Shown here: positions 1 to 50,503 of the stretch, one piece after another | Layout of the letters: every line of letters begins with the position of its first letter | Position numbering within the stretch: position 1 is the first letter of the stretch | The notes under the pieces: model-generated | The model's database searches: none | Told to the model about the DNA's origin: nothing | What the model saw: only the letters and a program-made list of their open reading frames with translations | From: Parcubacteria group bacterium | Lineage (GTDB): Bacteria; Patescibacteriota; Minisyncoccia; Phycocordibacterales; Zambryskibacteraceae | Length of the DNA: 50,503 nt | Direction of reading: 5' to 3' | Assembly: GCA_028286465.1 (NCBI GenBank) | Contig: JAQBRN010000020.1 | Span: 1-50,503, forward strand | Translations under genes and position numbers: made by a program

Positions 1-288
1 CCCTTTCGGCATCTCCGTATCGGCATCGATGAAGGCGAGAATATTTCCTTTCGCTTCGATATACCCGCGTTGACGGGCTCGGGTCAGGCCTTTCTTCTCT
101 TCTCGAACGACTCGTACACCACGTATACTTGCGGCAATCAGAGCGGTCTTGTCGGTGCTCGCGTTATCAATGACCAGTATCTCGTACAAGTCGCCATTCG
201 AGTTCGAAATAGCGTGCTCCAAGCAGAGTTCGATGCTCTTTTCTTCATTATATGCCGGAACGATAAGACTGATTTTAAGATCTTGCAT
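1..288 (-). CDS. Family 2 glycosyltransferase, N-terminal part (3' end runs off the window)
   Basis: Absent from the ORF track because it has no stop inside the window. My translation of the minus strand from the ATG at 288 gives MQDLKISLIVPAYNEEKSIELCLEHAISNSNGDLYEILVIDNASTDKT...GNILAFIDADTEMPKG, which has GT-A/GT2 N-terminal signatures. It overlaps the stop of the upstream GT4 gene by 14 nt. Confidence 0.7.
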   Translation of the reverse strand, partial: MQDLKISLIVPAYNEEKSIELCLEHAISNSNGDLYEILVIDNASTDKTALIAASIRGVRVVREEKKGLTRARQRGYIEAKGNILAFIDADTEMPKG

Positions 289-1471
289 CGTGTTGTTCTA
301 TGAGAGAACGATACGTCCTTTCCCACTGGATAGCAATATTTTCCGGTGAAAATCGATCCGCGGTTTCGAGACATTTTATACTCATTTTCTGATATATAAC
401 ATCGTTCGTGACAAGAAGGGATATTTTTTCAGAAAGCAGTTCGTAATCGTTACTATCTAAGAGAAAGGCGTTTTCTTCATTATGAAGGTATGAAGGCGGC
501 TCGTCGACATGAACGCTTACGCTGGGTAATCCGCAGGCAATCGCCTGCATCAGCGAAAGGCTTTGGACTTCGGAGGTGCTCGCCGTTACGAAAATGTCGG
601 AGACCTGATAGTATTCCGCGAGCACAGGTTTATCGAGATTTCCTAAAAATCTAACACGATCCGCCACCCCAAGCTTCTCCGAAAGCCTGGTGAGTTCTTT
701 TATCTGCGGACCGCTTCCTGCCAACATAAGAACGACATCGTGATGCTGCCGGCTCAAAAGAGCGACTGCTCGTATAAGCGTATCGATATTCTTTTCTGAT
801 GCGAGGCGCCCGGCATATAAGAGCGTTTTTTGATCAAAACCCAGCTTCATCCGAAGATCCGATCTATTCTTCGAAGGTTTGAAAAGGCTTGTATCGATAG
901 GATTCGAAACTACTTCGCACGGCGCCCGCAAGCCGGAATTCTTCATTTCTGTAAGCAGAAAGAGAGCAGGCGCACTGACAAAATCGCAACGATTATAATA
1001 CATGGAGACCGATCTTCGAGAAGCGATATCGATGTAGGTCTCTATAGGCCATATTCGCGGAACAAAAAAAGTGATTCTCGTATGATTAGTTCCGACTATC
1101 GGTATCCTAAGAATCTTCGCCGCGGCTATTGCCTCGATGCCGACACCGAAGAACGAGTGGGTATGTATGACATCCGGCCTTCGTTTCCGCATGAAGATCC
1201 ATCTCAGAAAGATCGGCAATACGATTCTTGACTGGCCTGTCGGACTGAATGGCACATGAAGCGAGAACAGCCTATGAATAGCAATATGTTCGCCGAGATC
1301 AAGTTCCTTTTCGATACCACCTGCTTTTTTATAATCTTTTCCTGAATAGCGGGGTGCATAAATATCAATCTGATGACCTCTTTCCGCAAGATTTCGGGCA
1401 AGGATTATAAGCTGGTCAGAAATACCGCTAATTTCCGGATAAAAATTGTCTGAGAAAAAGGCGACTCGCAT
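275..1471 (-). CDS. Family 4 (GT-B) glycosyltransferase
   Basis: 398-aa ORF. The N-terminus MRVAFFSDNFYPEISGISDQ and the C-terminal TSEVQSLSLMQAIACGLP region are typical of GT4 enzymes. Confidence 0.85.
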   Translation of the reverse strand: MRVAFFSDNFYPEISGISDQLIILARNLAERGHQIDIYAPRYSGKDYKKAGGIEKELDLGEHIAIHRLFSLHVPFSPTGQSRIVLPIFLRWIFMRKRRPDVIHTHSFFGVGIEAIAAAKILRIPIVGTNHTRITFFVPRIWPIETYIDIASRRSVSMYYNRCDFVSAPALFLLTEMKNSGLRAPCEVVSNPIDTSLFKPSKNRSDLRMKLGFDQKTLLYAGRLASEKNIDTLIRAVALLSRQHHDVVLMLAGSGPQIKELTRLSEKLGVADRVRFLGNLDKPVLAEYYQVSDIFVTASTSEVQSLSLMQAIACGLPSVSVHVDEPPSYLHNEENAFLLDSNDYELLSEKISLLVTNDVIYQKMSIKCLETADRFSPENIAIQWERTYRSLIEQHDARS

Positions 1472-1473
1472 AT

Positions 1474-2076
1474 CTATATCGTTTCTTCTATAAGCGATTC
1501 CGCGATCTTCTTGGTGAATTTTCTATAACCCACGAAGACAACGACAAGCGCTGCCAGCGCCACGATGATCCCGGCACTCTTTAAATGAGTTGCGATTGCG
1601 GCATATGATGAGCCGAAGTAGTATCCAAGCGTGATGAGTATTCCGTACTGCAAAACGGTGACCGTCATTGTTCCAACGATAAACTTTCTATATGAATATT
1701 TGGCGACGCCCGCAGTAATGAGAAAAACCGTACTTAAACCATAGGCCAATTTGCTTAAGAAAAGAGTTCGTATCGTATGCGTATGCCACATTGAGTATAT
1801 GAACTTTTCTCGCTGTTCGGTAAGGCCAAGCTTTTTAGTATATTTTTTTAAATATTCCTTAGTATGAGCGTGGTAACCTATATAATAATAAATAGTATCA
1901 GGTATAAGATCTCCCAAGAAAAGCGCCACGACTGCCGGCACAAAGCTCAGATAACCAAGAAAGACAAGCATCCCGACTACGAACGCTACGATAGGTCCTT
2001 CAACTACGGCAAGGAGAAATAAGAAGAAATATCCGTAATGAGTAAGTAGGGCTGTGATCGTGGAGAGCGAGGGCAT
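1474..2076 (-). CDS. DedA/VTT-family membrane protein
   Basis: 200-aa multi-TM ORF with the YGYFFLFLLAVVEGPIV motif characteristic of DedA (SNARE-associated) proteins. The gap to the GT4 gene is 2 nt. Confidence 0.7.
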   Translation of the reverse strand: MPSLSTITALLTHYGYFFLFLLAVVEGPIVAFVVGMLVFLGYLSFVPAVVALFLGDLIPDTIYYYIGYHAHTKEYLKKYTKKLGLTEQREKFIYSMWHTHTIRTLFLSKLAYGLSTVFLITAGVAKYSYRKFIVGTMTVTVLQYGILITLGYYFGSSYAAIATHLKSAGIIVALAALVVVFVGYRKFTKKIAESLIEETI

Positions 2077-2098
2077 GATTCAATGAAGACGCATTCTG

Positions 2099-2854
2099 TT
2101 AAAGGGCTTCGGGCGCCGCGTCCTTCTTCGTCAGGGCAAGATAGATGACCGTGCCGAGAATGGCGACGAGAAAGATTGCGCTCGTCATGGTCGTACCGAG
2201 TCCGAGACCGCCCGCATCCTTGTCTTGGGAAAGCCAGTCGCCGATCGAGGCTCCCAGCGGCCGAGTGAGGATATAGGCGATCCAGAAAGCGAGAACGGCA
2301 TTAAGCTTGAACCGGTAATGCGCGAGGGCTGTCAGAGCGATCGCTCCGGCGAAGAGGAAAGCCGAGAGCGGATACCCGAGGTTGAACGACTCGGCGATCA
2401 GATCCCCCGCCGCCGTGCCGAGCGCGAAGGTAAAGAGAATGGCGAGCCAGTAGAAACCTTCGCGTCTCGTCGTCCGAATACTGTGTATGGACAGCGTCTT
2501 CTCGACCTTGTACCAAACGGCGAAGATGATCGCGAGCACGACACCGAAGACAAGCGTGGTGGTGACGAGGGAGACGCCGAAGTTGTCCGTGAGATTATCC
2601 GTAATAAGCGTACCCACGACTGAAATGAGTACGACCGAAAGCCAGTAGACGCTCGGTTTATATCGCTTCGAACGGAATTGAAATACGAGCGCAATAATAA
2701 GAAGCAGTCCCATGATGAGCGAGGTGCCCGTGAGGCCGAGATTCAGATTGCTATTGAGGAAATCGGCGGCGGTCTCTCCGACCGTTGTGCACAGGATCTT
2801 GATGATCCAGAAGAAAACGGTGATTTCCGGAACCTTATTGAGCATAGATTTCAT
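2099..2854 (-). CDS. Polytopic membrane protein, COG4705-like (family call from memory)
   Basis: 251-aa ORF. The VPEITVFFWIIKILCTTVGETAADFL motif is echoed in the second half (WLAILFTFALGTAAGDLI), giving an internal-repeat membrane protein. Confidence 0.5.
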   Translation of the reverse strand: MKSMLNKVPEITVFFWIIKILCTTVGETAADFLNSNLNLGLTGTSLIMGLLLIIALVFQFRSKRYKPSVYWLSVVLISVVGTLITDNLTDNFGVSLVTTTLVFGVVLAIIFAVWYKVEKTLSIHSIRTTRREGFYWLAILFTFALGTAAGDLIAESFNLGYPLSAFLFAGAIALTALAHYRFKLNAVLAFWIAYILTRPLGASIGDWLSQDKDAGGLGLGTTMTSAIFLVAILGTVIYLALTKKDAAPEAL

Positions 2855-2925
2855 GATCGTGCTGTAGTGTTAGAACATTGATAAGTATATCTCAGTCTGG
2901 CCATAGAAGATGACGGAAACATGAC

Positions 2926-2949
2926 AAAAACCGCCCGAGAGGCGGTTTT
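2926..2949 (-). terminator. Rho-independent terminator of the small secreted-protein gene
   Basis: Stem AACCGCC (2929-2935) / GGCGGTT (2941-2947) with loop CGAGA. There is an A-run on the plus strand, which is a T-run on the minus strand. Confidence 0.7.
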
Positions 2950-2971
2950 GGCAACATGGCGTGTTGTGTCT

Positions 2972-3244
2972 TTAGTTGGCAGCATCCTCCACCTCACCTG
3001 CATCGGCTGCGGTGCTTTCGCCCTGCTCCTGCGTATCCTTCTGCGCAGAGACCGACGTCTTGACATCGTCATTCGTTTCGATATCCGTGTCCGGTGCCGC
3101 CGTGGTAACAGCCGGAGCGGCTACCGCGATCGGTACTACAGCGGTCGTCGATTGGGCATGAGTCTCGAGAGCGATGGTTGTCGCACCGCCGATACCGAGC
3201 GTGACTACTCCGAGGAGCGCCATTAATTTCTTATTCATAGACAT
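2972..3244 (-). CDS. Small secreted acidic protein (hypothetical)
   Basis: 90 aa with a signal-peptide-like N-terminus (MSMNKKLMALLGVVTLGIGGATTIALETHAQ) and then a T/A/D/E-rich tail. A hairpin terminator follows. Confidence 0.5.
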   Translation of the reverse strand: MSMNKKLMALLGVVTLGIGGATTIALETHAQSTTAVVPIAVAAPAVTTAAPDTDIETNDDVKTSVSAQKDTQEQGESTAADAGEVEDAAN

Positions 3245-3250
3245 GGTGTA

Positions 3251-4258
3251 TTAGCTTGTAAAGCTTCGACGTTGAAGCTTACCTATTGTAGATCGCTCAT
3301 ATGACGGAAGGGTGACGATAACGAGAGTTCCTTTGCCAAGCTCGCTTTCCATTCGCATTTCGCCTTTGTGCATCTTGACGATCTCGTGCGCGATCGAGAG
3401 TCCCAAGCCGACTCCATTCGAAGTCACCATTCTTGAAGAGTCAGCCTTATAAAACGCCTCGTGCACATGGGCCAGGTCGCCCTCGGAAATACCGATACCC
3501 GTGTCGCGTACGGCAACAGCTAGAAAACCGTTTGTACCTTGTATCGAAATCTCGATTGTTCCCTTCTCCGTATAGGTAATGGCATTTTGAATGATATTGG
3601 CGAACACTTGCTCGAGAAGATGCCTCTCGCCCAGCACATATGTCGGTTCTGTCCGGTTGAAAACGATGCCAAGCCGTTTTGCTTTGGCGGACACCTCGAC
3701 CCGATGTAGTGTCTTCTGAACAAGGCTTGTCACATCGACCTTTTCAAATTCGATACCCGCTTGATGTTTGGCGCTGCGAGCAAGTAAGAGTAGATTCTCG
3801 ACCATTACGGTCATGCGTTCGATCTCTTCGAGATTACTTTGAGCCAAAGCTCTCGCCTCCTCGGCCGTGGAGTCGCCGTGCTTGAGGAATATCTCATTCT
3901 CCATTCTTATCACCGAAAGGGGCGTGCGCAATTCATGCGAGGCATTAGCGCTGAATTGGGCCTGGGCATCATGAGCGACTTCTATAGGCTTGAGTGTCTT
4001 GCCCGAAAGCACATAGCTGAGAAACCCCGCCAGCATGACCACCCCGAGATCGGAGAAGACAAGCGTATTCTGCAAATCATCAATCGTTGTATCGGCGATA
4101 TGTTGCTGAAGCGCCTTTGTCGGGGCGTCTTCTTCAATGTTATCGCGAATATGTTGAGTTGTGTAATGAAAAAGAGACACGCTGAATACGCCGATAATAA
4201 GGGCAAGAATGACTACGTAGAAAGCCGTGAGCTTGATGCGAGCGCGAGTAAACATCAA
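3251..4258 (-). CDS. Sensor histidine kinase (two TM segments, HisKA + HATPase_c)
   Basis: H-box SHELRTPL; N/G boxes IIQNAITYT, VRDTGIGI and GVGLGLSIAHEIV. It shares a 4-nt ATGA overlap with the upstream response regulator gene. Confidence 0.9.
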   Translation of the reverse strand: MMFTRARIKLTAFYVVILALIIGVFSVSLFHYTTQHIRDNIEEDAPTKALQQHIADTTIDDLQNTLVFSDLGVVMLAGFLSYVLSGKTLKPIEVAHDAQAQFSANASHELRTPLSVIRMENEIFLKHGDSTAEEARALAQSNLEEIERMTVMVENLLLLARSAKHQAGIEFEKVDVTSLVQKTLHRVEVSAKAKRLGIVFNRTEPTYVLGERHLLEQVFANIIQNAITYTEKGTIEISIQGTNGFLAVAVRDTGIGISEGDLAHVHEAFYKADSSRMVTSNGVGLGLSIAHEIVKMHKGEMRMESELGKGTLVIVTLPSYERSTIGKLQRRSFTS

Positions 4259-4929
4259 TTCGGATTAAAGCGATACCCGACGCCGCGAACAGTTTCGATC
4301 ATCGTGCCGTCCGTGTCTTTGATCTTCTTGCGAAGGTTTTTGATCTTCACATCGACGATATTCGAGAACGGATTGAAATCGTAATCCCAGGCATGATCGA
4401 GTATTTCCTGACGCGAGAGAACGCGCTCGGGATGCTTCATCATATAGTGAAGGATGGCGAATTCCCTTTGAGTGAGCTTGATTTCCTTGCCGTTTTTCAT
4501 GACGCGATGAGCGCTTGGGTTAAGGATGATCCTTCCACCTTCAACCTCCTCCGCATACGTGCCCTGGGGACGCCGAAGAAGGGCGTGGAGCCTCGCTACA
4601 AGTTCCATGAAGGCAAAGGGCTTCACCAGATAATCATCCGCTCCGGTATGAAGCCCCTCTATCTTGTCACGTATAGTATCCTTGGCGGTAAGCATAAGGA
4701 TCGGAATGGCGATGCCCTTTTTTCTCGCCTCCCTGCATATTTCGAGTCCATCCATTTTCGGCAGCATGCGATCGAGAATGACCGCATCATAGGTGGCATG
4801 AGATGCTTCGATGCGACGATACCCCGCGTCTCCTTCGGTAAGGAAATCAGCGGTAAAACCTTCTTGCTCAAGGCCTTTTTTAAGCGATCGGGCAAGTTTG
4901 TCATTATCTTCGATAATGAGAATTCTCAT
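4255..4929 (-). CDS. OmpR-family response regulator
   Basis: The track ORF extends to 5034, but the conserved receiver domain begins at MRILIIEDN (ATG at 4929). It has the acceptor-Asp context AVILDRMLPKMDG and the C-terminal winged helix TVRGVGYRF. Confidence 0.9.
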   Translation of the reverse strand: MRILIIEDNDKLARSLKKGLEQEGFTADFLTEGDAGYRRIEASHATYDAVILDRMLPKMDGLEICREARKKGIAIPILMLTAKDTIRDKIEGLHTGADDYLVKPFAFMELVARLHALLRRPQGTYAEEVEGGRIILNPSAHRVMKNGKEIKLTQREFAILHYMMKHPERVLSRQEILDHAWDYDFNPFSNIVDVKIKNLRKKIKDTDGTMIETVRGVGYRFNPN

Positions 4930-4980
4930 GGCGTATATCACTAAGTATACGACACAAGATGACGAAGGGATGACAATGAC

Positions 4981-5009
4981 TTCAGACGGCGTACTAAGTA
5001 CGCTATAGT
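4981..5009 (+). promoter_or_regulatory. Putative nrtR promoter (TTCAGA-N17-TATAGT) with a 15-bp perfect palindrome in the spacer
   Basis: The -10-like TATAGT at 5004-5009 ends 6 nt before the ATG at 5016, which implies a leaderless mRNA. The palindrome GCGTACT-A-AGTACGC lies at 4989-5003. Confidence 0.35.
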
Positions 5010-5015
5010 AGAACC

Positions 5016-5696
5016 ATGCCAAAGACATCGACACAGAAGTTCTACAAACCCTCTATTACGGCCGATGTGGTCGTTTTCACCATCGAAGATAGCTTGCTGA
5101 AGGTTCTGACGGTGAAGCGCGCGGACGAGCCATTTAAAGGCACTCGGGCTTTGCCTGGAGGCTTCATCCTGCCCGGAAGCGACTCGATGGGCACGGCGAG
5201 AAGAATCCTTAAGGAAAAGGCGGGGCTCGAAGGCATCTATATGGAACAGCTCTACACCTTCGACGACCCGAAGCGCGATCCCCGAGGATCGGTCGTCTCC
5301 GTCGCCCACTTCGCTCTCGTACACCGGGATGCTATCTCCCTCGAAACCTCCTCGCATACCCAGGACCCGACCTTCACGCCGCTTAAGCACACCGGCACGC
5401 TCGCCTTCGACCACAAAAAGATCATCGAGTACGCCTATGAGCGCTTGCGAGGCAGGCTCGAATACACGAATATCGCCCAGTCGCTCCTGCCAAAGGAATT
5501 CACCTTCAGCGAACTTCAGAATGTCTATGAAACGATCTTCTCGAAGAAGCTCGACAAAAGGAACTTCAGAAAAAAGATCGAACGCCTCGGCCTCATCAAG
5601 GCCACGAAGAAGAAGATCAAGCGCGGACGCCAGCGCCCGGCCCTCCTCTACACCTTCGCTTCCGGCAAAGCCGAAAGCTTCAAGAATCCATTTTAA
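5016..5696 (+). CDS. nrtR: NrtR-like transcriptional regulator (Nudix domain + C-terminal winged-helix)
   Basis: 226 aa. The Nudix-fold N-terminus has a degenerate Nudix box (GGFILPGSDSMGTARRILKEKAGL, catalytic Glu positions lost). The C-terminal part (FDHKKIIEYAYERLRGRLEYTNIAQSLLPKEFTFSELQNVYETIF...KRNFRKKI) matches the NrtR wHTH pattern. NAD-salvage genes and palindromic boxes lie nearby. Confidence 0.75.
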   Translation: MPKTSTQKFYKPSITADVVVFTIEDSLLKVLTVKRADEPFKGTRALPGGFILPGSDSMGTARRILKEKAGLEGIYMEQLYTFDDPKRDPRGSVVSVAHFALVHRDAISLETSSHTQDPTFTPLKHTGTLAFDHKKIIEYAYERLRGRLEYTNIAQSLLPKEFTFSELQNVYETIFSKKLDKRNFRKKIERLGLIKATKKKIKRGRQRPALLYTFASGKAESFKNPF

Positions 5697-5701
5697 TAAA
5701 T

Positions 5702-5724
5702 AAAAAGAGCCACGATGTGGCTCT
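5702..5724. terminator. Bidirectional terminator between convergent nrtR and kinase genes
   Basis: Stem AGAGCCAC (5706-5713) / GTGGCTCT (5717-5724). An A-run lies to the left and a T-rich stretch to the right. Confidence 0.65.
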
Positions 5725-5745
5725 TGTGTAGAACGATAGAAGGAA

Positions 5746-7485
5746 CTATTTCATCCGAACCGACCAGAGAGACCCGTTCTCGATGTAGACGACCTGGTCA
5801 CCGAAGTTTCCAAGAATCATCTTCGTCGAAACGTGCTTGTCCTCGAGCTTCGTCGCTACTCCACTCGACGGAACGGAGATGCAAAGCTCCCCATCATCCT
5901 CGATACTGGCATTCACGCCCTTCGGCAGAATAGCAATATCGAGCTCCGTGTCATCGACCGCAGTAACGTCGGATCGATATGTCCCATAATCCTTCGAGAA
6001 GACAAGATCGATCCTTTGATACGAACCGGACTTATCCGCCGCGATGACGGATGCGAAGCGATTTCCTGCCTTGCCTCGAAGTACCCTCTTGCCATCGAGT
6101 TCCCGCACACGGACATGCATGAGCCCGGAGTCTCCGAAGGGCAGAAGAAGGAACTTGGCTCCCATGGCATCCTGGATGCCAAGACCGTCGAAGCATTGCG
6201 TGGCATTCGGCAGCGTACTCCATGTTTGTCCGGCTGAAGCGAGCACTTTGGTGCCGAAGCTATGAAGCTTTATTTCGGTCAGCCCACGTTCACCGAGAAC
6301 GAAGAGCCGGTTTTCATACCCGAGGATGCTCTTCGCCTCGATCGAGAATGCCAGCCATTCGGCCTTCTGGCTTCCCATTTCGGCATACGTCAGCTTGGCC
6401 TGGCCATTCTCCTTTTCAAGAATAAGCCAGCCGTCGGGCGTTCGTGCGACTTCGCATTCCCGCCCGACCGCTTTCGCGATCTCCTGCTTCGTATGCACAT
6501 CGACAAGCAGCCCCGACGCAAGAAGCGCCGCACCGGATCTGAATGTTCGTACCACAGCATCGTTCGTCCGCTCGTAGAGCTTCTCGAAGACGAGGAGGCC
6601 GGACTTCCCGATCGTCTGGATGCGGAGCACGCGCGCCGCACTCGATGCCGTCGCAATGTCGAAGTTCGAAGGCGGCATATTCCGTTCGCCTTTTTGAAAC
6701 ACCGCTTCATACCAGGCAAGAAGTCCTTTTGGGATAAGCGAGAAGTCGCGCACTGCCTGGTTCAAGCGCACGTTCGGCGCGAAGACCGATGCATTGGCTT
6801 TCATCCGCTCGAGGAACTCCGTCTTCTTGTACGACGGGTGGGTTCCTTTGTACGGATGGACGCCCGTGAAGACCTGGAACGTAACGACGCCCCAGGAAAA
6901 CCAGTCGCTCTTCTCGTCGAAGCCTTTTGCATTCCAATCCCTGATCGACGGCATAATAGCCGTTGCCGGCCATCTGCCTATGGCCCACGAGTCGACATCG
7001 ACCACGCGGGGTTCCGGGTTCGAACCTCGAAACTTCATGAACCAGTTGAGCTCGTTTGCGTCGACGAGTATCGCTCCGTGCCCGTGGGCGAAGGAGACGG
7101 TATCGCGCATGCGAATGACAAGTTCCTTGGCGAACTTCTCGTTGAAGCCTTCCCTGTTCCAGAAATCATTGGTGAAAACTCTCGAGAGAGGAGCGCATTC
7201 CGCTTCGTCGATATAGGGCATGTAGTAGCCGACGGGGTCGCACTTTTCCGAAACGATGAGTCCTTTCGGCGCGATGACGTACGGCGACTTCAGCTTGCCG
7301 AGCTCCCGGATCTTTGCCGGAATGACCTTCTTCGGATCGGTGAAGATCTTCGCTACAGTGTCCTTTCCGACGCGGTAGATCGACCCTTCGCCGCCCGTTG
7401 CGACGTGATCCGACGGCCTGAGCGTGACGAGCCCCCGGCCGACGAGTTCAACCTTCAAGCTGCCCCGCGATGTCGGTGCCGACAT
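5746..7485 (-). CDS. Ser/Thr protein kinase-like protein with a ~290-aa uncharacterised C-terminal domain (third gene of the vWA/PP2C/kinase triad)
   Basis: G-loop GGEGSIYRV, Lys in VAKIF, catalytic LVDANELN and VVDVDSW. The track start at 7515 is a TTG. The ATG at 7485 is preceded by AAGAGGA and is preferred. It overlaps the end of the PP2C gene by 38 nt. Confidence 0.75.
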   Translation of the reverse strand: MSAPTSRGSLKVELVGRGLVTLRPSDHVATGGEGSIYRVGKDTVAKIFTDPKKVIPAKIRELGKLKSPYVIAPKGLIVSEKCDPVGYYMPYIDEAECAPLSRVFTNDFWNREGFNEKFAKELVIRMRDTVSFAHGHGAILVDANELNWFMKFRGSNPEPRVVDVDSWAIGRWPATAIMPSIRDWNAKGFDEKSDWFSWGVVTFQVFTGVHPYKGTHPSYKKTEFLERMKANASVFAPNVRLNQAVRDFSLIPKGLLAWYEAVFQKGERNMPPSNFDIATASSAARVLRIQTIGKSGLLVFEKLYERTNDAVVRTFRSGAALLASGLLVDVHTKQEIAKAVGRECEVARTPDGWLILEKENGQAKLTYAEMGSQKAEWLAFSIEAKSILGYENRLFVLGERGLTEIKLHSFGTKVLASAGQTWSTLPNATQCFDGLGIQDAMGAKFLLLPFGDSGLMHVRVRELDGKRVLRGKAGNRFASVIAADKSGSYQRIDLVFSKDYGTYRSDVTAVDDTELDIAILPKGVNASIEDDGELCISVPSSGVATKLEDKHVSTKMILGNFGDQVVYIENGSLWSVRMK

Positions 7486-8362
7486 GATCTTCGTCCTCTT
7501 CGTGAAGGTGTTCAATATGGATGACGGCCATCGACACGTCGTCGACGGGCTTCGAGCTTTTGCGTTCGTAATTCTTTAGTGCGCGGATCATCCGCCTCTT
7601 GGCGAATTCTCCGGCGAAATTCTTGAACGACATGAGTTCGACGACGGCATCGATCCATTCGACGCCCTCGATCTGAGCTGCACCGTCCGAGAAAACCGCC
7701 ACGGACTCGAGCGTTTCGATTTCTTCGTTCGTGATCTCTTCGAAAATTCCAAGGAGTCCGTCGCGAAGATTGAATTCGACGATCCTACTCTCACCTACCT
7801 TCCCGAGTGTGTCGATGAAGACATCCGTTCGGGACAAGCGCATGGCAGACAAATCTCCGCCATGAGTCTTCACGAATTCTTCGAGATCGAGACCGGTGTA
7901 GGCCGGGTAGAAGGGCGTATTGTCCGCCCATTCGTAGTGCGAGGCAACCAAGCTCCCGTCCGTAAATTTCTTCGCGACGACGCCGTCGCCTTCCACATGC
8001 ACGAACCCTCCCGTTTCGGAAAGATAGGCGTACACGCAAGTCGCAAGCATGTCGGAGGACGAGAGACCGAGAAGCATCCGCGCATCGTGAAGAAGTTCTT
8101 TCTTCCGATCTTGTATGGCAACGGACATATCGAGAAGGCCTTCTCGAGGATTCTCCGCAACAGACTTCATCGCTCCGAGGAGCGAAAGGGCCTGAATGCG
8201 CGAGCCCACATCGGTGTGCCGGCCCGTCGAGCAGCCGTCCGAAACGACTGCGACGGCCGATCTCTCGTTCCCTCCCGAAAGCGCGTAATCCTGGCAGGGC
8301 AAGCCGTGCGCGTAATGCGCGCTTCCGATCTGGAAGTAATGATCCGCGTGAAGATTCCTCAT
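7448..8362 (-). CDS. PP2C-family protein phosphatase (PP2C_2 type)
   Basis: The conserved start MRNLHADHYFQIGSAHYAHGLPCQDYA...AVVSDGCSTGRHTDVGSR has its ATG at 8362, preceded by GGAGGAG. The longer track ORF (to 8539) would overlap the vWA gene by 125 nt. Confidence 0.8.
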   Translation of the reverse strand: MRNLHADHYFQIGSAHYAHGLPCQDYALSGGNERSAVAVVSDGCSTGRHTDVGSRIQALSLLGAMKSVAENPREGLLDMSVAIQDRKKELLHDARMLLGLSSSDMLATCVYAYLSETGGFVHVEGDGVVAKKFTDGSLVASHYEWADNTPFYPAYTGLDLEEFVKTHGGDLSAMRLSRTDVFIDTLGKVGESRIVEFNLRDGLLGIFEEITNEEIETLESVAVFSDGAAQIEGVEWIDAVVELMSFKNFAGEFAKRRMIRALKNYERKSSKPVDDVSMAVIHIEHLHEEDEDHVGTDIAGQLEG

Positions 8363-8414
8363 ACTCCTCCAAAGAAAAAGGAATGGCGACCTGCCATTCC
8401 TGTGTGAGAACTTC

Positions 8415-9167
8415 TTAGATGGTAGCCGCGATGTTCTGGCTCGGCCCGCCCGTCCCGAGAGACTGCGACTGGCTCGAGACGGATTGGGAAACGAACCCCG
8501 CGAGCTTGGCGAGCTTCGACTTGGTGGCATCACCGGCATCGATGTACTTCATGCCGGCTTCGGTCTCGAGCTTCGCGAGTTCGGTAGCGCAGAACTTGGT
8601 GTTCACGCCGACGGCGATAGCGATGAGCGATTCGATCTCTTCGCCCTTCGTCCCGCGTTCGATCTCCTTCTTGATCATCGTTGTCGTTGCGGACGACACG
8701 TTGTCGCCGCCATCGGTGATGACGATGACGATACCGTTCGCCAGGAAATCCTGGTCCATGAGCTGCTTGCCGTAAGCAAGCGTGGCGCCGACTGCCGAGA
8801 AACAGGCATCGTAGAGAGGCGTGAGTCCGTCAGGAACGATGTCCGGATACGAACTCGGATCGATATCTCCGAGCGGCTTGAAGCCGTGGATCTCGTCGAT
8901 CCCGTTCGGCAGGGCCGAATTGAAGAAGATAACCCTGACGAGAAGGTTCATCGACCGCGGCGACTTCTTACAGGAGTCAACGGCGGTAATGAGACAATCT
9001 CTCAGTTCCTTATCGAACCCCATGACGGACCCGGTCGTATCGACCGCGATGGTCACGAGCGTGTACTCCGTCGCGCCGAGCTCTCCGATCTTCGTGCCCG
9101 AGAACTTGAAGGCTTGCAGGCCTCGCACGGTTCCCGTTTGCATCGTCGCGTCCTTGAGGCGCGGCAT
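8415..9167 (-). CDS. von Willebrand factor A (vWA) domain protein, TerY-like
   Basis: 250 aa. It has a MIDAS-like VDTTGSV, then GLTPLYDA and IVIVITDGGDN. The SD AAGGAGA lies 5 nt upstream of the ATG. Confidence 0.8.
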   Translation of the reverse strand: MPRLKDATMQTGTVRGLQAFKFSGTKIGELGATEYTLVTIAVDTTGSVMGFDKELRDCLITAVDSCKKSPRSMNLLVRVIFFNSALPNGIDEIHGFKPLGDIDPSSYPDIVPDGLTPLYDACFSAVGATLAYGKQLMDQDFLANGIVIVITDGGDNVSSATTTMIKKEIERGTKGEEIESLIAIAVGVNTKFCATELAKLETEAGMKYIDAGDATKSKLAKLAGFVSQSVSSQSQSLGTGGPSQNIAATI

Positions 9168-9200
9168 GGTGTCTCCTTGTAAGAGGTGAGACTTCCTCGC

Positions 9201-10073
9201 TTACGTGAGGAAGTCCGTGGAAGTGATGAGCGTCATGCCGAGCTTCTGCATGTCCTTCTGCCACGCGTCCGCAATGGCCGGGAAATCCGGTCCGTTGGGA
9301 ACGGCGCCGACAGGGCTCATGCAATCGGTGATGAGCGCGAACTTATTCAGGTGCTCCGATCCGATGTTCTTGGCGATCTGATTCATCGTCGTCAAGAGAC
9401 AGTGGCTCGATGCTTCGCCGAGTGCGCCGATGATGTCGGCTTCGGCAAGGCTTTCGAGCACCGAGGTGTTGAGCTGCGTGCTCGGATCGTCCGGATCGGG
9501 AACTTCGGCCATCAGTGCGCCGAAATGTTCGGTGTGCGGATTCGATCCCTTGGTCACGTAGTCGACCGAGGCGAATTCCTTCTCCGACCAGCGCTGAAGC
9601 GCATCGTTGAGATCGTCCTGGACATTGTGTCCCCAGGTACCGATCTCGCAGTGATTCGTCCAGATCATGAGCGGATACAAACCGCCGGCTTCGAGCGCCT
9701 TCGCGTAGGCCAGTGCACGCGCACGCAGGCCAGGATGGCGCGGCGTCCAGATGCCGGCTTCGATATCGCTCACGCTGATGATGGTGAACGGAGCAGGCTG
9801 CTTGCCCTTCGCGTTCATCCAGTAGCCAGGGCGTTCGATGCCGATCCGGCGGTGGCTGTCGAGGGTGACCTTGATGTCATCGAGCTTGTGCCCGATGCGA
9901 TCGATCATTTTCGCGGCCCGCTTCATGTCGGAAACAGCGCCCTTGACGGGCAGCGCCGCAGTGCGGACGCGGCTCGTGCCGAGCGTTTCGACGAGCGGAG
10001 TACCATCGTCGTTCCCCATGAAATCGTTCTGGGGGTCGATGATAAGGAGGTGAACCTTGAGTCCTTTCGACAT
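9201..10073 (-). CDS. pncA: Nicotinamidase / cysteine hydrolase (long form), paralogue 1
   Basis: Isochorismatase-fold catalytic elements: IIDPQNDF (Asp), VTKG (Lys), EASSHC (Cys). The nicotinamidase-type motif IWTNHCEIGTWG (WPxHC-like) is present. The SD is AAGAGGA. Confidence 0.7.
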   Translation of the reverse strand: MSKGLKVHLLIIDPQNDFMGNDDGTPLVETLGTSRVRTAALPVKGAVSDMKRAAKMIDRIGHKLDDIKVTLDSHRRIGIERPGYWMNAKGKQPAPFTIISVSDIEAGIWTPRHPGLRARALAYAKALEAGGLYPLMIWTNHCEIGTWGHNVQDDLNDALQRWSEKEFASVDYVTKGSNPHTEHFGALMAEVPDPDDPSTQLNTSVLESLAEADIIGALGEASSHCLLTTMNQIAKNIGSEHLNKFALITDCMSPVGAVPNGPDFPAIADAWQKDMQKLGMTLITSTDFLT

Positions 10074-10141
10074 AGAGTCCTCTTAAGGGTAATGGGAACT
10101 GCGGGAAACTTCGGGTTCTTTCTATTCTGTTCTCAATGTAC

Positions 10142-10162
10142 TTAGTGTTCTAGTGACACTAT
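10142..10162. promoter_or_regulatory. Candidate NrtR operator, box 1 (TTAGTGT-tctagtg-ACACTAt)
   Basis: 21-bp palindrome with one mismatch. It overlaps the -10 (TATAGT, minus strand, 10158-10163) of the pncA-1 promoter. Confidence 0.65.
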
Positions 10163-10187
10163 ATACCCATGACCTATTTAGTGTCAA
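10158..10187 (-). promoter_or_regulatory. pncA-1 promoter, TTGACA-N18-TATAGT
   Basis: The minus-strand TTGACA (plus-strand coordinates 10182-10187) lies inside box 2. TATAGT (10158-10163) overlaps box 1. Confidence 0.5.
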
Positions 10188-10198
10188 ATCAACACTAA
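10178..10198. promoter_or_regulatory. Candidate NrtR operator, box 2 (TTAGTGT-caaatca-ACACTAA)
   Basis: Perfect 7+7 palindrome containing the -35 of the pncA-1 promoter. It lies 36 bp centre-to-centre from box 1. Confidence 0.65.
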
Positions 10199-10224
10199 GT
10201 ATCTGTGGATAACTTTTGATATAT

Positions 10225-10246
10225 AAAAACCGCATCGAAATGCGGT
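10225..10246 (-). terminator. Terminator of pncA-2
   Basis: Stem ACCGCAT (10229-10235) / ATGCGGT (10240-10246) with loop CGAA and a minus-strand T-run. It follows the stop codon directly. Confidence 0.7.
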
Positions 10247-10249
10247 GTA

Positions 10250-11110
10250 TTAACTCTTGTTGATTCTCCACTCGACCGATGTCGTGATGGTAGCGCCTAG
10301 ATCCTTCATTTTCCCGAACCAATCCCTAGTGAGCGCCGGGAAATCCGGGCCGTCGGGAACCGCAGGAACAGGGCTCATGCAGTCCGCAAGCATGGTGATG
10401 CGCTCGATCATCAGCGGATTTGCGTCCTTGATCTGCTCCACGGTCTCTCGGACACAATGGCTCGATGCCTCCCCTGCCACAATGACCTCGTCGGCCTCGA
10501 TGACCGCTTCGAATGCTGCTTCATTGAACATCGTGCTCGGATCTTCGGGATCCGGAACTTCCGCAGCGAAAGCGCCGAAATGCTCACTGAAGAGATTCGC
10601 ACCCTTGCTGATGTAGCTGATCGGACGAAGCGTCTTCTCAGACCAGCGCCCGACAGCGCGCCTTACGGCATGGTGGATGTTCGACCCCCATTCGCCGATA
10701 AGGCAATGCTCCGGCCAGATGGTGTGGCGCTTGCCCGCTGCATTGAGTTTCCGAAGATATCTCATTGCCCGAGCATGGAAGTGCGGATCCTTCGTCATCC
10801 AAGTGCCCTGGATCATCTCGTCGGCCGTGATCGAGTCGTACGGCTTCGGTTCTTCACCGTTTCGATTGTGCCAGAAGATCGGATGCGCGATGTGTATCTT
10901 GTTGTGGCCGTCGAGAGAGATCGTGATAGCGTCGATGTCGTCGCTATTCGCGCCGATATACTCCGCCAGGCGAAGCATGTCGTCATGCGAACCGGGTACC
11001 GGCAGAGCAGGCTTCTGCAGCCTGCCCGTGAGCGGATCGAGCGGCTGGTACGGAAGCGGCAGGTCGCAGAAGTGGTCCTGCGGATCAACGATCAAGAGAT
11101 GCGTGCGCAC
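10250..11110 (-). CDS. pncA: Nicotinamidase / cysteine hydrolase (long form), paralogue 2
   Basis: 286 aa, a clear paralogue of 9201-10073 (LIVDPQDHF, ISKG, EASSHC, IWPEHCLIGEWG). It uses a GTG start at 11110. Confidence 0.7.
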   Translation of the reverse strand: MRTHLLIVDPQDHFCDLPLPYQPLDPLTGRLQKPALPVPGSHDDMLRLAEYIGANSDDIDAITISLDGHNKIHIAHPIFWHNRNGEEPKPYDSITADEMIQGTWMTKDPHFHARAMRYLRKLNAAGKRHTIWPEHCLIGEWGSNIHHAVRRAVGRWSEKTLRPISYISKGANLFSEHFGAFAAEVPDPEDPSTMFNEAAFEAVIEADEVIVAGEASSHCVRETVEQIKDANPLMIERITMLADCMSPVPAVPDGPDFPALTRDWFGKMKDLGATITTSVEWRINKS

Positions 11111-11150
11111 ATGAGCCCTTTGCTAGTGTGGAAGGACGAATTCTTTCTGG

Positions 11151-11179
11151 TTTATAACAATATAAATACAAAATGTCAA
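11151..11179 (-). promoter_or_regulatory. pncA-2 promoter, TTGACA-N17-TATAAA
   Basis: Minus-strand TTGACA at plus-strand coordinates 11174-11179 and TATAAA at 11151-11156. It lies just downstream of the pncB terminator. No full palindromic box is present. Confidence 0.45.
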
Positions 11180-11182
11180 TAT

Positions 11183-11206
11183 AAAAACCCGGAGCATTGC
11201 TCCGGG
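11183..11206 (-). terminator. Terminator of pncB
   Basis: Stem CCCGGAGC (11188-11195) / GCTCCGGG (11199-11206) with loop ATT and a 5-nt T-run on the minus strand. Confidence 0.75.
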
Positions 11207-11210
11207 TGAT

Positions 11211-12503
11211 TCAAACATAGACTCGGCTCGACGAGAGGCCTTCGACTCCGAAGATCTTCTTGTAGCGCTCGATCTCCTCTTTCGGGCCGGTGACCTTGTC
11301 GAGGTTATCGGAAAGTTTTATACAAGGAAAATCATTTGCCCTGACGACTTTGCAGACCATCGAGAACGGACGCAGAAGCAGATTCGAACTCGTTCCGCGG
11401 AAGTCGTTCGTGAACAAGGATCCCCAGCCATCTGAGAGATTGATCTCGTCTCCGAGCTCCCGATCGATGCGCTTCATCGACTCGACATCGAGCCCGTCCG
11501 ACGGGATCATGAGCTTCGATTTCGGATCGATCTCCCACTTTCTGAGCCAGTTTATGTACATACGACCGCGAGAAACCGGATCGTTCGAATCCTGGCGCAT
11601 GCCCCTCCACGCTGCTACACATTCGGGTGCATTGTCGAGGAACTGCTTGGTGCCGTACGTGTCCGGAAGGAAGATCCTGAGCGACTGGTTATATGTCTTC
11701 TCCCACAACCGGAGCGGCTCATACTGCGCGTCGACCTTGTCCTTATCCGGCGCGAGCGCCACGAGTACCATGGGCATCTCGTGAGCATTCGTGCCGATCG
11801 GCGAGAGATCGTGACGGAACGCCATCCATGTGTTCGACGTTCCGATGAACTGCTCGCCCATCATGGACTTGGCAAGCCCGATGGCCCATTCCTGCCAGAG
11901 GAAGCTGTGACGCCTGCGCTGTCCGAAATCGGAGAACGTGATCCGCGGGAACTTTTGCAATTCCTCGAGCTTCCGCGACAGCTTGTCCATCGCTCGCGCG
12001 TAGACAAGCTCGAGCTCGTGCTTCGACATCGTCTTCATGACGGCGCGATAGTAGAGCTCCGAGATGACGGCGAGGGCGATCGTTTCCCACATCGAGACTT
12101 CCGCCCACTTTCCCGTGAAGGACAGTTCGATCTCCTTGCCCTTGCGCACGAGGCGATACGGCGGGAGCTTCAACGTCCTGAGAAAATCGAGATACCCCTC
12201 CTTGAACATGTAGTCCTGATGGAGGTTCATCCCGCGCAAGTAGTAGATATCCGTCCGTGAGAAGGTTAAGTCTCTCACGTAGTCGAGACTTTCTCTCAGC
12301 TGGTCTTCAGGAATGATCTCTCCGACCGGAATGTCCTTGTCTCGAATGATGAGCTTGAAGGTGACTTCCACATCGGGATAGTATTGCCAGATGACCTGGC
12401 CCATCGTGAACTTGTAGAAATCGATGTCCATGAGCGACCTGACGGGCGCACTGAACTCGGCCGCATTCATCCGGGCGACATCGGCGAAGTGAGTATTGCT
12501 CAC
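11211..12503 (-). CDS. pncB: Nicotinate phosphoribosyltransferase
   Basis: 430 aa. SLMDIDFYKFTMGQVIWQYYPDVEVTF matches the PncB N-terminal signature. It uses a GTG start preceded by AGGAGGA. Confidence 0.9.
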   Translation of the reverse strand: MSNTHFADVARMNAAEFSAPVRSLMDIDFYKFTMGQVIWQYYPDVEVTFKLIIRDKDIPVGEIIPEDQLRESLDYVRDLTFSRTDIYYLRGMNLHQDYMFKEGYLDFLRTLKLPPYRLVRKGKEIELSFTGKWAEVSMWETIALAVISELYYRAVMKTMSKHELELVYARAMDKLSRKLEELQKFPRITFSDFGQRRRHSFLWQEWAIGLAKSMMGEQFIGTSNTWMAFRHDLSPIGTNAHEMPMVLVALAPDKDKVDAQYEPLRLWEKTYNQSLRIFLPDTYGTKQFLDNAPECVAAWRGMRQDSNDPVSRGRMYINWLRKWEIDPKSKLMIPSDGLDVESMKRIDRELGDEINLSDGWGSLFTNDFRGTSSNLLLRPFSMVCKVVRANDFPCIKLSDNLDKVTGPKEEIERYKKIFGVEGLSSSRVYV

Positions 12504-12553
12504 AGGTCCTCCTGTGCTTCAAGTGAAAGAACACTAGACTTTTACCGGGCGAT

Positions 12554-12581
12554 ATAGTACCATTCCCAGTAAGATTGTCAA
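12554..12581 (-). promoter_or_regulatory. pncB promoter, TTGACA-N16-TACTAT
   Basis: Minus-strand TTGACA at 12576-12581 and TACTAT at 12554-12559. Confidence 0.5.
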
Positions 12582-12597
12582 TACAGGCGTACCCGCT

Positions 12598-12626
12598 TTG
12601 ACAACCCCATACATCTAGACTACTAT
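12598..12626 (+). promoter_or_regulatory. nadE promoter, TTGACA-N17-TACTAT
   Basis: TTGACA at 12598-12603 and TACTAT at 12621-12626. It is arranged back-to-back with the pncB promoter. Confidence 0.5.
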
Positions 12627-12628
12627 AC

Positions 12629-12649
12629 TTAGTGTAGTATAGACACTAA
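12629..12649. promoter_or_regulatory. Candidate NrtR operator, box 3 (TTAGTGT-agtatag-ACACTAA)
   Basis: Perfect palindrome starting 3 nt after the nadE -10. It covers the expected transcription start and ends 4 nt before the nadE ATG. Confidence 0.65.
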
Positions 12650-12653
12650 ATAA

Positions 12654-14582
12654 ATGCAAGACTTCGGCTTCATCCGCGCTTCGGCCATTACTCCCGATCT
12701 TCGTATCGGAGATATTTCATATAATGCAAAAGAGATCATAAAGACCGGGAAGGCGGCAAGCGCGGACGGAGCGTCCTTCATCGTCTTCCCCGAACTCTCC
12801 ATCACGGGGTATTCGATCGGCGATCTTTTTCATCAGGAACTCGTTTGGCAGAAGACGCTCAGTGCACTCGAGGACATACGGAAAGCCCTCGCTTCCTCCC
12901 CTGCTCTTGTCGTCGTGGGCGCCCCGCTTATCATCGGAGGCTTCCATGCCAATTGCGCCGTCGTTCTCTACAGGGGCCGCATCCTTGCCGTCATACCGAA
13001 GACCTACCTGCCAGGCTACAAGGAATTCTATGAGAAGCGCTGGTTCGCATCGGCGAAGGACATTACTGCGACAGAAATAGAGCTCGGAGGACAAATCGTC
13101 CCCGTCGGCACGGATATTCTCATTAAAGCCGCAGACAACATCATTTTCGGCATCGAGATCTGCGAAGACCTCTGGGGTCCGCTTCCTCCGAGTTCCTTTC
13201 AGGCCGTAGCCGGAGCGACCATCATCGGCAATCTCTCCGCATCGAACGAGCTCGTCGGGAAGTCCGCCTACAGGCGCGACCTTGTGAAGAACCAATCGGC
13301 TCGCTGCATCGCGGGCTACGTATACGCATCATCCGGCGTCCACGAATCCTCGACCGACCTCGTCTTCTCTGGGCACTCGCTCATAGCCGAGAACGGCACG
13401 CTGCTTAAGGAGAGCGAGCTTTTCCAGGATAAGTCGCAGATCATCTCCGCCGACATCGATGTCTCTCACTGCGTCGAAGATCGCATCCGTACGACAAGCT
13501 TCGCGGACTCTGCCAAGGAAATTCTTCATCGCCCGTTCCGAACCATCACTCTCGACGACTTCGTGCAAAAAGAAACGAAGGAACTTCTAAGGCCTCTGGC
13601 GAGAAATCCTTTCCTGCCGACAGACGATGCCAAGAAGCACCAGGTAGCCGAAGAAGTCTTTAACATCCAAGTGGCAGGGCTTGTTCAACGTTTGAGAGCA
13701 ACGAATATTAAAACTATCATCATCGGCCTTTCGGGCGGACTCGATTCGACCCTTGCCCTTCTTGTGGCTTTGAATGCAGCCAAGAAGCTCAACCTTCCAT
13801 ATAAAAACATCCGAGCCTTCACCATGCCGGGCTTCGGCACGACCAAGCGCACCAAGTCGAATGCGCATATCCTCGCAGAAGCTTCGAATATTTCCATAGA
13901 AGAAATAGACATCACCGAGGCAAGCAGGCAGCACTTCAAGGATATCCATCACGACGAGCGTATCGAAGATCCCACTTTCGAGAATGTCCAGGCTCGCTAC
14001 AGAACCATGATCCTTATGGACAAGGCCAATCAGTTGAACGGTCTCGTCTTGGGCACCGGCGACCTTTCGGAGATCGCTCTCGGCTGGGCCACCTTCAATG
14101 GTGACCACATCTCTCATTACAACGTGAATGTCGGCGTGCCGAAGACCCTTATCCGTCATGTGGTCTCGTGGGTTGCAGATACTTCAGACAATGCGACGCT
14201 TTCGAAAACTCTTAAGAGCATTCTCGACACCCCGATCTCTCCGGAGCTGAAGCGCGCAAAAGCTGGCAAGATCACCCAAAAAACCGAAGACCTTATCGGC
14301 CCGTATGAACTCCATGACTTCTTCCTCTATCACTTTATCCGCTGGGGTTCGAGGCCGCAGAAGATCCTCTTTCTCGCCGAAATTGCATATAAAGGCACGT
14401 ATTCGAAAGCGGAGATCAAAAAGTGGCTGACGCTCTTTATAAAAAGATTCTTCGGCAATCAATGGAAGCGCTCGGTAGCATCCGACGGTCCGAAGATCGG
14501 TTCCGTAGCCCTTTCCCCCCGCGGCGACTGGCGCATGCCTTCGGACGCAAGCGTCTCTCTCTGGCTCAAAGAACTCGACTAA
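12654..14582 (+). CDS. nadE: Glutamine-dependent NAD+ synthetase (CN-hydrolase domain + NAD synthase domain)
   Basis: 642 aa. The N-terminal nitrilase-type domain has FPELSITGY and EICEDLW. The C-terminal ATP-PPase domain has the motif GLSGGLDST. Confidence 0.9.
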   Translation: MQDFGFIRASAITPDLRIGDISYNAKEIIKTGKAASADGASFIVFPELSITGYSIGDLFHQELVWQKTLSALEDIRKALASSPALVVVGAPLIIGGFHANCAVVLYRGRILAVIPKTYLPGYKEFYEKRWFASAKDITATEIELGGQIVPVGTDILIKAADNIIFGIEICEDLWGPLPPSSFQAVAGATIIGNLSASNELVGKSAYRRDLVKNQSARCIAGYVYASSGVHESSTDLVFSGHSLIAENGTLLKESELFQDKSQIISADIDVSHCVEDRIRTTSFADSAKEILHRPFRTITLDDFVQKETKELLRPLARNPFLPTDDAKKHQVAEEVFNIQVAGLVQRLRATNIKTIIIGLSGGLDSTLALLVALNAAKKLNLPYKNIRAFTMPGFGTTKRTKSNAHILAEASNISIEEIDITEASRQHFKDIHHDERIEDPTFENVQARYRTMILMDKANQLNGLVLGTGDLSEIALGWATFNGDHISHYNVNVGVPKTLIRHVVSWVADTSDNATLSKTLKSILDTPISPELKRAKAGKITQKTEDLIGPYELHDFFLYHFIRWGSRPQKILFLAEIAYKGTYSKAEIKKWLTLFIKRFFGNQWKRSVASDGPKIGSVALSPRGDWRMPSDASVSLWLKELD

Positions 14583-14589
14583 ACTAATA

Positions 14590-14618
14590 TTGACTTTATA
14601 CTGAACTTGTAATATAAT
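14590..14618 (+). promoter_or_regulatory. Near-consensus promoter TTGACT-N17-TATAAT of the NDT-like gene
   Basis: TTGACT at 14590-14595 and TATAAT at 14613-14618. GGAGG at 14648-14652 precedes the ATG at 14657. Confidence 0.6.
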
Positions 14619-14630
14619 ACAAACAAGTTC
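14603..14630. repeat. Inverted repeat GAACTTGT-N12-ACAAGTTC bracketing the -10 box
   Basis: 8-bp perfect arms at 14603-14610 and 14623-14630. It is a candidate operator and is distinct from the TTAGTGT box. Confidence 0.4.
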
Positions 14631-14656
14631 TTTCCCAACCTCATCACGGAGGTCTC

Positions 14657-15187
14657 ATGCAGGAAACAGACAAGAAGAGACCCGGTATCGTTACCGTCGG
14701 CCTCTTCGGCACCTGTGGAGGCAGTAAGTGGCGCCATTCCTTCAAGGAGCGCTACAGCATGGACGGAATTCACTTCTTTGACCCACAGGTCGAGAACTGG
14801 GATCCGTCGATGGCCGCGATCGAAGCAGATCATCTGGCAGAGGACGAGATCATTCTCTTCCCTGTCACAAGCGAGACCTATGGCATCGGATCATTGGCCG
14901 AAACCGGCTTCTCGGTCCTACAGGCCATTCGGCTCGATGATCGGCGCGACTTCGTCATCATGATCGACATGCACCTTGACGAAGCGCTGCACGAAAACTC
15001 TCTCGCCGCAAAGGAGTCGCTGCGGGCACGAGCGTTGGTGCGCAAGCACCTTGAAAAGCTTCGTCTCTCGAACCTCTTCCTTGTCGACAACCTCGACGAG
15101 ATGCTCGCCGTGAGTCTGGACCTCTGCAAGGCTGCGAAGTTGAAGCAGGGGCTGCTCCAGTTCAACCCTCATCGCAGAGGCGTCTGA
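14657..15187 (+). CDS. Nucleoside 2-deoxyribosyltransferase-like protein (NDT-like, paralogue A)
   Basis: 176 aa. VTVGLFGTCGGSKWR ... DEIILFPVTSETYGIGSLAETGF matches the Rossmann-like NDT-like family pattern (family call from memory). Confidence 0.55.
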   Translation: MQETDKKRPGIVTVGLFGTCGGSKWRHSFKERYSMDGIHFFDPQVENWDPSMAAIEADHLAEDEIILFPVTSETYGIGSLAETGFSVLQAIRLDDRRDFVIMIDMHLDEALHENSLAAKESLRARALVRKHLEKLRLSNLFLVDNLDEMLAVSLDLCKAAKLKQGLLQFNPHRRGV

Positions 15188-15201
15188 GATTTCTTCAGAC
15201 A

Positions 15202-15234
15202 ATGCCGGACATCACAAGATGTCCGGCATTTTTC
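15202..15234 (+). terminator. Terminator of NDT-like gene A
   Basis: 11-bp stem ATGCCGGACAT (15202-15212) / ATGTCCGGCAT (15219-15229) followed by TTTT. Confidence 0.8.
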
Positions 15235-15240
15235 ATATCG

Positions 15241-15269
15241 TTGACATTAGATAATTCAAATAGTATAAG
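15241..15269 (+). promoter_or_regulatory. Promoter TTGACA-N17-TATAAG
   Basis: TTGACA at 15241-15246 and TATAAG at 15264-15269, immediately after the terminator. Confidence 0.55.
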
Positions 15270-15309
15270 TCAGGATAGATTGTTCACTTATTCATCCGCG
15301 GAGTGGTTT

Positions 15310-15783
15310 ATGTCCAGAGAAGTCGACCGCAAGTCAGAAGAAATCATGAAGCTTTTGGAGAAGGCGCCAATCTTCTCTCGGTTTGGTTTCGTACACATCC
15401 GCCCCGCACTTGAGGGCGAGCGTGTTATTACCAAACTAGCGAATGGTGCAGAAGAAACCGAAAACATTGCACAGAAAAATGAGTGGGTAGTAAGAAACCC
15501 CTCAGGTGAGGAGTGGATCATCGATACAGACACCTTCCGTTTCTATGAGCCCACCGAGGTTCCCGAAAAGTTCATTTCGAAAGGTTTCTGCCGAGCGGTC
15601 AAAAACCCTTTTGGCGAACCGATCGAGATCATGGCTTCTTGGGGATCGCGTCAGATCGGCGACGAGAACTGCATGATCGTTGATGCATGCAACGAAGATG
15701 CATCTTGGACTCACGGAGAACCCAAGATCATCGATGGAGATGCTTTCCAAGCCACGTTCACGCCGCTAACTACGAATAAGTAA
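15310..15783 (+). CDS. Hypothetical protein (157 aa)
   Basis: The track ORF starts at 15202 inside the upstream terminator. The first ATG after the promoter is at 15310 (MSREVDRKSEEIMKLLEK...). I recognise no family. Confidence 0.55.
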   Translation: MSREVDRKSEEIMKLLEKAPIFSRFGFVHIRPALEGERVITKLANGAEETENIAQKNEWVVRNPSGEEWIIDTDTFRFYEPTEVPEKFISKGFCRAVKNPFGEPIEIMASWGSRQIGDENCMIVDACNEDASWTHGEPKIIDGDAFQATFTPLTTNK

Positions 15784-15808
15784 AAGACTGGAATTTTTCC
15801 CAGTCTTT
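15783..15808. terminator. Bidirectional terminator between convergent orphans
   Basis: Stem AAAGACTGG (15783-15791) / CCAGTCTTT (15800-15808) with T-rich flanks in both directions. Confidence 0.65.
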
Positions 15809-16738
15809 TTATTTAGTTGGTGGCGTAAGGTTCGCCTCGATCTCGGGTTTCTTGCTCTTCGCATACTGCTCGTGGAAGCCCTTGGCCACGTCTTCCATGA
15901 TCACTCGGCCTTCAAGCCTTTTCACCGCCTCGGCGCATTCGGCGAAGGTCTGGGGTATATCCTTCTCGCCGAGAAGCGAGAGAGCTGTTTGAATATTGGT
16001 TAAAACATTGTGCTGGTAGCGATGCTCGCTTCTCACCGAGGTGTAATTCTCAAGAATGTATTCATAGTCATGAAGCGTCAATGTCGGGCGCTTTTTATAA
16101 TACGGATCCGGAACCTCGGGCATCTTGTTGTACCACAGGTCGCCCCAGACGACATTGTTCTGCTTGAACTTCCGTAAGTAGGCGAAGACCTTCTCCGCGT
16201 CCGGATGTCCGCCAAGCCCGCCGTCGCTATTCTCGAAAACGATCGACTTCCTGAGTTTCAGGAGAAAGTTGATGGACGGCGCTTCGGGATACTTTTCCTT
16301 CAAAAGATCATAAAGGATGGTGTACGACAGGCTCTTCTCGCGAAGCCCCGGGATCCTGTAGTACGTGAGCATTTCCGTATCGTTCGAAGCCACATACTCG
16401 TTGTAGTTCACGATCTCGGTGAAGTATTCCTTGGTAAGCCTGCGAGGATTCAGCGGATTGTCGAAAGCCATATGCACCATATCGTGCATAAAGAACATGT
16501 CGCTCACCGAGTCGCTCGCGTAATGATCGCGCATCAAGACGAAGTTGAAATACTGGGTGAAGTGCGCATACTCATATTCTTCGCTTGCCTTGAAGAAGAT
16601 CGGCGACCGGTGGTCGATGACGAAGTCCACGAGGCCTTTATAGAAGGGATGGGTCTTGAACTCTTCCGTCTTGATGATCTCCGTATTGATAAAATGCTCG
16701 TACTCGGCAAGGGTTGGGAAGAAGGTGAGGTCTCTCAT
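15809..16738 (-). CDS. Hypothetical protein (309 aa)
   Basis: Long ORF with good coding appearance. I recognise no family. It contains FFMHDMVHMAF, a possible H-x3-H metal site. Confidence 0.6.
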   Translation of the reverse strand: MRDLTFFPTLAEYEHFINTEIIKTEEFKTHPFYKGLVDFVIDHRSPIFFKASEEYEYAHFTQYFNFVLMRDHYASDSVSDMFFMHDMVHMAFDNPLNPRRLTKEYFTEIVNYNEYVASNDTEMLTYYRIPGLREKSLSYTILYDLLKEKYPEAPSINFLLKLRKSIVFENSDGGLGGHPDAEKVFAYLRKFKQNNVVWGDLWYNKMPEVPDPYYKKRPTLTLHDYEYILENYTSVRSEHRYQHNVLTNIQTALSLLGEKDIPQTFAECAEAVKRLEGRVIMEDVAKGFHEQYAKSKKPEIEANLTPPTK

Positions 16739-16780
16739 GCCTCAATCCTACTCAAGAAACTTGGAGCGGGCAACGTATAG

Positions 16781-16806
16781 AAAAACCCCGCAGCATAGCT
16801 GCGGGG
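16781..16806 (-). terminator. Terminator of the Mqo-family gene
   Basis: Stem CCCCGCAGC (16786-16794) / GCTGCGGGG (16798-16806) with loop ATA and a minus-strand T-run. Confidence 0.8.
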
Positions 16807-16814
16807 CGTTGGAA

Positions 16815-18152
16815 CTATCGGGCGTGAACAACGCCTCCCAGTTCGGCTTCGAATCTCTCGGAGTCGAACCGGTAGTGATTGCCGAGAAAACCGGCAACCC
16901 GCTCGGCATCCCGCTTGGCATTCGCGAGACACACCGAGGCGCCCGGTGACGGCGTGGTGTTGAAGATGCAATTGTCGCCGACGATGGTCTTGTCGCCCAT
17001 TTCGAGATTGTCGGTCTTTTTCTCGAGATTGACGATCTGAGGACGAATACCGCCAACGCCCTTTCTGAGCTTGAGGTCGCGATACCGAATGGTCGGCACG
17101 ATCACTCGAGCTTGCCGCAGAAACATCAGCGGACCGAGCACGGGCACATCGTAGAGCGCGTTCCGAACAACATACCCGACAAGATGATTCTTGAAGAGAA
17201 TGCTGAGAAGAACAATGAGGCCTCTGATCGAGACGATCGGGAGCTTCATGAAGTCCCAGAACGTCTTGTACTGATGCCGCTCCATGAGAGGCAAAGGCTT
17301 CGTCGTCGGGCCGAACCGCGTGTCGTCCTGATTGAGGACATCCGGATCGCCGTGAATGGCCGCGAACGGCATCCCCTCGATCTGAACGCGGTAGACCTTC
17401 CCGCGCAGGAACTTCCCTGCGGAGAAAAAACTGCCGGCGACCGGCAAGATGCCGTATTCCAGGCCGTAGCCGAGCTGCTGCGCGAAGAGAAGGCTGTATG
17501 CGCCCGAGGCGAATACCACCACCTTCGCGCGGAACTCGCCGCGATCCGTTTCGAGCACGAATTCCTTTCCGACCCTGCGGACCTTTTTCAGGTCCGTATC
17601 GAAGAAGAGGTTGGTGCTGTCATCCTCGTCGAGCGAACGGCTGACGAATGTTTCCGCGAGCCGCTGGTAGTTCACCGCGTAACCTTCGTTCGTCACGAGG
17701 GCACAGACGGGCTCGTTCGGATCACGGCCGAGCATGACCATCGGTTCGAGCTCTCGAAGATCCGATGCACTGGCGAGCCAGAGATCCGGATAGTCGTTCT
17801 TGAACTCGACGAACCGGTGATGAAGCAGTGTGACCTCGTCCTCGCCGACACCAAGCACCATGCGTGTGGTCTTCTTGAAGAGATCCGCGACTTCCGCCTG
17901 CTCGACGAAATTCCGAAGATACGTCGCCGCCACCTTCACTTCGCGAGCATGCTCGAGACCGTAATTCGTCTCGGTACTGCCGTCATGCGAGGTCTGAGCG
18001 TTGTTCATCGGATTCGAATTCACCTGTGCGACATGTCCACACTTCTCGATGAGCGCCATACGGCCCACGTTCGAGAAGCGACTGAGCGCGTAGAGAAGCG
18101 CCGTACCGGTCACTCCGCCGCCCACGATGATGACATCGTAGTCTCTGTGCAT
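16815..18152 (-). CDS. FAD-dependent oxidoreductase of the malate:quinone oxidoreductase (Mqo) family
   Basis: 445 aa. It has the dinucleotide fold DVIIVGGGVTGTA. NNAQTSHDGSTETNY parallels the Mqo motif NNAGTGHSALCELNY, and the C-terminal SPGASVCL parallels ASPGAST. Confidence 0.6.
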   Translation of the reverse strand: MHRDYDVIIVGGGVTGTALLYALSRFSNVGRMALIEKCGHVAQVNSNPMNNAQTSHDGSTETNYGLEHAREVKVAATYLRNFVEQAEVADLFKKTTRMVLGVGEDEVTLLHHRFVEFKNDYPDLWLASASDLRELEPMVMLGRDPNEPVCALVTNEGYAVNYQRLAETFVSRSLDEDDSTNLFFDTDLKKVRRVGKEFVLETDRGEFRAKVVVFASGAYSLLFAQQLGYGLEYGILPVAGSFFSAGKFLRGKVYRVQIEGMPFAAIHGDPDVLNQDDTRFGPTTKPLPLMERHQYKTFWDFMKLPIVSIRGLIVLLSILFKNHLVGYVVRNALYDVPVLGPLMFLRQARVIVPTIRYRDLKLRKGVGGIRPQIVNLEKKTDNLEMGDKTIVGDNCIFNTTPSPGASVCLANAKRDAERVAGFLGNHYRFDSERFEAELGGVVHAR

Positions 18153-18194
18153 TTGTTCCTTAGATTTCAGTGTGAAAGATCAGAAACTTGCGGT

Positions 18195-18223
18195 ATTCTA
18201 TCATTAAAACTACTTAAAGTCAA
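18195..18223 (-). promoter_or_regulatory. Promoter TTGACT-N17-TAGAAT of the Mqo-family gene
   Basis: Minus-strand TTGACT at 18218-18223 (overlapping the stop of the Nudix gene) and TAGAAT at 18195-18200. The SD is AAGGA. Confidence 0.55.
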
Positions 18224-18819
18224 GTAAGCTCATGAGGAGCGGGATCCTTCAAAATAGTCCTCAGCTCAGCCTCCCTTTCCTGTATAAGACAATCTTCGGC
18301 GAAGCGCTGGCGATACTTGAAGCCGAACTTCCTGACCGTGGCAATATAGTCGTCGATGGACATTCTGACTGGCTCGCTCGTCTCTCCTGCATCGAGGTGC
18401 TGATCTTTGGTCTCTCCGGTGAATCCTGCAGCGACGACCGTATACGAAATCCATTCCGCAGAGGGATTCGGCTGTTCCATATGAACGAGATAGAAGTTCG
18501 TGAAGACCATCCCCGTCTCCTCTTCGAGTTCCCTCTTCGCTCCGGCGAGTATGTCCTCTCCGTCTTCGAGCATGCCAGCCACGATATTGAGTGCGGGCGC
18601 ATCCCAGTGCGGCTGCTGTTCTCTTACCGCCACGATCTCGTCTCCGATGATCGGCAGGACGATGACGTTGTCCGTCCTTCGCACCGTTTCGAAGGTGTGC
18701 ATCTCTCCGTTGAATTGTTTCTGCTTCCATTGATGGACGTCGAAACGGACGCCGTCGAAGACTTTCTCCGCGGTGTCGGAATGGAAGGTAACACCCGGAG
18801 GCAATGGTCGTTTGTTCAT
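18220..18819 (-). CDS. Nudix hydrolase with an intact catalytic box (ADP-ribose pyrophosphatase-like)
   Basis: 199 aa. The canonical Nudix box GMLEDGEDILAGAKRELEEETGM is present. The start lies 3 nt after the ARH stop. Confidence 0.8.
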   Translation of the reverse strand: MNKRPLPPGVTFHSDTAEKVFDGVRFDVHQWKQKQFNGEMHTFETVRRTDNVIVLPIIGDEIVAVREQQPHWDAPALNIVAGMLEDGEDILAGAKRELEEETGMVFTNFYLVHMEQPNPSAEWISYTVVAAGFTGETKDQHLDAGETSEPVRMSIDDYIATVRKFGFKYRQRFAEDCLIQEREAELRTILKDPAPHELT

Positions 18820-18822
18820 GGT

Positions 18823-19821
18823 TTAATAGATGTCTATAAGTTTCTCTGCGAGTTCGAGAGGCTCTTCGAAGGCCTTGCTGAAACTCTTCCATTCTACAGG
18901 AATGGATTCGAGTCCGCAGTTGGCTCCGATAAGGGCTCCCGCGATGGAAGCGTTGGTATCGGTATCGCCTCCGGCATTCACGGCTTCGAGAATGCCCGTT
19001 TTGAAATCCTTCGGGTGTCTCAGAAACGTGCCTATGGCGAAAGCAGCCGCATCGAGCGCGCTGAAGCCCGACCCAACAGCCCGAGAAAGGCTCTCTGCAT
19101 TATCTAAATGATCCGTTATCTTTTCGAGTCTTTCCGAGACCGATTCATATTCAGACGGTTCTTCTGTTTCGAGCTCTTTGATCGTCTGTATGATGATTTC
19201 AAGATATGCCGCTCCGGAACTCGCATCCATGCCGCCTTCGCTTTCAAGTATTCTTTGAAGAAACAGGGCAACTGCATATGCCGCAATACTTGCCCGAATA
19301 TCAGGGTGCGTCATGGAGCCGAGCGCCTTCACATCCTTCCAGAGTTCTTCACCGCTGCCTCGCCTTAAGGAGTTATTGACGCCAAGCGGCGAGACCTTCA
19401 TGACAATGCCGCTTCCGCAGCCCTTGCCCGGTACTCCCGGAGGAAGCGGATCTTGACCGGGTATTCTCTTACCATCTCTGATCGCTTCTATGGCGATCTC
19501 CGTCGTTTTGCCCCAGCCGAATTTGCTCTTGCTGTATGAGCGGACATGCTCCTCAGCGCAGTCGACGATGTCGAATGCTCCCTTCGTGCGCACAAGCGAA
19601 CGCAAGACGACTGCCGTGAGCTGCCAATCGTCCGTCGTGTCGCCGGCCTTCAAGTCCCCGAGCCAGTCGGTACGATTGATCGGATCGATAAAGCCCGTAA
19701 GCCCCTTCCCAGCCGTATCCTTCAAAATCTCTTCATGACTCATCGTCTCGACCGGCATGCCCAAAGCATCACCGATAGCGATTCCGAGGAAACAACCTTG
19801 AATTCTATTGCTTGTTGTCAT
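18823..19821 (-). CDS. ADP-ribosylglycohydrolase family protein
   Basis: GCFLGIAIGDALGMPVE and GGDTDTNASIAGALIGA are hallmark ARH motifs. The preferred start is MTTSNRIQ (ATG at 19821), which overlaps the upstream stop as ATGA. Confidence 0.85.
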   Translation of the reverse strand: MTTSNRIQGCFLGIAIGDALGMPVETMSHEEILKDTAGKGLTGFIDPINRTDWLGDLKAGDTTDDWQLTAVVLRSLVRTKGAFDIVDCAEEHVRSYSKSKFGWGKTTEIAIEAIRDGKRIPGQDPLPPGVPGKGCGSGIVMKVSPLGVNNSLRRGSGEELWKDVKALGSMTHPDIRASIAAYAVALFLQRILESEGGMDASSGAAYLEIIIQTIKELETEEPSEYESVSERLEKITDHLDNAESLSRAVGSGFSALDAAAFAIGTFLRHPKDFKTGILEAVNAGGDTDTNASIAGALIGANCGLESIPVEWKSFSKAFEEPLELAEKLIDIY

Positions 19822-20306
19822 GGTGTATGAATAAGCTTCTCTTTGATACATCGCTCTACTGCCTTGATACATTCCGGAAGCAACTCAAATATCGGAATCC
19901 CATACTGCTTCGCAATGATATCGACATTGCCCTTGCGCCAGAAACCTTCCGGACAGCAAACAAACACCTTGCCGCTCGCGGCGAAGAGCCCGAGTTCGAG
20001 GAGGCTTATCGGCGACTTCGTCTTCGGATCGAAATAGAACAAAATGACATCCGCTTCTTTAAGTCCCCGCTGCTCCCATTCGACTTGTTCCTTAAATACA
20101 GGATTATGAATGCTTTGTTCGATACCGCTATCCCAGACCGGTCGGCGCGGATTCAGAAGCACGATGTCGTACGCTGAGAACTCCTCGGCAATACCATCTT
20201 GCCAGCGCTCAGCAGTATCCATCTCGATGCTTCCGGCAAGAAACACCTTAGGCTTGCTTGCTTCTCGTTCCGTATCAAATGCGTGTGGTGCGTGAATCAT
20301 CTGCAT
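19818..20306 (-). CDS. Nucleoside 2-deoxyribosyltransferase-like protein (NDT-like, paralogue B)
   Basis: 162 aa. KVFLAGSIEMDTAERW ... ADVILFYFDPKTKSPISLLELGLF follows the same family pattern as 14657-15187. The ATG directly abuts the palindromic box. Confidence 0.55.
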   Translation of the reverse strand: MQMIHAPHAFDTEREASKPKVFLAGSIEMDTAERWQDGIAEEFSAYDIVLLNPRRPVWDSGIEQSIHNPVFKEQVEWEQRGLKEADVILFYFDPKTKSPISLLELGLFAASGKVFVCCPEGFWRKGNVDIIAKQYGIPIFELLPECIKAVERCIKEKLIHTP

Positions 20307-20327
20307 ATAGTGTTATATATACACTAA
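20307..20327. promoter_or_regulatory. Candidate NrtR operator, box 4 (aTAGTGT-tatatat-ACACTAA)
   Basis: 21-bp palindrome with one mismatch. Its AT spacer provides the only -10-like element, implying a leaderless NDT-like/ARH/Nudix transcript. Confidence 0.6.
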
Positions 20328-20336
20328 CACAGCACG

Positions 20337-20360
20337 AAAAACCCCGCAACTTATGCGGGG
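20337..20360 (-). terminator. Terminator of the SPFH gene
   Basis: Stem CCCCGCA (20342-20348) / TGCGGGG (20354-20360) with a minus-strand T-run. Confidence 0.75.
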
Positions 20361-20386
20361 TTCTAACTTCACTCCTAGCTTTGGGA

Positions 20387-21139
20387 CTAATTCCCGAAAT
20401 CTCCCTTAATCATCTTCAATGCCTCGCTGACCGTCGTCATGAATTGCGCCGGGAAGATGATGGTGGAATTCTTCTCGACCGAGATCTCGGCCATGGTCTG
20501 AAGGGTACGGAGCTGGAGGGCTACAGGATGAGCGCTGATGATATCCGCCGCTTCCCCGAGCTTAACCGCAGCCTGGAACTCGCCTTCTGCGGCGACGATC
20601 TTCGCCCTTCTCTCGCGCTCGGCTTCGGCTTCCTTGGCCATGGCGCGCTGCATATTGTCGGGCAGGGTGATATCCTTGATCTCGACTGCCGTTACCTGGA
20701 CACCCCAGGGTTCAGTATGTGAGTCGATGACCGATTTGATCTGTTCATTGATGGCGACAGTTTCCGAAAGGAGCTGGTCGAGCTGGAATTGTCCGACGAC
20801 GTTTCTCACCGTGGTCTGACTGATCTGATTGACGGCGTCGTAGACGTTCTCTATGGCCACGACCGACTTCACCGCGTCCGTGATGTGGTAATAGGCGACG
20901 GCCGCAATGTCTATGGAAACATTGTCCTTGGTAATGATCTTTTGCGAAGGAATATTCATGGTCACCGTACGCAAGGCGACCTTCGTCATGCGCTCGAGAA
21001 GCGGAATGAGGAGGATGAGGCCCGGGCCGCGCACACCCTTGCACTTCCCGAGGAAGAAGATGACTCCCCTGTCGTACTCCTTGACGACACGAAGCGAGAG
21101 AAGCAGAAGAATAACGACAATAGCAATAAGGATATACAT
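20387..21139 (-). CDS. SPFH/band-7 (stomatin-like) membrane protein
   Basis: 250 aa with an N-terminal TM segment, then [15 protein letters not shown] ... [19 protein letters not shown] ... [14 protein letters not shown]. Confidence 0.85.
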
Positions 21140-21172
21140 GTATATTTTGTTAGACCCCTATTTTAGCACTTT

Positions 21173-21799
21173 TTAAGAAATGCGACTGTACGCGGCAAGA
21201 AAAGCGTCTTTGTTCTCCGGGCTCTTCTCGTAATGCATCGGAATGACCTCCTTGATCGTTTTAAACTGCTTGGCGAAGCTTGCCGCCTCTTCGGGTCCGA
21301 AGGTATAGAATCCTCCGACAGGGATGAGCGCCTTGTCGACTTCGAGCGCTGAGACATTGATACCGGACGGATAGAAAATGTCTCCGCCGAAGTAGATCTT
21401 TTCACTATCGATCTCAATGAGGAAACCGAAGTTCTCTCTCGGCTTCTGCCCGACGTTCGGCCCGTGATCGACTTCGAAGAATATTACCTTGATGCCTTCT
21501 ATGTCGACTTCGTTTCCTGCCTTGGCTTCGATGATCTCGGACGTAAGCTTTTCTTCTCCAAGGGCTTCGATGCACTCACTGCCAAGATACAATTTCTTGG
21601 GAGAAAGCTTCTTGATGTGCTCCGGAGAAAAGTGGTCACCATGAATATGCGAGACGAGCATGGCATCGACCGTGATACCTTCGAGCTTTTCTATGGGAGT
21701 CAATGAAGCGATGTCGAGCGCAAGCCTGTAGCCATTTTCTGCTTCAAGAATGAAGCCCGATTGTTCGAGTTTGGTGATTTTCATACCTGTAGTATACAA
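21173..21799 (-). CDS. MBL-fold metallo-hydrolase
   Basis: 208 aa with the HIHGDHF motif and downstream His/Asp positions. Confidence 0.75.
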   Translation of the reverse strand: MYTTGMKITKLEQSGFILEAENGYRLALDIASLTPIEKLEGITVDAMLVSHIHGDHFSPEHIKKLSPKKLYLGSECIEALGEEKLTSEIIEAKAGNEVDIEGIKVIFFEVDHGPNVGQKPRENFGFLIEIDSEKIYFGGDIFYPSGINVSALEVDKALIPVGGFYTFGPEEAASFAKQFKTIKEVIPMHYEKSPENKDAFLAAYSRIS

Positions 21800-21807
21800 A
21801 AAGCTTG

Positions 21808-22371
21808 TTACTTTTTCTTCTTTGGAGCGGCCTTCTTGACGGCAGCTTTCTTGGGAGCTTTCGGAGAAACGTTTGGAGCGGCATCTTCTTTCTTCGCAGT
21901 GACTGCCCTTTCGGAAAGAATGCCGACGAGCTTGTCGAGCTTCGTGTTCATCGCTTCGATGCTTCTTTTAAGCTCGGCAAAGGAGTGATCAGGAGCTGCT
22001 GCACGTTCTGGTTTATGCTCTGGTCTGTATTCGGGCTTGTTGTAAGCAGGCTTGTAGGGCGCACGAGAGAAATCCCTCTGCGGAGCGGAGCGGTCGAAAG
22101 TTCGAGGGGCCGAAGCGGACTGGCCGCCATTTGCGGCGAAACAATCCTTGCAATAGACGGGCTTCTTGCCGTTCGGTCTGAAAGGCACTTCGCACGACTT
22201 CTGGCAGGCTGCGCAGACGGCCTGGAACATTTCTGTCGTTCCACGAGCGCCCTCTGCACCTCTATATCCGCCATTTCCGCCTCTTTGCGGCCCGTTAAAG
22301 CCGCCTCTCTGGAAGCCGCCTCCTCTTTTATCTCCACCTTTGAATGCGTTGTTTTTCTTGAAATCGTTCAT
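21808..22371 (-). CDS. CxxC-x17-CxxC zinc-ribbon protein with an RGG-rich N-terminus and a Lys-rich tail
   Basis: CAACQKSCEVPFRPNGKKPVYCKDC, flanked by GGFQRGGFNGPQRGGNGGYRG and a C-terminal KKAAVKKAAPKKKK. Confidence 0.7.
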   Translation of the reverse strand: MNDFKKNNAFKGGDKRGGGFQRGGFNGPQRGGNGGYRGAEGARGTTEMFQAVCAACQKSCEVPFRPNGKKPVYCKDCFAANGGQSASAPRTFDRSAPQRDFSRAPYKPAYNKPEYRPEHKPERAAAPDHSFAELKRSIEAMNTKLDKLVGILSERAVTAKKEDAAPNVSPKAPKKAAVKKAAPKKKK

Positions 22372-22427
22372 ATGTTTGTTTAAACTTCATTATATCACAC
22401 TTCATATTAGAAATCAAGAGTGACAGT

Positions 22428-22895
22428 CTACTCAAGCACCCCGATTCGCGAGGGAAGATCGGTTTTCTTCACTTCAACTTTTTCGAGCGGTACCACATTC
22501 TTCGTACTGATATATTCCACGCCGCCTTCGTCTCGTAAGCTAAATAAGCTTTTATCGAAGATATACACCCAGCCGGAAGCGTCGTCCTTCAATTGTGAGA
22601 GCGTATCTGCAGTGGCGCGATATCTCATGACGGCAGCGCCGTCCTTCACTCCGAAACTGCCGGACGAAGCGCGATAGCCCTTCGGACAATTCTTTTTATT
22701 GATAATGGCCATGAAGATGGCATACTCGACGACGGATGCCGCGAAGACCGCCGGCTCTCCATCCGGGATCTGTTCTCCGTTTACATGATTGTGAGCCTGC
22801 CTCGGTTCAAATTCTTCCACTTCGGACCCCGATCCATGGAATACGTACTGTCCGGTCTTCTCAAGCTCAAGAAGTTTTTGTTTTTCGGGCGTCAT
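22428..22895 (-). CDS. Hypothetical protein (155 aa)
   Basis: ORF with a 4-nt overlap with the upstream M23-like gene. I recognise no family. Confidence 0.5.
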   Translation of the reverse strand: MTPEKQKLLELEKTGQYVFHGSGSEVEEFEPRQAHNHVNGEQIPDGEPAVFAASVVEYAIFMAIINKKNCPKGYRASSGSFGVKDGAAVMRYRATADTLSQLKDDASGWVYIFDKSLFSLRDEGGVEYISTKNVVPLEKVEVKKTDLPSRIGVLE

Positions 22896-23551
22896 ATCAA
22901 TGAAATAAATTCCATCGGATCTCTAAATCGTTTTGAATGAAGCGTGACCTCGTTAGCCGATCCATACCCGTCCAATTCATCCCATTTGTCCCCTTCCGAA
23001 ATTTTCTTGTAGTATTCTTCGCTTATGGTTTGCACATGGAGATGGGGAAACCAATTGCCGTTGTACGGGGCTCTTCCGACCTTGGCGAAAATCTGGTCCT
23101 GAATCAGCTTGTCACCGACCTTCACCGCTACGTCCGGATCGAGATGCGCATAAATCATATAGAGAGGAAGCGCAGCATGCTTAAGAATTATCCGCGTACC
23201 CCATCCCCCGACTTCCGGATAATCATTATCGAGCTTCACCACCTCCGCTTCGAAATCACAAGTAACTTCGGTACCAGAAGCAACATTAAGATCAACGCCG
23301 AGATGGGTAAAAAACTTCTCCTCTTCAAGATAACTCCCTCTCCACAAAAAACTCCGATCTTCCATCCATCCTCCGTATGAAAAATCGAGGTCGTACTTAT
23401 CATGAACACTCGTTACCATCTGCTCGCATATAACAGGGTCAAGAAGTGCGTTTTCTTCGGTCTTCTCAGCCTGTCTCGAAATCCACTCTTGGGCTTCAAG
23501 GTTTAAATTGACATAGCCGAATACCTTGCCTTGTAAAGCAGGAAATATCAT
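22892..23551 (-). CDS. M23/LytM-like peptidase domain protein without a signal peptide
   Basis: HLGVDLNVASGTEV (HxxxD) and WFPHLHVQ (HxH) motifs. No N-terminal hydrophobic segment. Confidence 0.6.
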   Translation of the reverse strand: MIFPALQGKVFGYVNLNLEAQEWISRQAEKTEENALLDPVICEQMVTSVHDKYDLDFSYGGWMEDRSFLWRGSYLEEEKFFTHLGVDLNVASGTEVTCDFEAEVVKLDNDYPEVGGWGTRIILKHAALPLYMIYAHLDPDVAVKVGDKLIQDQIFAKVGRAPYNGNWFPHLHVQTISEEYYKKISEGDKWDELDGYGSANEVTLHSKRFRDPMEFISLI

Positions 23552-24067
23552 TTATCGAGTATACAACATCTTCATGAGCGGCAAACTAATTCCGCTGTCG
23601 GGCAGAGTTTCCGGTGCCTTGTATCTTTCTCCCATATCGACAAACCCGATCTTTTTATAAAAGTCTACGGCTCTGGTGTGTTCAACGGGTTCGGTGAAGA
23701 TCGGTATGCCGGCCGGCAAAAGCTTCATACCTTCTTCCCAAAGCATGGTTCCAATACCCCTCCCGGTCTCCCCTGGGAGTATGTAGAGAGTCCTCAGTTC
23801 GATCTCGTTTTCAAGAACTTTAAAACGGATATATCCGAGCACCTTCTCACTATCCTTCGCTACAAGTGAGATATCATCCACTATTGGATGTAGGGCTCTT
23901 TGTCGAAAAGCTTCTATTTGACGAGCTTCATATTCGGCATAAAGAAGATCAACATCTTTCCGAGTCACCCCTATTTCAGGAGTAACATACGTCGCATACC
24001 ACGACTGTTTGATGACCTCGTTGATTCCTTCGGCATCGTGTGCTTCTGGTATGGAAGTCTCGATCAT
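23552..24067 (-). CDS. GNAT-family N-acetyltransferase
   Basis: 171 aa with the acetyl-CoA-binding motif GETGRGIGTMLWEEG. Confidence 0.8.
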   Translation of the reverse strand: MIETSIPEAHDAEGINEVIKQSWYATYVTPEIGVTRKDVDLLYAEYEARQIEAFRQRALHPIVDDISLVAKDSEKVLGYIRFKVLENEIELRTLYILPGETGRGIGTMLWEEGMKLLPAGIPIFTEPVEHTRAVDFYKKIGFVDMGERYKAPETLPDSGISLPLMKMLYTR

Positions 24068-24483
24068 GCCTGCTGATTCTCCGCATACTTCTTGAAGTTG
24101 TCGAGGATGGCCTGCCAGCCACCGCGCTGCATTTCTTCGGAGTTCACTTGCTCCGCTTCGAAGGTCTCTGAGATATGTACTCCGTTATCGATTTCGATGA
24201 AGGAAACGGAGACGGTGCGTTCATCGTCGAGGGTGTAGGCAAGAAACTTGTTCGGCACGACTTCCGTGTATATGCCCGGAAGATCGAATGAGACGGATTT
24301 GTCTTTGGCTGCAAGGGTGAAGACGAATCTGCCGCCGACCCGTACGTCATTGACCGCTGCGGTACACTCCCAATCCTCCGATGCGTGCATCCACTGCTCG
24401 ATATGCTCGGGAGCGTTCCAAAGGTTCCAAACCGCATCCATGTCTGCCCGCACCGTCGTCTCGATCGTAATGATTGTATTCAT
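24064..24483 (-). CDS. SRPBCC/AHSA1-like domain protein
   Basis: 139 aa with an Aha1-like/START-fold pattern (VWNLWNAPEHIEQW ... GGWQAILDNFKKY). Confidence 0.7.
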   Translation of the reverse strand: MNTIITIETTVRADMDAVWNLWNAPEHIEQWMHASEDWECTAAVNDVRVGGRFVFTLAAKDKSVSFDLPGIYTEVVPNKFLAYTLDDERTVSVSFIEIDNGVHISETFEAEQVNSEEMQRGGWQAILDNFKKYAENQQA

Positions 24484-24488
24484 AATGA

Positions 24489-24923
24489 TTATATTGTAAC
24501 AAACCGGGAAAGAATGTGAACGAAATCGATCCGGCCCTTATATCGCTTCAAAAACTCCTCGATTTCTATAACCTCCCTCCCGAAGGCATCCTCGCTTGGG
24601 GTAAAGGTTCCGAGTTCGAAGTTCTTCGTCTCATATATAAGCATTACCTTGTCCTTATATGCATCCTGGTCGTCCGATTCGATAAATGCGAAAGGCCGCT
24701 CATGAGAAAAGCTTGCTCCCGCTTCTTCTTCGACTTCGCGTACCAATGCCTCCTCGGGAGTTTCTTCACCTTCGATATGTCCGCCGGGGATCTCCCATCC
24801 GCGGTCGTTGTGTATGGCGAGAATCTTCGACCCTTCCGTGGCGATGAGAAAGACCGAACTGATCGATTCCTTTTCGGGAATCACATTCCCGTCATCGATA
24901 TATTTAATAAAAAACTTTGTCAT
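24489..24923 (-). CDS. Nudix hydrolase
   Basis: The Nudix box GHIEGEETPEEALVREVEEEAGA is intact. The preferred start is MTKFFIKY (ATG at 24923). The longer track ORF would overlap the upstream gene. Confidence 0.8.
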   Translation of the reverse strand: MTKFFIKYIDDGNVIPEKESISSVFLIATEGSKILAIHNDRGWEIPGGHIEGEETPEEALVREVEEEAGASFSHERPFAFIESDDQDAYKDKVMLIYETKNFELGTFTPSEDAFGREVIEIEEFLKRYKGRIDFVHILSRFVTI

Positions 24924-24931
24924 GACAACAG

Positions 24932-25600
24932 CTATGCGATGATTCCCTTCCACGGTATGGTATTTTCTTCCGTCAAAACCAGACGCGACTTCCCATTCAC
25001 TTCCTGGCCTTCGTAGATCGTGACCGAAGCATTCGCGAACACTCCGTTGTGATATTTGTCCAAAGATTCCTCTATCGAAAGATGATGAATGAGCCGCTGA
25101 AGAACGATGAGCCATTGTCCATGGACTGCGCAGAGCACTCGCTGGCCTTCGTAATCTCTATTGAGCGTCCCAAGGAAGCTGTGCACGCGAAGTTCGACGT
25201 CGGCCCAATTCTCTCCTCCCCATGGACGATAGTGATACAAGCCTTCTCGTTCCTTGCGCGCAATTTCTTCCGGGAAGCGCTCCGCCATCTGTGCCTTCGT
25301 CATTGTATGCCAGATACCGCGCTGCGCTTCAGCAAGACGCGCATCTTCATAAACGCGTACGCCGGGGTACATCGTTTCGAGTGTTTGTCTGGTTCTTGCG
25401 TAATACGATTGATAGTAAAGATCGAAATTACCGAATCTTTCCTGGAGATACTTACCCGTCAGTTCGGCTTGCTGTATGCCCCGAGGAGTGAGGTTGTATA
25501 AATGCGTCGAGAGATCGAATTCGGCGCGCTCATCGACTGAACGGATATTCCCTTCGGATTCCGCATGCCGCACAAAGACGATGAGTTTCGGCCAAGCCAT
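24932..25600 (-). CDS. Histidine phosphatase (phosphoglycerate-mutase-like) family protein
   Basis: The N-terminal RHG-type motif LIVFVRHAESEGN and a downstream AVHGQ His are present. Confidence 0.8.
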   Translation of the reverse strand: MAWPKLIVFVRHAESEGNIRSVDERAEFDLSTHLYNLTPRGIQQAELTGKYLQERFGNFDLYYQSYYARTRQTLETMYPGVRVYEDARLAEAQRGIWHTMTKAQMAERFPEEIARKEREGLYHYRPWGGENWADVELRVHSFLGTLNRDYEGQRVLCAVHGQWLIVLQRLIHHLSIEESLDKYHNGVFANASVTIYEGQEVNGKSRLVLTEENTIPWKGIIA

Positions 25601-25636
25601 AAACGCAGAGTATCATATGAAGCCGAATTTTGCATT

Positions 25637-25664
25637 AAAAAGCCCCATATCAGTGATACGGGGC
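25637..25664 (-). terminator. Terminator of the PspA-like gene
   Basis: Stem GCCCCATAT (25642-25650) / ATACGGGGC (25656-25664, one mismatch at 25649/25657) with a minus-strand T-run. Confidence 0.7.
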
Positions 25665-25703
25665 CGAAAGAGCAAAGAACTAAAGAACTGTTGATGAATA
25701 CTG

Positions 25704-26414
25704 CTAGACCGCTGCGAGCGGCTTGCCCTTCGCGATCTCGGCCTTGCGCAACGCGATACGCGCAGCGACTTCCGACACCACCTCGCTCTGAGCTGTCGTG
25801 TCGCCGAAGTGGCCCATGGCCATCTTGAACTTCTCGTCCGCGGCCGCATTCTTGCGGCCGATCTGCTCGACCAAATTGTCGACCGAGCCGGAATCCGCCG
25901 CGAGGCCCGCATCCGCCGCTGCATTGAGCGCCTTGGCGGCCTGCTCCTTCGCCCCGGCGGAACGTGCCTGCGTACGCAAGAGATTGAGCTGCTGCGACAT
26001 CGAGTCGTGCTTCGACTTGAGCGCATCATGCGCATTCTCGAGCTGAACCACGGTCTCGTGAGCCGAGTTGGCCTCGTCTTCCGCGGCCTTGATCTGACCT
26101 TCGATCTCGATGACCTTGGCCATGCGGTCGTCGGCCAGATGATCATCCGACTTGTCCTCGTTGCCGAGGAGCGCATCGATGACCTCCTGCTGCTTGGCGA
26201 GATCCGCATCGAGCTTCGCCTTCTTGTTCCGGGCGAAGCTCTCGGTGCCGCGCGCTTCGGCGAGATTCGAGTCGAGGCTTTCCATCGACGTCTTGAGGTC
26301 GCGGGTCATTTGCTCGACCGCGCCGACGTTGTTCTTGTCGATAGTGCGATCGAGTGCGCTGTGGGCGATGGCCAGGATTGCGATCCGGCCCTTGCCCAGA
26401 AGAGACTGTGACAT
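25704..26414 (-). CDS. PspA/IM30-family coiled-coil protein
   Basis: 236 aa, all-helical. The N-terminal LAIAHSALDRTIDKNNVGAVEQMTRDLKTSMESLDSNLAEARG parallels the PspA N-terminal helix pattern. Confidence 0.6.
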   Translation of the reverse strand: MSQSLLGKGRIAILAIAHSALDRTIDKNNVGAVEQMTRDLKTSMESLDSNLAEARGTESFARNKKAKLDADLAKQQEVIDALLGNEDKSDDHLADDRMAKVIEIEGQIKAAEDEANSAHETVVQLENAHDALKSKHDSMSQQLNLLRTQARSAGAKEQAAKALNAAADAGLAADSGSVDNLVEQIGRKNAAADEKFKMAMGHFGDTTAQSEVVSEVAARIALRKAEIAKGKPLAAV

Positions 26415-26475
26415 TCGTACTCCAGGAATTGGAAGTGATACTTCGTGAACCTGCGGGTACTACACCTGCGTACTG

Positions 26476-28749
26476 CTACTCGACCGAACCGCCGTCGTCC
26501 TGATTGTCGGACGAATCGACGCTGTCGCCGTCGTTATTGCTGCCGCCGAAACCGGTCGAACCACCGTCATCGTCGCCTTGGCGCGATGATACGACACTCA
26601 GCCGTTCGGCTTCTTCACGCTCGGCACGCGCTGCCGCGAGGACGCGTTCTGCTTCCATGCGCTCTTCGTGTACTTCGGCGTAATGCTGGTCAGCCGTCGA
26701 TTGAATGATGGCGGCCTGCCGGATGATCTCGTCCGTATCGCTCATGAGAGCGAGTTGGGCAAGCATCTGGTCTGCCTGGCTGGTGTACTGGAAGACGCCG
26801 GGACCTGCATACGATCTGTAGCTCGTCGCGTAACTCGTCGTGCGAGCGAGCGCTGCCTGTGCGTCGCGAAGCGCGCTTTGCGCGAGCTCTCGCTTGCGCT
26901 CAGCCGCATCGTGCTGCTTCCTTGCTTCATCGAGAATGCCGTTGACGGTCTTCTGGATTGCCCTGACGCTTCCGAGGGTAACGAGATAGTCGAGCTTTTC
27001 CTTTCCGCCCGCGAGATACTGCCGGATAGCGGCGAGACCTTCCGATAGCTTGTCGAGATCCTTTTCGAGGGAATCGACGATGTCACCGTCGTACCTTTTG
27101 ATGTACGCTCGCGCTTTGACGATATCCGTCTCGGCTCCCGTCAGCTCTTGAGGAGCATCGTTCTTCGCTTGAAGAAGATCCTTCTCGAGAGAGAATACCG
27201 CGTCGACGAAGGACTTCGTCTCGTCGAGGAGTGTCATGCACTCGCCCGAAAGACTGATTGCGTCGTCGAAGCGCTGCCCCTCCATGGACGCTGCGGCCGT
27301 GATGGACGGAATGTACGCACGAACCTTCGAGAGGCGCTTTTCGGTCTCGACGCTATAGTCGCGGACCGAAGCCCACGAGGTTGGTACGAAATCCGAAGAG
27401 ATCCTTCCGAGCGCTGCCTGCCCCTTCGCTACCTCCGCCTCCATGAGCCGGAGCCGCGAAGAAACTTGCTGCGGCGCGTCCGCGCTTGCCTTTTGCTTTG
27501 CGGCAAGTGCGTTCAAACCGCCTTCGACAGCGGCGAGGGCCTTGCCCACAAGATCGAGCTGGCGGAAAAATTCTCCCACCTGTCCCGAACCAAGCGCGGA
27601 CTCCGCCGCATCGACACTTGTCTTTGCGTCGGCGGCCTGGCCTTCGATTCCTCCGATATTGAATCCCCGCTGCTTGAGACTCGCCACGCTTTGGTTAAGT
27701 GTCGCGAGTCTTCCTTGCAGCGCACGAAGCTGATCAGGAGCGCTTTTGGCACGCTCCTTGGCGTTCTCGATCGAGGTACGTACGCCGTCGATCAAGCACT
27801 TCGCGTCGTTCAGGCTGTTGAAGATACCCTGGTACGAACGTTCCATGCTTCCGTACTCCGCCACGGAGAGCGAATCCTTTTCGGGATCGTTTCGTGACGA
27901 AGACAGCGACGAATAGCTCGTCGTCGCGCTTGTGAGGGCGCGGCTGGCCTTGTCGAGATCTTTCTTCAAGCTGAGGGCATCGGCTTCCGTCATCTGTTTC
28001 GCCATCGTCGTCGCGAGGATCTTCTCGTCTTCGAGTTCTCCTGGCAACGTATTGACGAGATTCGAAGCGCTTGCTCTCGCGGTGAGAGCCCTGCCTTGCG
28101 CTGCACGCCGCTCATTACGTTCCTGTACGAAGCGTCGAATGAGAATGGCGATGAGCGCAAGCGCTCCGAGTACCACGATCCAGCCGAGCACCTTCCACAA
28201 TCCCGAAAGATCGGCGGGAGGAGCCTGGTTGATAATAGTCGTCGGGGCCGCAGGCGGCTTCAGATGCGCATTGACGAGTCTTGTGAGACTACTTACGCCG
28301 ACAGCGAAGCCGGCGGCATAATCATGATCTCTGAATCGCGGAAGCATGTCGTTTCGAGCGATGTCCTTCCATGTCGGTCCGAGAGTGGCGCGCCACGCGG
28401 CTCCATAACGGACGCCGACGTCGCCACCATCCACGGAATACATGACCGCCACGAGATTTCCTCGCGTCACGGTGTCGCCCGGCACATGCCAGGAATCACA
28501 GCGCGCCTTTTCTGCGGCATAGTACGGATTCGTCTTCCCCTTCCGGAGAGTGCGAATACGGACCGTCGCGCCAAGCGCTTGCAAAGAATCGGCGGTCGCC
28601 TGGACCTTGCCGAGATCCTTGCCGAACACGTTCGCGTCGTCGACGATCACTGCATCGCAGCTACCCGTCGATTGGGCAGAGAGCGGTATCGCTGCGGCCA
28701 CCACGAAGGTGAGCACAGACAACACCGACCGTCGTATGAGGTTCTGCAT
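26476..28749 (-). CDS. TPM-domain membrane protein with a ~520-aa helical cytoplasmic region and an acidic Gly/Asp/Ser tail
   Basis: It has a signal peptide, then a TPM-like domain (AVIVDDANVF...NLVAVMYSVDGGDVGVRYG...MLPRFRDHDYAAGF). A TM segment (WKVLGWIVVLGALALIAILI) follows, then long heptad-rich sequence. Confidence 0.6.
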   Translation of the reverse strand: MQNLIRRSVLSVLTFVVAAAIPLSAQSTGSCDAVIVDDANVFGKDLGKVQATADSLQALGATVRIRTLRKGKTNPYYAAEKARCDSWHVPGDTVTRGNLVAVMYSVDGGDVGVRYGAAWRATLGPTWKDIARNDMLPRFRDHDYAAGFAVGVSSLTRLVNAHLKPPAAPTTIINQAPPADLSGLWKVLGWIVVLGALALIAILIRRFVQERNERRAAQGRALTARASASNLVNTLPGELEDEKILATTMAKQMTEADALSLKKDLDKASRALTSATTSYSSLSSSRNDPEKDSLSVAEYGSMERSYQGIFNSLNDAKCLIDGVRTSIENAKERAKSAPDQLRALQGRLATLNQSVASLKQRGFNIGGIEGQAADAKTSVDAAESALGSGQVGEFFRQLDLVGKALAAVEGGLNALAAKQKASADAPQQVSSRLRLMEAEVAKGQAALGRISSDFVPTSWASVRDYSVETEKRLSKVRAYIPSITAAASMEGQRFDDAISLSGECMTLLDETKSFVDAVFSLEKDLLQAKNDAPQELTGAETDIVKARAYIKRYDGDIVDSLEKDLDKLSEGLAAIRQYLAGGKEKLDYLVTLGSVRAIQKTVNGILDEARKQHDAAERKRELAQSALRDAQAALARTTSYATSYRSYAGPGVFQYTSQADQMLAQLALMSDTDEIIRQAAIIQSTADQHYAEVHEERMEAERVLAAARAEREEAERLSVVSSRQGDDDGGSTGFGGSNNDGDSVDSSDNQDDGGSVE

Positions 28750-28807
28750 TCATCCTCCAGTAGTGTGAAAGAACACCGCTACAGTACCTGACCATAGCAG
28801 CGGTCAT

Positions 28808-28835
28808 ATATTACACAAAAGTACTATATTGTCAA
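28808..28835 (-). promoter_or_regulatory. Promoter TTGACA-N16-TAATAT of the TPM/PspA unit
   Basis: Minus-strand TTGACA at 28830-28835 and TAATAT at 28808-28813. Confidence 0.45.
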
Positions 28836-28854
28836 TGTCTGTTTTAAACAGTTT

Positions 28855-30597
28855 TTACTGAGCGTTTTGCAAGAGACCGCCCCATTCGACAAGCGTGAAG
28901 CCGACGCGCGGGATCGACGTCAGATGCTCGACAGGAAGAGCGATCGGCTGCGGAAGACCCTGAAAATCAAGAAAGACTCTGATAACCGTATCCGGCTTCG
29001 GCCAGACGACGAGCGGCGCGAGTTTGTTCATGTCGGCGGTCGAGAGCCACGTCAGACGAACATAGGGAGCGTCGGGCATCTTCGGCAGCCAGAAGTCGAG
29101 GAAATCTTGCGTTTCCTTTTGCGAGAGACCTAGCTCCTTCAGGTTGGATACGATTGTCGTTTTCACTTCTGATTGAGAAACGACGATGCCTTCCGTAATT
29201 TCGGGATATGCGCCGTTGCCTGTTCCCTCCCAGAATAAGGAGCCGTAGGTCTTGCCGCTCGCTGTCGTGAGCATTCCATCCGGGTCGGCCTTTACCTGCC
29301 AGCCGTTTACATAGAGAGGTTCTGACTTCGTGATATCGGCACCGACTTTCACCGACACGTTCGTCGTTTCTGTCGGATAGAGATAAATGACCGGCTTGCC
29401 GCATTCCGCACCCGATCCGTAATTGTCGTTCGTAAAAATGAGGTAGTCTCCGAGAGAATTCTTATACACGACGATCGCATGATGGGCATACCACTGGCTC
29501 AAGCTCAAGTCTTCGAATTGACTGGTCGACGCATTGTACATTCTGCCTCCTTGGCTATAGAAGAACGCGACAGTCGGATTGTTCATATCCTTGAACTCAT
29601 AGACCGTTTCTCCGGTACTCGTTATGCCTGCCGGTTGTATCTCCTTTGAAATATCATGACTCACGGTGACATAGGCTCCAGGAGTGCCGCACCCAGTGAG
29701 GTGCGCATCCTGGTTGAACGGATCCTTGTTTTGCGTACTGTCACTCCAGGTGATCTTCGGCACGCTATTATCCGAGAAGAAGTCGTATGAGACGAAATAA
29801 GAGGAAAAGAACCCGCTCGGCAGCTTTAATTCGAAGTTGTTTATGATGTATTGATTCCGCGTATTTTCGATCTTATAGAGATCGCCGTCCGGAAGCGTCG
29901 CGAGTTTGGTCGCTTTGGAGCCATTCTCATTGAGAGCCGCGAGGTCAAAGAAATCTCCGAGATACGGATACTTGTTGGTGAGCTTGAGTCCGTTGTACGT
30001 AAGATCCGTCGGACCCACGAGACCCTTATAGTATGTCGTGTCGTCGGTACCGACAATGTTCGGAGAAAGTTCGTATCCCTGCTTGCTCATAGCGCCGTAG
30101 ATATTGTTCGTCGACATGAGAGACATGAATTCATATCCTTTCGGAGTCTGTTCAAAAAAGAACAGAGACGGACCGCCCGGGTCGGTTGCGGCAGCAATGG
30201 CAAGCACGATCTTGTTGTTTCCATGCATACCGAGATCGTAATACTGGGTCGGCTGGGGCGCTTCCGTTACAGGCGCGTTCAAATCATCACGGTAACCGAG
30301 AACGAGCTTCAAGTCAGGAAGCGCTACGTGCTTCCCGTTCCATACGACGTCGGTATTCGCATTCTGGCTCGGGAATTCGGTCGTGCTTGTCGTATCTGGA
30401 GTCGAGGAGGAACTACCTGACACATCGCTTACGGGAGTTTTTCTATGCATGAAAAGCATTCCACCGATGATCACCAGGGCAAGGATGACGATACCTGAGA
30501 TAATGACGAGCGGCTTTGAAGAGCGGGATGCAGGCTGAGACACTGGCTCGGGTTCGATAAGGGGAGCATTGTTTGGGATCGGTGTGTTTGGTTCCAT
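28855..30597 (-). CDS. Membrane-anchored extracytoplasmic protein (hypothetical, 580 aa)
   Basis: Pro-rich N-terminus, a single TM segment (LVIISGIVILALVIIGGMLF) and a large beta-rich ectodomain. I recognise no family. Confidence 0.6.
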   Translation of the reverse strand: MEPNTPIPNNAPLIEPEPVSQPASRSSKPLVIISGIVILALVIIGGMLFMHRKTPVSDVSGSSSSTPDTTSTTEFPSQNANTDVVWNGKHVALPDLKLVLGYRDDLNAPVTEAPQPTQYYDLGMHGNNKIVLAIAAATDPGGPSLFFFEQTPKGYEFMSLMSTNNIYGAMSKQGYELSPNIVGTDDTTYYKGLVGPTDLTYNGLKLTNKYPYLGDFFDLAALNENGSKATKLATLPDGDLYKIENTRNQYIINNFELKLPSGFFSSYFVSYDFFSDNSVPKITWSDSTQNKDPFNQDAHLTGCGTPGAYVTVSHDISKEIQPAGITSTGETVYEFKDMNNPTVAFFYSQGGRMYNASTSQFEDLSLSQWYAHHAIVVYKNSLGDYLIFTNDNYGSGAECGKPVIYLYPTETTNVSVKVGADITKSEPLYVNGWQVKADPDGMLTTASGKTYGSLFWEGTGNGAYPEITEGIVVSQSEVKTTIVSNLKELGLSQKETQDFLDFWLPKMPDAPYVRLTWLSTADMNKLAPLVVWPKPDTVIRVFLDFQGLPQPIALPVEHLTSIPRVGFTLVEWGGLLQNAQ

Positions 30598-30629
30598 ATA
30601 GAAATTATAAATGACGACCGTAAGAAGCC

Positions 30630-32336
30630 CTAATTCGGCAATTGTACAACCGTGCCGGCCGGCGTCTCCGTAAGATACCGCGCGAAGGGAACATAGATAC
30701 TCGTCAGGACGTTCTGCTTCGCCATGCCGGTCATGAGTCGTGGATAGAGGTGTAGAGACTGGCTTGGTAAAGCGAAGAAGGTCAGACCTTCCGGGGTAAA
30801 CTTGCCCGCAATGAGAAGCCCTGTTTGCGTGCCGGGGGCGAACTGATCGAAGAGCAGATTGCCCAGGGAGTAGATGATCGGCTTCCCTCGATAAAGCTCC
30901 GTATCTTCAATGACATGCGGATGACTACCCACCACCATGTCCGCTCCCGCATCGATCCACGAGTGCGCAGCCGAGGCTTGCTCCGACGTATGCATCGTTG
31001 AGTACTCGATCCCCCAGTGCGGCATGACGAGAACGCGCGTCGAAGGATCCTTTTTGAACTTTTGTATAAGGGGCACGATCGACGCGGGATCCTGATTCGG
31101 GAAGGTAAGATTGATGCCGATCACCTCGAGCATCATGCCTTCACCTTTAAACTCCGCCGTTTTCGCCACGCTGCTTTCCGTCGGACCGCCGAAGGCTTGA
31201 ATGTTCGCCGCATGTAACAACGTTCGGGTCGTGTCGAGACCTTCCGCACCGGCATTGTTGCTGTGATTATTGGCAAGGCTCGCTCCGGTAATGTGAAGGA
31301 ATGACAGAGTCTTCACGATATCCGGAGAAAACTTGAAGGTCAGATCGTCGCTCACGACGCCGTCCTCGATCGGCCCGTTCGTAATGGCTCCTTCGAGATT
31401 TATAAATGAGGCATCGGTACCCCAGAAGACCCTGTCACCAAGATCTTTGAAAACGTCGTTGAAATTATTCTTAAAGGTATGATTCACCAAGCGGGCGAAC
31501 ATCATGTCTCCTCCGATGATGAAGCTCACCTGTTTTTCCGGTTCGGTTTTCTCGCCTGCTTCATACCAGCCGAACACATGGGTAGTAGATTCCATATCAG
31601 GATCCTTGTAGATAATTCCGGAGTTGGTGTGATTCTGTAAAGCGAAGTGAAGCGTGCCGTGATCCTTCGCCCATAAAGTAAGGAGTGCGAGCGCGGGACC
31701 CGAATCCACTTCCGCCCCGGTGAGGACGTCATTCGTATCGAGCGCTTCGAGATCGCGGATCGATCGATCATCATGAAGCTCGCCGAGAAGCGCCGGCTGA
31801 TAATGCGAGAAGTCGACGGACGCGATCATCAAGCAATCCTTACACGTTGCTTCGAGACTCTTTTCGAGCTCGAGAAGCTCGTCCTCGGTCGCATGTTCGA
31901 AGATGAGAGGCACGAGCAGGGCGTTCGGGAAATTCGCATGAATGTCTCCGAGAATATTATAAATGCCATGCTCGTTCGTGAAGCTCGAAGGTTCTTTCGT
32001 CACGAGCTTCGTTCGAACGAGAGACGAGATGACGCTTTGGTCGGGCGGGATGTCGCCGTCGGCAAGGTGCCAGATTTCGTCGGTCGTCTGGATCCTTCCC
32101 TGGCCGGCATCGTAGTGATTCGGCGAGATAAGGATGATGGTCTTCGGCGGTGTGATGCGCTTCGCAAGTTCCGAGAAGAACTCCGCCCGAGCGCCGGCCA
32201 CGAGATCGTGATGCGGCACGACCGCGGCGAAGATAGTACTCTCTTCGACTCTCGTTGTCGTCGTATATGCATACCGTCCTCCGAGTGCCGCGAGTGCGAT
32301 GAGAACCGATGCCGCCAGGACTTTCTTAGACATCAA
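30630..32336 (-). CDS. Fusion protein: Memo/AmmeMemoRadiSam-B-like domain + CapA (PGA_cap) metallophosphatase-like domain
   Basis: The N-terminal half has AAVVPHHDLVAG...ILISPNHY...SVDFSHY. The C-terminal half has IIGGDMMFAR...NLEGAIT...ANNHSNNAG...MPHWGIEYS...VVGSHPHVIE...YSLGNLLFDQ. Confidence 0.65.
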   Translation of the reverse strand: MMSKKVLAASVLIALAALGGRYAYTTTTRVEESTIFAAVVPHHDLVAGARAEFFSELAKRITPPKTIILISPNHYDAGQGRIQTTDEIWHLADGDIPPDQSVISSLVRTKLVTKEPSSFTNEHGIYNILGDIHANFPNALLVPLIFEHATEDELLELEKSLEATCKDCLMIASVDFSHYQPALLGELHDDRSIRDLEALDTNDVLTGAEVDSGPALALLTLWAKDHGTLHFALQNHTNSGIIYKDPDMESTTHVFGWYEAGEKTEPEKQVSFIIGGDMMFARLVNHTFKNNFNDVFKDLGDRVFWGTDASFINLEGAITNGPIEDGVVSDDLTFKFSPDIVKTLSFLHITGASLANNHSNNAGAEGLDTTRTLLHAANIQAFGGPTESSVAKTAEFKGEGMMLEVIGINLTFPNQDPASIVPLIQKFKKDPSTRVLVMPHWGIEYSTMHTSEQASAAHSWIDAGADMVVGSHPHVIEDTELYRGKPIIYSLGNLLFDQFAPGTQTGLLIAGKFTPEGLTFFALPSQSLHLYPRLMTGMAKQNVLTSIYVPFARYLTETPAGTVVQLPN

Positions 32337-32361
32337 GCGGTTCTTATTTCCATGAGCGATC

Positions 32362-33039
32362 CTAGTTAAGGATCTTTATGTCTGCCGTGGAACGCAGCTT
32401 CAGGACGTATGCATCAATGAGGTTCCCCTGCTTCTGTTGTATGACGGCCTGCTTCACCTGATCATGGACGGTCGCGAGTGCGGGAACGCCCGTTTGTCCG
32501 GCTGCTGCTTGGTCGTAGAAGGCCTTGATCTCGGCTTCGCTTGCCGTCACGGAGGAAAGGCCGAGCGTCTGATCGAGGTAATTCTGGATGACGAGGTTGC
32601 CCGATATCTCCGCCTTCAGCTGGTCTTCGGTCACTCCTTGCGAAGCGAGTGCCTGAGTGTATGCGTCCTGAGTCTGAAATTGGCTTTTAATGGACGAGAG
32701 GCTTGCGTCTATCTGGGTCGATGATGCGGTAATACCCGCCTTCTCTGCAGCCTGCTTCAAGAGCGTCTTCGCGATAAGCGAGTCGAGCGCCTGGGATTTG
32801 AGCGTTGCCTGCGCATCGGTCGTCGTGGCAGCGACGCCCTGGCTGATTTGCAACTCTGCCGCAGTCAGATCGCTTTGCACTATATTTTCTCCATTCACTG
32901 TCGCGACCGGAGCATTCGCCGTTGCAGCAGGCCCGCTTGTCGCCGCACGATGGGAAAGGATATACCATCCTCCCGCGATCAACACGATGAGAATGACAAC
33001 AGAGATAATGGTTTTGTTTGAATTGGTCATGATGGGCAT
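32362..33039 (-). CDS. SurA N-terminal-domain-like chaperone (no PPIase domain)
   Basis: TM anchor, then VATVNGENIVQSDL...ALDSLIAKTLLKQAAEKAGI...AEIKAFYDQ. Confidence 0.5.
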   Translation of the reverse strand: MPIMTNSNKTIISVVILIVLIAGGWYILSHRAATSGPAATANAPVATVNGENIVQSDLTAAELQISQGVAATTTDAQATLKSQALDSLIAKTLLKQAAEKAGITASSTQIDASLSSIKSQFQTQDAYTQALASQGVTEDQLKAEISGNLVIQNYLDQTLGLSSVTASEAEIKAFYDQAAAGQTGVPALATVHDQVKQAVIQQKQGNLIDAYVLKLRSTADIKILN

Positions 33040-33057
33040 TATTGTACTCCTTAGGAA

Positions 33058-33627
33058 TTAGGAAGAAAAGTGGAGACTCGACAGAATGCGTTCGTATATG
33101 GCCCTATCAGGTACGGGCGCACCCGGCTCGCGCTCTTCGGTGAGCCGCCCTTCGGCGACCGGATCGAGAACGACCATCCACAGGTACGTGCTTTCATACA
33201 TGAAGATGTCGTCGTATGACGATCCCTCTCCGGCGTAGCCATAGCGCTCGACCCCTTTCAAGCCGTCGAGCGTCCTTAGGGCGACCGTCGTACTCGATGT
33301 ATTGCCGAAGGGCGCGATCTCCTTCGGATACGGGCCGGTAAAGAAGTCGGCAACCTCTTCCTTGCTCTTCTGTTGGGTAAAGACCTCGACCGATACATAT
33401 CCTGCACGCGTCACGGGATCGCCTACTCCAACAGTGAACGATCCTCCGTCGCTTGATCTGTTTTCTTCGAGCGTGAAATTCGGAGGATATTGGAAGGAGA
33501 AGCCGAATTCCTTATTGTCGTACGTTTTCCAGCCCGTCGGATCTGTTGCCTGTTTCTGCACAAAGTAGTACGCACCGCCGGCAAGGATGAGCAGGGCGAT
33601 AGCAAGTACGAAGAGAGATTTTTTCAT
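33058..33627 (-). CDS. Secreted/anchored hypothetical protein
   Basis: 189 aa with the N-terminal signal/anchor MKKSLFVLAIALLILAGGAYYF. Confidence 0.5.
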   Translation of the reverse strand: MKKSLFVLAIALLILAGGAYYFVQKQATDPTGWKTYDNKEFGFSFQYPPNFTLEENRSSDGGSFTVGVGDPVTRAGYVSVEVFTQQKSKEEVADFFTGPYPKEIAPFGNTSSTTVALRTLDGLKGVERYGYAGEGSSYDDIFMYESTYLWMVVLDPVAEGRLTEEREPGAPVPDRAIYERILSSLHFSS

Positions 33628-33636
33628 ACGACAAAA

Positions 33637-34119
33637 CTATCTCACCACGAGCGTGACCGTCACGGCCTGGCGAAATTGCGGACATGCTTCTCCTGGATTG
33701 CAGATCGGCGCGCCCGTGGCATGCAAGACCGTCGTACCTGTATTCGTCGCCGTATAGACTCCCTGCTCTCCGCGGATCGTCGAGATGTTCGTCACGCGCG
33801 TGACGATGCCCGTCGGATCGAATGTAAGACTCCACTCCAGCGTATCACCCATGGCAATGCCGAAGCGCTGTCCCTTCACAAGAGAGACCGTTGTCGCGTT
33901 GTCAGCTTGCGTCACCATGATCGTGCTTGTCGATGCGGGCGATGTGACAGGTACGGGGGTAACGGGTGCAGGTAGTGTCGTCGGCTCATTCGACTGGGGA
34001 GGGAGACTTGCTGTTATGTCGGATGAAGGAGTAGTTCGAGCGAAGCCGAAGTATCCAATGAAGCCAACGGCGACAATGCAGGCAGCGATGATAAGTACGG
34101 TAGTGTTGTTCTGCTTCAT
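33637..34119 (-). CDS. Secreted/anchored hypothetical protein
   Basis: The preferred start is MKQNNTTVLIIAACIVAVGF (ATG at 34119). The upstream extension in the track ORF looks non-coding. Confidence 0.5.
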   Translation of the reverse strand: MKQNNTTVLIIAACIVAVGFIGYFGFARTTPSSDITASLPPQSNEPTTLPAPVTPVPVTSPASTSTIMVTQADNATTVSLVKGQRFGIAMGDTLEWSLTFDPTGIVTRVTNISTIRGEQGVYTATNTGTTVLHATGAPICNPGEACPQFRQAVTVTLVVR

Positions 34120-34185
34120 AAAAGTAATTAATCTAATTTGTAATATACAAGACGTCTCGAGGAACCGATGCTGACATGCCTTCTT

Positions 34186-34210
34186 ATATAAAACCGCCCA
34201 ATCAGGCGGG
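34186..34210 (-). terminator. Terminator of the 34212-34652 gene
   Basis: Stem CCGCC (34194-34198) / GGCGG (34205-34209) with a minus-strand T/A-rich run. Confidence 0.5.
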
Positions 34211-34211
34211 T

Positions 34212-34652
34212 CTAGAATCTCTTGAAAAGCATAGGCACTCCGAGGCAGGCCACGACGAGAAAGCACCCCATGGCGACATACGCGAGCGCCTTATGATACG
34301 CATGCGTCCCGTCGTACCAGAAGACGAGTACCGCGATCGAAGCGGTATAAAGAACGGCAAACGCGGCATGGATCCAGAACCAAACATTGCGCTCCGAACC
34401 GCCATTGAGACGCACTCCCGTCTCAATGAGCAAGACGAGAAGGAGCGTCGTCCATGCCACCAGGTGAGCCTGGCTTCGATGTTTCGCCACGACGAGTGCG
34501 GAACTATTCGAAGCGACGTTGGCCCGCCCCGTGAGGATCATCTGATAGAGAAAGAAAGCGATGATGAGAACAACGCACACGACGAGACCTTTGTATATCC
34601 AGACCACCGCCGACCTCCATGAGTTTGAAAGCATCTTTGAGTAGACTATCAT
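34212..34652 (-). CDS. Small polytopic membrane protein (hypothetical)
   Basis: Four predicted TM segments. The track start at 34694 lies inside the upstream terminator, so the ATG at 34652 (or 34634) is preferred. Confidence 0.5.
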   Translation of the reverse strand: MIVYSKMLSNSWRSAVVWIYKGLVVCVVLIIAFFLYQMILTGRANVASNSSALVVAKHRSQAHLVAWTTLLLVLLIETGVRLNGGSERNVWFWIHAAFAVLYTASIAVLVFWYDGTHAYHKALAYVAMGCFLVVACLGVPMLFKRF

Positions 34653-34682
34653 GCTGGAGACGAGCTCACAATATATGCACAT

Positions 34683-34705
34683 AAAAACCGGCATGCGTGT
34701 GCCGG
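34683..34705 (-). terminator. Terminator of the histidine-phosphatase gene
   Basis: Stem CCGGCA (34688-34693) / TGCCGG (34700-34705) with a minus-strand T-run at 34683-34687. Confidence 0.7.
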
Positions 34706-34712
34706 TGAATTC

Positions 34713-35489
34713 TTACATTGAGGAGTAATGCCTCACATTGTAGTAATCAAGAAGGAGCTTGCCGTCGGAGCCAAGGTCGGGATGGCCTCTGTAGAGGGTA
34801 ACTCCGCAATTGATGGGCTTCTCCTTCTCGTCGAGCCGGATGAAATCCTCCGCGCTCAAGCGATCGAGATTGGCACGCATCGCCAGGATATTGAGGTGGT
34901 GAGTGACGACGAGGATGCGCTTATCCGAGAAATCGCGCGTCACCGTACGAAGCCAGTCCCGGTTCCTTGCCCGGACATCAGGCACGCTCTCTCCTTGCGG
35001 ATAGCGATACCAATACGGACCCTCGATATCCCGGAGCCGTTTCTGCTCGGGATTCAGAACATGGAAGACCCGCCAGTCGTTGTAGAGAAGCGCAAGACCA
35101 TGCTCTTGTTCCCTCACTCGCTCCTCTTCGATCGGTTCGATCTCGGCGAGCGCAGGCCAGCCGCGAGTGATGTGGTCGAGGGTCAGGACAGCCCGCTTGT
35201 ACGGCGAAACGAAAACGATGTCCGGCAGCTCGCCTCTGGAAAGTGCGACGCCGGTTTCGAATGCCTGGCGGCCTTCCGCATCGGCAAGAGCCGTTTCGGC
35301 ATCACCGACGCCGAGCGCGAACTTCTTCTGAACAGCACGTGCCAGTCCGCGGGCTTCCTTGGAATCCGGATCGCTTTCCCAATACTTCAGGAACTCCTGA
35401 TAGAGCGGATCGTTTTCCTTCTTGCCTCGCAGCGCATTGTACGCCGAGGTATCGTGCCGGATCATCATGAGCCATTTGGGCCATTTCAT
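34713..35489 (-). CDS. Histidine phosphatase family protein (second copy in the window)
   Basis: 258 aa. LMMIRHDTSAYN is an RH-type phosphohistidine motif, with HHLNILA downstream. Confidence 0.7.
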   Translation of the reverse strand: MKWPKWLMMIRHDTSAYNALRGKKENDPLYQEFLKYWESDPDSKEARGLARAVQKKFALGVGDAETALADAEGRQAFETGVALSRGELPDIVFVSPYKRAVLTLDHITRGWPALAEIEPIEEERVREQEHGLALLYNDWRVFHVLNPEQKRLRDIEGPYWYRYPQGESVPDVRARNRDWLRTVTRDFSDKRILVVTHHLNILAMRANLDRLSAEDFIRLDEKEKPINCGVTLYRGHPDLGSDGKLLLDYYNVRHYSSM

Positions 35490-35577
35490 TCGGATCTCCT
35501 TTCAAAGGCCGGACTTCTAAACGCAAAATATAATATTCCAAGCCTGAAGTCAAATATAAAAAGCCCCAACCGGGAGC

Positions 35578-35790
35578 TTATGTGCCTTTCCTATTTTTCT
35601 TAGCAACACCCTTCAGAAGCTGCTTTGTGGTGCCGATCCCCTTTTCGAGCTTGTCATCGATTCGATCGAAAGCATCGAACAGCCTTTCGAAGCCGGCGGC
35701 GAGCTGTCTTTCGACGTTCTGATAATCTTCCGAGCCGTTCGGATCTGGCGAAGGAACTCGAGACGGAAAGTACAAAATTTTCCTGGCCAT
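35578..35790 (-). CDS. Small hypothetical protein (70 aa)
   Basis: ORF bracketed by its own upstream and downstream hairpins. No family recognised. Confidence 0.35.
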   Translation of the reverse strand: MARKILYFPSRVPSPDPNGSEDYQNVERQLAAGFERLFDAFDRIDDKLEKGIGTTKQLLKGVAKKNRKGT

Positions 35791-35878
35791 ACGTTCTCCG
35801 GATTGGTTCTCAAGATATGGTACGAGAAAATGTATATAAAGACCACCTCAACGCGTGGTGGTTAGAGTAGTAAAATTA

Positions 35879-36121
35879 TTACATCCCCGCCTCCTCTCTC
35901 CCTTGTATTTCGATTTCCAATTCCTCTATCTCGGCCTTAAGCGTCAGGACGCGATCGCTGCTCGCATCAGGGAAAGTTTCGAGCGATTCGAGCTCCGACC
36001 TTCTTTCCTGAAGCATCACTTTCAAAACGGGAACCTGATCAAGCATCTCCCTTAACTCCTCCGGAGAAATCTCCGGGATCTTCTCTGCTTCATTCTCCGG
36101 TGTTGGAAATTGTTCGCTCAT
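35879..36121 (-). CDS. Small acidic coiled-coil protein (80 aa)
   Basis: The internal start MSEQFPTPENE (ATG at 36121) avoids overlap with the VOC gene. Confidence 0.4.
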   Translation of the reverse strand: MSEQFPTPENEAEKIPEISPEELREMLDQVPVLKVMLQERRSELESLETFPDASSDRVLTLKAEIEELEIEIQGREEAGM

Positions 36122-36138
36122 GTAAAAGTAAGGTGATC

Positions 36139-36597
36139 TTATCCCTGATAATAAGCCTTTTCTAATTCGGAAATGTCGATCTTCGTCATTTTCAGCATTG
36201 CTTGCGTCGCTCGATTGGCTTTCTCCCGGTCCGGATCTCCGACCATCTCCATAAGTACAGACGGGATGATCTGCCATGATAGTCCGAATCTATCCCTTAC
36301 CCAGCCGCACTGGCTCTTCGCTCCGCCTTCGGACAATTTCTCCCAGAGATAATCGACATCTTCTTGAGTTTCGCAATCAACCATAAGTGAAGCCGCTTCG
36401 GTGAACTTGAAGTGTGGTCCGCCATTAAAGGCATTAATGACCTGTTCATGGATCACGAAGGTGGCACTGTGGATCTTGCCGTCAGCGTTCCTTGATGAGT
36501 GAATGATTGTGAAGTCCTTGAAGATCGAGCCGTACAGCTCAAGGACTTCGTCCAGGTCATGGTTGTACATAAGGAACGGTGTGACTTTTTTTATCAT
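36139..36597 (-). CDS. VOC/glyoxalase-superfamily protein (PhnB / 3-demethylubiquinone-9 3-methyltransferase-domain type)
   Basis: MIKKVTPFLMY...FNGGPHFKFTEAASLMVDCETQEDVDYLWEKLSEGG...CGWVRDRFGLSWQI is the typical pattern. The start ATG is at 36597. Confidence 0.75.
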   Translation of the reverse strand: MIKKVTPFLMYNHDLDEVLELYGSIFKDFTIIHSSRNADGKIHSATFVIHEQVINAFNGGPHFKFTEAASLMVDCETQEDVDYLWEKLSEGGAKSQCGWVRDRFGLSWQIIPSVLMEMVGDPDREKANRATQAMLKMTKIDISELEKAYYQG

Positions 36598-36623
36598 AGT
36601 AGTATTAATGTATAACCTTTTGC

Positions 36624-36652
36624 AAAAAAATAACACCCTTTCGGATGTTATT
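36624..36652 (-). terminator. Terminator of the DUF1059 gene
   Basis: Imperfect stem TAACACCC / GGATGTTA with loop TTTC. There is a 7-nt T-run on the minus strand. Confidence 0.6.
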
Positions 36653-36658
36653 TCGTTG

Positions 36659-36874
36659 TTACATTTCTGGAGCGGCTGCGTAGTCTGCCTTGAACTTTTC
36701 TGCCCATGCGACCATAAGAGGATCGGCCCGATCCATTTTCTTAATATCGGCGGCCATTTCAGGATGAGCTTCTTCCATGTGCTTCATTCCGTTTGCCATC
36801 ATTTCGTCTTCTGTCGACCCTGTGATCTTTACATCACATTTGCCTCCCATCTGAGCACATGTAAGTGTTTTCAT
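36659..36874 (-). CDS. DUF1059-family small protein
   Basis: MKTLTCAQMGGKCDVKITGSTEDEMMANGMKHMEEAHPEM matches the DUF1059 pattern (from memory). Confidence 0.65.
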   Translation of the reverse strand: MKTLTCAQMGGKCDVKITGSTEDEMMANGMKHMEEAHPEMAADIKKMDRADPLMVAWAEKFKADYAAAPEM

Positions 36875-36948
36875 TTGCGGATCATTTATGTATTAGGGTA
36901 GGAGTATAGCATACGATCTGCCGGCCGCCTGAGGTGACGTTGAACCTG

Positions 36949-37518
36949 TTACCGTACAATTTTATAGTGCAGAGCCACCATTCCGCCTTTGATCTCTTCA
37001 GAACTCAGAAGCTCAAGATTGACCCGATTTTCAATGCTCCTCATAAAAGTCAGGCCCTGCCCTAGGATAACCGGACTCACGGTGAACCGAAACTCGTCGA
37101 TAAGATCCATGCTCATGAGAGAGCGGGCGAGTGTCGGGCTGCCAAAGATCACCAGATCCTTCCCTTCCCCTTCCTTAAGTTTTTTTACCTCCTCTTCTAC
37201 GTTAGCGCTTATGACCCTTGTATTGTTCCAGTCCTCCTTCATGAGCGTAGTGGAGAATACGATCTTCTCTACAGACTCAAGCCACTCTGCATGCTCGCGA
37301 TCGTGCTTCGATGCAGCGGTATCTTGTAGCACTTTCGGCCAGTAGCTTTTCATCAGTTCATACGTCACTCGGCCATACATCGGGGTGCCTACTGTTTTCA
37401 CAATTTTTTCGGCATATTTCTCAAAGGCTTCATTGTACGGAATCCAGTCGAGTCCTCCATCGACTGTAGCGCAGTAGCCATCGAGTGACTGGTGCAGAAA
37501 TAATACGATTTTTCTCAT
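36949..37518 (-). CDS. Dihydrofolate-reductase-like (RibD C-terminal domain) protein
   Basis: MRKIVLFLHQSLDGY...LVIFGSPTLARSLM... Confidence 0.8.
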   Translation of the reverse strand: MRKIVLFLHQSLDGYCATVDGGLDWIPYNEAFEKYAEKIVKTVGTPMYGRVTYELMKSYWPKVLQDTAASKHDREHAEWLESVEKIVFSTTLMKEDWNNTRVISANVEEEVKKLKEGEGKDLVIFGSPTLARSLMSMDLIDEFRFTVSPVILGQGLTFMRSIENRVNLELLSSEEIKGGMVALHYKIVR

Positions 37519-37686
37519 ATCTTTATATTAGCATTCTTAAGTAAACGGATTCTAAATTTCAGACTTCCTTTGCATTATCTATTTAGACGAAGCGAAACCT
37601 TATTGAACTCTTAAGTATGAAAACAGCCTACAGAAATGTGGGCCGGGAGTTAACGCTATTCTCCAGAGCGTTTGTTGCGAAAAATA

Positions 37687-38154
37687 TCAGAAAAGGTTGA
37701 GCAAATCACTGATCTCTCCTCGACGACTGGCGTGGGGCAGGGTGAGTGACAAGAACCGTCTCTCGACCTCCTCTTCAGCTGTCAGAGGATCGTCGGCCAG
37801 AGCTCCGGTCGATCGAAGATTCAGGAACGCCAATCGGTCTAATTTGAGTTGCGTCTCTTCGAGAGACGCCTCTCTCCTCAGGATGCCAAGATACTTCATA
37901 ATCTCATTTCTGACCGGGGAACTTTCAAATTCATCCCCCGCGAAACTTCCATCTCGATTATGAGTTCTGGCGAACTCTTTGACGCGATCCCGATCGTTTC
38001 CGACATAGCCCAATTCATGGGGCCACATGGGACACTCACAGGTCGGACAAACCCCGGAGGCGTAATCCTTATTCCGAATTTCCATTTCCCCGTCGCACCC
38101 ATACATCGGGCAGTGCATGATTACTACATCCGATTCTCCATGGTTTGTAGCCAT
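37687..38154 (-). CDS. Hypothetical protein with an N-terminal Cys-rich zinc-ribbon-like motif
   Basis: HCPMYGCDGEMEIRNKDYASGVCPTCEC. A strong SD (GAGGAGGA) is present. It is preceded by a long structured leader. Confidence 0.5.
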   Translation of the reverse strand: MATNHGESDVVIMHCPMYGCDGEMEIRNKDYASGVCPTCECPMWPHELGYVGNDRDRVKEFARTHNRDGSFAGDEFESSPVRNEIMKYLGILRREASLEETQLKLDRLAFLNLRSTGALADDPLTAEEEVERRFLSLTLPHASRRGEISDLLNLF

Positions 38155-38297
38155 GACATCCTCCTCGCGATTAGCGAAGAAGGATATCGAGACTAGTTCT
38201 CGGGTGATTTCTTCGCAAGTGAAAGAACAGGATTAACATTTAGCACACAATGTATAGAAAGTCAAGGTAGCTGTCCATGCTGTATGAGGTTGGAACC

Positions 38298-38408
38298 CTA
38301 CTTAGATAAATATGATTTAAACTCTTCGTCGGTAAGATCAAGTAATTTACCATCTCGAGCCAGGGTAGATTTGCCGCTTCCGGGCAGACCCACGATTGTT
38401 ATACGCAT
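38298..38408 (-). pseudogene. Remnant of a P-loop kinase/ATPase gene (36 codons)
   Basis: My translation is MRITIVGLPGSGKSTLARDGKLLDLTDEEFKSYLSK*. It has a Walker-A N-terminus, then premature termination. This is too short for a functional NTPase. Confidence 0.4.
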
Positions 38409-38468
38409 GAAGGTAGTTTATCAGAAATCCGCTCGCCGTCTGGAGAAGTCAGGGCTCACAATTAAATC

Positions 38469-38482
38469 GACGCGTCTCGAGC
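38469..38482. repeat. Direct repeat GACGCGTCTCGAGC, copy 1
   Basis: Identical 14-mer to 39700-39713. It lies 16 nt beyond the YibE/F stop. Confidence 0.8.
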
Positions 38483-38498
38483 ACATTAAAAGCGGTGC

Positions 38499-39653
38499 TT
38501 AATGATGGTGTTCCGCATGCTTCAAGGCTTCGGCTTCTTTGTGTATTACTTCTGTATCATTCGTTTTCTGCACCTTGACCAGCATAATCACCGCAAGGAA
38601 TGTGGTAATGGGCACTGCCATCACGAGCCCGATACTTCCCACAAGAGTTCTTATAATTTCTGAAGCAAACACTTCTCTGCTCATCACTTGAGAAATAGAG
38701 GAATCTGTCTGATAGAACAGCAGCAGAAGAGGAAGTGAGGCGCCGACATAGGCAATGGCAAGCGTGTTCACTAATGCTCCAATATGCTCCCTTCCTATTC
38801 GTATGGCACGGGTGTAGATCTTAGAGCGCGGTATATGCGGGGCGATATGGTGAAGTTCCTCGACCGATATAGCTTGCCCGATCGAAACGTCATACAACAC
38901 TCCGAGAACACCGATCATGATACCGCCGAGAAGTATCCCGATAACATCAATGTGTCCTCTGCTATTGAGTATTAGGTAAACGGCTTCGTCGCTACCTTGG
39001 CCCGTAAATTTGCCCATATGAACGGCCCAGAATGCGAGGCCTGCTGTAAAGAGAACCGTGATAATCATGCCGAGTACTGCGGAAGAGGTTGTCTTATTAA
39101 AACCATGAGTAATATATGAGCCGAGAACGATAATTACCGAGGACACCGCAATACTTACTAAGACAGGAGGATAACCATGGAGTATTCCCGGCAATAAAAC
39201 AAAAGTAATAAGCAAAAGGCTTCCGATAAGACTTAAAAGACCCCTCAAACCCTGTATGCCGCCAATAAGAAGAACAAGAGCAACGAAGATGAAGGTGAAC
39301 AAGAGAATGGTGGGTATGCGATATACGTCCATTTCTCCGTACATCTCTATGCCACTTTGTCCTTCTGTAGTGTGGTTGAGGTAAAATATTTCTCCTTTGG
39401 CTAGGTTCAGATAGTCGTCTGTGAAGGTAACAACTTTGCCTGTTTGGGTACCTTCAAGAATTTTTGCTTGAATCGTTTGAAAAGTACCGGGAGTATCCGT
39501 ACCCGGAATAATCCTGTTTTCCTCTTTAGTGATATGCACGACCTGTGCTTTCACCACCTCGGCCTTGTCTTGAATGATCGTCGCTTGAGCATGAGCGAAT
39601 AAGGGCGAAATAAATAAGAAAGAAACAAGGGAAATTAAGGAGAATTTTTTCAC
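38499..39653 (-). CDS. YibE/F-family membrane protein
   Basis: 384 aa. A signal peptide and ~120-aa ectodomain are followed by the multi-TM region typical of YibE/F. Confidence 0.7.
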   Translation of the reverse strand: MKKFSLISLVSFLFISPLFAHAQATIIQDKAEVVKAQVVHITKEENRIIPGTDTPGTFQTIQAKILEGTQTGKVVTFTDDYLNLAKGEIFYLNHTTEGQSGIEMYGEMDVYRIPTILLFTFIFVALVLLIGGIQGLRGLLSLIGSLLLITFVLLPGILHGYPPVLVSIAVSSVIIVLGSYITHGFNKTTSSAVLGMIITVLFTAGLAFWAVHMGKFTGQGSDEAVYLILNSRGHIDVIGILLGGIMIGVLGVLYDVSIGQAISVEELHHIAPHIPRSKIYTRAIRIGREHIGALVNTLAIAYVGASLPLLLLFYQTDSSISQVMSREVFASEIIRTLVGSIGLVMAVPITTFLAVIMLVKVQKTNDTEVIHKEAEALKHAEHHH

Positions 39654-39699
39654 CTCTTGATTATAACATTTAGCACCTATTATCTTCTTTAAAATTCAT

Positions 39700-39713
39700 G
39701 ACGCGTCTCGAGC
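39700..39713. repeat. Direct repeat GACGCGTCTCGAGC, copy 2
   Basis: Identical 14-mer. It lies 46 nt upstream of the YibE/F start and 19 nt beyond the tRNA-Gln 3' end. Confidence 0.8.
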
Positions 39714-39732
39714 GCGATAACCTATCACGAGT

Positions 39733-39806
39733 TGGCTGCCGGCCAGGGAATCGAACCCCAATTATACGCTCCAGAGGCGCATGTCCTACCGTTAGACGAG
39801 CCGGCA
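39733..39806 (-). tRNA. tRNA-Gln (anticodon CUG), CCA encoded
   Basis: Hand fold of TGCCGGC-TC-GTC/TAACGGTAG/GAC-A-TGCGC-CTCTGGA-GCGTA-TAAT-TGGGG-TTCGATT-CCCTG-GCCGGCA-G-CCA. The total is 74 nt, with a U1-A72 pair as in bacterial tRNA-Gln. Confidence 0.85.
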
Positions 39807-39827
39807 ATGGTTCATCAATACCTGAGT

Positions 39828-39856
39828 AGATTAGCCTAATTTTCGGCTTTTTTCAA
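39828..39856 (-). promoter_or_regulatory. tRNA-Gln promoter, TTGAAA-N17-TAATCT
   Basis: Minus-strand TTGAAA at 39851-39856 and TAATCT at 39828-39833, about 21 nt upstream of the mature 5' end. Confidence 0.45.
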
Positions 39857-39888
39857 TAGAAATCGGCGGAGTCCTTTTATGCCTTAGT

Positions 39889-40512
39889 GTGTTGAGTTTT
39901 ACCCGTTTTGTTGTATTGTCTCTCAAGAATCGAACCCGAGGTGAGACCGTGAGAGACGTGACGCTGACCATTGGTCCGCGAGGAGCCGGCAAGACGACCT
40001 TTTGCGAAAGGGCGCTCGCCCTCGATCCGGAACTCGTACTTGTCAGCCGGGACGCCGTGCTGATGGAGATCTTCGGCCAAACCTCCCTCAATCCATACGA
40101 AGGTGGGCACCGGATCGGACTTGAGAAAATGTGGAACCTCGTCGAGAAGCATCTCGAACCAGAGAATGCCCGCATCCTTCTCGACTGCTGGAACGGATGG
40201 GCCTTGGAACGAAGCGAGCTGACGGACAAGCTCCGCGAAATGGGTGCGGAACGGATTATCGGATGGCATTTCGCCACGAGCGAGGAGACCTGCATCAAAT
40301 GGTTCCTCGAACGAGAGAGAAGGAACGAGGAAGAGAAGATCGATAAATGGTGGGAGCAGTCGAGGATCGCTTCTTGCCGAAGCGACTACCGTCTCTTCCA
40401 CTCTCAGGCCGTTACCCTGGAACAAGGCTTCGATGAGATCATTCGCATCGATCCGGATATTCTCGGCCCTGAGCACGTGCTCAGACTGCAGACCAATCTC
40501 GACTTCGGCTGA
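39889..40512 (+). CDS. P-loop NTPase / kinase-like protein (AAA_33-like)
   Basis: Walker A GPRGAGKTT. The likelier start is the GTG at 39949, preceded by GAGGTGA (39938-39944). The stop codon is embedded in a strong terminator. Confidence 0.6.
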   Translation: MLSFTRFVVLSLKNRTRGETVRDVTLTIGPRGAGKTTFCERALALDPELVLVSRDAVLMEIFGQTSLNPYEGGHRIGLEKMWNLVEKHLEPENARILLDCWNGWALERSELTDKLREMGAERIIGWHFATSEETCIKWFLERERRNEEEKIDKWWEQSRIASCRSDYRLFHSQAVTLEQGFDEIIRIDPDILGPEHVLRLQTNLDFG

Positions 40513-40526
40513 GATTGGTCTTTTTT
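40491..40526 (+). terminator. Terminator of the P-loop gene
   Basis: 10-bp stem GACCAATCTC (40491-40500) / GAGATTGGTC (40511-40520) followed by TTTTTT. Confidence 0.8.
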
Positions 40527-40528
40527 AT

Positions 40529-41494
40529 ATGAACCTGTTGTATGATGAGTGTACTTCCATGCTTAGCGTCATCAGCAAATGGTTCCTCGCGGTCGGATTC
40601 GGCTTTGCGGCAGCTATCACCGGAGTAACCGACACAAGCCTCCCCGCCGCGAGTGACACGGTCCCGGTTGATAATAATCCCATCACGGCCTCCGAGCTCT
40701 CGACGAGCCTTCATGACAGAATCACGGACCTCAGGGGCGAGATCGAGCGGGAAAAGCTCAATGACGCCCTTCCGCTTGTGCGCCCGTTCGTCCTCGGACA
40801 CAAGGGCGACGATGTGAAGGCGCTTCAGGAACTTCTCGTCGGACTCAACTTTATGAGCGAAGATCTTGCCACGGGCTACTACGGTCCGACGACAGCAAGC
40901 GCCGTCAAGGAATTCCAGAAGGCCTATCAAATGAATGAGACGGGCATCGCCGACCGTACCACGCTCGACAAGATCTTCGACATTACTGTCGCCACCATGC
41001 ACCTTGGCGACGCCTACTTCCCCGAGGAATCACCGCTTCTTGCCATAGCCACGAGCTCGGAAGCCCTGCTCTCCGACGCAAGCGCGAGCGCGGATGCTTC
41101 CGCGGCCTGTCCGGATGTCTCTCAAACATCGTATCAGGCTCCAGCAGACACCGTCGTTGACGCGCCAGTAATCGTCCCGCCAGCTACGACAACTGTCGCC
41201 ACAACCACACCGCCCGTCACGAAGACGCTTGCCGTAGCAGGAGCGAATTTCGCCTTTACCCCAAAGACCTTGAGCGTCACGAAGGACACTATCGTCACCA
41301 TCCACTTCACCGTCACGACCGGCAGCCACACCTTCGTCATCGATGCGTACAAGGTAAAGAGTGCCACAACGACGAGTGCCAAAGCAAACGACGTCACCTT
41401 CACGGCGACGAGCACCGGCTCCTTCGTCTTCTATTCTTCGGTGGCAACGGACAAGCAATCCGGCATGACGGGAACTCTGACCGTCACGAACTAG
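40529..41494 (+). CDS. Secreted peptidoglycan-binding (PG_binding_1) protein with a C-terminal ligand-less cupredoxin-like domain
   Basis: The start is at 40529 or 40559 (MLSVISKWFLAVGFGFAAAITG signal). The PG-binding repeat is GDDVKALQELLVGLNFMS...GYYGPTTASAVKEFQK. The C-terminus is homologous to the cupredoxin at 43915-44415. Confidence 0.65.
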   Translation: MNLLYDECTSMLSVISKWFLAVGFGFAAAITGVTDTSLPAASDTVPVDNNPITASELSTSLHDRITDLRGEIEREKLNDALPLVRPFVLGHKGDDVKALQELLVGLNFMSEDLATGYYGPTTASAVKEFQKAYQMNETGIADRTTLDKIFDITVATMHLGDAYFPEESPLLAIATSSEALLSDASASADASAACPDVSQTSYQAPADTVVDAPVIVPPATTTVATTTPPVTKTLAVAGANFAFTPKTLSVTKDTIVTIHFTVTTGSHTFVIDAYKVKSATTTSAKANDVTFTATSTGSFVFYSSVATDKQSGMTGTLTVTN

Positions 41495-41500
41495 TTTCTA

Positions 41501-43192
41501 TTAATGCGCTGCGGGTGCGGGAGCATCATGCTTTTCGTATTCGTATGTGTCTGGAAGTTTTAATGTAAAGAGGAGCGAGAGAAGAGCCGAGGCAATGCCG
41601 AAGCCCAAAGCGGACTTCGCGGCGTCGACCGTCGCACTATGCGCAAGCGAGGTAATCTCATTCGTAATAGCCTTCGGGACGTTCGCTGCGATAGGAGCAC
41701 CGGCACCGAATTCGATATTCGAAGTCTGATTCGACACGGCTGCTGCAATGGCCGCCTTCTGGCCCTGCGGAATAATCTCTGATGCCTGAATGCCAGACGC
41801 AAGATTCGTTCCGAGCGCGGAAAGCATGACCGATCCGATGATGGCGGCACCGAGAGACATGCCGACCTGGCGGAAGGTGTTGTTGACGCCGGCGGCCTCC
41901 CCCGCTTCATAGACCGGCACGGCCGAGAGGGCAAGATTATTCGTTTGTCCCATGATGAGTCCCATGCCGAAGCCGAACAGCATGAAGCCCGGAGCGAGGG
42001 CCCATTGCGTCGAACCGATATGCAAGGATTCCTTAAGCACGAAGAAGCCGAGCATGTTTATAAGAACACCGATCTGAACGATGCGCTTGGGTGAGATGAA
42101 CTTCACAAGATAAGCCGAGAGCGGAGCACCGACCATGATAACGATGGTCATCGGGATCATGGCGATTCCCGTATGCAAAGGATCGAGTCCGAGAACTGCC
42201 TGGAAGTACACCGGAATGGCAAAAGACAGTCCGGCCTGGCCCAAGGAGAGCATGCCCGTGACAAGCGCCGCACCCATGAACTGGTCGTTCTTGAAGAGCT
42301 TCAAGGAGACGAGCGGGGTCTCCTCTTTATCCATCATGTGTCGTTCCCAGAATGCGAAAACGACGAGGATGATCAGACCGAGGAAAATGAACACAGGCGT
42401 CGGAGAAATACCGCCGAGATCGAGAATGCGCCCGAAGACGATGAATGGTGTTTTGATATTCCACCAGCCATAGGTCGACGCTTCGATAAAACCGAAGACG
42501 AGAGAAAGGAGCCCCGCCGCAGAAAGCAGAATGCCGACGTAGTCCAAGGTCGGCTTCTCGAACCGATCCTTGGCTTCGGTGATGAGGAACGATCCTATGA
42601 TAAGCAAAAGAACGACGAAGATGTTCACCCTGAAGGCCCAACGCCAGGAATAATTGGTCGAGAGCCAGCCACCGATGACCGGGCCGAGTGCGGCGGCGGC
42701 GGAAGCGATGCCTCCCCACACGGCGAAAGCCAAAGCGAGTTCCCTACCCTTGTAGCATGAACGCAAAAGCGAAACGGTCGCAGGCATCATGAGCGCCGCC
42801 CCTATGCCCTCGATCACGGCTTCGCCCGCGATCATCGTTCCGACATTCTGGGAGATCGAGGTGATAAAGGATCCGACGGCGAAGATAATGGCACCCGTAA
42901 TAAACATTTTCTTCCTGCCGAAAAGGTCGCCGAGGCGCCCGCCTGTAATGGTGAAGGCTGCGAGGATGAGCGAGTACGTGGTGATGACCCACTGGATGCT
43001 CTGGATATCGGTATGGAGGTCGTTAATGATCGTGCGCAAGGTCACGTTCAAGATAGTCGTATCGAGAATGATGACGGCCAGCGCCAAGGAGAGAACGAAA
43101 AGAGGCGTCCACTTCTTGAAACGGCTTTGAGGCGTCTGAAGGATAGCGGGGCTATTTTTGTTTTGAAGTTGTAAGGCTTGGGAGGATTCCAT
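41501..43192 (-). CDS. MFS transporter, DHA2 (14-TMS, EmrB/QacA-like) family
   Basis: 563 aa, with motif A GGRLGDLFGRKK and about 14 hydrophobic segments. Confidence 0.9.
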   Translation of the reverse strand: MESSQALQLQNKNSPAILQTPQSRFKKWTPLFVLSLALAVIILDTTILNVTLRTIINDLHTDIQSIQWVITTYSLILAAFTITGGRLGDLFGRKKMFITGAIIFAVGSFITSISQNVGTMIAGEAVIEGIGAALMMPATVSLLRSCYKGRELALAFAVWGGIASAAAALGPVIGGWLSTNYSWRWAFRVNIFVVLLLIIGSFLITEAKDRFEKPTLDYVGILLSAAGLLSLVFGFIEASTYGWWNIKTPFIVFGRILDLGGISPTPVFIFLGLIILVVFAFWERHMMDKEETPLVSLKLFKNDQFMGAALVTGMLSLGQAGLSFAIPVYFQAVLGLDPLHTGIAMIPMTIVIMVGAPLSAYLVKFISPKRIVQIGVLINMLGFFVLKESLHIGSTQWALAPGFMLFGFGMGLIMGQTNNLALSAVPVYEAGEAAGVNNTFRQVGMSLGAAIIGSVMLSALGTNLASGIQASEIIPQGQKAAIAAAVSNQTSNIEFGAGAPIAANVPKAITNEITSLAHSATVDAAKSALGFGIASALLSLLFTLKLPDTYEYEKHDAPAPAAH

Positions 43193-43315
43193 ATGGCAAG
43201 TCCTTATAAGGACGGACGCCTATCCTAGCACTTACCGGATGAGCTGTGTAGTGTAATGGCAGGAAGCCTCTTTCGTCTCTACATCTGTGTGGCATTAATA
43301 ATCCATATATAGACC

Positions 43316-43462
43316 ATGCTTACAACCATCGCAGTCATTCTTCTGATCTTGTGGATCTTGGGTCTCGTGACGTCGTACACCTTGGGCGGATTCATCCATG
43401 TCCTCCTGGTCGTGGCGATCATCATGATCCTCATCCGCCTCATTCGCGGACAGAATCCTGTA
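43316..43462 (+). CDS. lmo0937-family small membrane protein (48 aa)
   Basis: Below the ORF-track cutoff. My translation is MLTTIAVILLILWILGLVTSYTLGGFIHVLLVVAIIMILIRLFADRIL*, which matches the two-helix lmo0937/DUF5670-type pattern (from memory). Confidence 0.5.
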
Positions 43463-43478
43463 GCCTAGTAGTACAAGG

Positions 43479-43516
43479 CAAAACAAAAGAGCGCTCGAAC
43501 GAGCGCTCTTTTGTTT
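43479..43516. terminator. Bidirectional terminator
   Basis: 18-bp stem AAAACAAAAGAGCGCTCG / CGAGCGCTCTTTTGTTTT between convergent genes. Confidence 0.8.
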
Positions 43517-43518
43517 TG

Positions 43519-43899
43519 CTAATTTGCTGCAAACATTCCGATCTTGAAGCCGGCAAGTTCACTTTCCGGACGACTCTGTCCGCCATGCTGTGCATTGAAA
43601 GCAGCCGAGCCGTCCTTGCCGCAAATCGAGAGGATCGCATCTTGTCCTCCCGGGTGCTGGTTAATCCAGGCAGTCAGATCATATACTCCTCCGTTGATGA
43701 TGCTATAACAGCTCGAAGCACTAGCATGCTTCGCCACATCGGCAAGAGTGAAGGTCTTTGTGCTTGGAGTAATATTCGCGCCTGTGGTGGAAGTGGCCGT
43801 GCCGGAATTGCCGGATTGTGTGACATTTTTCGGAACGAGAAACCATAAGAGCGAACCGAGAACGACAAATACCGCAAGACCTATCAGGAAATTTTTCAT
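43519..43899 (-). CDS. Membrane-anchored cytochrome b5-like heme-binding domain protein
   Basis: N-terminal TM segment, then a C-terminal domain with the HPGG motif (YDLTAWINQHPGGQDAIL...AFNAQHGG). Confidence 0.75.
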   Translation of the reverse strand: MKNFLIGLAVFVVLGSLLWFLVPKNVTQSGNSGTATSTTGANITPSTKTFTLADVAKHASASSCYSIINGGVYDLTAWINQHPGGQDAILSICGKDGSAAFNAQHGGQSRPESELAGFKIGMFAAN

Positions 43900-43914
43900 A
43901 CTCGTTGGAGAGAG

Positions 43915-44415
43915 TTAGTTCACCGTGAGCGTACCTTGCATACCCATCTGGCGATGATTGCCGACGGAGCAGTAGTACGAGAATGTACCCGAATTGTCTG
44001 CCACGAAGGTAACATCTGCTGACTGACCTCCAGCGATGATTGAGTTTCTCACGTTGTATTCGTCGATAACGAAATCATGATTGCCGCCCGAGTTCGTGAA
44101 ATGGATCTTGACCGTGTCTCCCTTGTTGACGCTCATCGTCGATGGTGCGAAGGCGAAGTTCGATCCGGTGACGGTGAAAGACTTCACGGTCGGAGCGGTG
44201 ACGGTAATGCTGCCCTGCACGGCGCCGGAACCAGCTGCGGCTCCCGAAGTATTCGTATTCGCGGCGGCATTCGTATCCGACGAAGGCGTCGTATTCATGC
44301 CGGTCATACCCTGCAGGTCCGTCCCCGTCGGCGCGGAAGAATTGTGCCTAAAGAGGAAGATGCCTCCGATGATGACGATGAGGATAACGATAATGGCTAT
44401 AACTTTGTTATTCAT
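43915..44415 (-). CDS. Membrane-anchored cupredoxin (type-1 blue copper protein)
   Basis: Candidate copper ligands: His in GGNHDFVID, then Cys, His and Met in YYCSVGNHRQMGM. Confidence 0.8.
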   Translation of the reverse strand: MNNKVIAIIVILIVIIGGIFLFRHNSSAPTGTDLQGMTGMNTTPSSDTNAAANTNTSGAAAGSGAVQGSITVTAPTVKSFTVTGSNFAFAPSTMSVNKGDTVKIHFTNSGGNHDFVIDEYNVRNSIIAGGQSADVTFVADNSGTFSYYCSVGNHRQMGMQGTLTVN

Positions 44416-44419
44416 AATA

Positions 44420-44827
44420 TTAATTAGCTTTTGGTAATTGCCTCAGTTCGATCGAGCTTGCGGTCACGCTTCCATCGGAATTCGGAGTTCCGCTGACGAT
44501 GACCGTTTGTCCGACGACGAGGTCGTTCACGGAGCCGGTCACGGCCTTCATCACGGTCGTCGATGCTCCAAGAAAGACGATCTTCGAACCGCCGCTCTGG
44601 AGTTTGACGGTGAAGCTTTCATTATCTTTCGTGAGGATTTCTCCGGCAGTCGCTCCGGCGAATGCACCGCGCGCGCCGCGGGCTCCCGCTCCGGCCGCAC
44701 CCGTCTGCCTGCCTGCGAAGGTCGAGGCGGCAGATACTGATTTCGCCTCTGCATATTTTACCCCGCCGTAGAAAGCGATGCCAACCAGGACGACCGCGCC
44801 GATAATAAGTTTGTGTTGTGTTTTCAT
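44420..44827 (-). CDS. Secreted hypothetical protein (DUF5666-like beta domain?)
   Basis: Signal peptide, a Gly/Ala-rich linker and a beta-rich C-terminus. The gap to the cupredoxin gene is 4 nt. Confidence 0.45.
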   Translation of the reverse strand: MKTQHKLIIGAVVLVGIAFYGGVKYAEAKSVSAASTFAGRQTGAAGAGARGARGAFAGATAGEILTKDNESFTVKLQSGGSKIVFLGASTTVMKAVTGSVNDLVVGQTVIVSGTPNSDGSVTASSIELRQLPKAN

Positions 44828-44848
44828 ATGTTGATTAATTATTCACTC

Positions 44849-46072
44849 CTATTCGAAACGCAATGCCTCGATCGGATTCAATTTCGACGCGCGACGCGCC
44901 GGATAATATCCGAAGACAATGCCGATGCCCGCGGACACTCCGAAGGCAAGCAGTACGGACCCAGACGATACATGCGTCTGTATCAGTCCCGATGCCGAGA
45001 CGAGCCGCGAGACGATCATGCCTAGGGCCACCCCGATGGCCCCGCCGAGGAACGTGAGGACGACCGACTCGACAAGAAACTGCCTCGAGACGTCCCGCGC
45101 CTTGGCGCCGATGGCTTTCCTCAGACCGATCTCTCGCGTGCGTTCGGTGACCGTCGTCAGCATCATGTTCATGATGCCGATACCGCCGACCAAGAGCGAA
45201 ATACCCGCCACTGCACCGAGAAGGAGGGTGAAGGTCTGCGTCACCGAACCCGCCGCCGCGATGATGTCGGCTTGATTCACGGTCGAGAAGTCGGCAAGCG
45301 TGGGGTCAGAAATGTGATGCCGGTCGAGCAAAAGATTCGTCACATCGGTCTGTACCTGCGTGGCATCGCCTGCAGACGCAGCCGAAATGCTTATGTCTGA
45401 AAGGTATTCGTTCCCCTGGAGGAAGAGGCCGTCGGATGTCACGGGAATATAAACGGCATCGTCCGGATTCTGGAATCCGGATCCGCCCTTAGCCTTCGTC
45501 ACGCCGATGACCTTGAACTGGACCGCGCCGATCCTGATATTTTGCCCCACCGCTTCATTGCCGTCGCCGAAAAGATCCGTGGCCGTCGTCGGACCGAGTA
45601 CGGCGACCTTCGCATTCGACGAAACGTTCGCGTCGGAGATGAACTGTCCGTCATCGACTTCGAAGTTGCGCACGGTCGTATACGCGGGCGTGGTGCCGGT
45701 GATCGTGGTGTTGGTGTTCGTTCCTTTGGCGGTCACCTGCTTCCTCGATGAAATTTCCGGAGCGACGCCGGCGATATTTTGAACGCCTGAAGCGATCGCC
45801 GTCGCATCGGCGAGCGTGAGCGTCTGCGCGCTCCCCCTGCCGGCTGAGACCGTCACGCCCGCCCCGCGACTCGCGCCCGGCATGACGATGATGAGATTCG
45901 AGCCGATCGACTGAATCGAGGCATTGATCGAGGCCTGGGCACCGTTGCCGATGGAAACGAGTGCGATGACCGATGATATGCCGATGACGATGCCAAGCAT
46001 GGTCAGACCAGTCCTAACCTTATTGGCCCTGAGCGCGGTGAATGTTTCGAAGATGATATCGGTAATGCTCAT
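44849..46072 (-). CDS. ABC transporter permease, MacB/FtsX type
   Basis: 407 aa: one TM segment, a large periplasmic domain and a C-terminal FtsX-like 3-TM bundle. It has a 4-nt overlap with the ATPase gene. Confidence 0.9.
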   Translation of the reverse strand: MSITDIIFETFTALRANKVRTGLTMLGIVIGISSVIALVSIGNGAQASINASIQSIGSNLIIVMPGASRGAGVTVSAGRGSAQTLTLADATAIASGVQNIAGVAPEISSRKQVTAKGTNTNTTITGTTPAYTTVRNFEVDDGQFISDANVSSNAKVAVLGPTTATDLFGDGNEAVGQNIRIGAVQFKVIGVTKAKGGSGFQNPDDAVYIPVTSDGLFLQGNEYLSDISISAASAGDATQVQTDVTNLLLDRHHISDPTLADFSTVNQADIIAAAGSVTQTFTLLLGAVAGISLLVGGIGIMNMMLTTVTERTREIGLRKAIGAKARDVSRQFLVESVVLTFLGGAIGVALGMIVSRLVSASGLIQTHVSSGSVLLAFGVSAGIGIVFGYYPARRASKLNPIEALRFE

Positions 46073-46779
46073 GTCTTGTGATGAATAGTCCTTTTTGTAT
46101 GAGCCTTGGAATCGGAAACGATCAGTCCGTCCTTGATGAAAATGATGCGGTCGGCGTGTTCGGCTACTTCCGGCTCATGAGTGATGAGAACGATCGTCCT
46201 TCCCTCTTCCTCGTTCAGGCGCTGGAAGGTACCGAGAACGATGTCGCCCGTCTTCGTATCGAGATTCCCGGTCGGTTCGTCGGCAAGGATGAGCGACGGG
46301 TTATTAACGAGCGCCCGGGCGATGGCCACGCGCTGGATCTGTCCGCCCGAGAGCTCATTCGATTTGTGTTCGAAGTGCGATTCGTCGAGACCAGCGGCCC
46401 TGAGCGCGGCCTTCGCCCGCACTTCCCTCTCTTCTTTTTCCGTTCCGGCATAAATCAAAGGGAGCATGACGTTACGAAGCACGGTCGTTCTCGGCAAAAG
46501 GTTGAAGGATTGGAAAACGAAACCGATCTTGTTTTTCCTGATATCCGCAAGTTCGTCATCGCTCAATTTCGACGTGTCCTTCCCGTCGAGAAAGTACTTG
46601 CCCTTCGTCGGCGTGTCGAGGGCGCCGAGAACGTGCATCAAGGTCGACTTGCCCGAGCCCGACGGGCCCATAATGGCGACGAATTCCCCGTCGTGGATCT
46701 TAAAGCTTATGCCCTTCAATGCTTCGAAGACGACGCTTCCGTTCGAATAGGTCTTCCCGACATCGTGGACTTCGATCAT
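46069..46779 (-). CDS. ABC transporter ATP-binding protein (MacB/LolD-like)
   Basis: Walker A GPSGSGKST, signature LSGGQ and Walker B LILADEPT. The preferred start is MIEVHDV (ATG at 46779). Confidence 0.9.
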   Translation of the reverse strand: MIEVHDVGKTYSNGSVVFEALKGISFKIHDGEFVAIMGPSGSGKSTLMHVLGALDTPTKGKYFLDGKDTSKLSDDELADIRKNKIGFVFQSFNLLPRTTVLRNVMLPLIYAGTEKEEREVRAKAALRAAGLDESHFEHKSNELSGGQIQRVAIARALVNNPSLILADEPTGNLDTKTGDIVLGTFQRLNEEEGRTIVLITHEPEVAEHADRIIFIKDGLIVSDSKAHTKRTIHHKT

Positions 46780-46789
46780 ATCGGTAAGG

Positions 46790-48469
46790 TTATCGGCCGA
46801 GCGCGCGAGTCGCACTGCCGGTGGCTCCCCCTCTTGCCGCGCCACCTCCGAAGAGGCTGCCGGTCTGGGCGGTCGCTGCCGTCGTCGCGCTCGGACTGAC
46901 AGTGCGGGTGACGATCTGTTCCCCTTCGGTCAGGCCCGAGAGGATTTCCGTGAGGGTATCTCCTATTACTCCCGTTCCGACTTCGACTTGGGTCGGAGGA
47001 ACCAGGGATGCGACTCCTTGCGTGCCTCCCGCTGCGTTGAGCGCCGGATCGAAGACTTGCACATAAGAGACTCCGTTCTGGATCTTGACCGCGGCGGACG
47101 GCACGGCAAGCACATCGATCTTCGAATCCGTAATGATCTCGGCAGAGACGCTCATGCCCGGACGCACGCGCGTATCCTGCGTGTCGAAGGTGATCTTCGT
47201 CGAGTACGTCACCACTCCTTGGGAGACGGTGCCGATAAGATCGATCTCGGAGACCACTCCCGAAATGGAGAGCCCGTCGACCGCGTCGAAGGTAAGCGTC
47301 GCCTTATCTCCGATCTTGACCTTGGCTGCATCGACTTCGTTCAAGGATACTTCGGCCACTTCATCGGGTGTTATGAGTGTCGCCACGGTCGTGCCGCCGG
47401 AGACCGAGTCGCCGACCTTCACATCGACCTTGGCCACGACGCCCGAGAAGGGTGCTCTCACGACCGAATCGCTCACGGCTTGTTCCTTCTGCTGCAGACC
47501 AAGCTGTGCCGATTCGAGATCCAAAGGATCCGCGCCCTGATTGACCTTCACGAGAGCGGCCTGCTTATCCGCGACAGAGAGGTGGGTCGTCGTCATCGAA
47601 CTTTCGTCCGAGAGGAGAGCCGAAAGGTGCGAGGTATTCTTATCCGTCCAGGTAGAAACATTGGCCTGAGCCGTCGCGCCGAGAGCCGCATTCTGCGGAG
47701 GAGTATTGGCCTTTACATAGTCGACCGTGGTCTTCGTATCCTTAAGCGTCTGTGCGAGGTCCTTCGTTACCATATAGGCATGAGAGAGCAGCGTCTGGAC
47801 CGTCGTGGTCGAAGACGTACGGGAAAGAGTCCGGTATTCGCTGGTAAGATTCGTGAACTCGCCTTCAACGGAGTTGAGTTCCGAAAGGGCGCCGCTCCTG
47901 TCGGTAATGGCGACGTCGCTCACGTAGCGGACATTAGCGTCTGAAATATATCCGGATGACGTGCCGAAGAGATCGTCGAGGCCGTCGAGAATCGACGGCA
48001 CATCGAGGAAAAGGCTCGAGATATCCGTGACGGCACTGTTATACGCGGCGGTCTCCGAGGTCTCCGCATTGACGAGCGCGCTTTGCGCGGAAGATAAGGC
48101 CGAGTTGTCTGCAGGCTCGGTCAGCTTCTGGTATGAAATTTGCGCGTCTTCGAGAGCGATCGACGCGTCTCGCGCATCGAGCGTTACGAGCGTCTGTCCG
48201 GCGCCGACCGTGTCTCCGGCCTTCACTCTGACGGAGAGCGCGTCACCGGACGTTTTCGCCTTCACATCGATCTGGTTCGTGGCGCTGACCGTGCCCGTGC
48301 CAGAGACGGAGGAGACGACCGTACTACGATCGACCGTACCGAGCACATAGCGCATCTCGGTCGAGGCGCTCGTCGAGTGAAAGCTGCCGTAGGCGGCAGA
48401 GAGAAGCGCAACAGCCACAAGGCCCGAAAGGGCTTTGTGGGCAAGAATCATTTTTTTCAGATGTGTCAT
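46790..48469 (-). CDS. Efflux periplasmic adaptor (HlyD/MacA-like membrane fusion protein)
   Basis: Lipoyl-like hairpins VKAGDTVGAGQTLVTLD and VVAKVDVKVGDSV, with a long alpha-helical insert. The start is MTHLKK (ATG at 48469). Confidence 0.8.
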   Translation of the reverse strand: MTHLKKMILAHKALSGLVAVALLSAAYGSFHSTSASTEMRYVLGTVDRSTVVSSVSGTGTVSATNQIDVKAKTSGDALSVRVKAGDTVGAGQTLVTLDARDASIALEDAQISYQKLTEPADNSALSSAQSALVNAETSETAAYNSAVTDISSLFLDVPSILDGLDDLFGTSSGYISDANVRYVSDVAITDRSGALSELNSVEGEFTNLTSEYRTLSRTSSTTTVQTLLSHAYMVTKDLAQTLKDTKTTVDYVKANTPPQNAALGATAQANVSTWTDKNTSHLSALLSDESSMTTTHLSVADKQAALVKVNQGADPLDLESAQLGLQQKEQAVSDSVVRAPFSGVVAKVDVKVGDSVSGGTTVATLITPDEVAEVSLNEVDAAKVKIGDKATLTFDAVDGLSISGVVSEIDLIGTVSQGVVTYSTKITFDTQDTRVRPGMSVSAEIITDSKIDVLAVPSAAVKIQNGVSYVQVFDPALNAAGGTQGVASLVPPTQVEVGTGVIGDTLTEILSGLTEGEQIVTRTVSPSATTAATAQTGSLFGGGAARGGATGSATRALGR

Positions 48470-48580
48470 TCGTCGCTCCATTATCGGGCTATTATACTTA
48501 TACAATCGGACAGGACGATTTATTTCATCCGTTTAGGTGAATAATATCCTAAAAACATATATATTGGATGATCCCAAGCC

Positions 48581-50329
48581 ATGAGCGATCCAATCACCAC
48601 CATAGCCACGCATACGAAAGAGAAGAAACCGAGCATTTTCTCCCTGCTTGCTCCGTATAAGGCGCCGGTCCTTGCGCTCGCCCTCCTCGCCATATCGACG
48701 AGCGGACTCGGCCTTATACTCCCGAAGATCATTTCCCATGGCATCGACGATTTCGTGCGCGGCTCGTATGTCGAACGAACGGTCATCATCGAGTTCTCCA
48801 TCGTGATCCTCGGCATCTTCATCACCGCCTATCTCCAGTCGATCGTCCAGGTCTACACATCCGAGCGCGTGGCGAAGGATCTTCGTAACACCTTCGCCGA
48901 CAAGATCTCCCGCGAGACGTATGCCTTCGTCGAGAAGATCACTCCCTCGAAACTCCTGACGAACCTGACCGCGGACATCGACTCCATCAAGATGTTCATC
49001 GGACAGGCCATCGCTTCCCTCATTTCTTCGGCGGTCATCGTCATCGGCGCCGGCGCGCTTCTTATCTCGATCAACTGGAAGCTCGGCCTGACCGTCCTTG
49101 CCATAGTCCCCGTCATCGGCGGCATGTTCTACTTCATCTTCTCGAGAGTCCGCGTCCTCATGAAGAAGAGCCGCGAGATCATCGACCGCCTGAACAAGGT
49201 CATCAATGAAAGCGTCTTGGGGGCAAGCCTCATCCGCGTTCTCCATTCCCATGGTTTCGAAGCGGAAAAATTCTCTATAGCGAACACCGATGCCAAGGGC
49301 CTCGGCATCAGGATCCTCAAGATGTTCGCGGCCCTCATCCCCGTCATCACCTTCGTGGCGAACCTTGCCACGCTCGCCATTCTTGCCTTGGGCGGCAAGT
49401 TCATCATCGAAGGCTCGATGACTTTGGGCGATTTCTCAGCCTTCCAGAGCTATGTGGGTCTCTTCATCTTCCCGCTCCTTCTCCTCGGCGTGATGTCTTC
49501 AGTCATGTCGCAGGCCTCGGCTTCGTACGAACGCATCAGAGAAGTGCTCGAGTCCACCGATCCGACACCCGACGGCACGGTGAAGAAGGAACTCGAGGGA
49601 AACATCGCCTTCAGGAACGTCGTCGTGAAGTACGGCGAGAAGCCCGTCTTGAAGGACATCTCCTTCTCGCTGCCGGGCCATACGAAGACGGCCATCATCG
49701 GCCCGACCGCTGCCGGCAAGACCCAGATGCTCTACCTTCTGACGGGCCTTTCGAAGCCGACCTCGGGTACGGTCGAGTACGACAGCACGCCCATTGCCGA
49801 TTACGAAAGCGAGTCGCTGCACAGGCAGATCGGCTTCGTCTTCCAGGATTCCATCATTTTCAATTTGACGCTGCGTGAGAATATCGCCTTCGGCGACGCC
49901 GTGACCGAAGCATCTATGGACAAGGCTATCCGCACGGCAGAACTCGGCGACTTCATGGATGCGCTGCCCTTGGGTATGGAAACGATCGTCTCCGAGCGCG
50001 GTTCTTCGCTTTCCGGAGGACAGAAGCAGCGCATCATGCTTGCGCGAGCTCTTGCCCTCGATCCGAAGATACTTCTCTTGGACGACTTCACGGCGCGTGT
50101 CGACCAGAAGACCGAAAGGAAAATTCTCGACAATATCGCCCGCGAATATCCGGACATCACGCTCGTCTCCGTGACCCAGAAGATCTCCTCCGTCGAGAAG
50201 TACGACAAGATCATCGTCATCATGGAAGGAGAACTGATCGCCGAGGGCACGCATACCGAACTCCTGAGTACCTCGCCCGAATACGTGCAGATCTTCGATT
50301 CGCAAAAGAGCACCAACAATTATGAATAA
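48581..50329 (+). CDS. ABC exporter, fused TMD-NBD half-transporter (MsbA/MdlB-like)
   Basis: 582 aa with six N-terminal TM helices, Walker A GPTAAGKTQ, LSGGQKQR and LLLDDFTA. Confidence 0.9.
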   Translation: MSDPITTIATHTKEKKPSIFSLLAPYKAPVLALALLAISTSGLGLILPKIISHGIDDFVRGSYVERTVIIEFSIVILGIFITAYLQSIVQVYTSERVAKDLRNTFADKISRETYAFVEKITPSKLLTNLTADIDSIKMFIGQAIASLISSAVIVIGAGALLISINWKLGLTVLAIVPVIGGMFYFIFSRVRVLMKKSREIIDRLNKVINESVLGASLIRVLHSHGFEAEKFSIANTDAKGLGIRILKMFAALIPVITFVANLATLAILALGGKFIIEGSMTLGDFSAFQSYVGLFIFPLLLLGVMSSVMSQASASYERIREVLESTDPTPDGTVKKELEGNIAFRNVVVKYGEKPVLKDISFSLPGHTKTAIIGPTAAGKTQMLYLLTGLSKPTSGTVEYDSTPIADYESESLHRQIGFVFQDSIIFNLTLRENIAFGDAVTEASMDKAIRTAELGDFMDALPLGMETIVSERGSSLSGGQKQRIMLARALALDPKILLLDDFTARVDQKTERKILDNIAREYPDITLVSVTQKISSVEKYDKIIVIMEGELIAEGTHTELLSTSPEYVQIFDSQKSTNNYE

Positions 50330-50503
50330 TTACACCTTAAACAAGCCGGGCGGCACGAAGGACGCAGGCGTCGTCGAAGCCGTAAAGAAACTCCTTCCTC
50401 TCATGAAGGATGATAAGGCCATGATCACTTTCGCCATGATCTTCGCCTTCGCTACGTCGGGGCTGAATCTTGTCGCGCCTGTCCTCATCGGTCGCGCCGT
50501 CGA
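50322..50503 (+). CDS. Second ABC exporter half-transporter (5' part; continues beyond the window)
   Basis: The ATG at 50322 overlaps the upstream stop (ATGAATAA). The translation MNNYTLNKPGGTKDAGVVEAVKKLLPLMKDDKAMITFAMIFAFATSGLNLVAPVLIGRAV is a typical heterodimer-partner N-terminus. Confidence 0.7.
   Translation, partial: MNNYTLNKPGGTKDAGVVEAVKKLLPLMKDDKAMITFAMIFAFATSGLNLVAPVLIGRAV

Follow-up and report, generated by a model that had tools for sequence, protein, structure and literature searches.

NAD+ lies at the centre of the conflict between phages and the immune systems of bacteria, and phages reconstitute it by the pathways NARP1 (Adps and Namat), NARP2 (Nampt and Nmnat) and NARP3 (PnuC and NadR). 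The mode of action of triads composed of a vWA protein, a PP2C phosphatase and a kinase, such as TerY-P or YegL-PphC-YegI of E. coli, is to our knowledge still only hypothesised. TerY-P-like modules have been reported as stand-alone defence systems, and the C-terminus of the TerY-P kinase is a zinc ribbon or, in the defence version, an OB fold (PMC11090510). NrtR is reported to recognise 21-bp palindromic sites built around a GT-N7-AC core, and binding of NrtR to DNA in vitro was suppressed by ADP-ribose, the reported anti-repressor (PMC2330246).

The window analyzed here, a stretch of 50,503 nucleotides from a Parcubacteria group bacterium (GCA_028286465.1 JAQBRN010000020.1:1-50503), contains genes for a nicotinamidase-like protein (pncA-1), a vWA protein, a PP2C phosphatase and a kinase in this order, and NrtR-type operators at the pncA-1 promoter (Table 1). 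The original prediction knew of no earlier account of a link that couples NAD+ breakdown to a defence or signalling module and to removal of nicotinamide, and our search of the searchable literature likewise found none. The four-gene set appears to be a so far undescribed unit that controls NAD recycling, and not an anti-phage defence. Since a relative of the triads is tied here by near-constant synteny to an enzyme whose chemistry is known and to a repressor that senses a metabolite, its function becomes directly testable.

Results

Organization of the gene block

Table 1. Coordinates of the features discussed, counted from the first letter of the window.
Feature	Position	Strand	Description
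nrtR	5016-5696	+	Nudix domain and NrtR winged-helix domain
Terminator common to convergent kinase gene and nrtR	5697..5725	-	Hairpin 5725..5705 and T-run
Kinase gene	5746-7485	-	Ser/Thr kinase, 579 aa; YegI-like N-terminal kinase domain and C-terminal all-beta propeller-like domain
PP2C gene	7448-8362	-	PP2C-family Ser/Thr phosphatase, 304 aa
Intrinsic-terminator-like hairpin	8371..8401	-	9-bp G+C-rich stem AGGAATGGC-aggtc-GCCATTCCT, loop 5, then TTTTTCTTT
vWA gene	8415-9167	-	Stand-alone vWA (MIDAS) protein, 250 aa
pncA-1/vWA spacer	9168..9200	-	33 nt; AAGGAG ribosome-binding site
pncA-1	9201-10073	-	Long-form (290 aa) nicotinamidase-like cysteine hydrolase
NrtR-type operator box 2	10142..10162	-	ATAGTGTCACTAGAACACTAA; exact TAGTGT-N7-ACACTA at 10143-10161
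Sigma-70-like promoter	10158..10187	-	TTGACA-N18-TATAGT; 11/12 consensus positions
NrtR-type operator box 1	10178..10198	-	TTAGTGTTGATTTGACACTAA; exact TAGTGT-N7-ACACTA at 10179-10197; whole -35 hexamer inside
Third NrtR-type box	12630..12648		Between nadE promoter and nadE start (nadE 12654-14582, +)
ADP-ribosylglycohydrolase gene	18823-19872	-	Also behind fourth NrtR-type box
Fourth NrtR-type box	20308..20326		Ahead of nucleoside-2-deoxyribosyltransferase-like gene (19818-20306, -)

The original prediction treated the four genes as one transcription unit that is terminated only behind the kinase gene, taking a hairpin followed by a T-run as the mark of a terminator. Gene calls and a terminator scan bore out the 33-nt distance between the pncA-1 stop and the vWA start and revealed no terminator-like site in this spacer, the fold of which was ordinary (-11.3 kcal/mol, z -1.2). 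The same spacer in relatives combined a stable hairpin (≤ -10 kcal/mol) with a T-rich tail in just 6 of 74 loci. The terminator behind the kinase gene, previously placed at 5702-5724, was also recovered (Table 1). However, a canonical hairpin with T-run had been overlooked. It lies within the 52-nt spacer between the vWA and PP2C genes, directly before the PP2C ribosome-binding site, has an energy of -21 kcal/mol (z -2.2) and is as canonical as the terminators behind pncB, pncA-2 and the kinase gene. By the hairpin and T-run rule, the uninterrupted unit therefore consists of pncA-1 and vWA, whereas expression of PP2C and kinase needs read-through or an internal promoter. According to the gene calls, the PP2C end and the kinase start overlap by 38 nt, and on the other side of the block pncB adjoins pncA-1.

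Full termination at this hairpin would leave PP2C and kinase beyond NrtR control. The locus would then consist of two transcription units serving the same pathway, with NrtR governing pncA-1 and vWA only and with PP2C and kinase expressed independently, perhaps constitutively, from a promoter located within vWA. Besides the canonical form of the hairpin, its conserved position is consistent with this arrangement: of 74 related loci, 68 have a stable hairpin in the vWA-PP2C spacer, and in 44 a T-rich tail follows it, even though the sequences differ; furthermore, PncA-vWA pairs occur without PP2C and kinase in loci L075, L078, L083 and L089. On the other hand, the scan found no promoter-like site on the minus strand towards the 3' end of vWA, and downstream of the hairpin there is no space for a promoter because the ribosome-binding site of PP2C begins right behind the T-run. 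In the hairpin-free, non-Patescibacteria loci L068, L072, L073 and L082, vWA and PP2C are only 1-12 nt apart, which indicates one operon. Two separate units are thus conceivable, but we consider them rather unlikely.

NrtR-type operators and NrtR

The sigma-70-like promoter in front of pncA-1 was the top-scoring match in an 8.1-kb scan (4900-13000) and, as predicted earlier, lies under two NrtR-type boxes. The -35 hexamer is wholly covered by box 1 and the -10 hexamer in part by box 2, which includes 4 nt of it (5 nt by the 21-bp box) and the likely transcription start. Exact TAGTGT-N7-ACACTA palindromes were present four times in the window, two at pncA-1, one at nadE and one at the ADP-ribosylglycohydrolase operon, compared to none in 100 dinucleotide-preserving shuffles. 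A second paralogue in the genome, pncA-2, and pncB have promoters without NrtR boxes.

The product of nrtR matched the Pfam models NrtR_WHD (4.9e-23) and NUDIX (4e-9). Its match to the NCBIfam model of the ADPR-responsive repressor (2e-47) scored 161.7 bits and stayed under the 400-bit cut-off of this equivalog model, and the protein is therefore a divergent family member.

The boxes recur before the pncA-like gene of relatives, as the original prediction had led one to expect. They were found at most 450 nt upstream of it in 41 of 77 related loci, a count that covers this exact box type only; non-Patescibacteria probably use other NrtR motifs. Their density upstream of the pncA-like gene was 1.68 per kb compared to 0.049 per kb elsewhere in the same loci (about 34-fold). 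In some of the 36 loci lacking an exact-type box within 450 nt, such a box is located at a greater distance upstream, in front of pncB or of a different gene. The nrtR gene itself was located within the locus in 39 of 80 genome loci.

Conservation and genomic neighborhood of the cassette

Related loci were collected with two conserved peptide patterns per search, and the sample is therefore biased to well-conserved family members. Among the species-representative genome loci, which came mostly from Patescibacteria but also from Desulfobacterales, Thiodictyon and Accumulibacter, a gene for a long-form PncA-like protein was located upstream of vWA in 74 of 75 assessable cases, and PP2C and kinase followed downstream in 52 of 54. 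The corresponding numbers for viral loci, many of which came from phages of 200-595 kb, were 39/39 and 33/35. When the search was started from PncA, a vWA gene was found downstream in 50 of 65 assessable metagenome loci. The predicted adjacency of pncA and the triad thus extends beyond this genome and is among the most constant gene orders measured; the constant core of the cassette is the PncA-vWA pair. Chance adjacency or genomic hitch-hiking, with the nicotinamidase and the triad functionally uncoupled, is contradicted by this synteny, as the same order and strand were kept in more than 150 loci from several Patescibacteria lineages, Proteobacteria, Desulfobacterota and phages, with protein identities of 37-75%. 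We regard it as extremely improbable.

The neighboring gene families pointed to NAD metabolism: pncB (47 loci), nrtR (45), nadE (22, plus 8 of a short form), NadD-like (21), NAD kinase (10), NadR-like (6) and ADP-ribosylglycohydrolase (5). Close relatives encode the triad-linked PncA directly after pncB, and no further pncA-like gene was found in the locus. Eight phage loci carry pncB between vWA and PP2C, and six of these also nadE.

This neighborhood bears on the proposal that the genes form a TerY-P-type anti-phage or toxin-like triad which is induced by ADP-ribose, with the nicotinamidase clearing nicotinamide during NAD-depleting defence. In its favor, NADase defence effectors yield ADP-ribose, TerY-P-like modules are known as stand-alone defence systems (PMC11090510), the gene order matches yegL-pphC-yegI and the kinase is YegI-related. 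The TerY-P-type label accordingly fits the architecture of the triad, but not the C-terminus of the kinase, which is beta-propeller-like and carries neither the zinc ribbon nor the OB fold. Against PADLOC, vWA and PP2C gave no match at E ≤ 10, although the release used may lack TerY-P models, and the kinase gave just weak generic kinase matches (mad6 and PD-T4-6). Recurrent defence genes were absent from the neighboring gene families of related loci, huge phages carry the cassette together with pncB and nadE inside it, and the position of the triad-linked PncA in close relatives also speaks against a defence function. The defence role put forward in the original prediction is therefore unsupported, and we judge it to be improbable.

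Properties of the encoded proteins

PncA-1 gave no match to the Pfam (E ≤ 10) and NCBIfam (E ≤ 1) family models, including PF00857 and PncA, and PncA-2 gave only sub-threshold ones; some PncA-1 homologues bear precomputed PF00857 matches. When the PncA-1 family profile was compared to the PDB, nicotinamidases were retrieved exclusively, namely PncA of M. tuberculosis (3pl1, E 4e-4) and two others, with alignment at the DxQNDF, WPxHC and catalytic-Cys motifs. Six residues were invariant in 27 sequences: the Asp-Lys-Cys catalytic triad (D13, K175, C225) and the metal-binding Asp/His/His set (D72, H74, H141), in which D72 and H74 were assigned by motif and not by alignment. These motifs and the context with pncB, nadD-like and nadE genes argue for nicotinamide as the probable substrate. 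As the long-form PncA escapes Pfam and NCBIfam, the annotation of these genomes may understate their NAD salvage.

The vWA protein gave no vWA match in a Pfam search. Nearly all of the Foldseek PDB matches listed for its AlphaFold2 model (pLDDT 85.7) were vWA or integrin I domains (E about 1e-8), and homologues are labelled YegL by JGI. The MIDAS motif is complete, with D43, S47, T116 and D152 invariant, and the C-terminal tail is Ser/Gln-rich (SQSVSSQSQSLGTGGPS) with most positions invariant. The protein is a putative metal-binding adaptor.

The phosphatase matched Pfam PP2C_2 (E 1e-15) and has the GxxHxxxxLPCQD motif in common with PphC of E. coli. The kinase showed a weak Pfam Pkinase match; in its AlphaFold2 model (pLDDT 86), the region from about residue 296 to residue 579 consists of roughly 29 beta-strands in a propeller-like arrangement. 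The Foldseek matches of the kinase were protein kinases, with LRRK2, which consists of a kinase plus WD40, at the top. In our reading, the LRRK2 alignment of about 640 columns extends over the kinase domain of the model as well as its C-terminal all-beta domain.

Discussion

The reading we favor, with a probability of about 60%, is that the cassette is a conserved NAD-salvage unit, and not a defence island, which is induced by ADP-ribose via NrtR and combines a vWA protein dedicated to PncA with a leaky terminator and a modulating kinase/PP2C pair. NrtR would repress the pncA-1 promoter and be released by ADP-ribose derived from NAD cleavage, so that NAD breakdown would switch on pncA-1 and vWA. 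It would also induce nadE and the ADP-ribosylglycohydrolase operon, which have the same box. The hairpin behind vWA would act as a partial terminator, allowing bulk synthesis of the enzyme and its vWA partner while PP2C and kinase would be formed in scarce amounts by read-through.

The following steps are the most speculative part of the proposal, as targets and ligand are guessed. Kinase and PP2C might set how far the vWA protein is phosphorylated, with its invariant Ser-rich tail as the most plausible site, and the propeller-like domain of the kinase might serve as the sensor. Phosphorylation could toggle whether the vWA protein binds, in a MIDAS-dependent manner, to the nicotinamidase or to some other enzyme of the salvage pathway. 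Such a switch would add post-translational control of the flux from nicotinamide to nicotinate.

The cassette spans many Patescibacteria lineages, in loci with NAD-salvage genes, and huge phages. Its function might be that of a regulated module for NAD+ reconstitution of the Preiss-Handler type, which in huge phages would represent a fourth kind of counter-measure to immunity that depletes NAD. Nicotinamide set free by the NADases of the host would be returned to NAD+ by this module, which would be switched on during infection by kinase, PP2C and vWA; the chromosomal Patescibacteria copies induced via ADP-ribose and NrtR would be the cellular form. We offer this only as a tentative and rather doubtful extension. 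If it holds true, a defined enzyme would for the first time be assigned as target to a TerY-P-like triad, and a phage-borne, regulated route from nicotinamide to NAD would add to the NAD+ reconstitution pathways known so far.

Phage cassettes with pncB and nadE resemble NARP1-3 in that they would rebuild NAD+ from a product of its cleavage, nicotinamide. They differ from these pathways, none of which includes PncA, PncB and NadE or a vWA/PP2C/kinase trio. With yegL-pphC-yegI of E. coli and TerY-P, the triad has in common the three domain families in the identical order vWA, PP2C, kinase. YegL and the present vWA protein both possess a MIDAS motif, and the C-terminus of each is rich in Ser, but their similarity in hhalign was weak (probability 40%, E 3e-4), whereas the kinase domain was specifically similar to YegI (96.6%). 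Unlike in TerY-P, the kinase ends in an all-beta propeller-like domain, and the triad is preceded by a nicotinamidase-like gene (74/75 genome loci) among NAD genes, with neither ter genes nor restriction systems linked to it. The regulatory part corresponds to the described NrtR regulons (Rodionov et al., 2008, PMC2330246), in which a gene for a Nudix plus winged-helix repressor adjoins pncA, pncB and nadE, and 21-bp GT-N7-AC operators overlap promoter elements or are located between promoter and start codon. Differences to these regulons are the divergent 290-aa form of PncA missed by Pfam and NCBIfam and the box-free promoters of pncB and pncA-2. Finally, the regulons in the tables of that study are without vWA, PP2C and kinase genes, whereas the present putative pncA-led operon runs into all three.

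Organization of the locus

The ORF analysis returned pncA-1, vWA, PP2C and kinase at the same coordinates as the four minus-strand gene calls of the original prediction, with an overlap of 38 nt between the last two genes. Their surroundings are listed in the table. The G+C content per kb of the block 5746-10073 (0.56-0.61) is somewhat higher than that of its neighbours (about 0.52-0.53).

Features of the pncA-1 locus and of the predicted NrtR regulon in the window
Feature	Position	Strand	Remark
nrtR	5016-5696	+	convergent with kinase
kinase	5746-7485	-	579 aa
PP2C	7448-8362	-	304 aa
hairpin and T-run	8401..8371	-	in 52-nt vWA-PP2C spacer
vWA	8415-9167	-	250 aa
pncA-1/vWA gap	9168-9200		33 nt
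pncA-1	9201-10073	-	
box 2	10143-10161		exact palindrome
pncA-1 promoter	10187..10158		TTGACA-N18-TATAGT
box 1	10179-10197		exact palindrome
pncA-2 terminator	10246..10229		
pncA-2	10250-11110	-	pncA-like; between pncB and NrtR-box promoter, upstream of pncA-1
pncB	11211-12503	-	upstream of pncA-1
pncB promoter	12554-12581	-	TTGACA-16-TACTAT with TG
third box	12630-12648		exact palindrome; precedes nadE
nadE	12654-14582	+	divergent from pncB
weak Nuc_deoxyri_tr2-like gene	14657-15187	+	3' of nadE
PGDYG-domain gene	15202-15783	+	3' of nadE
ADP-ribosylglycohydrolase gene	18823-19872	-	second gene of operon
nucleoside-2-deoxyribosyltransferase-like gene	19818-20306	-	PF15891; first gene of operon
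fourth box	20308-20326		exact palindrome; directly before operon

Proteins encoded by the cassette

Direct Pfam scans matched NrtR (NrtR_WHD, 4.9e-23), PP2C (PP2C_2, 1e-15), PncB (NAPRTase) and NadE (NAD_synthase and CN_hydrolase). PncA-1 and the vWA protein had no match in direct scans of Pfam, NCBIfam or PADLOC, and single-sequence PDB searches with both yielded only noise. A profile built from 27 sequences of the PncA-1 family matched nicotinamidases only in the PDB (Mtb PncA, 3pl1, E 4e-4), with an alignment spanning the DxQNDF, WPxHC and catalytic-Cys motifs; D13, K175, C225, D72, H74 and H141 are invariant in these sequences. The protein collection contained 4714 relatives of PncA-1, mostly from Patescibacteria, some of them named nicotinamidase or cysteine hydrolase by their sources.

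The products of pncA-1 and pncA-2 are both long-form and 41% identical, whereas orthologues of pncA-1 at the equivalent position in the related loci L001 and L002 are 74-76% identical to it, and a recent duplication as its origin was therefore rejected. Since pncA-2 is absent from the close relatives L001-L003, it looks, judged by this sequence comparison, like an inserted copy. It has its own terminator, no NrtR box was found in the gene and its flanks (11111-11210 and 10199-10249), and it is possibly constitutive. A pncA-2 promoter (TTGACA-N17-TATAAA) was seen by eye only; the promoter scan gave no such entry.

The vWA profile did not reveal the fold in a PDB search either, so that structure prediction and Foldseek were needed. 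The model of the vWA protein (pLDDT 85.7) matched almost exclusively vWA and integrin I domains (E about 1e-8). The MIDAS residues D43, S47, T116 and D152 are invariant, and so is most of the C-terminal tail SQSVSSQSQSLGTGGPS. Proteins of this type form a discrete vWA family; among 1.84 billion representatives, 506 clusters (50% identity) reached E <= 1e-30. For the kinase, two domains were predicted (pLDDT 86), an N-terminal eukaryote-like protein kinase and, at residues about 296-579, an all-beta domain with some 29 strands. Its best Foldseek match was LRRK2, with an alignment of about 640 columns that we take to cover both domains, LRRK2 being a kinase plus WD40 protein. K46, D142, N147 and D165 of the kinase are invariant.

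Transcription units within the cassette

According to the original prediction, the pncA-1/vWA gap lacks a terminator and the next one follows only after the kinase gene. The first part agrees with our terminator scan, which gave no terminator-like site in the gap; this contains an AAGGAG ribosome-binding site and has an unremarkable fold (z -1.2). The second part overlooked a hairpin, AGGAATGGC-aggtc-GCCATTCCT, then TTTTTCTTT, between vWA and PP2C. With -21 kcal/mol (z -2.2) it is no less canonical than the terminators after pncB, pncA-2 and kinase, and its T-run extends right up to the PP2C ribosome-binding site. Only pncA-1 and vWA thus form a unit without interruption. As the promoter scan, which took in the 3' part of vWA, detected no independent PP2C promoter at its threshold, expression of PP2C and kinase needs either read-through or an undetected promoter. 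The canonical hairpin would also suit a division of the cassette into two units, but the lack of a detected promoter argues against this variant, which we regard as a rather doubtful possibility.

A stable hairpin (<= -10 kcal/mol) was present in the vWA-PP2C spacer of 68 out of 74 loci, followed by a T-rich tail in 44, with sequences that vary by locus; in the pncA-vWA spacer, only 6 of 74 loci had a stable hairpin with such a tail. Non-Patescibacteria loci without the hairpin have vWA-PP2C distances of 1-12 nt. Retention of the hairpin in position while its sequence differs indicates selection on structure. It is most simply read as a partial terminator, by which PncA and vWA would be made in large excess over PP2C and kinase. 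Long pncA-vWA spacers (59-104 nt; L010, L014, L027, L030, L055, L060 and L063) often contain a very stable G+C-rich hairpin (-22 to -33 kcal/mol) lacking a T-run, which could be an RNA stabiliser or a processing site.

NrtR boxes and predicted regulon

The predicted promoter in front of pncA-1 was found as described; it matches 11 of 12 consensus positions and is the top match of the promoter scan within 4900-13000. Both of its elements had been proposed to lie under NrtR boxes, which holds with partial overlap at the -10 hexamer: the -35 hexamer lies inside box 1, and box 2 reaches 4-5 nt into the -10 hexamer and also covers the likely start of transcription. The exact palindrome TAGTGT-N7-ACACTA occurs four times in the window and in none of 100 shuffles. 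Reported NrtR sites are 21-bp palindromes with a GT-N7-AC core, both of which the window motif has, and ADP-ribose relieves NrtR-DNA binding in vitro (PMC2330246). With the fourth box in front of the ADP-ribosylglycohydrolase operon, the predicted regulon extends to the turnover of ADP-ribose and ADP-ribosylation. The two genes 3' of nadE may belong to an NrtR-controlled nadE unit. The pncB promoter is a good sigma-70-like one, and no NrtR-type box was found at it allowing up to three mismatches; several relatives, L002, L003 and L007 among them, have boxes before pncB.

Across the related loci, boxes with <=1 mismatch over the 12 specified positions were counted <=450 nt upstream of the pncA-like start. 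They were present in 41 of 77 loci, a count made with the Patescibacteria-type motif for all lineages. Their density was 1.68 per kb there versus 0.049 per kb in the remainder of these loci, where many of the boxes stand before pncB, nadE or nrtR. As in box 1, TTGAC is contained in 12 of the 58 upstream boxes.

Conservation in other genomes and phages

Related loci were fetched by conserved peptide patterns, and taxonomy labels of MAGs were used as deposited. The homologues closest to PncA-1, two proteins with 74-76% identity, are encoded in the order pncB, pncA, vWA, PP2C, kinase, with nrtR convergent. Searching one genome per species with the vWA profile gave 80 loci, with a pncA-like gene upstream in 74 of 75 assessable cases and PP2C plus kinase downstream in 52 of 54. 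Besides many Patescibacteria lineages, Desulfobacterales, Thiodictyon, Thiotrichaceae and Accumulibacter MAGs are represented among these loci. With the same profile, IMG/VR and two GenBank 'uncultured phage' genomes (485 and 595 kb) contributed 39 loci, some on IMG/VR contigs that may be cellular (e.g. L086); here, pncA-like genes were upstream in all 39 and PP2C plus kinase downstream in 33 of 35. Starting from PncA, vWA was downstream in 50 of 65 assessable metagenome loci, and pncB took this place in about half of the rest. That the arrangement is a coincidence appears extremely improbable.

In eight viral loci pncB lies between vWA and PP2C, in six of them together with nadE. In the huge-phage locus L084 (10798-12576; LR745208.1), an HNH/endonuclease VII homing-endonuclease gene is inserted at this position. 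Genes of this kind interrupt the cassette in huge-phage copies, to which the looser gene spacing of phage loci is attributable. Other viral loci are flanked by genes with matches to phage RNA ligase, reverse-transcriptase/HNH and PHROG families of unknown function. At L117, a group II intron-type reverse transcriptase/HNH gene adjoins the cassette.

The PncA-vWA pair occurs alone at L075, L078, L089 and L083. The last is plasmid 2, a megaplasmid, of Variovorax sp. SRS16 (NZ_LR594667.1, 630756-647469), where an NrtR-like gene is divergent from a PncA-like cysteine hydrolase gene, followed by genes for vWA, a 207-aa unknown protein, a nucleoside-2-deoxyribosyltransferase-domain protein and NAD kinase. 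Nudix, macro-domain, RecX, AlkB and RNase HII genes flank the pair; no PP2C or kinase gene was found at this locus, which could provide a culturable model of the pair.

A proposed NAD-salvage unit with a phospho-switch

Nicotinamidase, PncB, NadD and NadE constitute the Preiss-Handler route. Clustering of neighbouring ORFs in 123 loci gave, beyond the four core families, pncB (47 loci), nrtR (45), nadE (22, plus 8 short-form), NadD-like adenylyltransferase (21), NAD kinase (10), NadR-like (6) and ADP-ribosylglycohydrolase (5), and no recurrent defence family. A defence role, one of the two options originally proposed for the module coupled to NAD+ breakdown, was rejected on account of these NAD-metabolism neighbours, the lack of a defence family among them and the presence in phages; we consider it improbable.

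The observed parts, their order and conservation, the operator/promoter overlap, the internal hairpin, the NAD-metabolism context and the occurrence in phages are brought together in a model to which we assign a probability of about 60%: an NrtR-controlled NAD-salvage unit with a built-in phospho-switch. ADP-ribose would induce pncA-1 and vWA, and read-through of the hairpin would supply PP2C and kinase. In the three weakest steps, kinase and PP2C would determine how far the vWA tail is phosphorylated, the MIDAS site of vWA would bind nicotinamidase or another salvage enzyme and thereby gate flux, and the propeller-like domain of the kinase would act as sensor.

Comparison with known systems

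The designation of the triad as TerY-P-type holds for its architecture. E. coli K-12 has the same gene order in yegL (vWA), pphC (PP2C) and yegI (kinase). YegI aligned with the kinase profile at 96.6% hhalign probability (E 7e-10) and YegL with the vWA profile at 40% (E 3e-4), in an alignment that takes in the MIDAS motifs and a Ser-rich C-terminus; PphC shares only the N-terminal GxxHxxxxLPCQD motif with PP2C, and BLASTP between the two was not significant (E 0.17). The designation does not extend to the reported fusion of the kinase to a zinc ribbon or OB fold and the association with restriction or defence (PMC11090510), neither of which was found in the cassette.

For the NrtR-regulated genes nrtX and nrtY (Rodionov 2008), which form a unit of two genes in other phyla and have no described function, no link to the cassette was found. 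The phage NAD+ reconstitution pathways NARP1, NARP2 and NARP3 use other enzymes than the cassette, and identity with NARP3 was rejected, as this consists of PnuC plus NadR. In the Aravind-lab survey of viral NAD/ADP-ribose systems, NadV, NadM and NadR are treated, and PncA is not mentioned. In line with the original statement that no description of the link was known, a full-text search of open-access papers and preprints, which also covered phage Preiss-Handler enzymes and NrtR in Patescibacteria, gave no paper linking these components; an earlier description elsewhere is possible. We regard the cassette as a combination of two known kinds of system, an NrtR regulon and a TerY-P-like triad.

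Follow-up and report, generated by a model that had tools for sequence, protein, structure and literature searches.

NrtR regulons have been described in Chloroflexi, Cytophaga, Cyanobacteria and gamma-proteobacteria, Synechocystis Slr1690 being one such regulator, and their operators are 21-bp palindromes with a GT-N7-AC core (Rodionov et al. 2008, PMC2330246). In the family model NrtR is a repressor for which ADP-ribose serves as the anti-repressor, as found by EMSA in Synechocystis and Shewanella (PMC2330246) and in Mycobacterium smegmatis (PMC6800001); members of the family that respond to arabinose or NAD also exist (PMC4666351). For one relative, BtAraR of Bacteroides thetaiotaomicron (PDB 5bs6/5dd4), the complex with the operator AAGTGT-N7-ACACC revealed that the GTGT motif is set by K179, R180, N181, K184, D178 and R205 (PMC4666351). 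A second system that bears on this locus is the TerY-P triad of vWA, PP2C and Ser/Thr kinase genes (Anantharaman et al. 2012, cited in PMC11090510), for which a defence role has been reported (Gao et al. 2020).

The locus analyzed here, a 50.5-kb stretch of DNA referred to as the window, contains an nrtR gene and four similar palindromes (boxes 1-4; Table 1). Our analysis strongly suggests that these are the operators of the NrtR-family repressor encoded in the window, which would block the promoters until released by an effector. The binding itself, whether regulation is negative, which effector is sensed and how far each transcription unit reaches are inferred. The set is an NrtR regulon of the type already described by Rodionov et al. 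2008, and its less expected part is a kinase/phosphatase module.

Four palindromes and the promoters around them

The palindrome TTAGTGT-N7-ACACTAA occurs in four copies in the window, and a search with TTAGTGTNNNNNNNACACTAA returned exactly the four sites originally predicted, with the same sequences, whether two or three mismatches were allowed. The prediction that such a motif is not expected by chance was borne out by 100 dinucleotide-preserving shuffles, which gave an expectation of 0.04 sites at up to two mismatches and 0.39 at up to three; none of the shuffles reached four sites. In position-weight-matrix scans the boxes scored 21-30 bits while no other site in the window reached 6 bits, a cleanly bimodal distribution. 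A second matrix, trained only on nrtR-upstream sites of other genomes (consensus TTAGTGTaaaatttACACTAA), likewise recovered just the four boxes, at 20.9-28.1 bits; every other position in the window stayed below 6 bits. All four have the 21-bp length and GT-N7-AC core of an NrtR operator, a definition that the original prediction had given correctly after Rodionov et al. 2008. They are also intergenic relative to homology-supported genes, as claimed, since the only open reading frames that touch them, 9186-10145(+) and 20258-20722(+), are antisense to real genes.

Table 1. Features of the window discussed in the text
Feature	Position	Strand	Remarks
Degenerate palindrome	4986..5006		ACGGCGT-N7-ACGCTAT, core GCGT-N7-ACGC (alignment A2)
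nrtR, Nudix-related transcriptional regulator	5016..5696	+	226 aa; PF21906 + NUDIX
Ser/Thr-kinase-like protein	5746..7485	-	579 aa; C-terminal all-beta propeller-like domain (AlphaFold2, Foldseek)
PP2C_2-family phosphatase	7448..8362	-	PF13672 1.7e-15
Hairpin + T-run	8379..8401	-	between vWA stop codon and PP2C ribosome-binding site
vWA-like (TerY-like) protein	8415..9167	-	250 aa, second gene; MIDAS-like residues
pncA-1, divergent nicotinamidase-like cysteine hydrolase	9201..10073	-	290 aa, first gene; family profile A1
Box 1	10142-10162		1 mismatch to search pattern
Box 2	10178-10198		0 mismatches
pncB, nicotinate phosphoribosyltransferase	11211..12503	-	divergent from nadE; terminator 11207-11187
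Box 3	12629-12649		0 mismatches
nadE, glutamine-dependent NAD+ synthase	12654..14582	+	NF002730 867.7 bits vs cutoff 473; putative box 3 target
Nudix hydrolase	18220..18819	-	best matches ADP-compound and ADP-ribose diphosphatases
ADP-ribosylglycohydrolase (DraG/ARH family)	18823..19872	-	PF03747 2.4e-57; coordinates of longest ORF
Nucleoside 2-deoxyribosyltransferase-like (NDT-like)	19818..20306	-	PF15891; first gene after box 4
Box 4	20307-20327		1 mismatch

The boxes had been placed on predicted promoter elements, which holds for boxes 1-3, located in NAD-gene promoter regions where they overlap or follow the promoter elements. Boxes 1 and 2 cover, as proposed, the -10 and -35 of pncA-1, in a minus-strand promoter that matches the consensus at 11/12 positions (-35 TTGACA, 10187-10182; -10 TATAGT, 10163-10158). 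Box 1, the promoter-proximal site of this pncA-like operon, takes in the predicted transcription start along with five of the six -10 bases; the -35 hexamer sits inside one arm of box 2, the distal site, and the two centers are 36 bp apart. A phylogenetic footprint (alignment A3) found both boxes and the promoter hexamers kept in the close relatives L081 and L082. For nadE, the promoter matches the consensus at 10/12 positions, and 3 bp separate its -10 (TACTAT, 12621-12626) from box 3. This box overlaps the predicted transcription start, as had been claimed, and stops 4 nt short of the nadE ATG. The neighboring pncB has a promoter of its own (12581-12554), with its -35 about 48 bp away from box 3, and control of pncB by box 3 is uncertain.

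Box 4 lies immediately next to the start codon (ATG, 20306) of the NDT-like/ARH/Nudix operon; upstream of it is a Band-7 gene whose terminator ends 10-15 nt before the box. The consensus scan found no recognizable sigma-70 promoter at this box, and the A/T-rich hexamers within it lack the canonical A2/T6, so the proposal that box 4 supplies the only -10-like element of the operon is still a guess.

The regulator, its putative effector and its predicted sites in relatives

The nrtR product had been read as a Nudix domain joined to a winged helix, and profile and structure matches agree. Its C-terminal winged helix matches PF21906 (NrtR_WHD, 4.9e-23, 81.5 bits vs a cutoff of 27) and aligns full-length to BtAraR and to SoNrtR of Shewanella oneidensis (PDB 3gz5/3gz6), its N-terminal Nudix fold matches PF00293 (4.1e-9, residues 17-124), and the best PDB match of the whole product is BtAraR (3.9e-35; SoNrtR, 3.2e-31). 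It did not pass the NCBIfam equivalog for ADPR-responsive repressors (NF050029, 161.7 bits vs a cutoff of 400). By these matches the protein is assigned to the NrtR family, outside the narrowly defined NF050029 orthologous group. The Nudix box is degenerate and its catalytic glutamates are gone (S55, I64, K68), as in non-catalytic NrtRs. The recognition helix carries KRNxxK (K181, R182, N183, K186), and these residues, with D180 and R207, occupy the aligned positions of those that read GTGT in BtAraR. The family of the regulator, these residues and the conservation in relatives described below all support the reading of the boxes as an NrtR-type operator set.

Release of this regulator from DNA by ADP-ribose would fit its pocket, where four of the six ADP-ribose contacts of SoNrtR are kept (F15, R41, K76 and R98, here F9, R35, K68 and R90). 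Of the other two, N43 is replaced by Asp (D37) and Y10 has no alignable counterpart, which leaves room for an effector other than ADP-ribose. It is conceivable, if rather unlikely, that with the DNA side unchanged the regulator senses NAD (like NdnR), a pentose (like AraR and XylR) or something produced by the NDT-like or ARH enzymes: the best structural match is itself arabinose-responsive, family members with effectors other than ADP-ribose exist, and one contact is altered. However, the four contacts that are kept include both of those that BtAraR lost in closing its nucleotide pocket (K76 and R98 of SoNrtR, replaced there by Leu and Gly), sugar-catabolism genes lie near none of the boxes, and the regulon has ADP-ribose-releasing (ARH) and ADP-ribose-degrading (Nudix) enzymes.

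The gene for the regulator lies 4.4-15 kb from its putative targets and, unlike in most relatives, the matrix scans found no good box of its own. The degenerate palindrome listed in Table 1 lies between the -35-like and -10 (TATAGT, 5004-5009) elements of nrtR, at a position equal to that of the nrtR operators in L081 and L082. It scores just 1.4 bits with the relatives-trained matrix and probably represents an autoregulatory site that is weak or has decayed.

Among relatives, a site lies within 200 bp upstream of nrtR in 54/80 nrtR loci from several phyla. The motif does not recur at similar density elsewhere: there are 3.37 sites/kb upstream of nrtR vs 0.031 in the remaining DNA, an enrichment of about 100-fold. 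Out of about 675 kb retrieved, the nadE loci that lack nrtR, some 72 in number, contained no site of at least 13 bits, and L170, which has the four-gene module described below without nrtR, has no sites either; the motif is conserved upstream of NAD-gene orthologues where nrtR is present and missing where it is absent. Box-bearing targets in relatives comprise pncA-like genes, pncB, pnuC, nadE, NAD kinase, NMNAT-like, Nudix, ARH and NDT-like genes. The pncA-like gene has tandem boxes in L081, L082, L169, L024, L009 and L013, with spacings of 36, 35, 46 and 47 bp in the first four. A box immediately precedes nadE in L090, L091 and L096, and one precedes the nrtR-nadE pair in L089; pncB orthologues have boxes of their own in L081, L009, L013 and L038; and in the Pacebacteria genome L087 an NrtR-like box precedes the NDT-like orthologue.

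It seems very improbable to us that the nearby nrtR is coincidental and that the boxes are bound by another factor, either an NrtR paralogue whose gene lies beyond the window or the response regulator of OmpR type at 4255-5034. This nrtR does lack a good box and adjoins none of the four, and some genomes have two NrtR paralogues (PMC2330246). Against this stand the tracking of nrtR by the motif across phyla, the exact GTGT-reading residues kept in the regulator, and L081 and L082, whose nrtR is the same gene at the same position and is boxed there. Regulators of the OmpR type typically recognize direct repeats and are not known for 21-bp palindromes. Finally, there is next to no likelihood that the palindromes are RNA or DNA hairpins (transcript stabilizers, attenuators or REP-like elements): a 7-bp stem is possible at each, and folding beats that of shuffles at boxes 1 and 2 (z = -2.7 and -3.2), but at only -5.8 to -8.8 kcal/mol the stems are weak, boxes 3 and 4 do no better than shuffles (z = -1.5 and -0.7), relatives keep the arm sequence GTGT/ACAC itself instead of substituting compensatory pairs and have a freely varying loop, transcription is predicted to start downstream of box 2 and of most of box 1, and no Rfam family matched.

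Putative target operons and a proposed mechanism

The pncA-1 label stands at profile level alone. The protein has no Pfam match (the PF00857 gathering score is not reached, and its paralogue at 10250-11110 has E = 0.2), whereas a profile of 18 family members (A1) matches exclusively nicotinamidases in the PDB (2h0r at 2.6e-9, 3pl1, 1ilw, 2wt9), and homologues are named nicotinamidase in public sources. Invariant D13, D72, H74, H141, K175 and C225 fall opposite the residues used for catalysis and metal binding in solved nicotinamidases, placing an Asp-Lys-Cys triad and an Asp/His/His metal site in register. They match the DxQNDF, DWH, WPVHC, DKG and YCV motifs of yeast Pnc1, whose aligned residues we take to have these same roles.

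The original prediction missed that the predicted transcription unit behind boxes 1 and 2 extends into a conserved four-gene module, in which the divergent nicotinamidase is followed by genes for a vWA-like protein, a phosphatase of the PP2C type and a beta-propeller-bearing Ser/Thr kinase. Relatives have the same module behind tandem NrtR boxes, and in L036 and L038 PP2C_2 genes are directly preceded by such boxes. The vWA assignment is weak to moderate: MIDAS-like D43-x-T-x-S47, T116 and D152 are invariant, the homologue in L053 matches PF00092 (VWA, 2.9e-6), and PDB vWA domains match weakly. The hairpin that follows probably acts within the operon as an attenuator or a partial terminator; L081, L082 and L009 have one at the equivalent position with a different stem sequence. 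The PP2C gene likely starts at the ATG at 8362, preceded by GGAGG, and its end overlaps the kinase start by 38 nt. The AlphaFold2 model of the kinase (pLDDT 87.5) has LRRK2, CaMKII and IRAK4 as its top Foldseek matches. In the operon behind box 4, the ARH protein matches TIGR02662 at 4.4e-23, below its cutoff, and the Nudix start overlaps the ARH stop codon.

Based on these data we can propose how the regulon might work. An NrtR dimer would place its two winged helices on two GTGT/ACAC half-sites 7 bp apart. The pncA-like operon would bind two dimers, one over the -35 (box 2) and one over the transcription start together with the -10 (box 1), nadE a single dimer on its transcription start (box 3), and the NDT-like/ARH/Nudix operon a single dimer directly against its start codon (box 4), with RNA polymerase blocked at every box-bearing operon. 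As NAD is consumed, ADP-ribose or a close derivative would accumulate, bind the catalytically dead Nudix domain and make NrtR let go of the DNA. This would jointly induce three functions: salvage of nicotinamide (PncA), the final reaction in making NAD (NadE), and the removal and processing of ADP-ribose (ARH, Nudix).

We tentatively suggest, as a possibility somewhat short of probable, that NrtR in this lineage and in many CPR/Patescibacteria also controls the nicotinamidase-vWA/PP2C/Ser-Thr-kinase (beta-propeller) operon; in the literature we found no paper linking NrtR boxes to such a module. If true, sensing of NAD consumption via ADP-ribose would be linked to protein phosphorylation signaling. 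As the module resembles TerY-P, this might amount to a response to phage attack or to stress that depletes NAD.

Comparison with described systems

The locus shares with the 2008 NrtR regulons and SoNrtR a regulator that joins a Nudix-like domain to a winged helix, and with those regulons a 21-bp palindromic operator with the GT-N7-AC core, promoter-overlapping sites at pncA, nadE and perhaps pncB (tandem at some promoters), and predicted repression relieved by ADP-ribose; linkage of ARH/DraG to nrtR had already been noted in Streptomyces. It differs in the low protein identity to SoNrtR, the extended operator arm TTAGTGT/ACACTAA and the lack of a good autoregulatory site, and neither the NDT-like/ARH/Nudix operon nor the nicotinamidase-vWA-PP2C-kinase operon appears in the accessible part of the 2008 regulon table (PMC2330246).

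With BtAraR (PMC4666351) the regulator shares identical DNA-reading residues (the D-K-R-N-x-R-K helix and the wing Arg), the wing residue K204 being Gln here; the crystallized operator has the GTGT-N7-ACAC core of our boxes, and tandem 21-bp sites occur there too. However, BtAraR senses L-arabinose, controls pentose use and has its nucleotide pocket filled in, whereas our regulator keeps the ADP-ribose-contacting Lys and Arg and its box-bearing genes are NAD genes. MsNrtR of M. smegmatis (PMC6800001) is another member of the family with a dead Nudix domain, a repressor that ADP-ribose frees from its DNA, but it has a 23-bp operator (GTTTTCGA-N7-TCGAAAAC), controls de novo nadABC and represses its own gene.

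Finally, the adjacent vWA, PP2C and Ser/Thr kinase genes have the architecture and order of TerY-P (vWA-like, PP2C, Hanks-type kinase, in a tight conserved operon), with the vWA member assigned at the strength given above. The PADLOC TerY-P models did not match the three proteins, apart from weak generic kinase matches. The TerY-P kinase has a zinc ribbon or OB fold, in place of which the modeled kinase here appears to have a C-terminal beta-propeller, and, unlike TerY-P, this module is joined to a nicotinamidase gene, lies under NrtR boxes and occurs mostly in CPR/Patescibacteria.

Predicted operators, regulator and their association

We conclude that the four-box set is correctly read as a predicted NrtR regulon of a type known since 2008; the regulator's domains, the co-occurrence of the motif with nrtR and the conservation of the targets all support the NrtR-type operator interpretation. 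The pattern TTAGTGT-N7-ACACTAA occurs at exactly four sites in the window (boxes 1 to 4, see table), and permitting three mismatches adds none. By chance, 0.04 matches are expected at two or fewer mismatches in dinucleotide-preserving shuffles of the window, and 0 of 100 such shuffles held four. A weight matrix scores the boxes at 23-30 bits and all other window positions below 8 bits. Each box falls between homology-supported genes, so the original prediction of four intergenic copies is borne out by both searches and by the flanking genes.

Features of the window discussed in the text
Feature	Position	Strand	Description
Box 1	10142-10162		1 mismatch
Box 2	10178-10198		0 mismatches
Box 3	12629-12649		0 mismatches
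Box 4	20307-20327		1 mismatch
nrtR	5016-5696	+	226 aa; NUDIX domain and NrtR winged-helix domain PF21906 (4.9e-23)
Probable relic palindrome	4986-5006		decayed, ACGGCGT-N7-ACGCTAT, core GCGT-N7-ACGC; in nrtR promoter spacer; 1.4 bits
Boxes 1/2 promoter	TTGACA 10187-10182, TATAGT 10163-10158	-	18-bp spacer; 11/12 consensus
pncA-2 terminator	10246-10229		5' of boxes 1/2 promoter
pncA-2	10250-11110	-	own strong TTGACA-17-TATAAA promoter, ~11178-11150; without NrtR box
nadE promoter	12598-12626	+	TTGACA-17-TACTAT; box 3 starts 3 bp later; nadE ATG 12654
pncB promoter	12581-12554		TTGACA-16-TACTAT; divergent from nadE
Four-gene module	5746-10073	-	divergent nicotinamidase, vWA-like, PP2C_2, Ser/Thr kinase with beta-propeller
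Hairpin and T-run	8401-8379	-	between vWA stop codon and PP2C ribosome-binding site
Response regulator and histidine kinase	3251-5034	-	OmpR-type pair, divergent from nrtR
Promoter-like site	14590-14618		11/12 consensus; 3' of nadE
NDT-like gene	14657-15187		second, weak PF15891 match
PGDYG-domain gene	15202-15783		follows NDT-like gene
Hairpin	15782-15809		bidirectional, terminator-like; closes cluster after nadE (14590-15809)
tRNA-Gln (CTG)	39733-39806	-	sole RNA gene detected in window

The window NrtR can be aligned end to end with two proteins of solved structure, the arabinose-responsive BtAraR of Bacteroides thetaiotaomicron (3.9e-35) and the NrtR of Shewanella oneidensis (SoNrtR; 3.2e-31). 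Three of the four glutamates of its Nudix signature are gone (S55, I64, K68), a loss typical of non-catalytic NrtRs. In BtAraR, GTGT in the operator AAGTGT-N7-ACACC is read by K179, R180, N181 and K184, along with D178 and, from the wing, R205 (PMC4666351); the window protein aligns D180, K181, R182, N183, K186 and R207 with these residues, and this match gives the GTGT/ACAC arms a structural reason. The SoNrtR contacts with ADP-ribose are Y10, F15, R41, N43, K76 and R98, and replacement of K76 and R98 closes the nucleotide pocket of BtAraR (PMC4666351). The window NrtR keeps F9, R35, K68 and R90 at these contacts, N43 is replaced by Asp, and Y10 is not alignable. The window NrtR therefore combines a BtAraR-like DNA head with a SoNrtR-like nucleotide pocket. 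It thus shares its DNA-reading residues with BtAraR but differs from it in the pocket, which in BtAraR is closed. It is possible that NrtR here senses another effector. Reuse of the BtAraR-type GTGT-N7-ACAC reading head with an ADP-ribose-type pocket extends to NrtRs of Chloroflexota, CPR and Bacteroidota.

Scanning a genome collection with the window NrtR yielded 80 loci (41-56% identity, 1.3 Mb in all) from Chloroflexota (Anaerolineales, Herpetosiphon), CPR/Patescibacteria, Bacteroidota and others. This sequence holds 13 copies of the core TAGTGT-N7-ACACTA, mostly 30-80 bp 5' of nrtR. A matrix site lies within 200 bp upstream of nrtR at 54/80 loci, and site density is 3.37/kb upstream of nrtR vs 0.031/kb elsewhere, so in related genomes the motif tracks the regulator and is far sparser away from it. 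A second matrix, trained only on the relatives' nrtR-upstream sites (consensus TTAGTGTaaaatttACACTAA), finds only the four boxes in the window (20.9-28.1 bits; the rest below 6 bits). It is unlikely that a different regulator binds the boxes, since the motif co-occurs with nrtR and the DNA-reading residues of the window NrtR are conserved. The definition of NrtR operators given in the original prediction, 21-bp palindromes with a GT-N7-AC core, is accurate against Rodionov et al. 2008 (PMC2330246), where site positions imply repression and ADP-ribose weakens binding in EMSA. In Anaerolineales relatives (L004-L030, ~position 9988), the nrtR ATG lies within the operator spacer (TAAGTGTATAATGAACACTAA).

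Promoters at the boxes and at nrtR

A consensus promoter scan agreed with the placement of boxes 1 and 2 on the -10 and -35 of pncA-1: the -35 TTGACA lies within box 2, the -10 TATAGT overlaps box 1, and the predicted start, at ~10151, falls within box 1. In the comparison with relatives, TTGACA is built into one operator arm (..TTGACAC..) in 12/92 unique sites; box 2 itself and the distal box at each of three homologous loci (L081, L082, L169) belong to these, and the design is recurrent. A systematic encoding of the -10 by operator spacers was considered and rejected, the enrichment being weak (29% vs 20% in shuffled spacers).

The proposed position of box 3 at the nadE start region also held, just past the -10 TACTAT, with transcription predicted to begin at ~12633 on the plus strand. 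Direct repression of the divergent pncB from box 3 is doubtful, because the pncB -35 is ~48 bp away. That box 4 supplies the only -10-like element of its operon is a guess: the scan found no consensus promoter there, and the A/T-rich hexamers within the box lack the canonical A2/T6. Only ~30 nt separate the NDT-like ATG (20306) from the terminal hairpin and T-run of the Band-7 gene, and the box takes up most of them. This ATG abuts box 4 (20306-20327), the start looks leaderless, and a leaderless transcript from it is geometrically possible.

The transcript of nrtR itself also looks leaderless from its spacing, with TATAGT at 5004-5009 only 6 nt from the ATG. The palindrome in its promoter spacer has the position of the nrtR operators in L081 and L082 (alignment of nrtR upstream regions); at its score it was rejected as a fifth operator and is taken as a probable relic, and autoregulation in this genome seems weakened or lost. 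It should be noted that the longest ORF of the divergent OmpR-type response regulator overlaps the nrtR start; since its receiver domain begins only at residue 38, translation probably starts near 4929.

Palindromes in these positions could also work as RNA hairpins, which is unlikely here: folding energies are -5.8 to -8.8 kcal/mol, two boxes fold no better than shuffles, the arms are conserved in sequence and not covarying, and an Rfam scan of the window for riboswitches or other RNA families gives only a tRNA.

Predicted target genes and their conservation

NadE (NF002730, 867.7 bits) and PncB (NF003704, 388.1 bits) are standard enzymes. The two pncA-like paralogues (9201-10073 and 10250-11110) are 41% identical and neither has a Pfam match; the only PDB matches to a profile built from 18 family members are nicotinamidases, with catalytic and metal-binding residues in register, and homologues are named nicotinamidase in several public sources. 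The family directly follows nrtR in 25/80 loci. From the promoter arrangement, one copy (pncA-1) appears to be regulated and the other (pncA-2) constitutive. The box 4 operon encodes a PF15891 nucleoside-deoxyribosyltransferase-like (NDT-like) protein, a DraG/ARH-family ADP-ribosylglycohydrolase and a Nudix protein closest to ADP-ribose/ADP-compound hydrolases; the FAD oxidoreductase 3' of it has its own promoter-like site and terminator. Contexts of NDT-like homologues are mixed, with NrdR in Anaerolineae, a methyltransferase/PDDEXK in Herpetosiphon and pnuC in Pacebacteria; the NDT/ARH/Nudix trio was not found conserved at these loci, and a box is present at just one of them, that of Pacebacteria.

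Conservation upstream of orthologous NAD genes is present in relatives. The closest found, L081 (GCA_034680565.1) and L082 (JGI), have pncA-like proteins of 73-76% identity; in both, as in the window, the genes run pncB, pncA-like, 250-aa protein, PP2C, kinase-like, and nrtR is convergent to them. In L081, pnuC, pncB and nrtR are each preceded by a box, and the pncA-like gene by two in tandem, 36 bp apart; L082 has the tandem boxes at 35 bp, together with the site at nrtR. In an alignment of these two pncA-like upstream regions with that of the window, the footprint spans both boxes, with TTGACA in the distal box and TATAGT at the proximal one. L090, L091 and L096, which encode some of the closest NadE homologues from metagenomes, have boxes 12-40 bp 5' of nadE, and L089, another of this group, has one before nrtR-nadE; at ~72 nadE loci that are more distant and lack nrtR, no site reaches 13 bits. 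At distant loci boxes precede pncA-like, pncB, NAD kinase, NMNAT-like, Nudix, His-phosphatase plus ARH, PP2C_2 and kinase genes.

A perfect DnaA-box consensus (TTATCCACA, 10204-10212, minus strand) occurs once in the window vs 0.16 expected; it adjoins the distal NrtR operator on the upstream side, and its position is conserved in both L081 and L082 (block CTTATCCACAG of the alignment of pncA-like upstream regions).

NAD salvage and ADP-ribose clearance would be induced jointly. Such induction is expected biology and leaves the understanding of NrtR unchanged; the operator set provides a clean, testable regulon in an uncultured lineage.

A nicotinamidase-vWA-PP2C-kinase module

In the operon behind boxes 1 and 2, the 250-aa vWA-like protein has invariant MIDAS-type residues, and a distant homologue matches PF00092; the third gene encodes a PP2C_2 phosphatase. 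The AlphaFold2 model of the 579-aa protein (pLDDT 87.5) has a Hanks-type kinase and an all-beta, propeller-like domain, with LRRK2, CaMKII and IRAK4 as top Foldseek matches; the kinase family has ~750 members, mostly CPR. A hairpin at the vWA/PP2C junction is also found in L081, L082 and L009, with different stem sequences, and leaves no space for a promoter before PP2C. This layout is most simply read as one operon containing an internal attenuator, and the hairpin looks like one that would keep PP2C and the kinase at a lower level.

The module is kept in L009, L013, L024, L081, L082, L169, L170 and a JGI contig, and rearranged in L036 and L038. It occurs mostly in CPR/Patescibacteria and usually adjoins nrtR behind tandem NrtR boxes, as in L169; L170 has the module with no nrtR nearby and no boxes. 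PADLOC assigned no defence system to the triad, the NDT-like protein, the ARH or the Nudix protein, and our literature search found no paper naming NrtR together with PP2C or vWA. The NrtR-linked nicotinamidase/vWA/PP2C/kinase operon may be the one new element here. Its recurrence behind tandem boxes suggests an undescribed link between NAD turnover and Ser/Thr phospho-signalling, which would concern minimal-genome bacteria dependent on NAD salvage. The closest described architecture is that of the TerY-P triad (PMC11090510), which the module resembles, although the C-terminal domain of the kinase differs here.

Follow-up and report, generated by a model that had tools for sequence, protein, structure and literature searches.

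Three adjacent genes in the 50,503-nucleotide window (the whole stretch of DNA that was analysed) are read here, with a probability of about 0.6, as a translationally coupled operon under NrtR repression. Its transcript is probably leaderless, and its enzymes would act on what NAD consumption leaves behind in a Patescibacteria-like (CPR) bacterium. The genes encode a nucleoside deoxyribosyltransferase (NDT)-like protein of family PF15891, an ADP-ribosylglycohydrolase (ARH) and a catalytic Nudix hydrolase, and each of these parts recurs with NrtR or NAD genes elsewhere. The operon and its immediate surroundings comprise the following features.

Positions 19818 to 20306, minus strand: NDT-like B, a PF15891 (Nuc_deoxyri_tr2) protein of 162 amino acids (PF15891, E = 1.9e-35).
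Positions 18823 to 19821, minus strand: ARH, an ADP-ribosylglycohydrolase of the ARH/ARG family, 332 amino acids (PF03747, E = 2e-57).
Positions 18220 to 18819, minus strand: Nudix hydrolase with an intact catalytic box, 199 amino acids (PF00293, E = 1.4e-13).
Positions 20307 to 20327: box 4, an NrtR-type 21-bp palindrome, TTAGTGT-ATATATA-ACACTAT when read on the minus strand from 20327 to 20307 (sequence and pattern scan).
Positions about 20337 to 20362, minus strand: terminator-like hairpin and T-run ending the upstream SPFH gene (sequence).
Positions 16815 to 18152, minus strand: Mqo/L-2-hydroxyglutarate-oxidase-like FAD oxidoreductase, downstream of the Nudix gene (Pfam, NCBIfam).

All three open reading frames lie on the minus strand where the first-pass annotation had placed them, and the junctions that it described are present in the sequence. 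The stop codon TGA of the NDT-like gene shares bases with the ARH start codon in an ATGA overlap (..ACACCATGA..), and the ARH and Nudix genes are separated by three nucleotides (TAA-acc-ATG). The NDT-like start at 20306 is in register with the N-termini of aligned homologues, and ARH homologues of 327-344 amino acids cover 98% of the 332-residue form. A promoter and terminator scan detected neither element within the trio; co-transcription is thus the default for genes joined by an overlap and a 3-nt gap. The SPFH hairpin leaves the trio at most about 30 nt of upstream DNA of its own. No sigma-70-type -35/-10 pair was found there in the promoter scan, and transcription could also arrive by read-through from the SPFH gene. 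Since the terminator scan found no terminator after the Nudix gene, the operon may run on into the FAD oxidoreductase gene, which has its own sigma-70-like promoter (18223..18195) and terminator (16807..16785) and could be reached by read-through from the trio too. GC content is unremarkable.

Control by NrtR is suggested by the regulator and the operator copies found elsewhere in the window.

Positions 5016 to 5696, plus strand: NrtR, with a Nudix-like effector domain and an NrtR winged helix (Pfam; NrtR_WHD, E = 4.9e-23; NUDIX, E = 4.1e-9).
Positions 10142 to 10162 and 10178 to 10198: boxes 1 and 2, upstream of an isochorismatase-like gene (9201 to 10073, minus strand).
Positions 12629 to 12649: box 3, between the divergently oriented genes pncB (11211 to 12503, minus strand) and nadE (12654 to 14582, plus strand).

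The window contains four matches to TAGTGT-N7-ACACTA, all of them exact, against an expectation of 0.41 even with two mismatches allowed; none of 100 shuffles reached four, and no further site was found in the window at three or fewer mismatches of 14 positions. The exact copy in box 3 shows that the trio has its operator in common with pncB and nadE, and the isochorismatase-like gene behind boxes 1 and 2 is followed by genes for a 250-residue protein, a PP2C and a kinase-like protein. The designation of box 4 as an NrtR-type operator also agrees with published NrtR sites, which are 21-bp palindromes built on a GT-N7-AC core and lie over promoter elements or the start; the published anti-repressor is ADP-ribose (PMC2330246). 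Box 4 is placed likewise: it directly precedes the ATG of the NDT-like gene, and its AT-rich spacer contains a -10-like TATATA 7 nt before that ATG. With no Shine-Dalgarno sequence seen before this ATG, the leaderless start proposed earlier is plausible and the transcript is probably leaderless; several other genes of the window carry a -10-like hexamer 5-8 nt before their ATG. The NrtR regulator is encoded 13 kb from the trio. It matches the NCBIfam model of ADP-ribose-responsive repressors with E = 2e-47, below the cut-off, and is 44% identical to a Bacteroidota NrtR. The protein is probably non-catalytic, since the signature of its Nudix domain is degenerate (..RILKEK..). With NrtR encoded in the window, a box at the operon start and copies at NAD genes, the trio is a predicted member of the NrtR regulon, in which NrtR would bind box 4 and respond to ADP-ribose.

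The two downstream proteins retain motifs of their enzyme families. The best solved relatives of the ARH are MJ1187 and ARH3, and its metal-binding motifs are kept: GDALG..PVE (D18, E25), TDD (T63, D64, D65) and GGDTDT (D286, D288, T289). By alignment with ARH3 and MJ1187, these acidic and threonine residues presumably hold two metal ions. The closest ARH homologues share 55-58% identity with it, and those that are named come from Patescibacteria. No ADP-ribosyltransferase or sirtuin able to create ARH substrates was found among the window open reading frames scanned. The Nudix box is indeed intact (G82-x5-E88-x7-R96-E97-L98-x-E100-E101-x-G103-M104 for the pattern GX5EX7REUXEEXGU), with R96-E97-L98-E99-E100-E101-T102-G103-M104 in the translation. 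The suggested ADP-ribose-pyrophosphatase-like layout is in line with the best solved relatives, which are ADP-ribose pyrophosphatases, NudE and NudF (PDB matches, E = 4e-8 to 4e-5); scores against the NCBIfam models for NudE (38.5 against 169) and ADP-ribose diphosphatase (25.2 against 248) are far below the equivalog cut-offs. Pro119, 15 residues past the box, is taken to be placed as in E. coli NudF.

Conservation does not extend to the trio as a whole. Synteny elsewhere, by which the first-pass annotation had proposed to judge its reading, was absent: the exact trio occurs in no other sequence examined. Among the Nudix orthologues, the closest (68-75% identity) belong to NrtR/NAD islands that contain neither NDT nor ARH, and their neighbours in related contigs include NrtR, NadE, PncB, NadD, NadR-like and PnuC genes. 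No box stands directly upstream of the Nudix orthologues in relatives, so NrtR control of this gene may be peculiar to the lineage of the window. The closest ARH orthologues stand alone, and those in other CPR genomes lack both a box and neighbouring NAD genes. The double box and gene order of the isochorismatase-like region recur in two relatives (L094 and L095); in related contigs the box TTAGTGT-N7-ACACTAA is found before the isochorismatase-like gene and at pncB/nadE, where it is perfect in relatives too. The trio is best read as a lineage-specific assembly of recurrent parts.

The NDT-like assignment passed both profile and fold tests. NDT-like B scores 121.8 bits against PF15891 (cut-off 30) and matches PDB entry 4mcj with E = 1.8e-23. 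Its AF2 model has a pLDDT of 92.7, and Foldseek places 4mcj first (TM about 0.8), followed by YtoQ, MilB (TM about 0.6), PTD and DNPH1; TIR-domain entries (the TRIF TIR filament and EcThsB) are among the weak matches. MilB and DNPH1 were not reached by its sequence profile. The NDT fold is common to MilB, BcmB, DNPH1/RCL, PTD and 4mcj, whereas PF15891 has a signature of its own (AGSIE, WQ, NPRR, VxWE, TKSP, CPxGFWRKGN). Invariant residues of the family, numbered as in NDT-like B, include E28, W35, Q36, R54, Q74, W77, E78, T96, P99, E104, G106, C118, P119, W123, K125, G126 and N127; at the nearly invariant position W62 the window protein has isoleucine. E104 (..SLLELG..) lies at the start of the helix at residues 99-108, after the strand at 87-91 in the model. 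By motif position after strand 3, it may occupy the same place as the catalytic glutamate (the ribosyl-enzyme nucleophile) of DNPH1, NDT and MilB. The family evolves slowly, with 50-60% identity across phyla and 28 invariant columns. Over 8000 clusters at 90% identity belong to it, with a single orphan crystal structure, 4mcj (BDI_0649, an uncharacterised protein). NDT-like B is predicted to be an N-glycosidase or N-ribosyltransferase, and our guess is that NMN/NR or AMP are the most likely candidate substrates.

Across phyla and in phages, PF15891 proteins are recurrent partners of NrtR, NadV and Prs. An orthologue lies within 6 kb of NrtR on the same strand in 27 of 80 species genomes, where it is internal to an NrtR-led operon; these neighbouring NrtRs match that of the window with E = 1e-37 to 1e-53, and paired NrtR-like boxes head the clusters. 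Partners at PF15891 loci are Prs-like (24) and NadV (24) proteins, ARH (13), NADAR (13), and KptA, Macro and DUF4291 (11 each). An NDT-to-ARH overlap of 4 nt is also found in loci L041 and L021, and since their ARH is 26% identical to that of the window, the NDT-ARH pairing arose more than once. NrtR-like boxes occur upstream of NDT orthologues in CPR loci (L001-L004, L022 and L033) and in Tenacibaculum (L051). In each of three further CPR lineages the orthologue comes after PnuC, and the order before it is terminator, conserved box TTAGTGTACTTGCAACAC[A/G]AT, TATAAT, 8 nt and ATG; the trio of the window shows this succession of terminator, box, -10 and ATG too. Many genomes have PF15891 orthologues with unrelated neighbours. 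Of 80 viral loci, 41 have a NadV-like gene and 32 a Prs-like gene, and Prs-NDT-NadV modules have gaps of 2-14 nt. Some viral orthologues adjoin NadM-Nudix, cyclic-phosphate-processing cREC domains adjoin PF15891 in 15 of the 80 loci, and in gp225 of jumbo phage Tunturi_5 the domain is fused to an ART-PolyVal ADP-ribosyltransferase. In the modules of Bacteroidota and phages, a PF15891 enzyme that cleaved NMN would work against NadV.

The statement that such a trio lies outside the classical NrtR regulon holds only in part. Neighbourhoods of nrtR with draG (ARH) in Streptomyces and with prs and nadV in Cytophaga were described in 2008 (Rodionov et al. 2008, PMC2330246). A description of ARG systems under Nudix-HTH regulators, for which ADP-ribose release was proposed as inducer, followed in 2022 (Iyer et al., PMC9503650). 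The window shares with the 2008 regulons the regulator domains, a 21-bp GT-N7-AC operator over the promoter or start, and pncB, nadE and pncA-type targets (PMC2330246). It differs in combining PF15891, an ARH3/MJ1187-like ARH and a stand-alone catalytic Nudix in one coupled operon, and in its CPR-type host, from a group that the 2008 work did not cover. The paper makes no mention of PF15891 (no occurrence of "deoxyribosyltransferase" in PMC2330246). The NrtR-led Prs-NadV-ARH-Macro-KptA-NADAR superclusters of Bacteroidota (L014-L093) resemble the window in PF15891 (50-60% identity), in NrtR (44%), in a near-identical box family (TTTGTGT/TAAGTGT-N7-ACACTAA) and, in some loci, in the 4-nt NDT-ARH overlap. 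In contrast, the window has no Prs, NadV, Macro, KptA, NADAR, PARG or DUF4291 and carries PncB/NadE salvage instead; its ARH is of a different subfamily (26% identity), and no catalytic Nudix like that of the window was found in the 80 supercluster-survey loci (phmmer, E <= 1e-4).

Phage pathways NARP1 (Adps-Namat) and NARP2 (Nampt-Nmnat) rebuild NAD from ADP-ribose and nicotinamide (bioRxiv 10.1101/2024.02.11.579819). Viral PF15891 orthologues lie inside Prs-like/NadV-like modules that follow the same logic and in which the Prs-like protein may be either Adps or true Prs; a PF15891 component is not mentioned in the preprint (bioRxiv 10.1101/2024.02.11.579819). The window itself is not a NARP1- or NARP2-type module: no Prs/Adps or NadV/Namat gene was found among the open reading frames scanned across it, and only NDT orthologues elsewhere lie in such modules.

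A rival reading, which we consider unlikely, is that the trio defends against ADP-ribosylation, like the ARG-centred modules that Iyer et al. (2022) predicted. The ARH would strip ADP-ribose placed on host macromolecules by transferases of phages or competitors, the Nudix-HTH regulator would sense the freed ADP-ribose, and the NDT-like and Nudix proteins would dispose of the products. ARG systems with Nudix-HTH regulators and no coupled transferase are candidate counter-ADP-ribosylation systems (PMC9503650), and the window similarly has an ARH without a transferase partner under a repressor of this type that is presumed to sense ADP-ribose; PF15891 homologues are also common in phages, one of them within the ART-fused polyvalent protein. 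However, the regulator is 13 kb away and its operator is common to pncB, nadE and other salvage genes. The typical phosphatase, chaperone, REase and ARPP partners are absent next to the trio, whose neighbours are NDT-like, Nudix, FAD oxidoreductase and SPFH genes; the published description (PMC9503650) includes neither an NDT-like nor a catalytic Nudix partner. The trio also departs from the ARG-centred Nudix/WYL layout, where the ARG adjoins its regulator and usually has a phosphatase, a chaperone or effectors coupled to it. A PADLOC search gave no matches, the GC content offers no support, and the slow evolution of PF15891 is unlike that of rapidly evolving conflict genes.

Metabolism of an NAD-derived signal is rather improbable. 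Here the NDT-like protein, as a member of the TIR/DrHyd/SLOG fold class, would cleave NAD to produce or destroy a signal derived from ADP-ribose, for instance a cyclic ADP-ribose isomer, which ARH and Nudix would degrade. The DrHyd/TIR class contains NADases and ADP-ribosyl cyclases (PMC9503650), and the weak TIR matches, the fusion to an NAD-using ART and the adjoining viral cREC domains fit this idea. Against it, the best characterised fold neighbours are the nucleotide N-glycosidases MilB and DNPH1 and not cyclases or TIRs, it would be self-defeating to place an NADase under a regulator that turns NAD resynthesis on, the trio lacks a sensor or effector partner, and phage PF15891 genes lie inside NAD-rebuilding modules. 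Chance juxtaposition of unrelated housekeeping hydrolases for general nucleotide scavenging, with a palindrome that controls the first gene only or nothing, is similarly improbable: lack of conservation as a unit, dense packing of CPR genomes, unrelated neighbours of many PF15891 orthologues and absence of a detected canonical promoter would favour it, but the tight junctions without internal promoter or terminator, four exact palindromes far beyond expectation and the independent recurrence of all three families with NrtR or NAD genes speak against it.

For the trio as an NrtR-repressed recycling operon, a mechanism can be proposed with substrates that we infer for all three enzymes. At low free ADP-ribose, NrtR would occupy the palindrome over the -10, the transcription start and the first codon and block transcription. 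ADP-ribose, the known anti-repressor of the NrtR family, would release NrtR and thereby also de-repress pncB/nadE and the isochorismatase-like operon through the same box. The ARH would free ADP-ribose from ADP-ribosylated conjugates or from O-acyl- or phospho-ADP-ribose, and the Nudix hydrolase would convert ADP-ribose to AMP and ribose-5-phosphate, feeding PRPP-dependent salvage. Removal of the inducer in this step would give negative feedback; the loop proposed by the first-pass annotation, in which the operon both makes and destroys the inducer of NrtR, would follow from these activities. The PF15891 enzyme would cleave, or exchange the base of, a ribonucleotide from NAD turnover, yielding nicotinamide from NMN/NR or a second ribose-5-phosphate from AMP. 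A nucleotide step is suggested because MilB and DNPH1, its nearest characterised fold relatives, are nucleoside-monophosphate N-glycosidases. Tentatively, NAD/ADP-ribose recycling may have in PF15891 a widespread enzyme that has so far escaped recognition. As an N-ribosyl hydrolase or a base-exchange transferase with a pyridine or adenine ribonucleotide (NMN/NR, NaMN or AMP) as substrate, it would give nicotinamide or ribose-5-phosphate for salvage and would have been recruited into CPR and Bacteroidota NrtR regulons and as the third gene of phage Prs-NadV modules.

NrtR regulons are already known, as are ADP-ribose-processing enzymes, and the operon extends this established theme. It also serves as a pointer, in that it places an uncharacterised family under an operator common to pncB and nadE, and the same family often supplies the middle gene in Prs-NadV modules of phages and recurs beside NrtR, NadV and Prs in Bacteroidota. 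The depletion of NAD by bacterial defences and its rebuilding by phages are under active study; a PF15891 enzyme inside NAD modules lends itself to direct testing and might contribute a further step to known pathways. Were PF15891 such a recycling enzyme, the NDT-ARH-Nudix operon would amount to a small unit that senses ADP-ribose, recycles it and resets itself, in a symbiont with a reduced genome. As regards CPR biology, the operon suggests how such a symbiont ties the sensing of NAD consumption to the recovery of nicotinamide, AMP and ribose-5-phosphate.

The three genes that the first-pass annotation had described as an operator-controlled, coupled unit are present exactly as it placed them, as minus-strand open reading frames between 18220 and 20327. 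The stop codon of the NDT-like B gene and the start codon of the ARH gene overlap as ATGA, 3 nt separate the ARH TAA from the Nudix ATG, and the chosen start codons are backed by homologue alignments. Directly before the first ATG at 20306 stands TTAGTGT-ATATATA-ACACTAT (20327..20307), one of four copies of the pattern TAGTGT-N7-ACACTA in the window. All four are exact, against an expectation of 0.41 even at two mismatches; no shuffle reached four copies, and a mismatch scan of the window found no weaker ones.

Features of the trio, the regulator gene and the other boxes
19818-20306, minus strand: NDT-like B, Pfam PF15891 'Nucleoside 2-deoxyribosyltransferase like' (E 1.9e-35, 121.8 bits vs a cut-off of 30)
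18823-19821, minus strand: ARH, ADP_ribosyl_GH (E 2e-57)
18220-18819, minus strand: Nudix hydrolase, NUDIX (E 1.4e-13)
5016-5696: NrtR, a Nudix-like domain with an NrtR winged helix
Between pncB (11211-12503) and nadE (12654-14582): one box
Before the isochorismatase-like gene (9201-10073): two boxes
5746-10198, minus strand: run behind the double box, encoding a 290-aa isochorismatase-like protein, the product of a 250-aa gene, a PP2C phosphatase and a 589-aa kinase-like protein

Each box spans 21 bp and is palindromic around a GT-N7-AC core, the architecture that Rodionov et al. derived for NrtR sites (PMC2330246). Published NrtR sites overlap promoter elements or fall between promoter and start codon, and NrtR-DNA binding in vitro is weakened by ADP-ribose (PMC2330246). 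The Nudix signature of the NrtR protein in the window is degenerate (RILKEK where REUXEE is expected), and the protein is thus likely a sensor, not an enzyme. At the sequence level the regulon is shown to be tied to NAD salvage, and we infer that NrtR binds the boxes with ADP-ribose as its effector. The best-supported reading of the trio is an NrtR-repressed operon that recycles the products of NAD consumption.

Several other features of the regulon were observed. The double box (10142-10162, 10178-10198) heads the four-gene run, and an identical gene order follows an identical double box in two related contigs (L094 and L095); control of a phosphatase/kinase set by NrtR is unexpected. The isochorismatase-like protein has no Pfam match and its PDB sequence search was empty; its label 'PncA-like' comes only from a DPQNDF-type motif near the N-terminus and from a low-scoring NCBIfam match to its paralogue. 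The nrtR gene itself carries no NrtR box. At 4986-5018, its start region has a different perfect palindrome, CGTACT-A-AGTACG, upstream of the gene and TATAGT 6 nt before its ATG, which suggests a leaderless start and possibly control by a different factor. After nadE, on the same plus strand, NDT-like A is followed by a PGDYG-domain protein (14657-15783), and relatives likewise have PGDYG in their NAD island (L095, 5266-5730). NDT-like A scores 25.5 bits against PF15891, which is below the cut-off, and an hhalign comparison with the NDT-like B family gave a probability of 37% with the Glu of SLAETG aligned; its PDB sequence search was empty. An NDT-A-like reading frame (8670-9068) follows NadV in another genome (L035).

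The trio has a compact control region. A hairpin and T-run at about 20337-20362 terminates the upstream SPFH gene, which leaves only about 30 nt ahead of the trio ATG. No Shine-Dalgarno sequence precedes this ATG, and a -10-like TATATA lies within the operator spacer, 7 nt before it. Besides the trio start at 20306, several further window genes, nrtR among them, show a -10-like hexamer 5-8 nt ahead of their ATG (e.g. starts 24483, 30597, 5016). Such starts are without Shine-Dalgarno sequences; other window genes carry clear AGGAG-type sites. A start in related contig L095 reads TGTTAGAAT, 8 nt, ATG, and leaderless mRNAs seem to be common in the source genome and related contigs. In three other CPR lineages the NDT-like B orthologue is preceded by a terminator, the conserved box, TATAAT, 8 nt and the ATG. 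Because this order recurs in three lineages and the hexamer is placed as described, a leaderless trio transcript repressed by occlusion is plausible. A simple scan found no -35/-10 pair upstream of the trio, and its transcription by read-through from the SPFH gene is possible. No terminator was found after the Nudix gene. The next gene encodes an FAD enzyme like Mqo or L-2-hydroxyglutarate oxidase and has its own promoter and terminator: a strong sigma-70-like promoter, TTGACT-17-TAGAAT with an upstream TG (18195-18223, minus strand), starts in the last Nudix codons, and a GC-rich terminator follows the gene (16785-16807, minus strand). A five-gene operon including this oxidoreductase and a 309-aa open reading frame was rejected on the strength of these two elements; read-through from the trio is possible, which makes the oxidoreductase at most a candidate member.

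The three proteins were compared with known structures. NDT-like B matches the orphan structure 4mcj (BDI_0649) with E 1.8e-23, and its AlphaFold model, built with 42 homologues, has a pLDDT of 92.7. Foldseek placed 4mcj first (TM about 0.8), followed at TM about 0.45-0.6 by YtoQ, the CMP N-glycosidase MilB, a purine deoxyribosyltransferase and DNPH1/RCL. Searched against the PDB, a profile of the PF15891 alignment reached 4mcj alone; MilB and DNPH1 are related to the family through fold and not through sequence. The family is strongly conserved and has 28 invariant columns, among them E28, E78, E104, several Trp and the basic R54 and K125, of which the last two could hold a phosphate. Judged by motif position, E104 presumably stands at the place of the NDT/DNPH1 nucleophile. 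The closest solved structures to ARH are MJ1187 and ARH3, and its metal-binding motifs GDALG..E, TDD and GGDTDT are preserved. The Nudix box is complete and the best solved relatives of the protein are ADP-ribose pyrophosphatases; its score is far under the NCBI equivalog thresholds, and none of the three proteins has an equivalog match in NCBIfam. On the recycling reading, with predicted substrates, ARH would free ADP-ribose, the Nudix enzyme would turn it into AMP and ribose-5-phosphate and thereby remove the inducer, and the PF15891 enzyme would cleave or exchange the base of a ribonucleotide from NAD turnover. The same genes could be read as an ARG-centred counter-ADP-ribosylation defence. 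This is unlikely, as the operator is shared with salvage genes, typical partner genes are missing, PADLOC returned no defence-system match and PF15891 evolves slowly. Rfam found only a tRNA distant from the locus, and the composition profile gave no indication of recent transfer.

Of the first-pass annotation, the observation is confirmed and the interpretation is supported in part. The trio is not conserved elsewhere: ARH and Nudix orthologues occur without their trio partners in the loci examined, which makes the trio a lineage-specific assembly. ARH homologues of 55-58% identity, of which the named ones come from Patescibacteria, are solitary and without a box in the three loci examined. 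Nudix orthologues of 68-75% identity, found by a word-indexed protein search, lie in related contigs amid genes for NrtR, NadE, PncB, NadD, a NadR-like kinase, PnuC and PGDYG, and the next gene encodes a 552-aa methyltransferase-like protein; neither NDT nor ARH precedes them and no box is directly upstream. In these relatives the same box, TTAGTGT-N7-ACACTAA, stands both at pncB/nadE and ahead of the isochorismatase-like operon. Scanning metagenomes for the Nudix protein turned up a single weak, partial relative, too little to be informative.

Orthologues of NDT-like B were collected from one genome per species, giving 80 loci at 46-63% identity. In 27 of the 80 an NrtR gene lies upstream on the same strand, no more than 6 kb away (E 1e-37 to 1e-53 vs the window NrtR), and boxes of the window's family, TTTGTGT/TAAGTGT-N7-ACACTAA, stand in pairs at the head of these clusters. 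Prs-like genes and NadV are each found in 24/80 loci, metallophosphoesterase in 15, NADAR in 13, ARH in 13 (24 genes), KptA, DUF4291 and Macro in 11 each, 2OG-Fe oxygenase in 9 and PARG in 5. In two loci (L041 and L021) the NDT gene and the next gene, an ARH, share the 4-nt overlap found in the window; this ARH is only 26% identical to the window ARH, so the pairing arose repeatedly. In loci of Paceibacterota and Saccharibacteria the orthologue comes after PnuC and has a conserved NrtR-like box. The order in three such loci (L001 4955-6474, L022, L033) is a PnuC-type transporter, a 102-aa open reading frame, a terminator, the box TTAGTGTACTTGCAACAC[A/G]AT, TATAAT and the PF15891 gene, and the box is kept while flanking intergenic bases vary between the three lineages. 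Since the CPR boxes lack AT-rich spacers, they escaped a position weight matrix derived largely from Bacteroidota sites, and the analysis relied on mismatch scans. Many carriers of close orthologues are predatory or epibiotic (Herpetosiphon, Saprospiraceae, Micavibrio, Bdellovibrionota, Myxococcota, CPR), and this may be a hint that nucleotides are scavenged from prey.

PF15891 is also carried by phages. An orthologue is encoded on 450 IMG/VR contigs. Of the best 80 loci, 41 have a NadV-like gene, 32 a Prs-like gene and 31 both, without exception on the same strand. Prs-like, NDT-like and NadV-like genes, in that order, form three-gene modules with gaps of 2-14 nt.

IMG/VR viral contigs noted for their PF15891 modules
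L104: 3345-6293
L140: 612-3824
L150: 1-2789
L130
L133

Some viral loci instead hold NadM-Nudix, a macro-like gene, the NDT-like gene and NadV, and homologues also occur in cultured jumbo phages. Tunturiibacter phage Tunturi_5 gp225 (PP885688.1; L177, 4989-8777), is a fusion protein of 1262 aa whose gene adjoins that for the portal. Its N-terminal part is a PF15891 domain (residues 16-115), which is joined to an ART-PolyVal ADP-ribosyltransferase domain (207-380); its record is annotated as 'MutT/NUDIX hydrolase'. The NARP preprint on phage NAD+ reconstitution modules does not mention a PF15891-type component (bioRxiv 10.1101/2024.02.11.579819). Literature searches (PF15891, 4MCJ, YtoQ, NrtR, NAMPT, phage, ADP-ribose) found no PF15891-NAD link; an earlier description by the Aravind group is possible. 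That the NDT-like enzyme makes or breaks a signal is distinctly unlikely given the fold neighbours of NDT-like B and the placement of PF15891 in NAD-rebuilding modules. A chance juxtaposition of three genes has little in its favour, given the tight gene junctions and the independent link of each part to NAD.

Read as a recycling operon, the trio extends the NrtR regulon, a known kind, with ADP-ribose-processing enzymes. It is of value chiefly for drawing attention to PF15891, an uncharacterised family that accompanies genes of NAD salvage and reconstitution across phyla and in phages.
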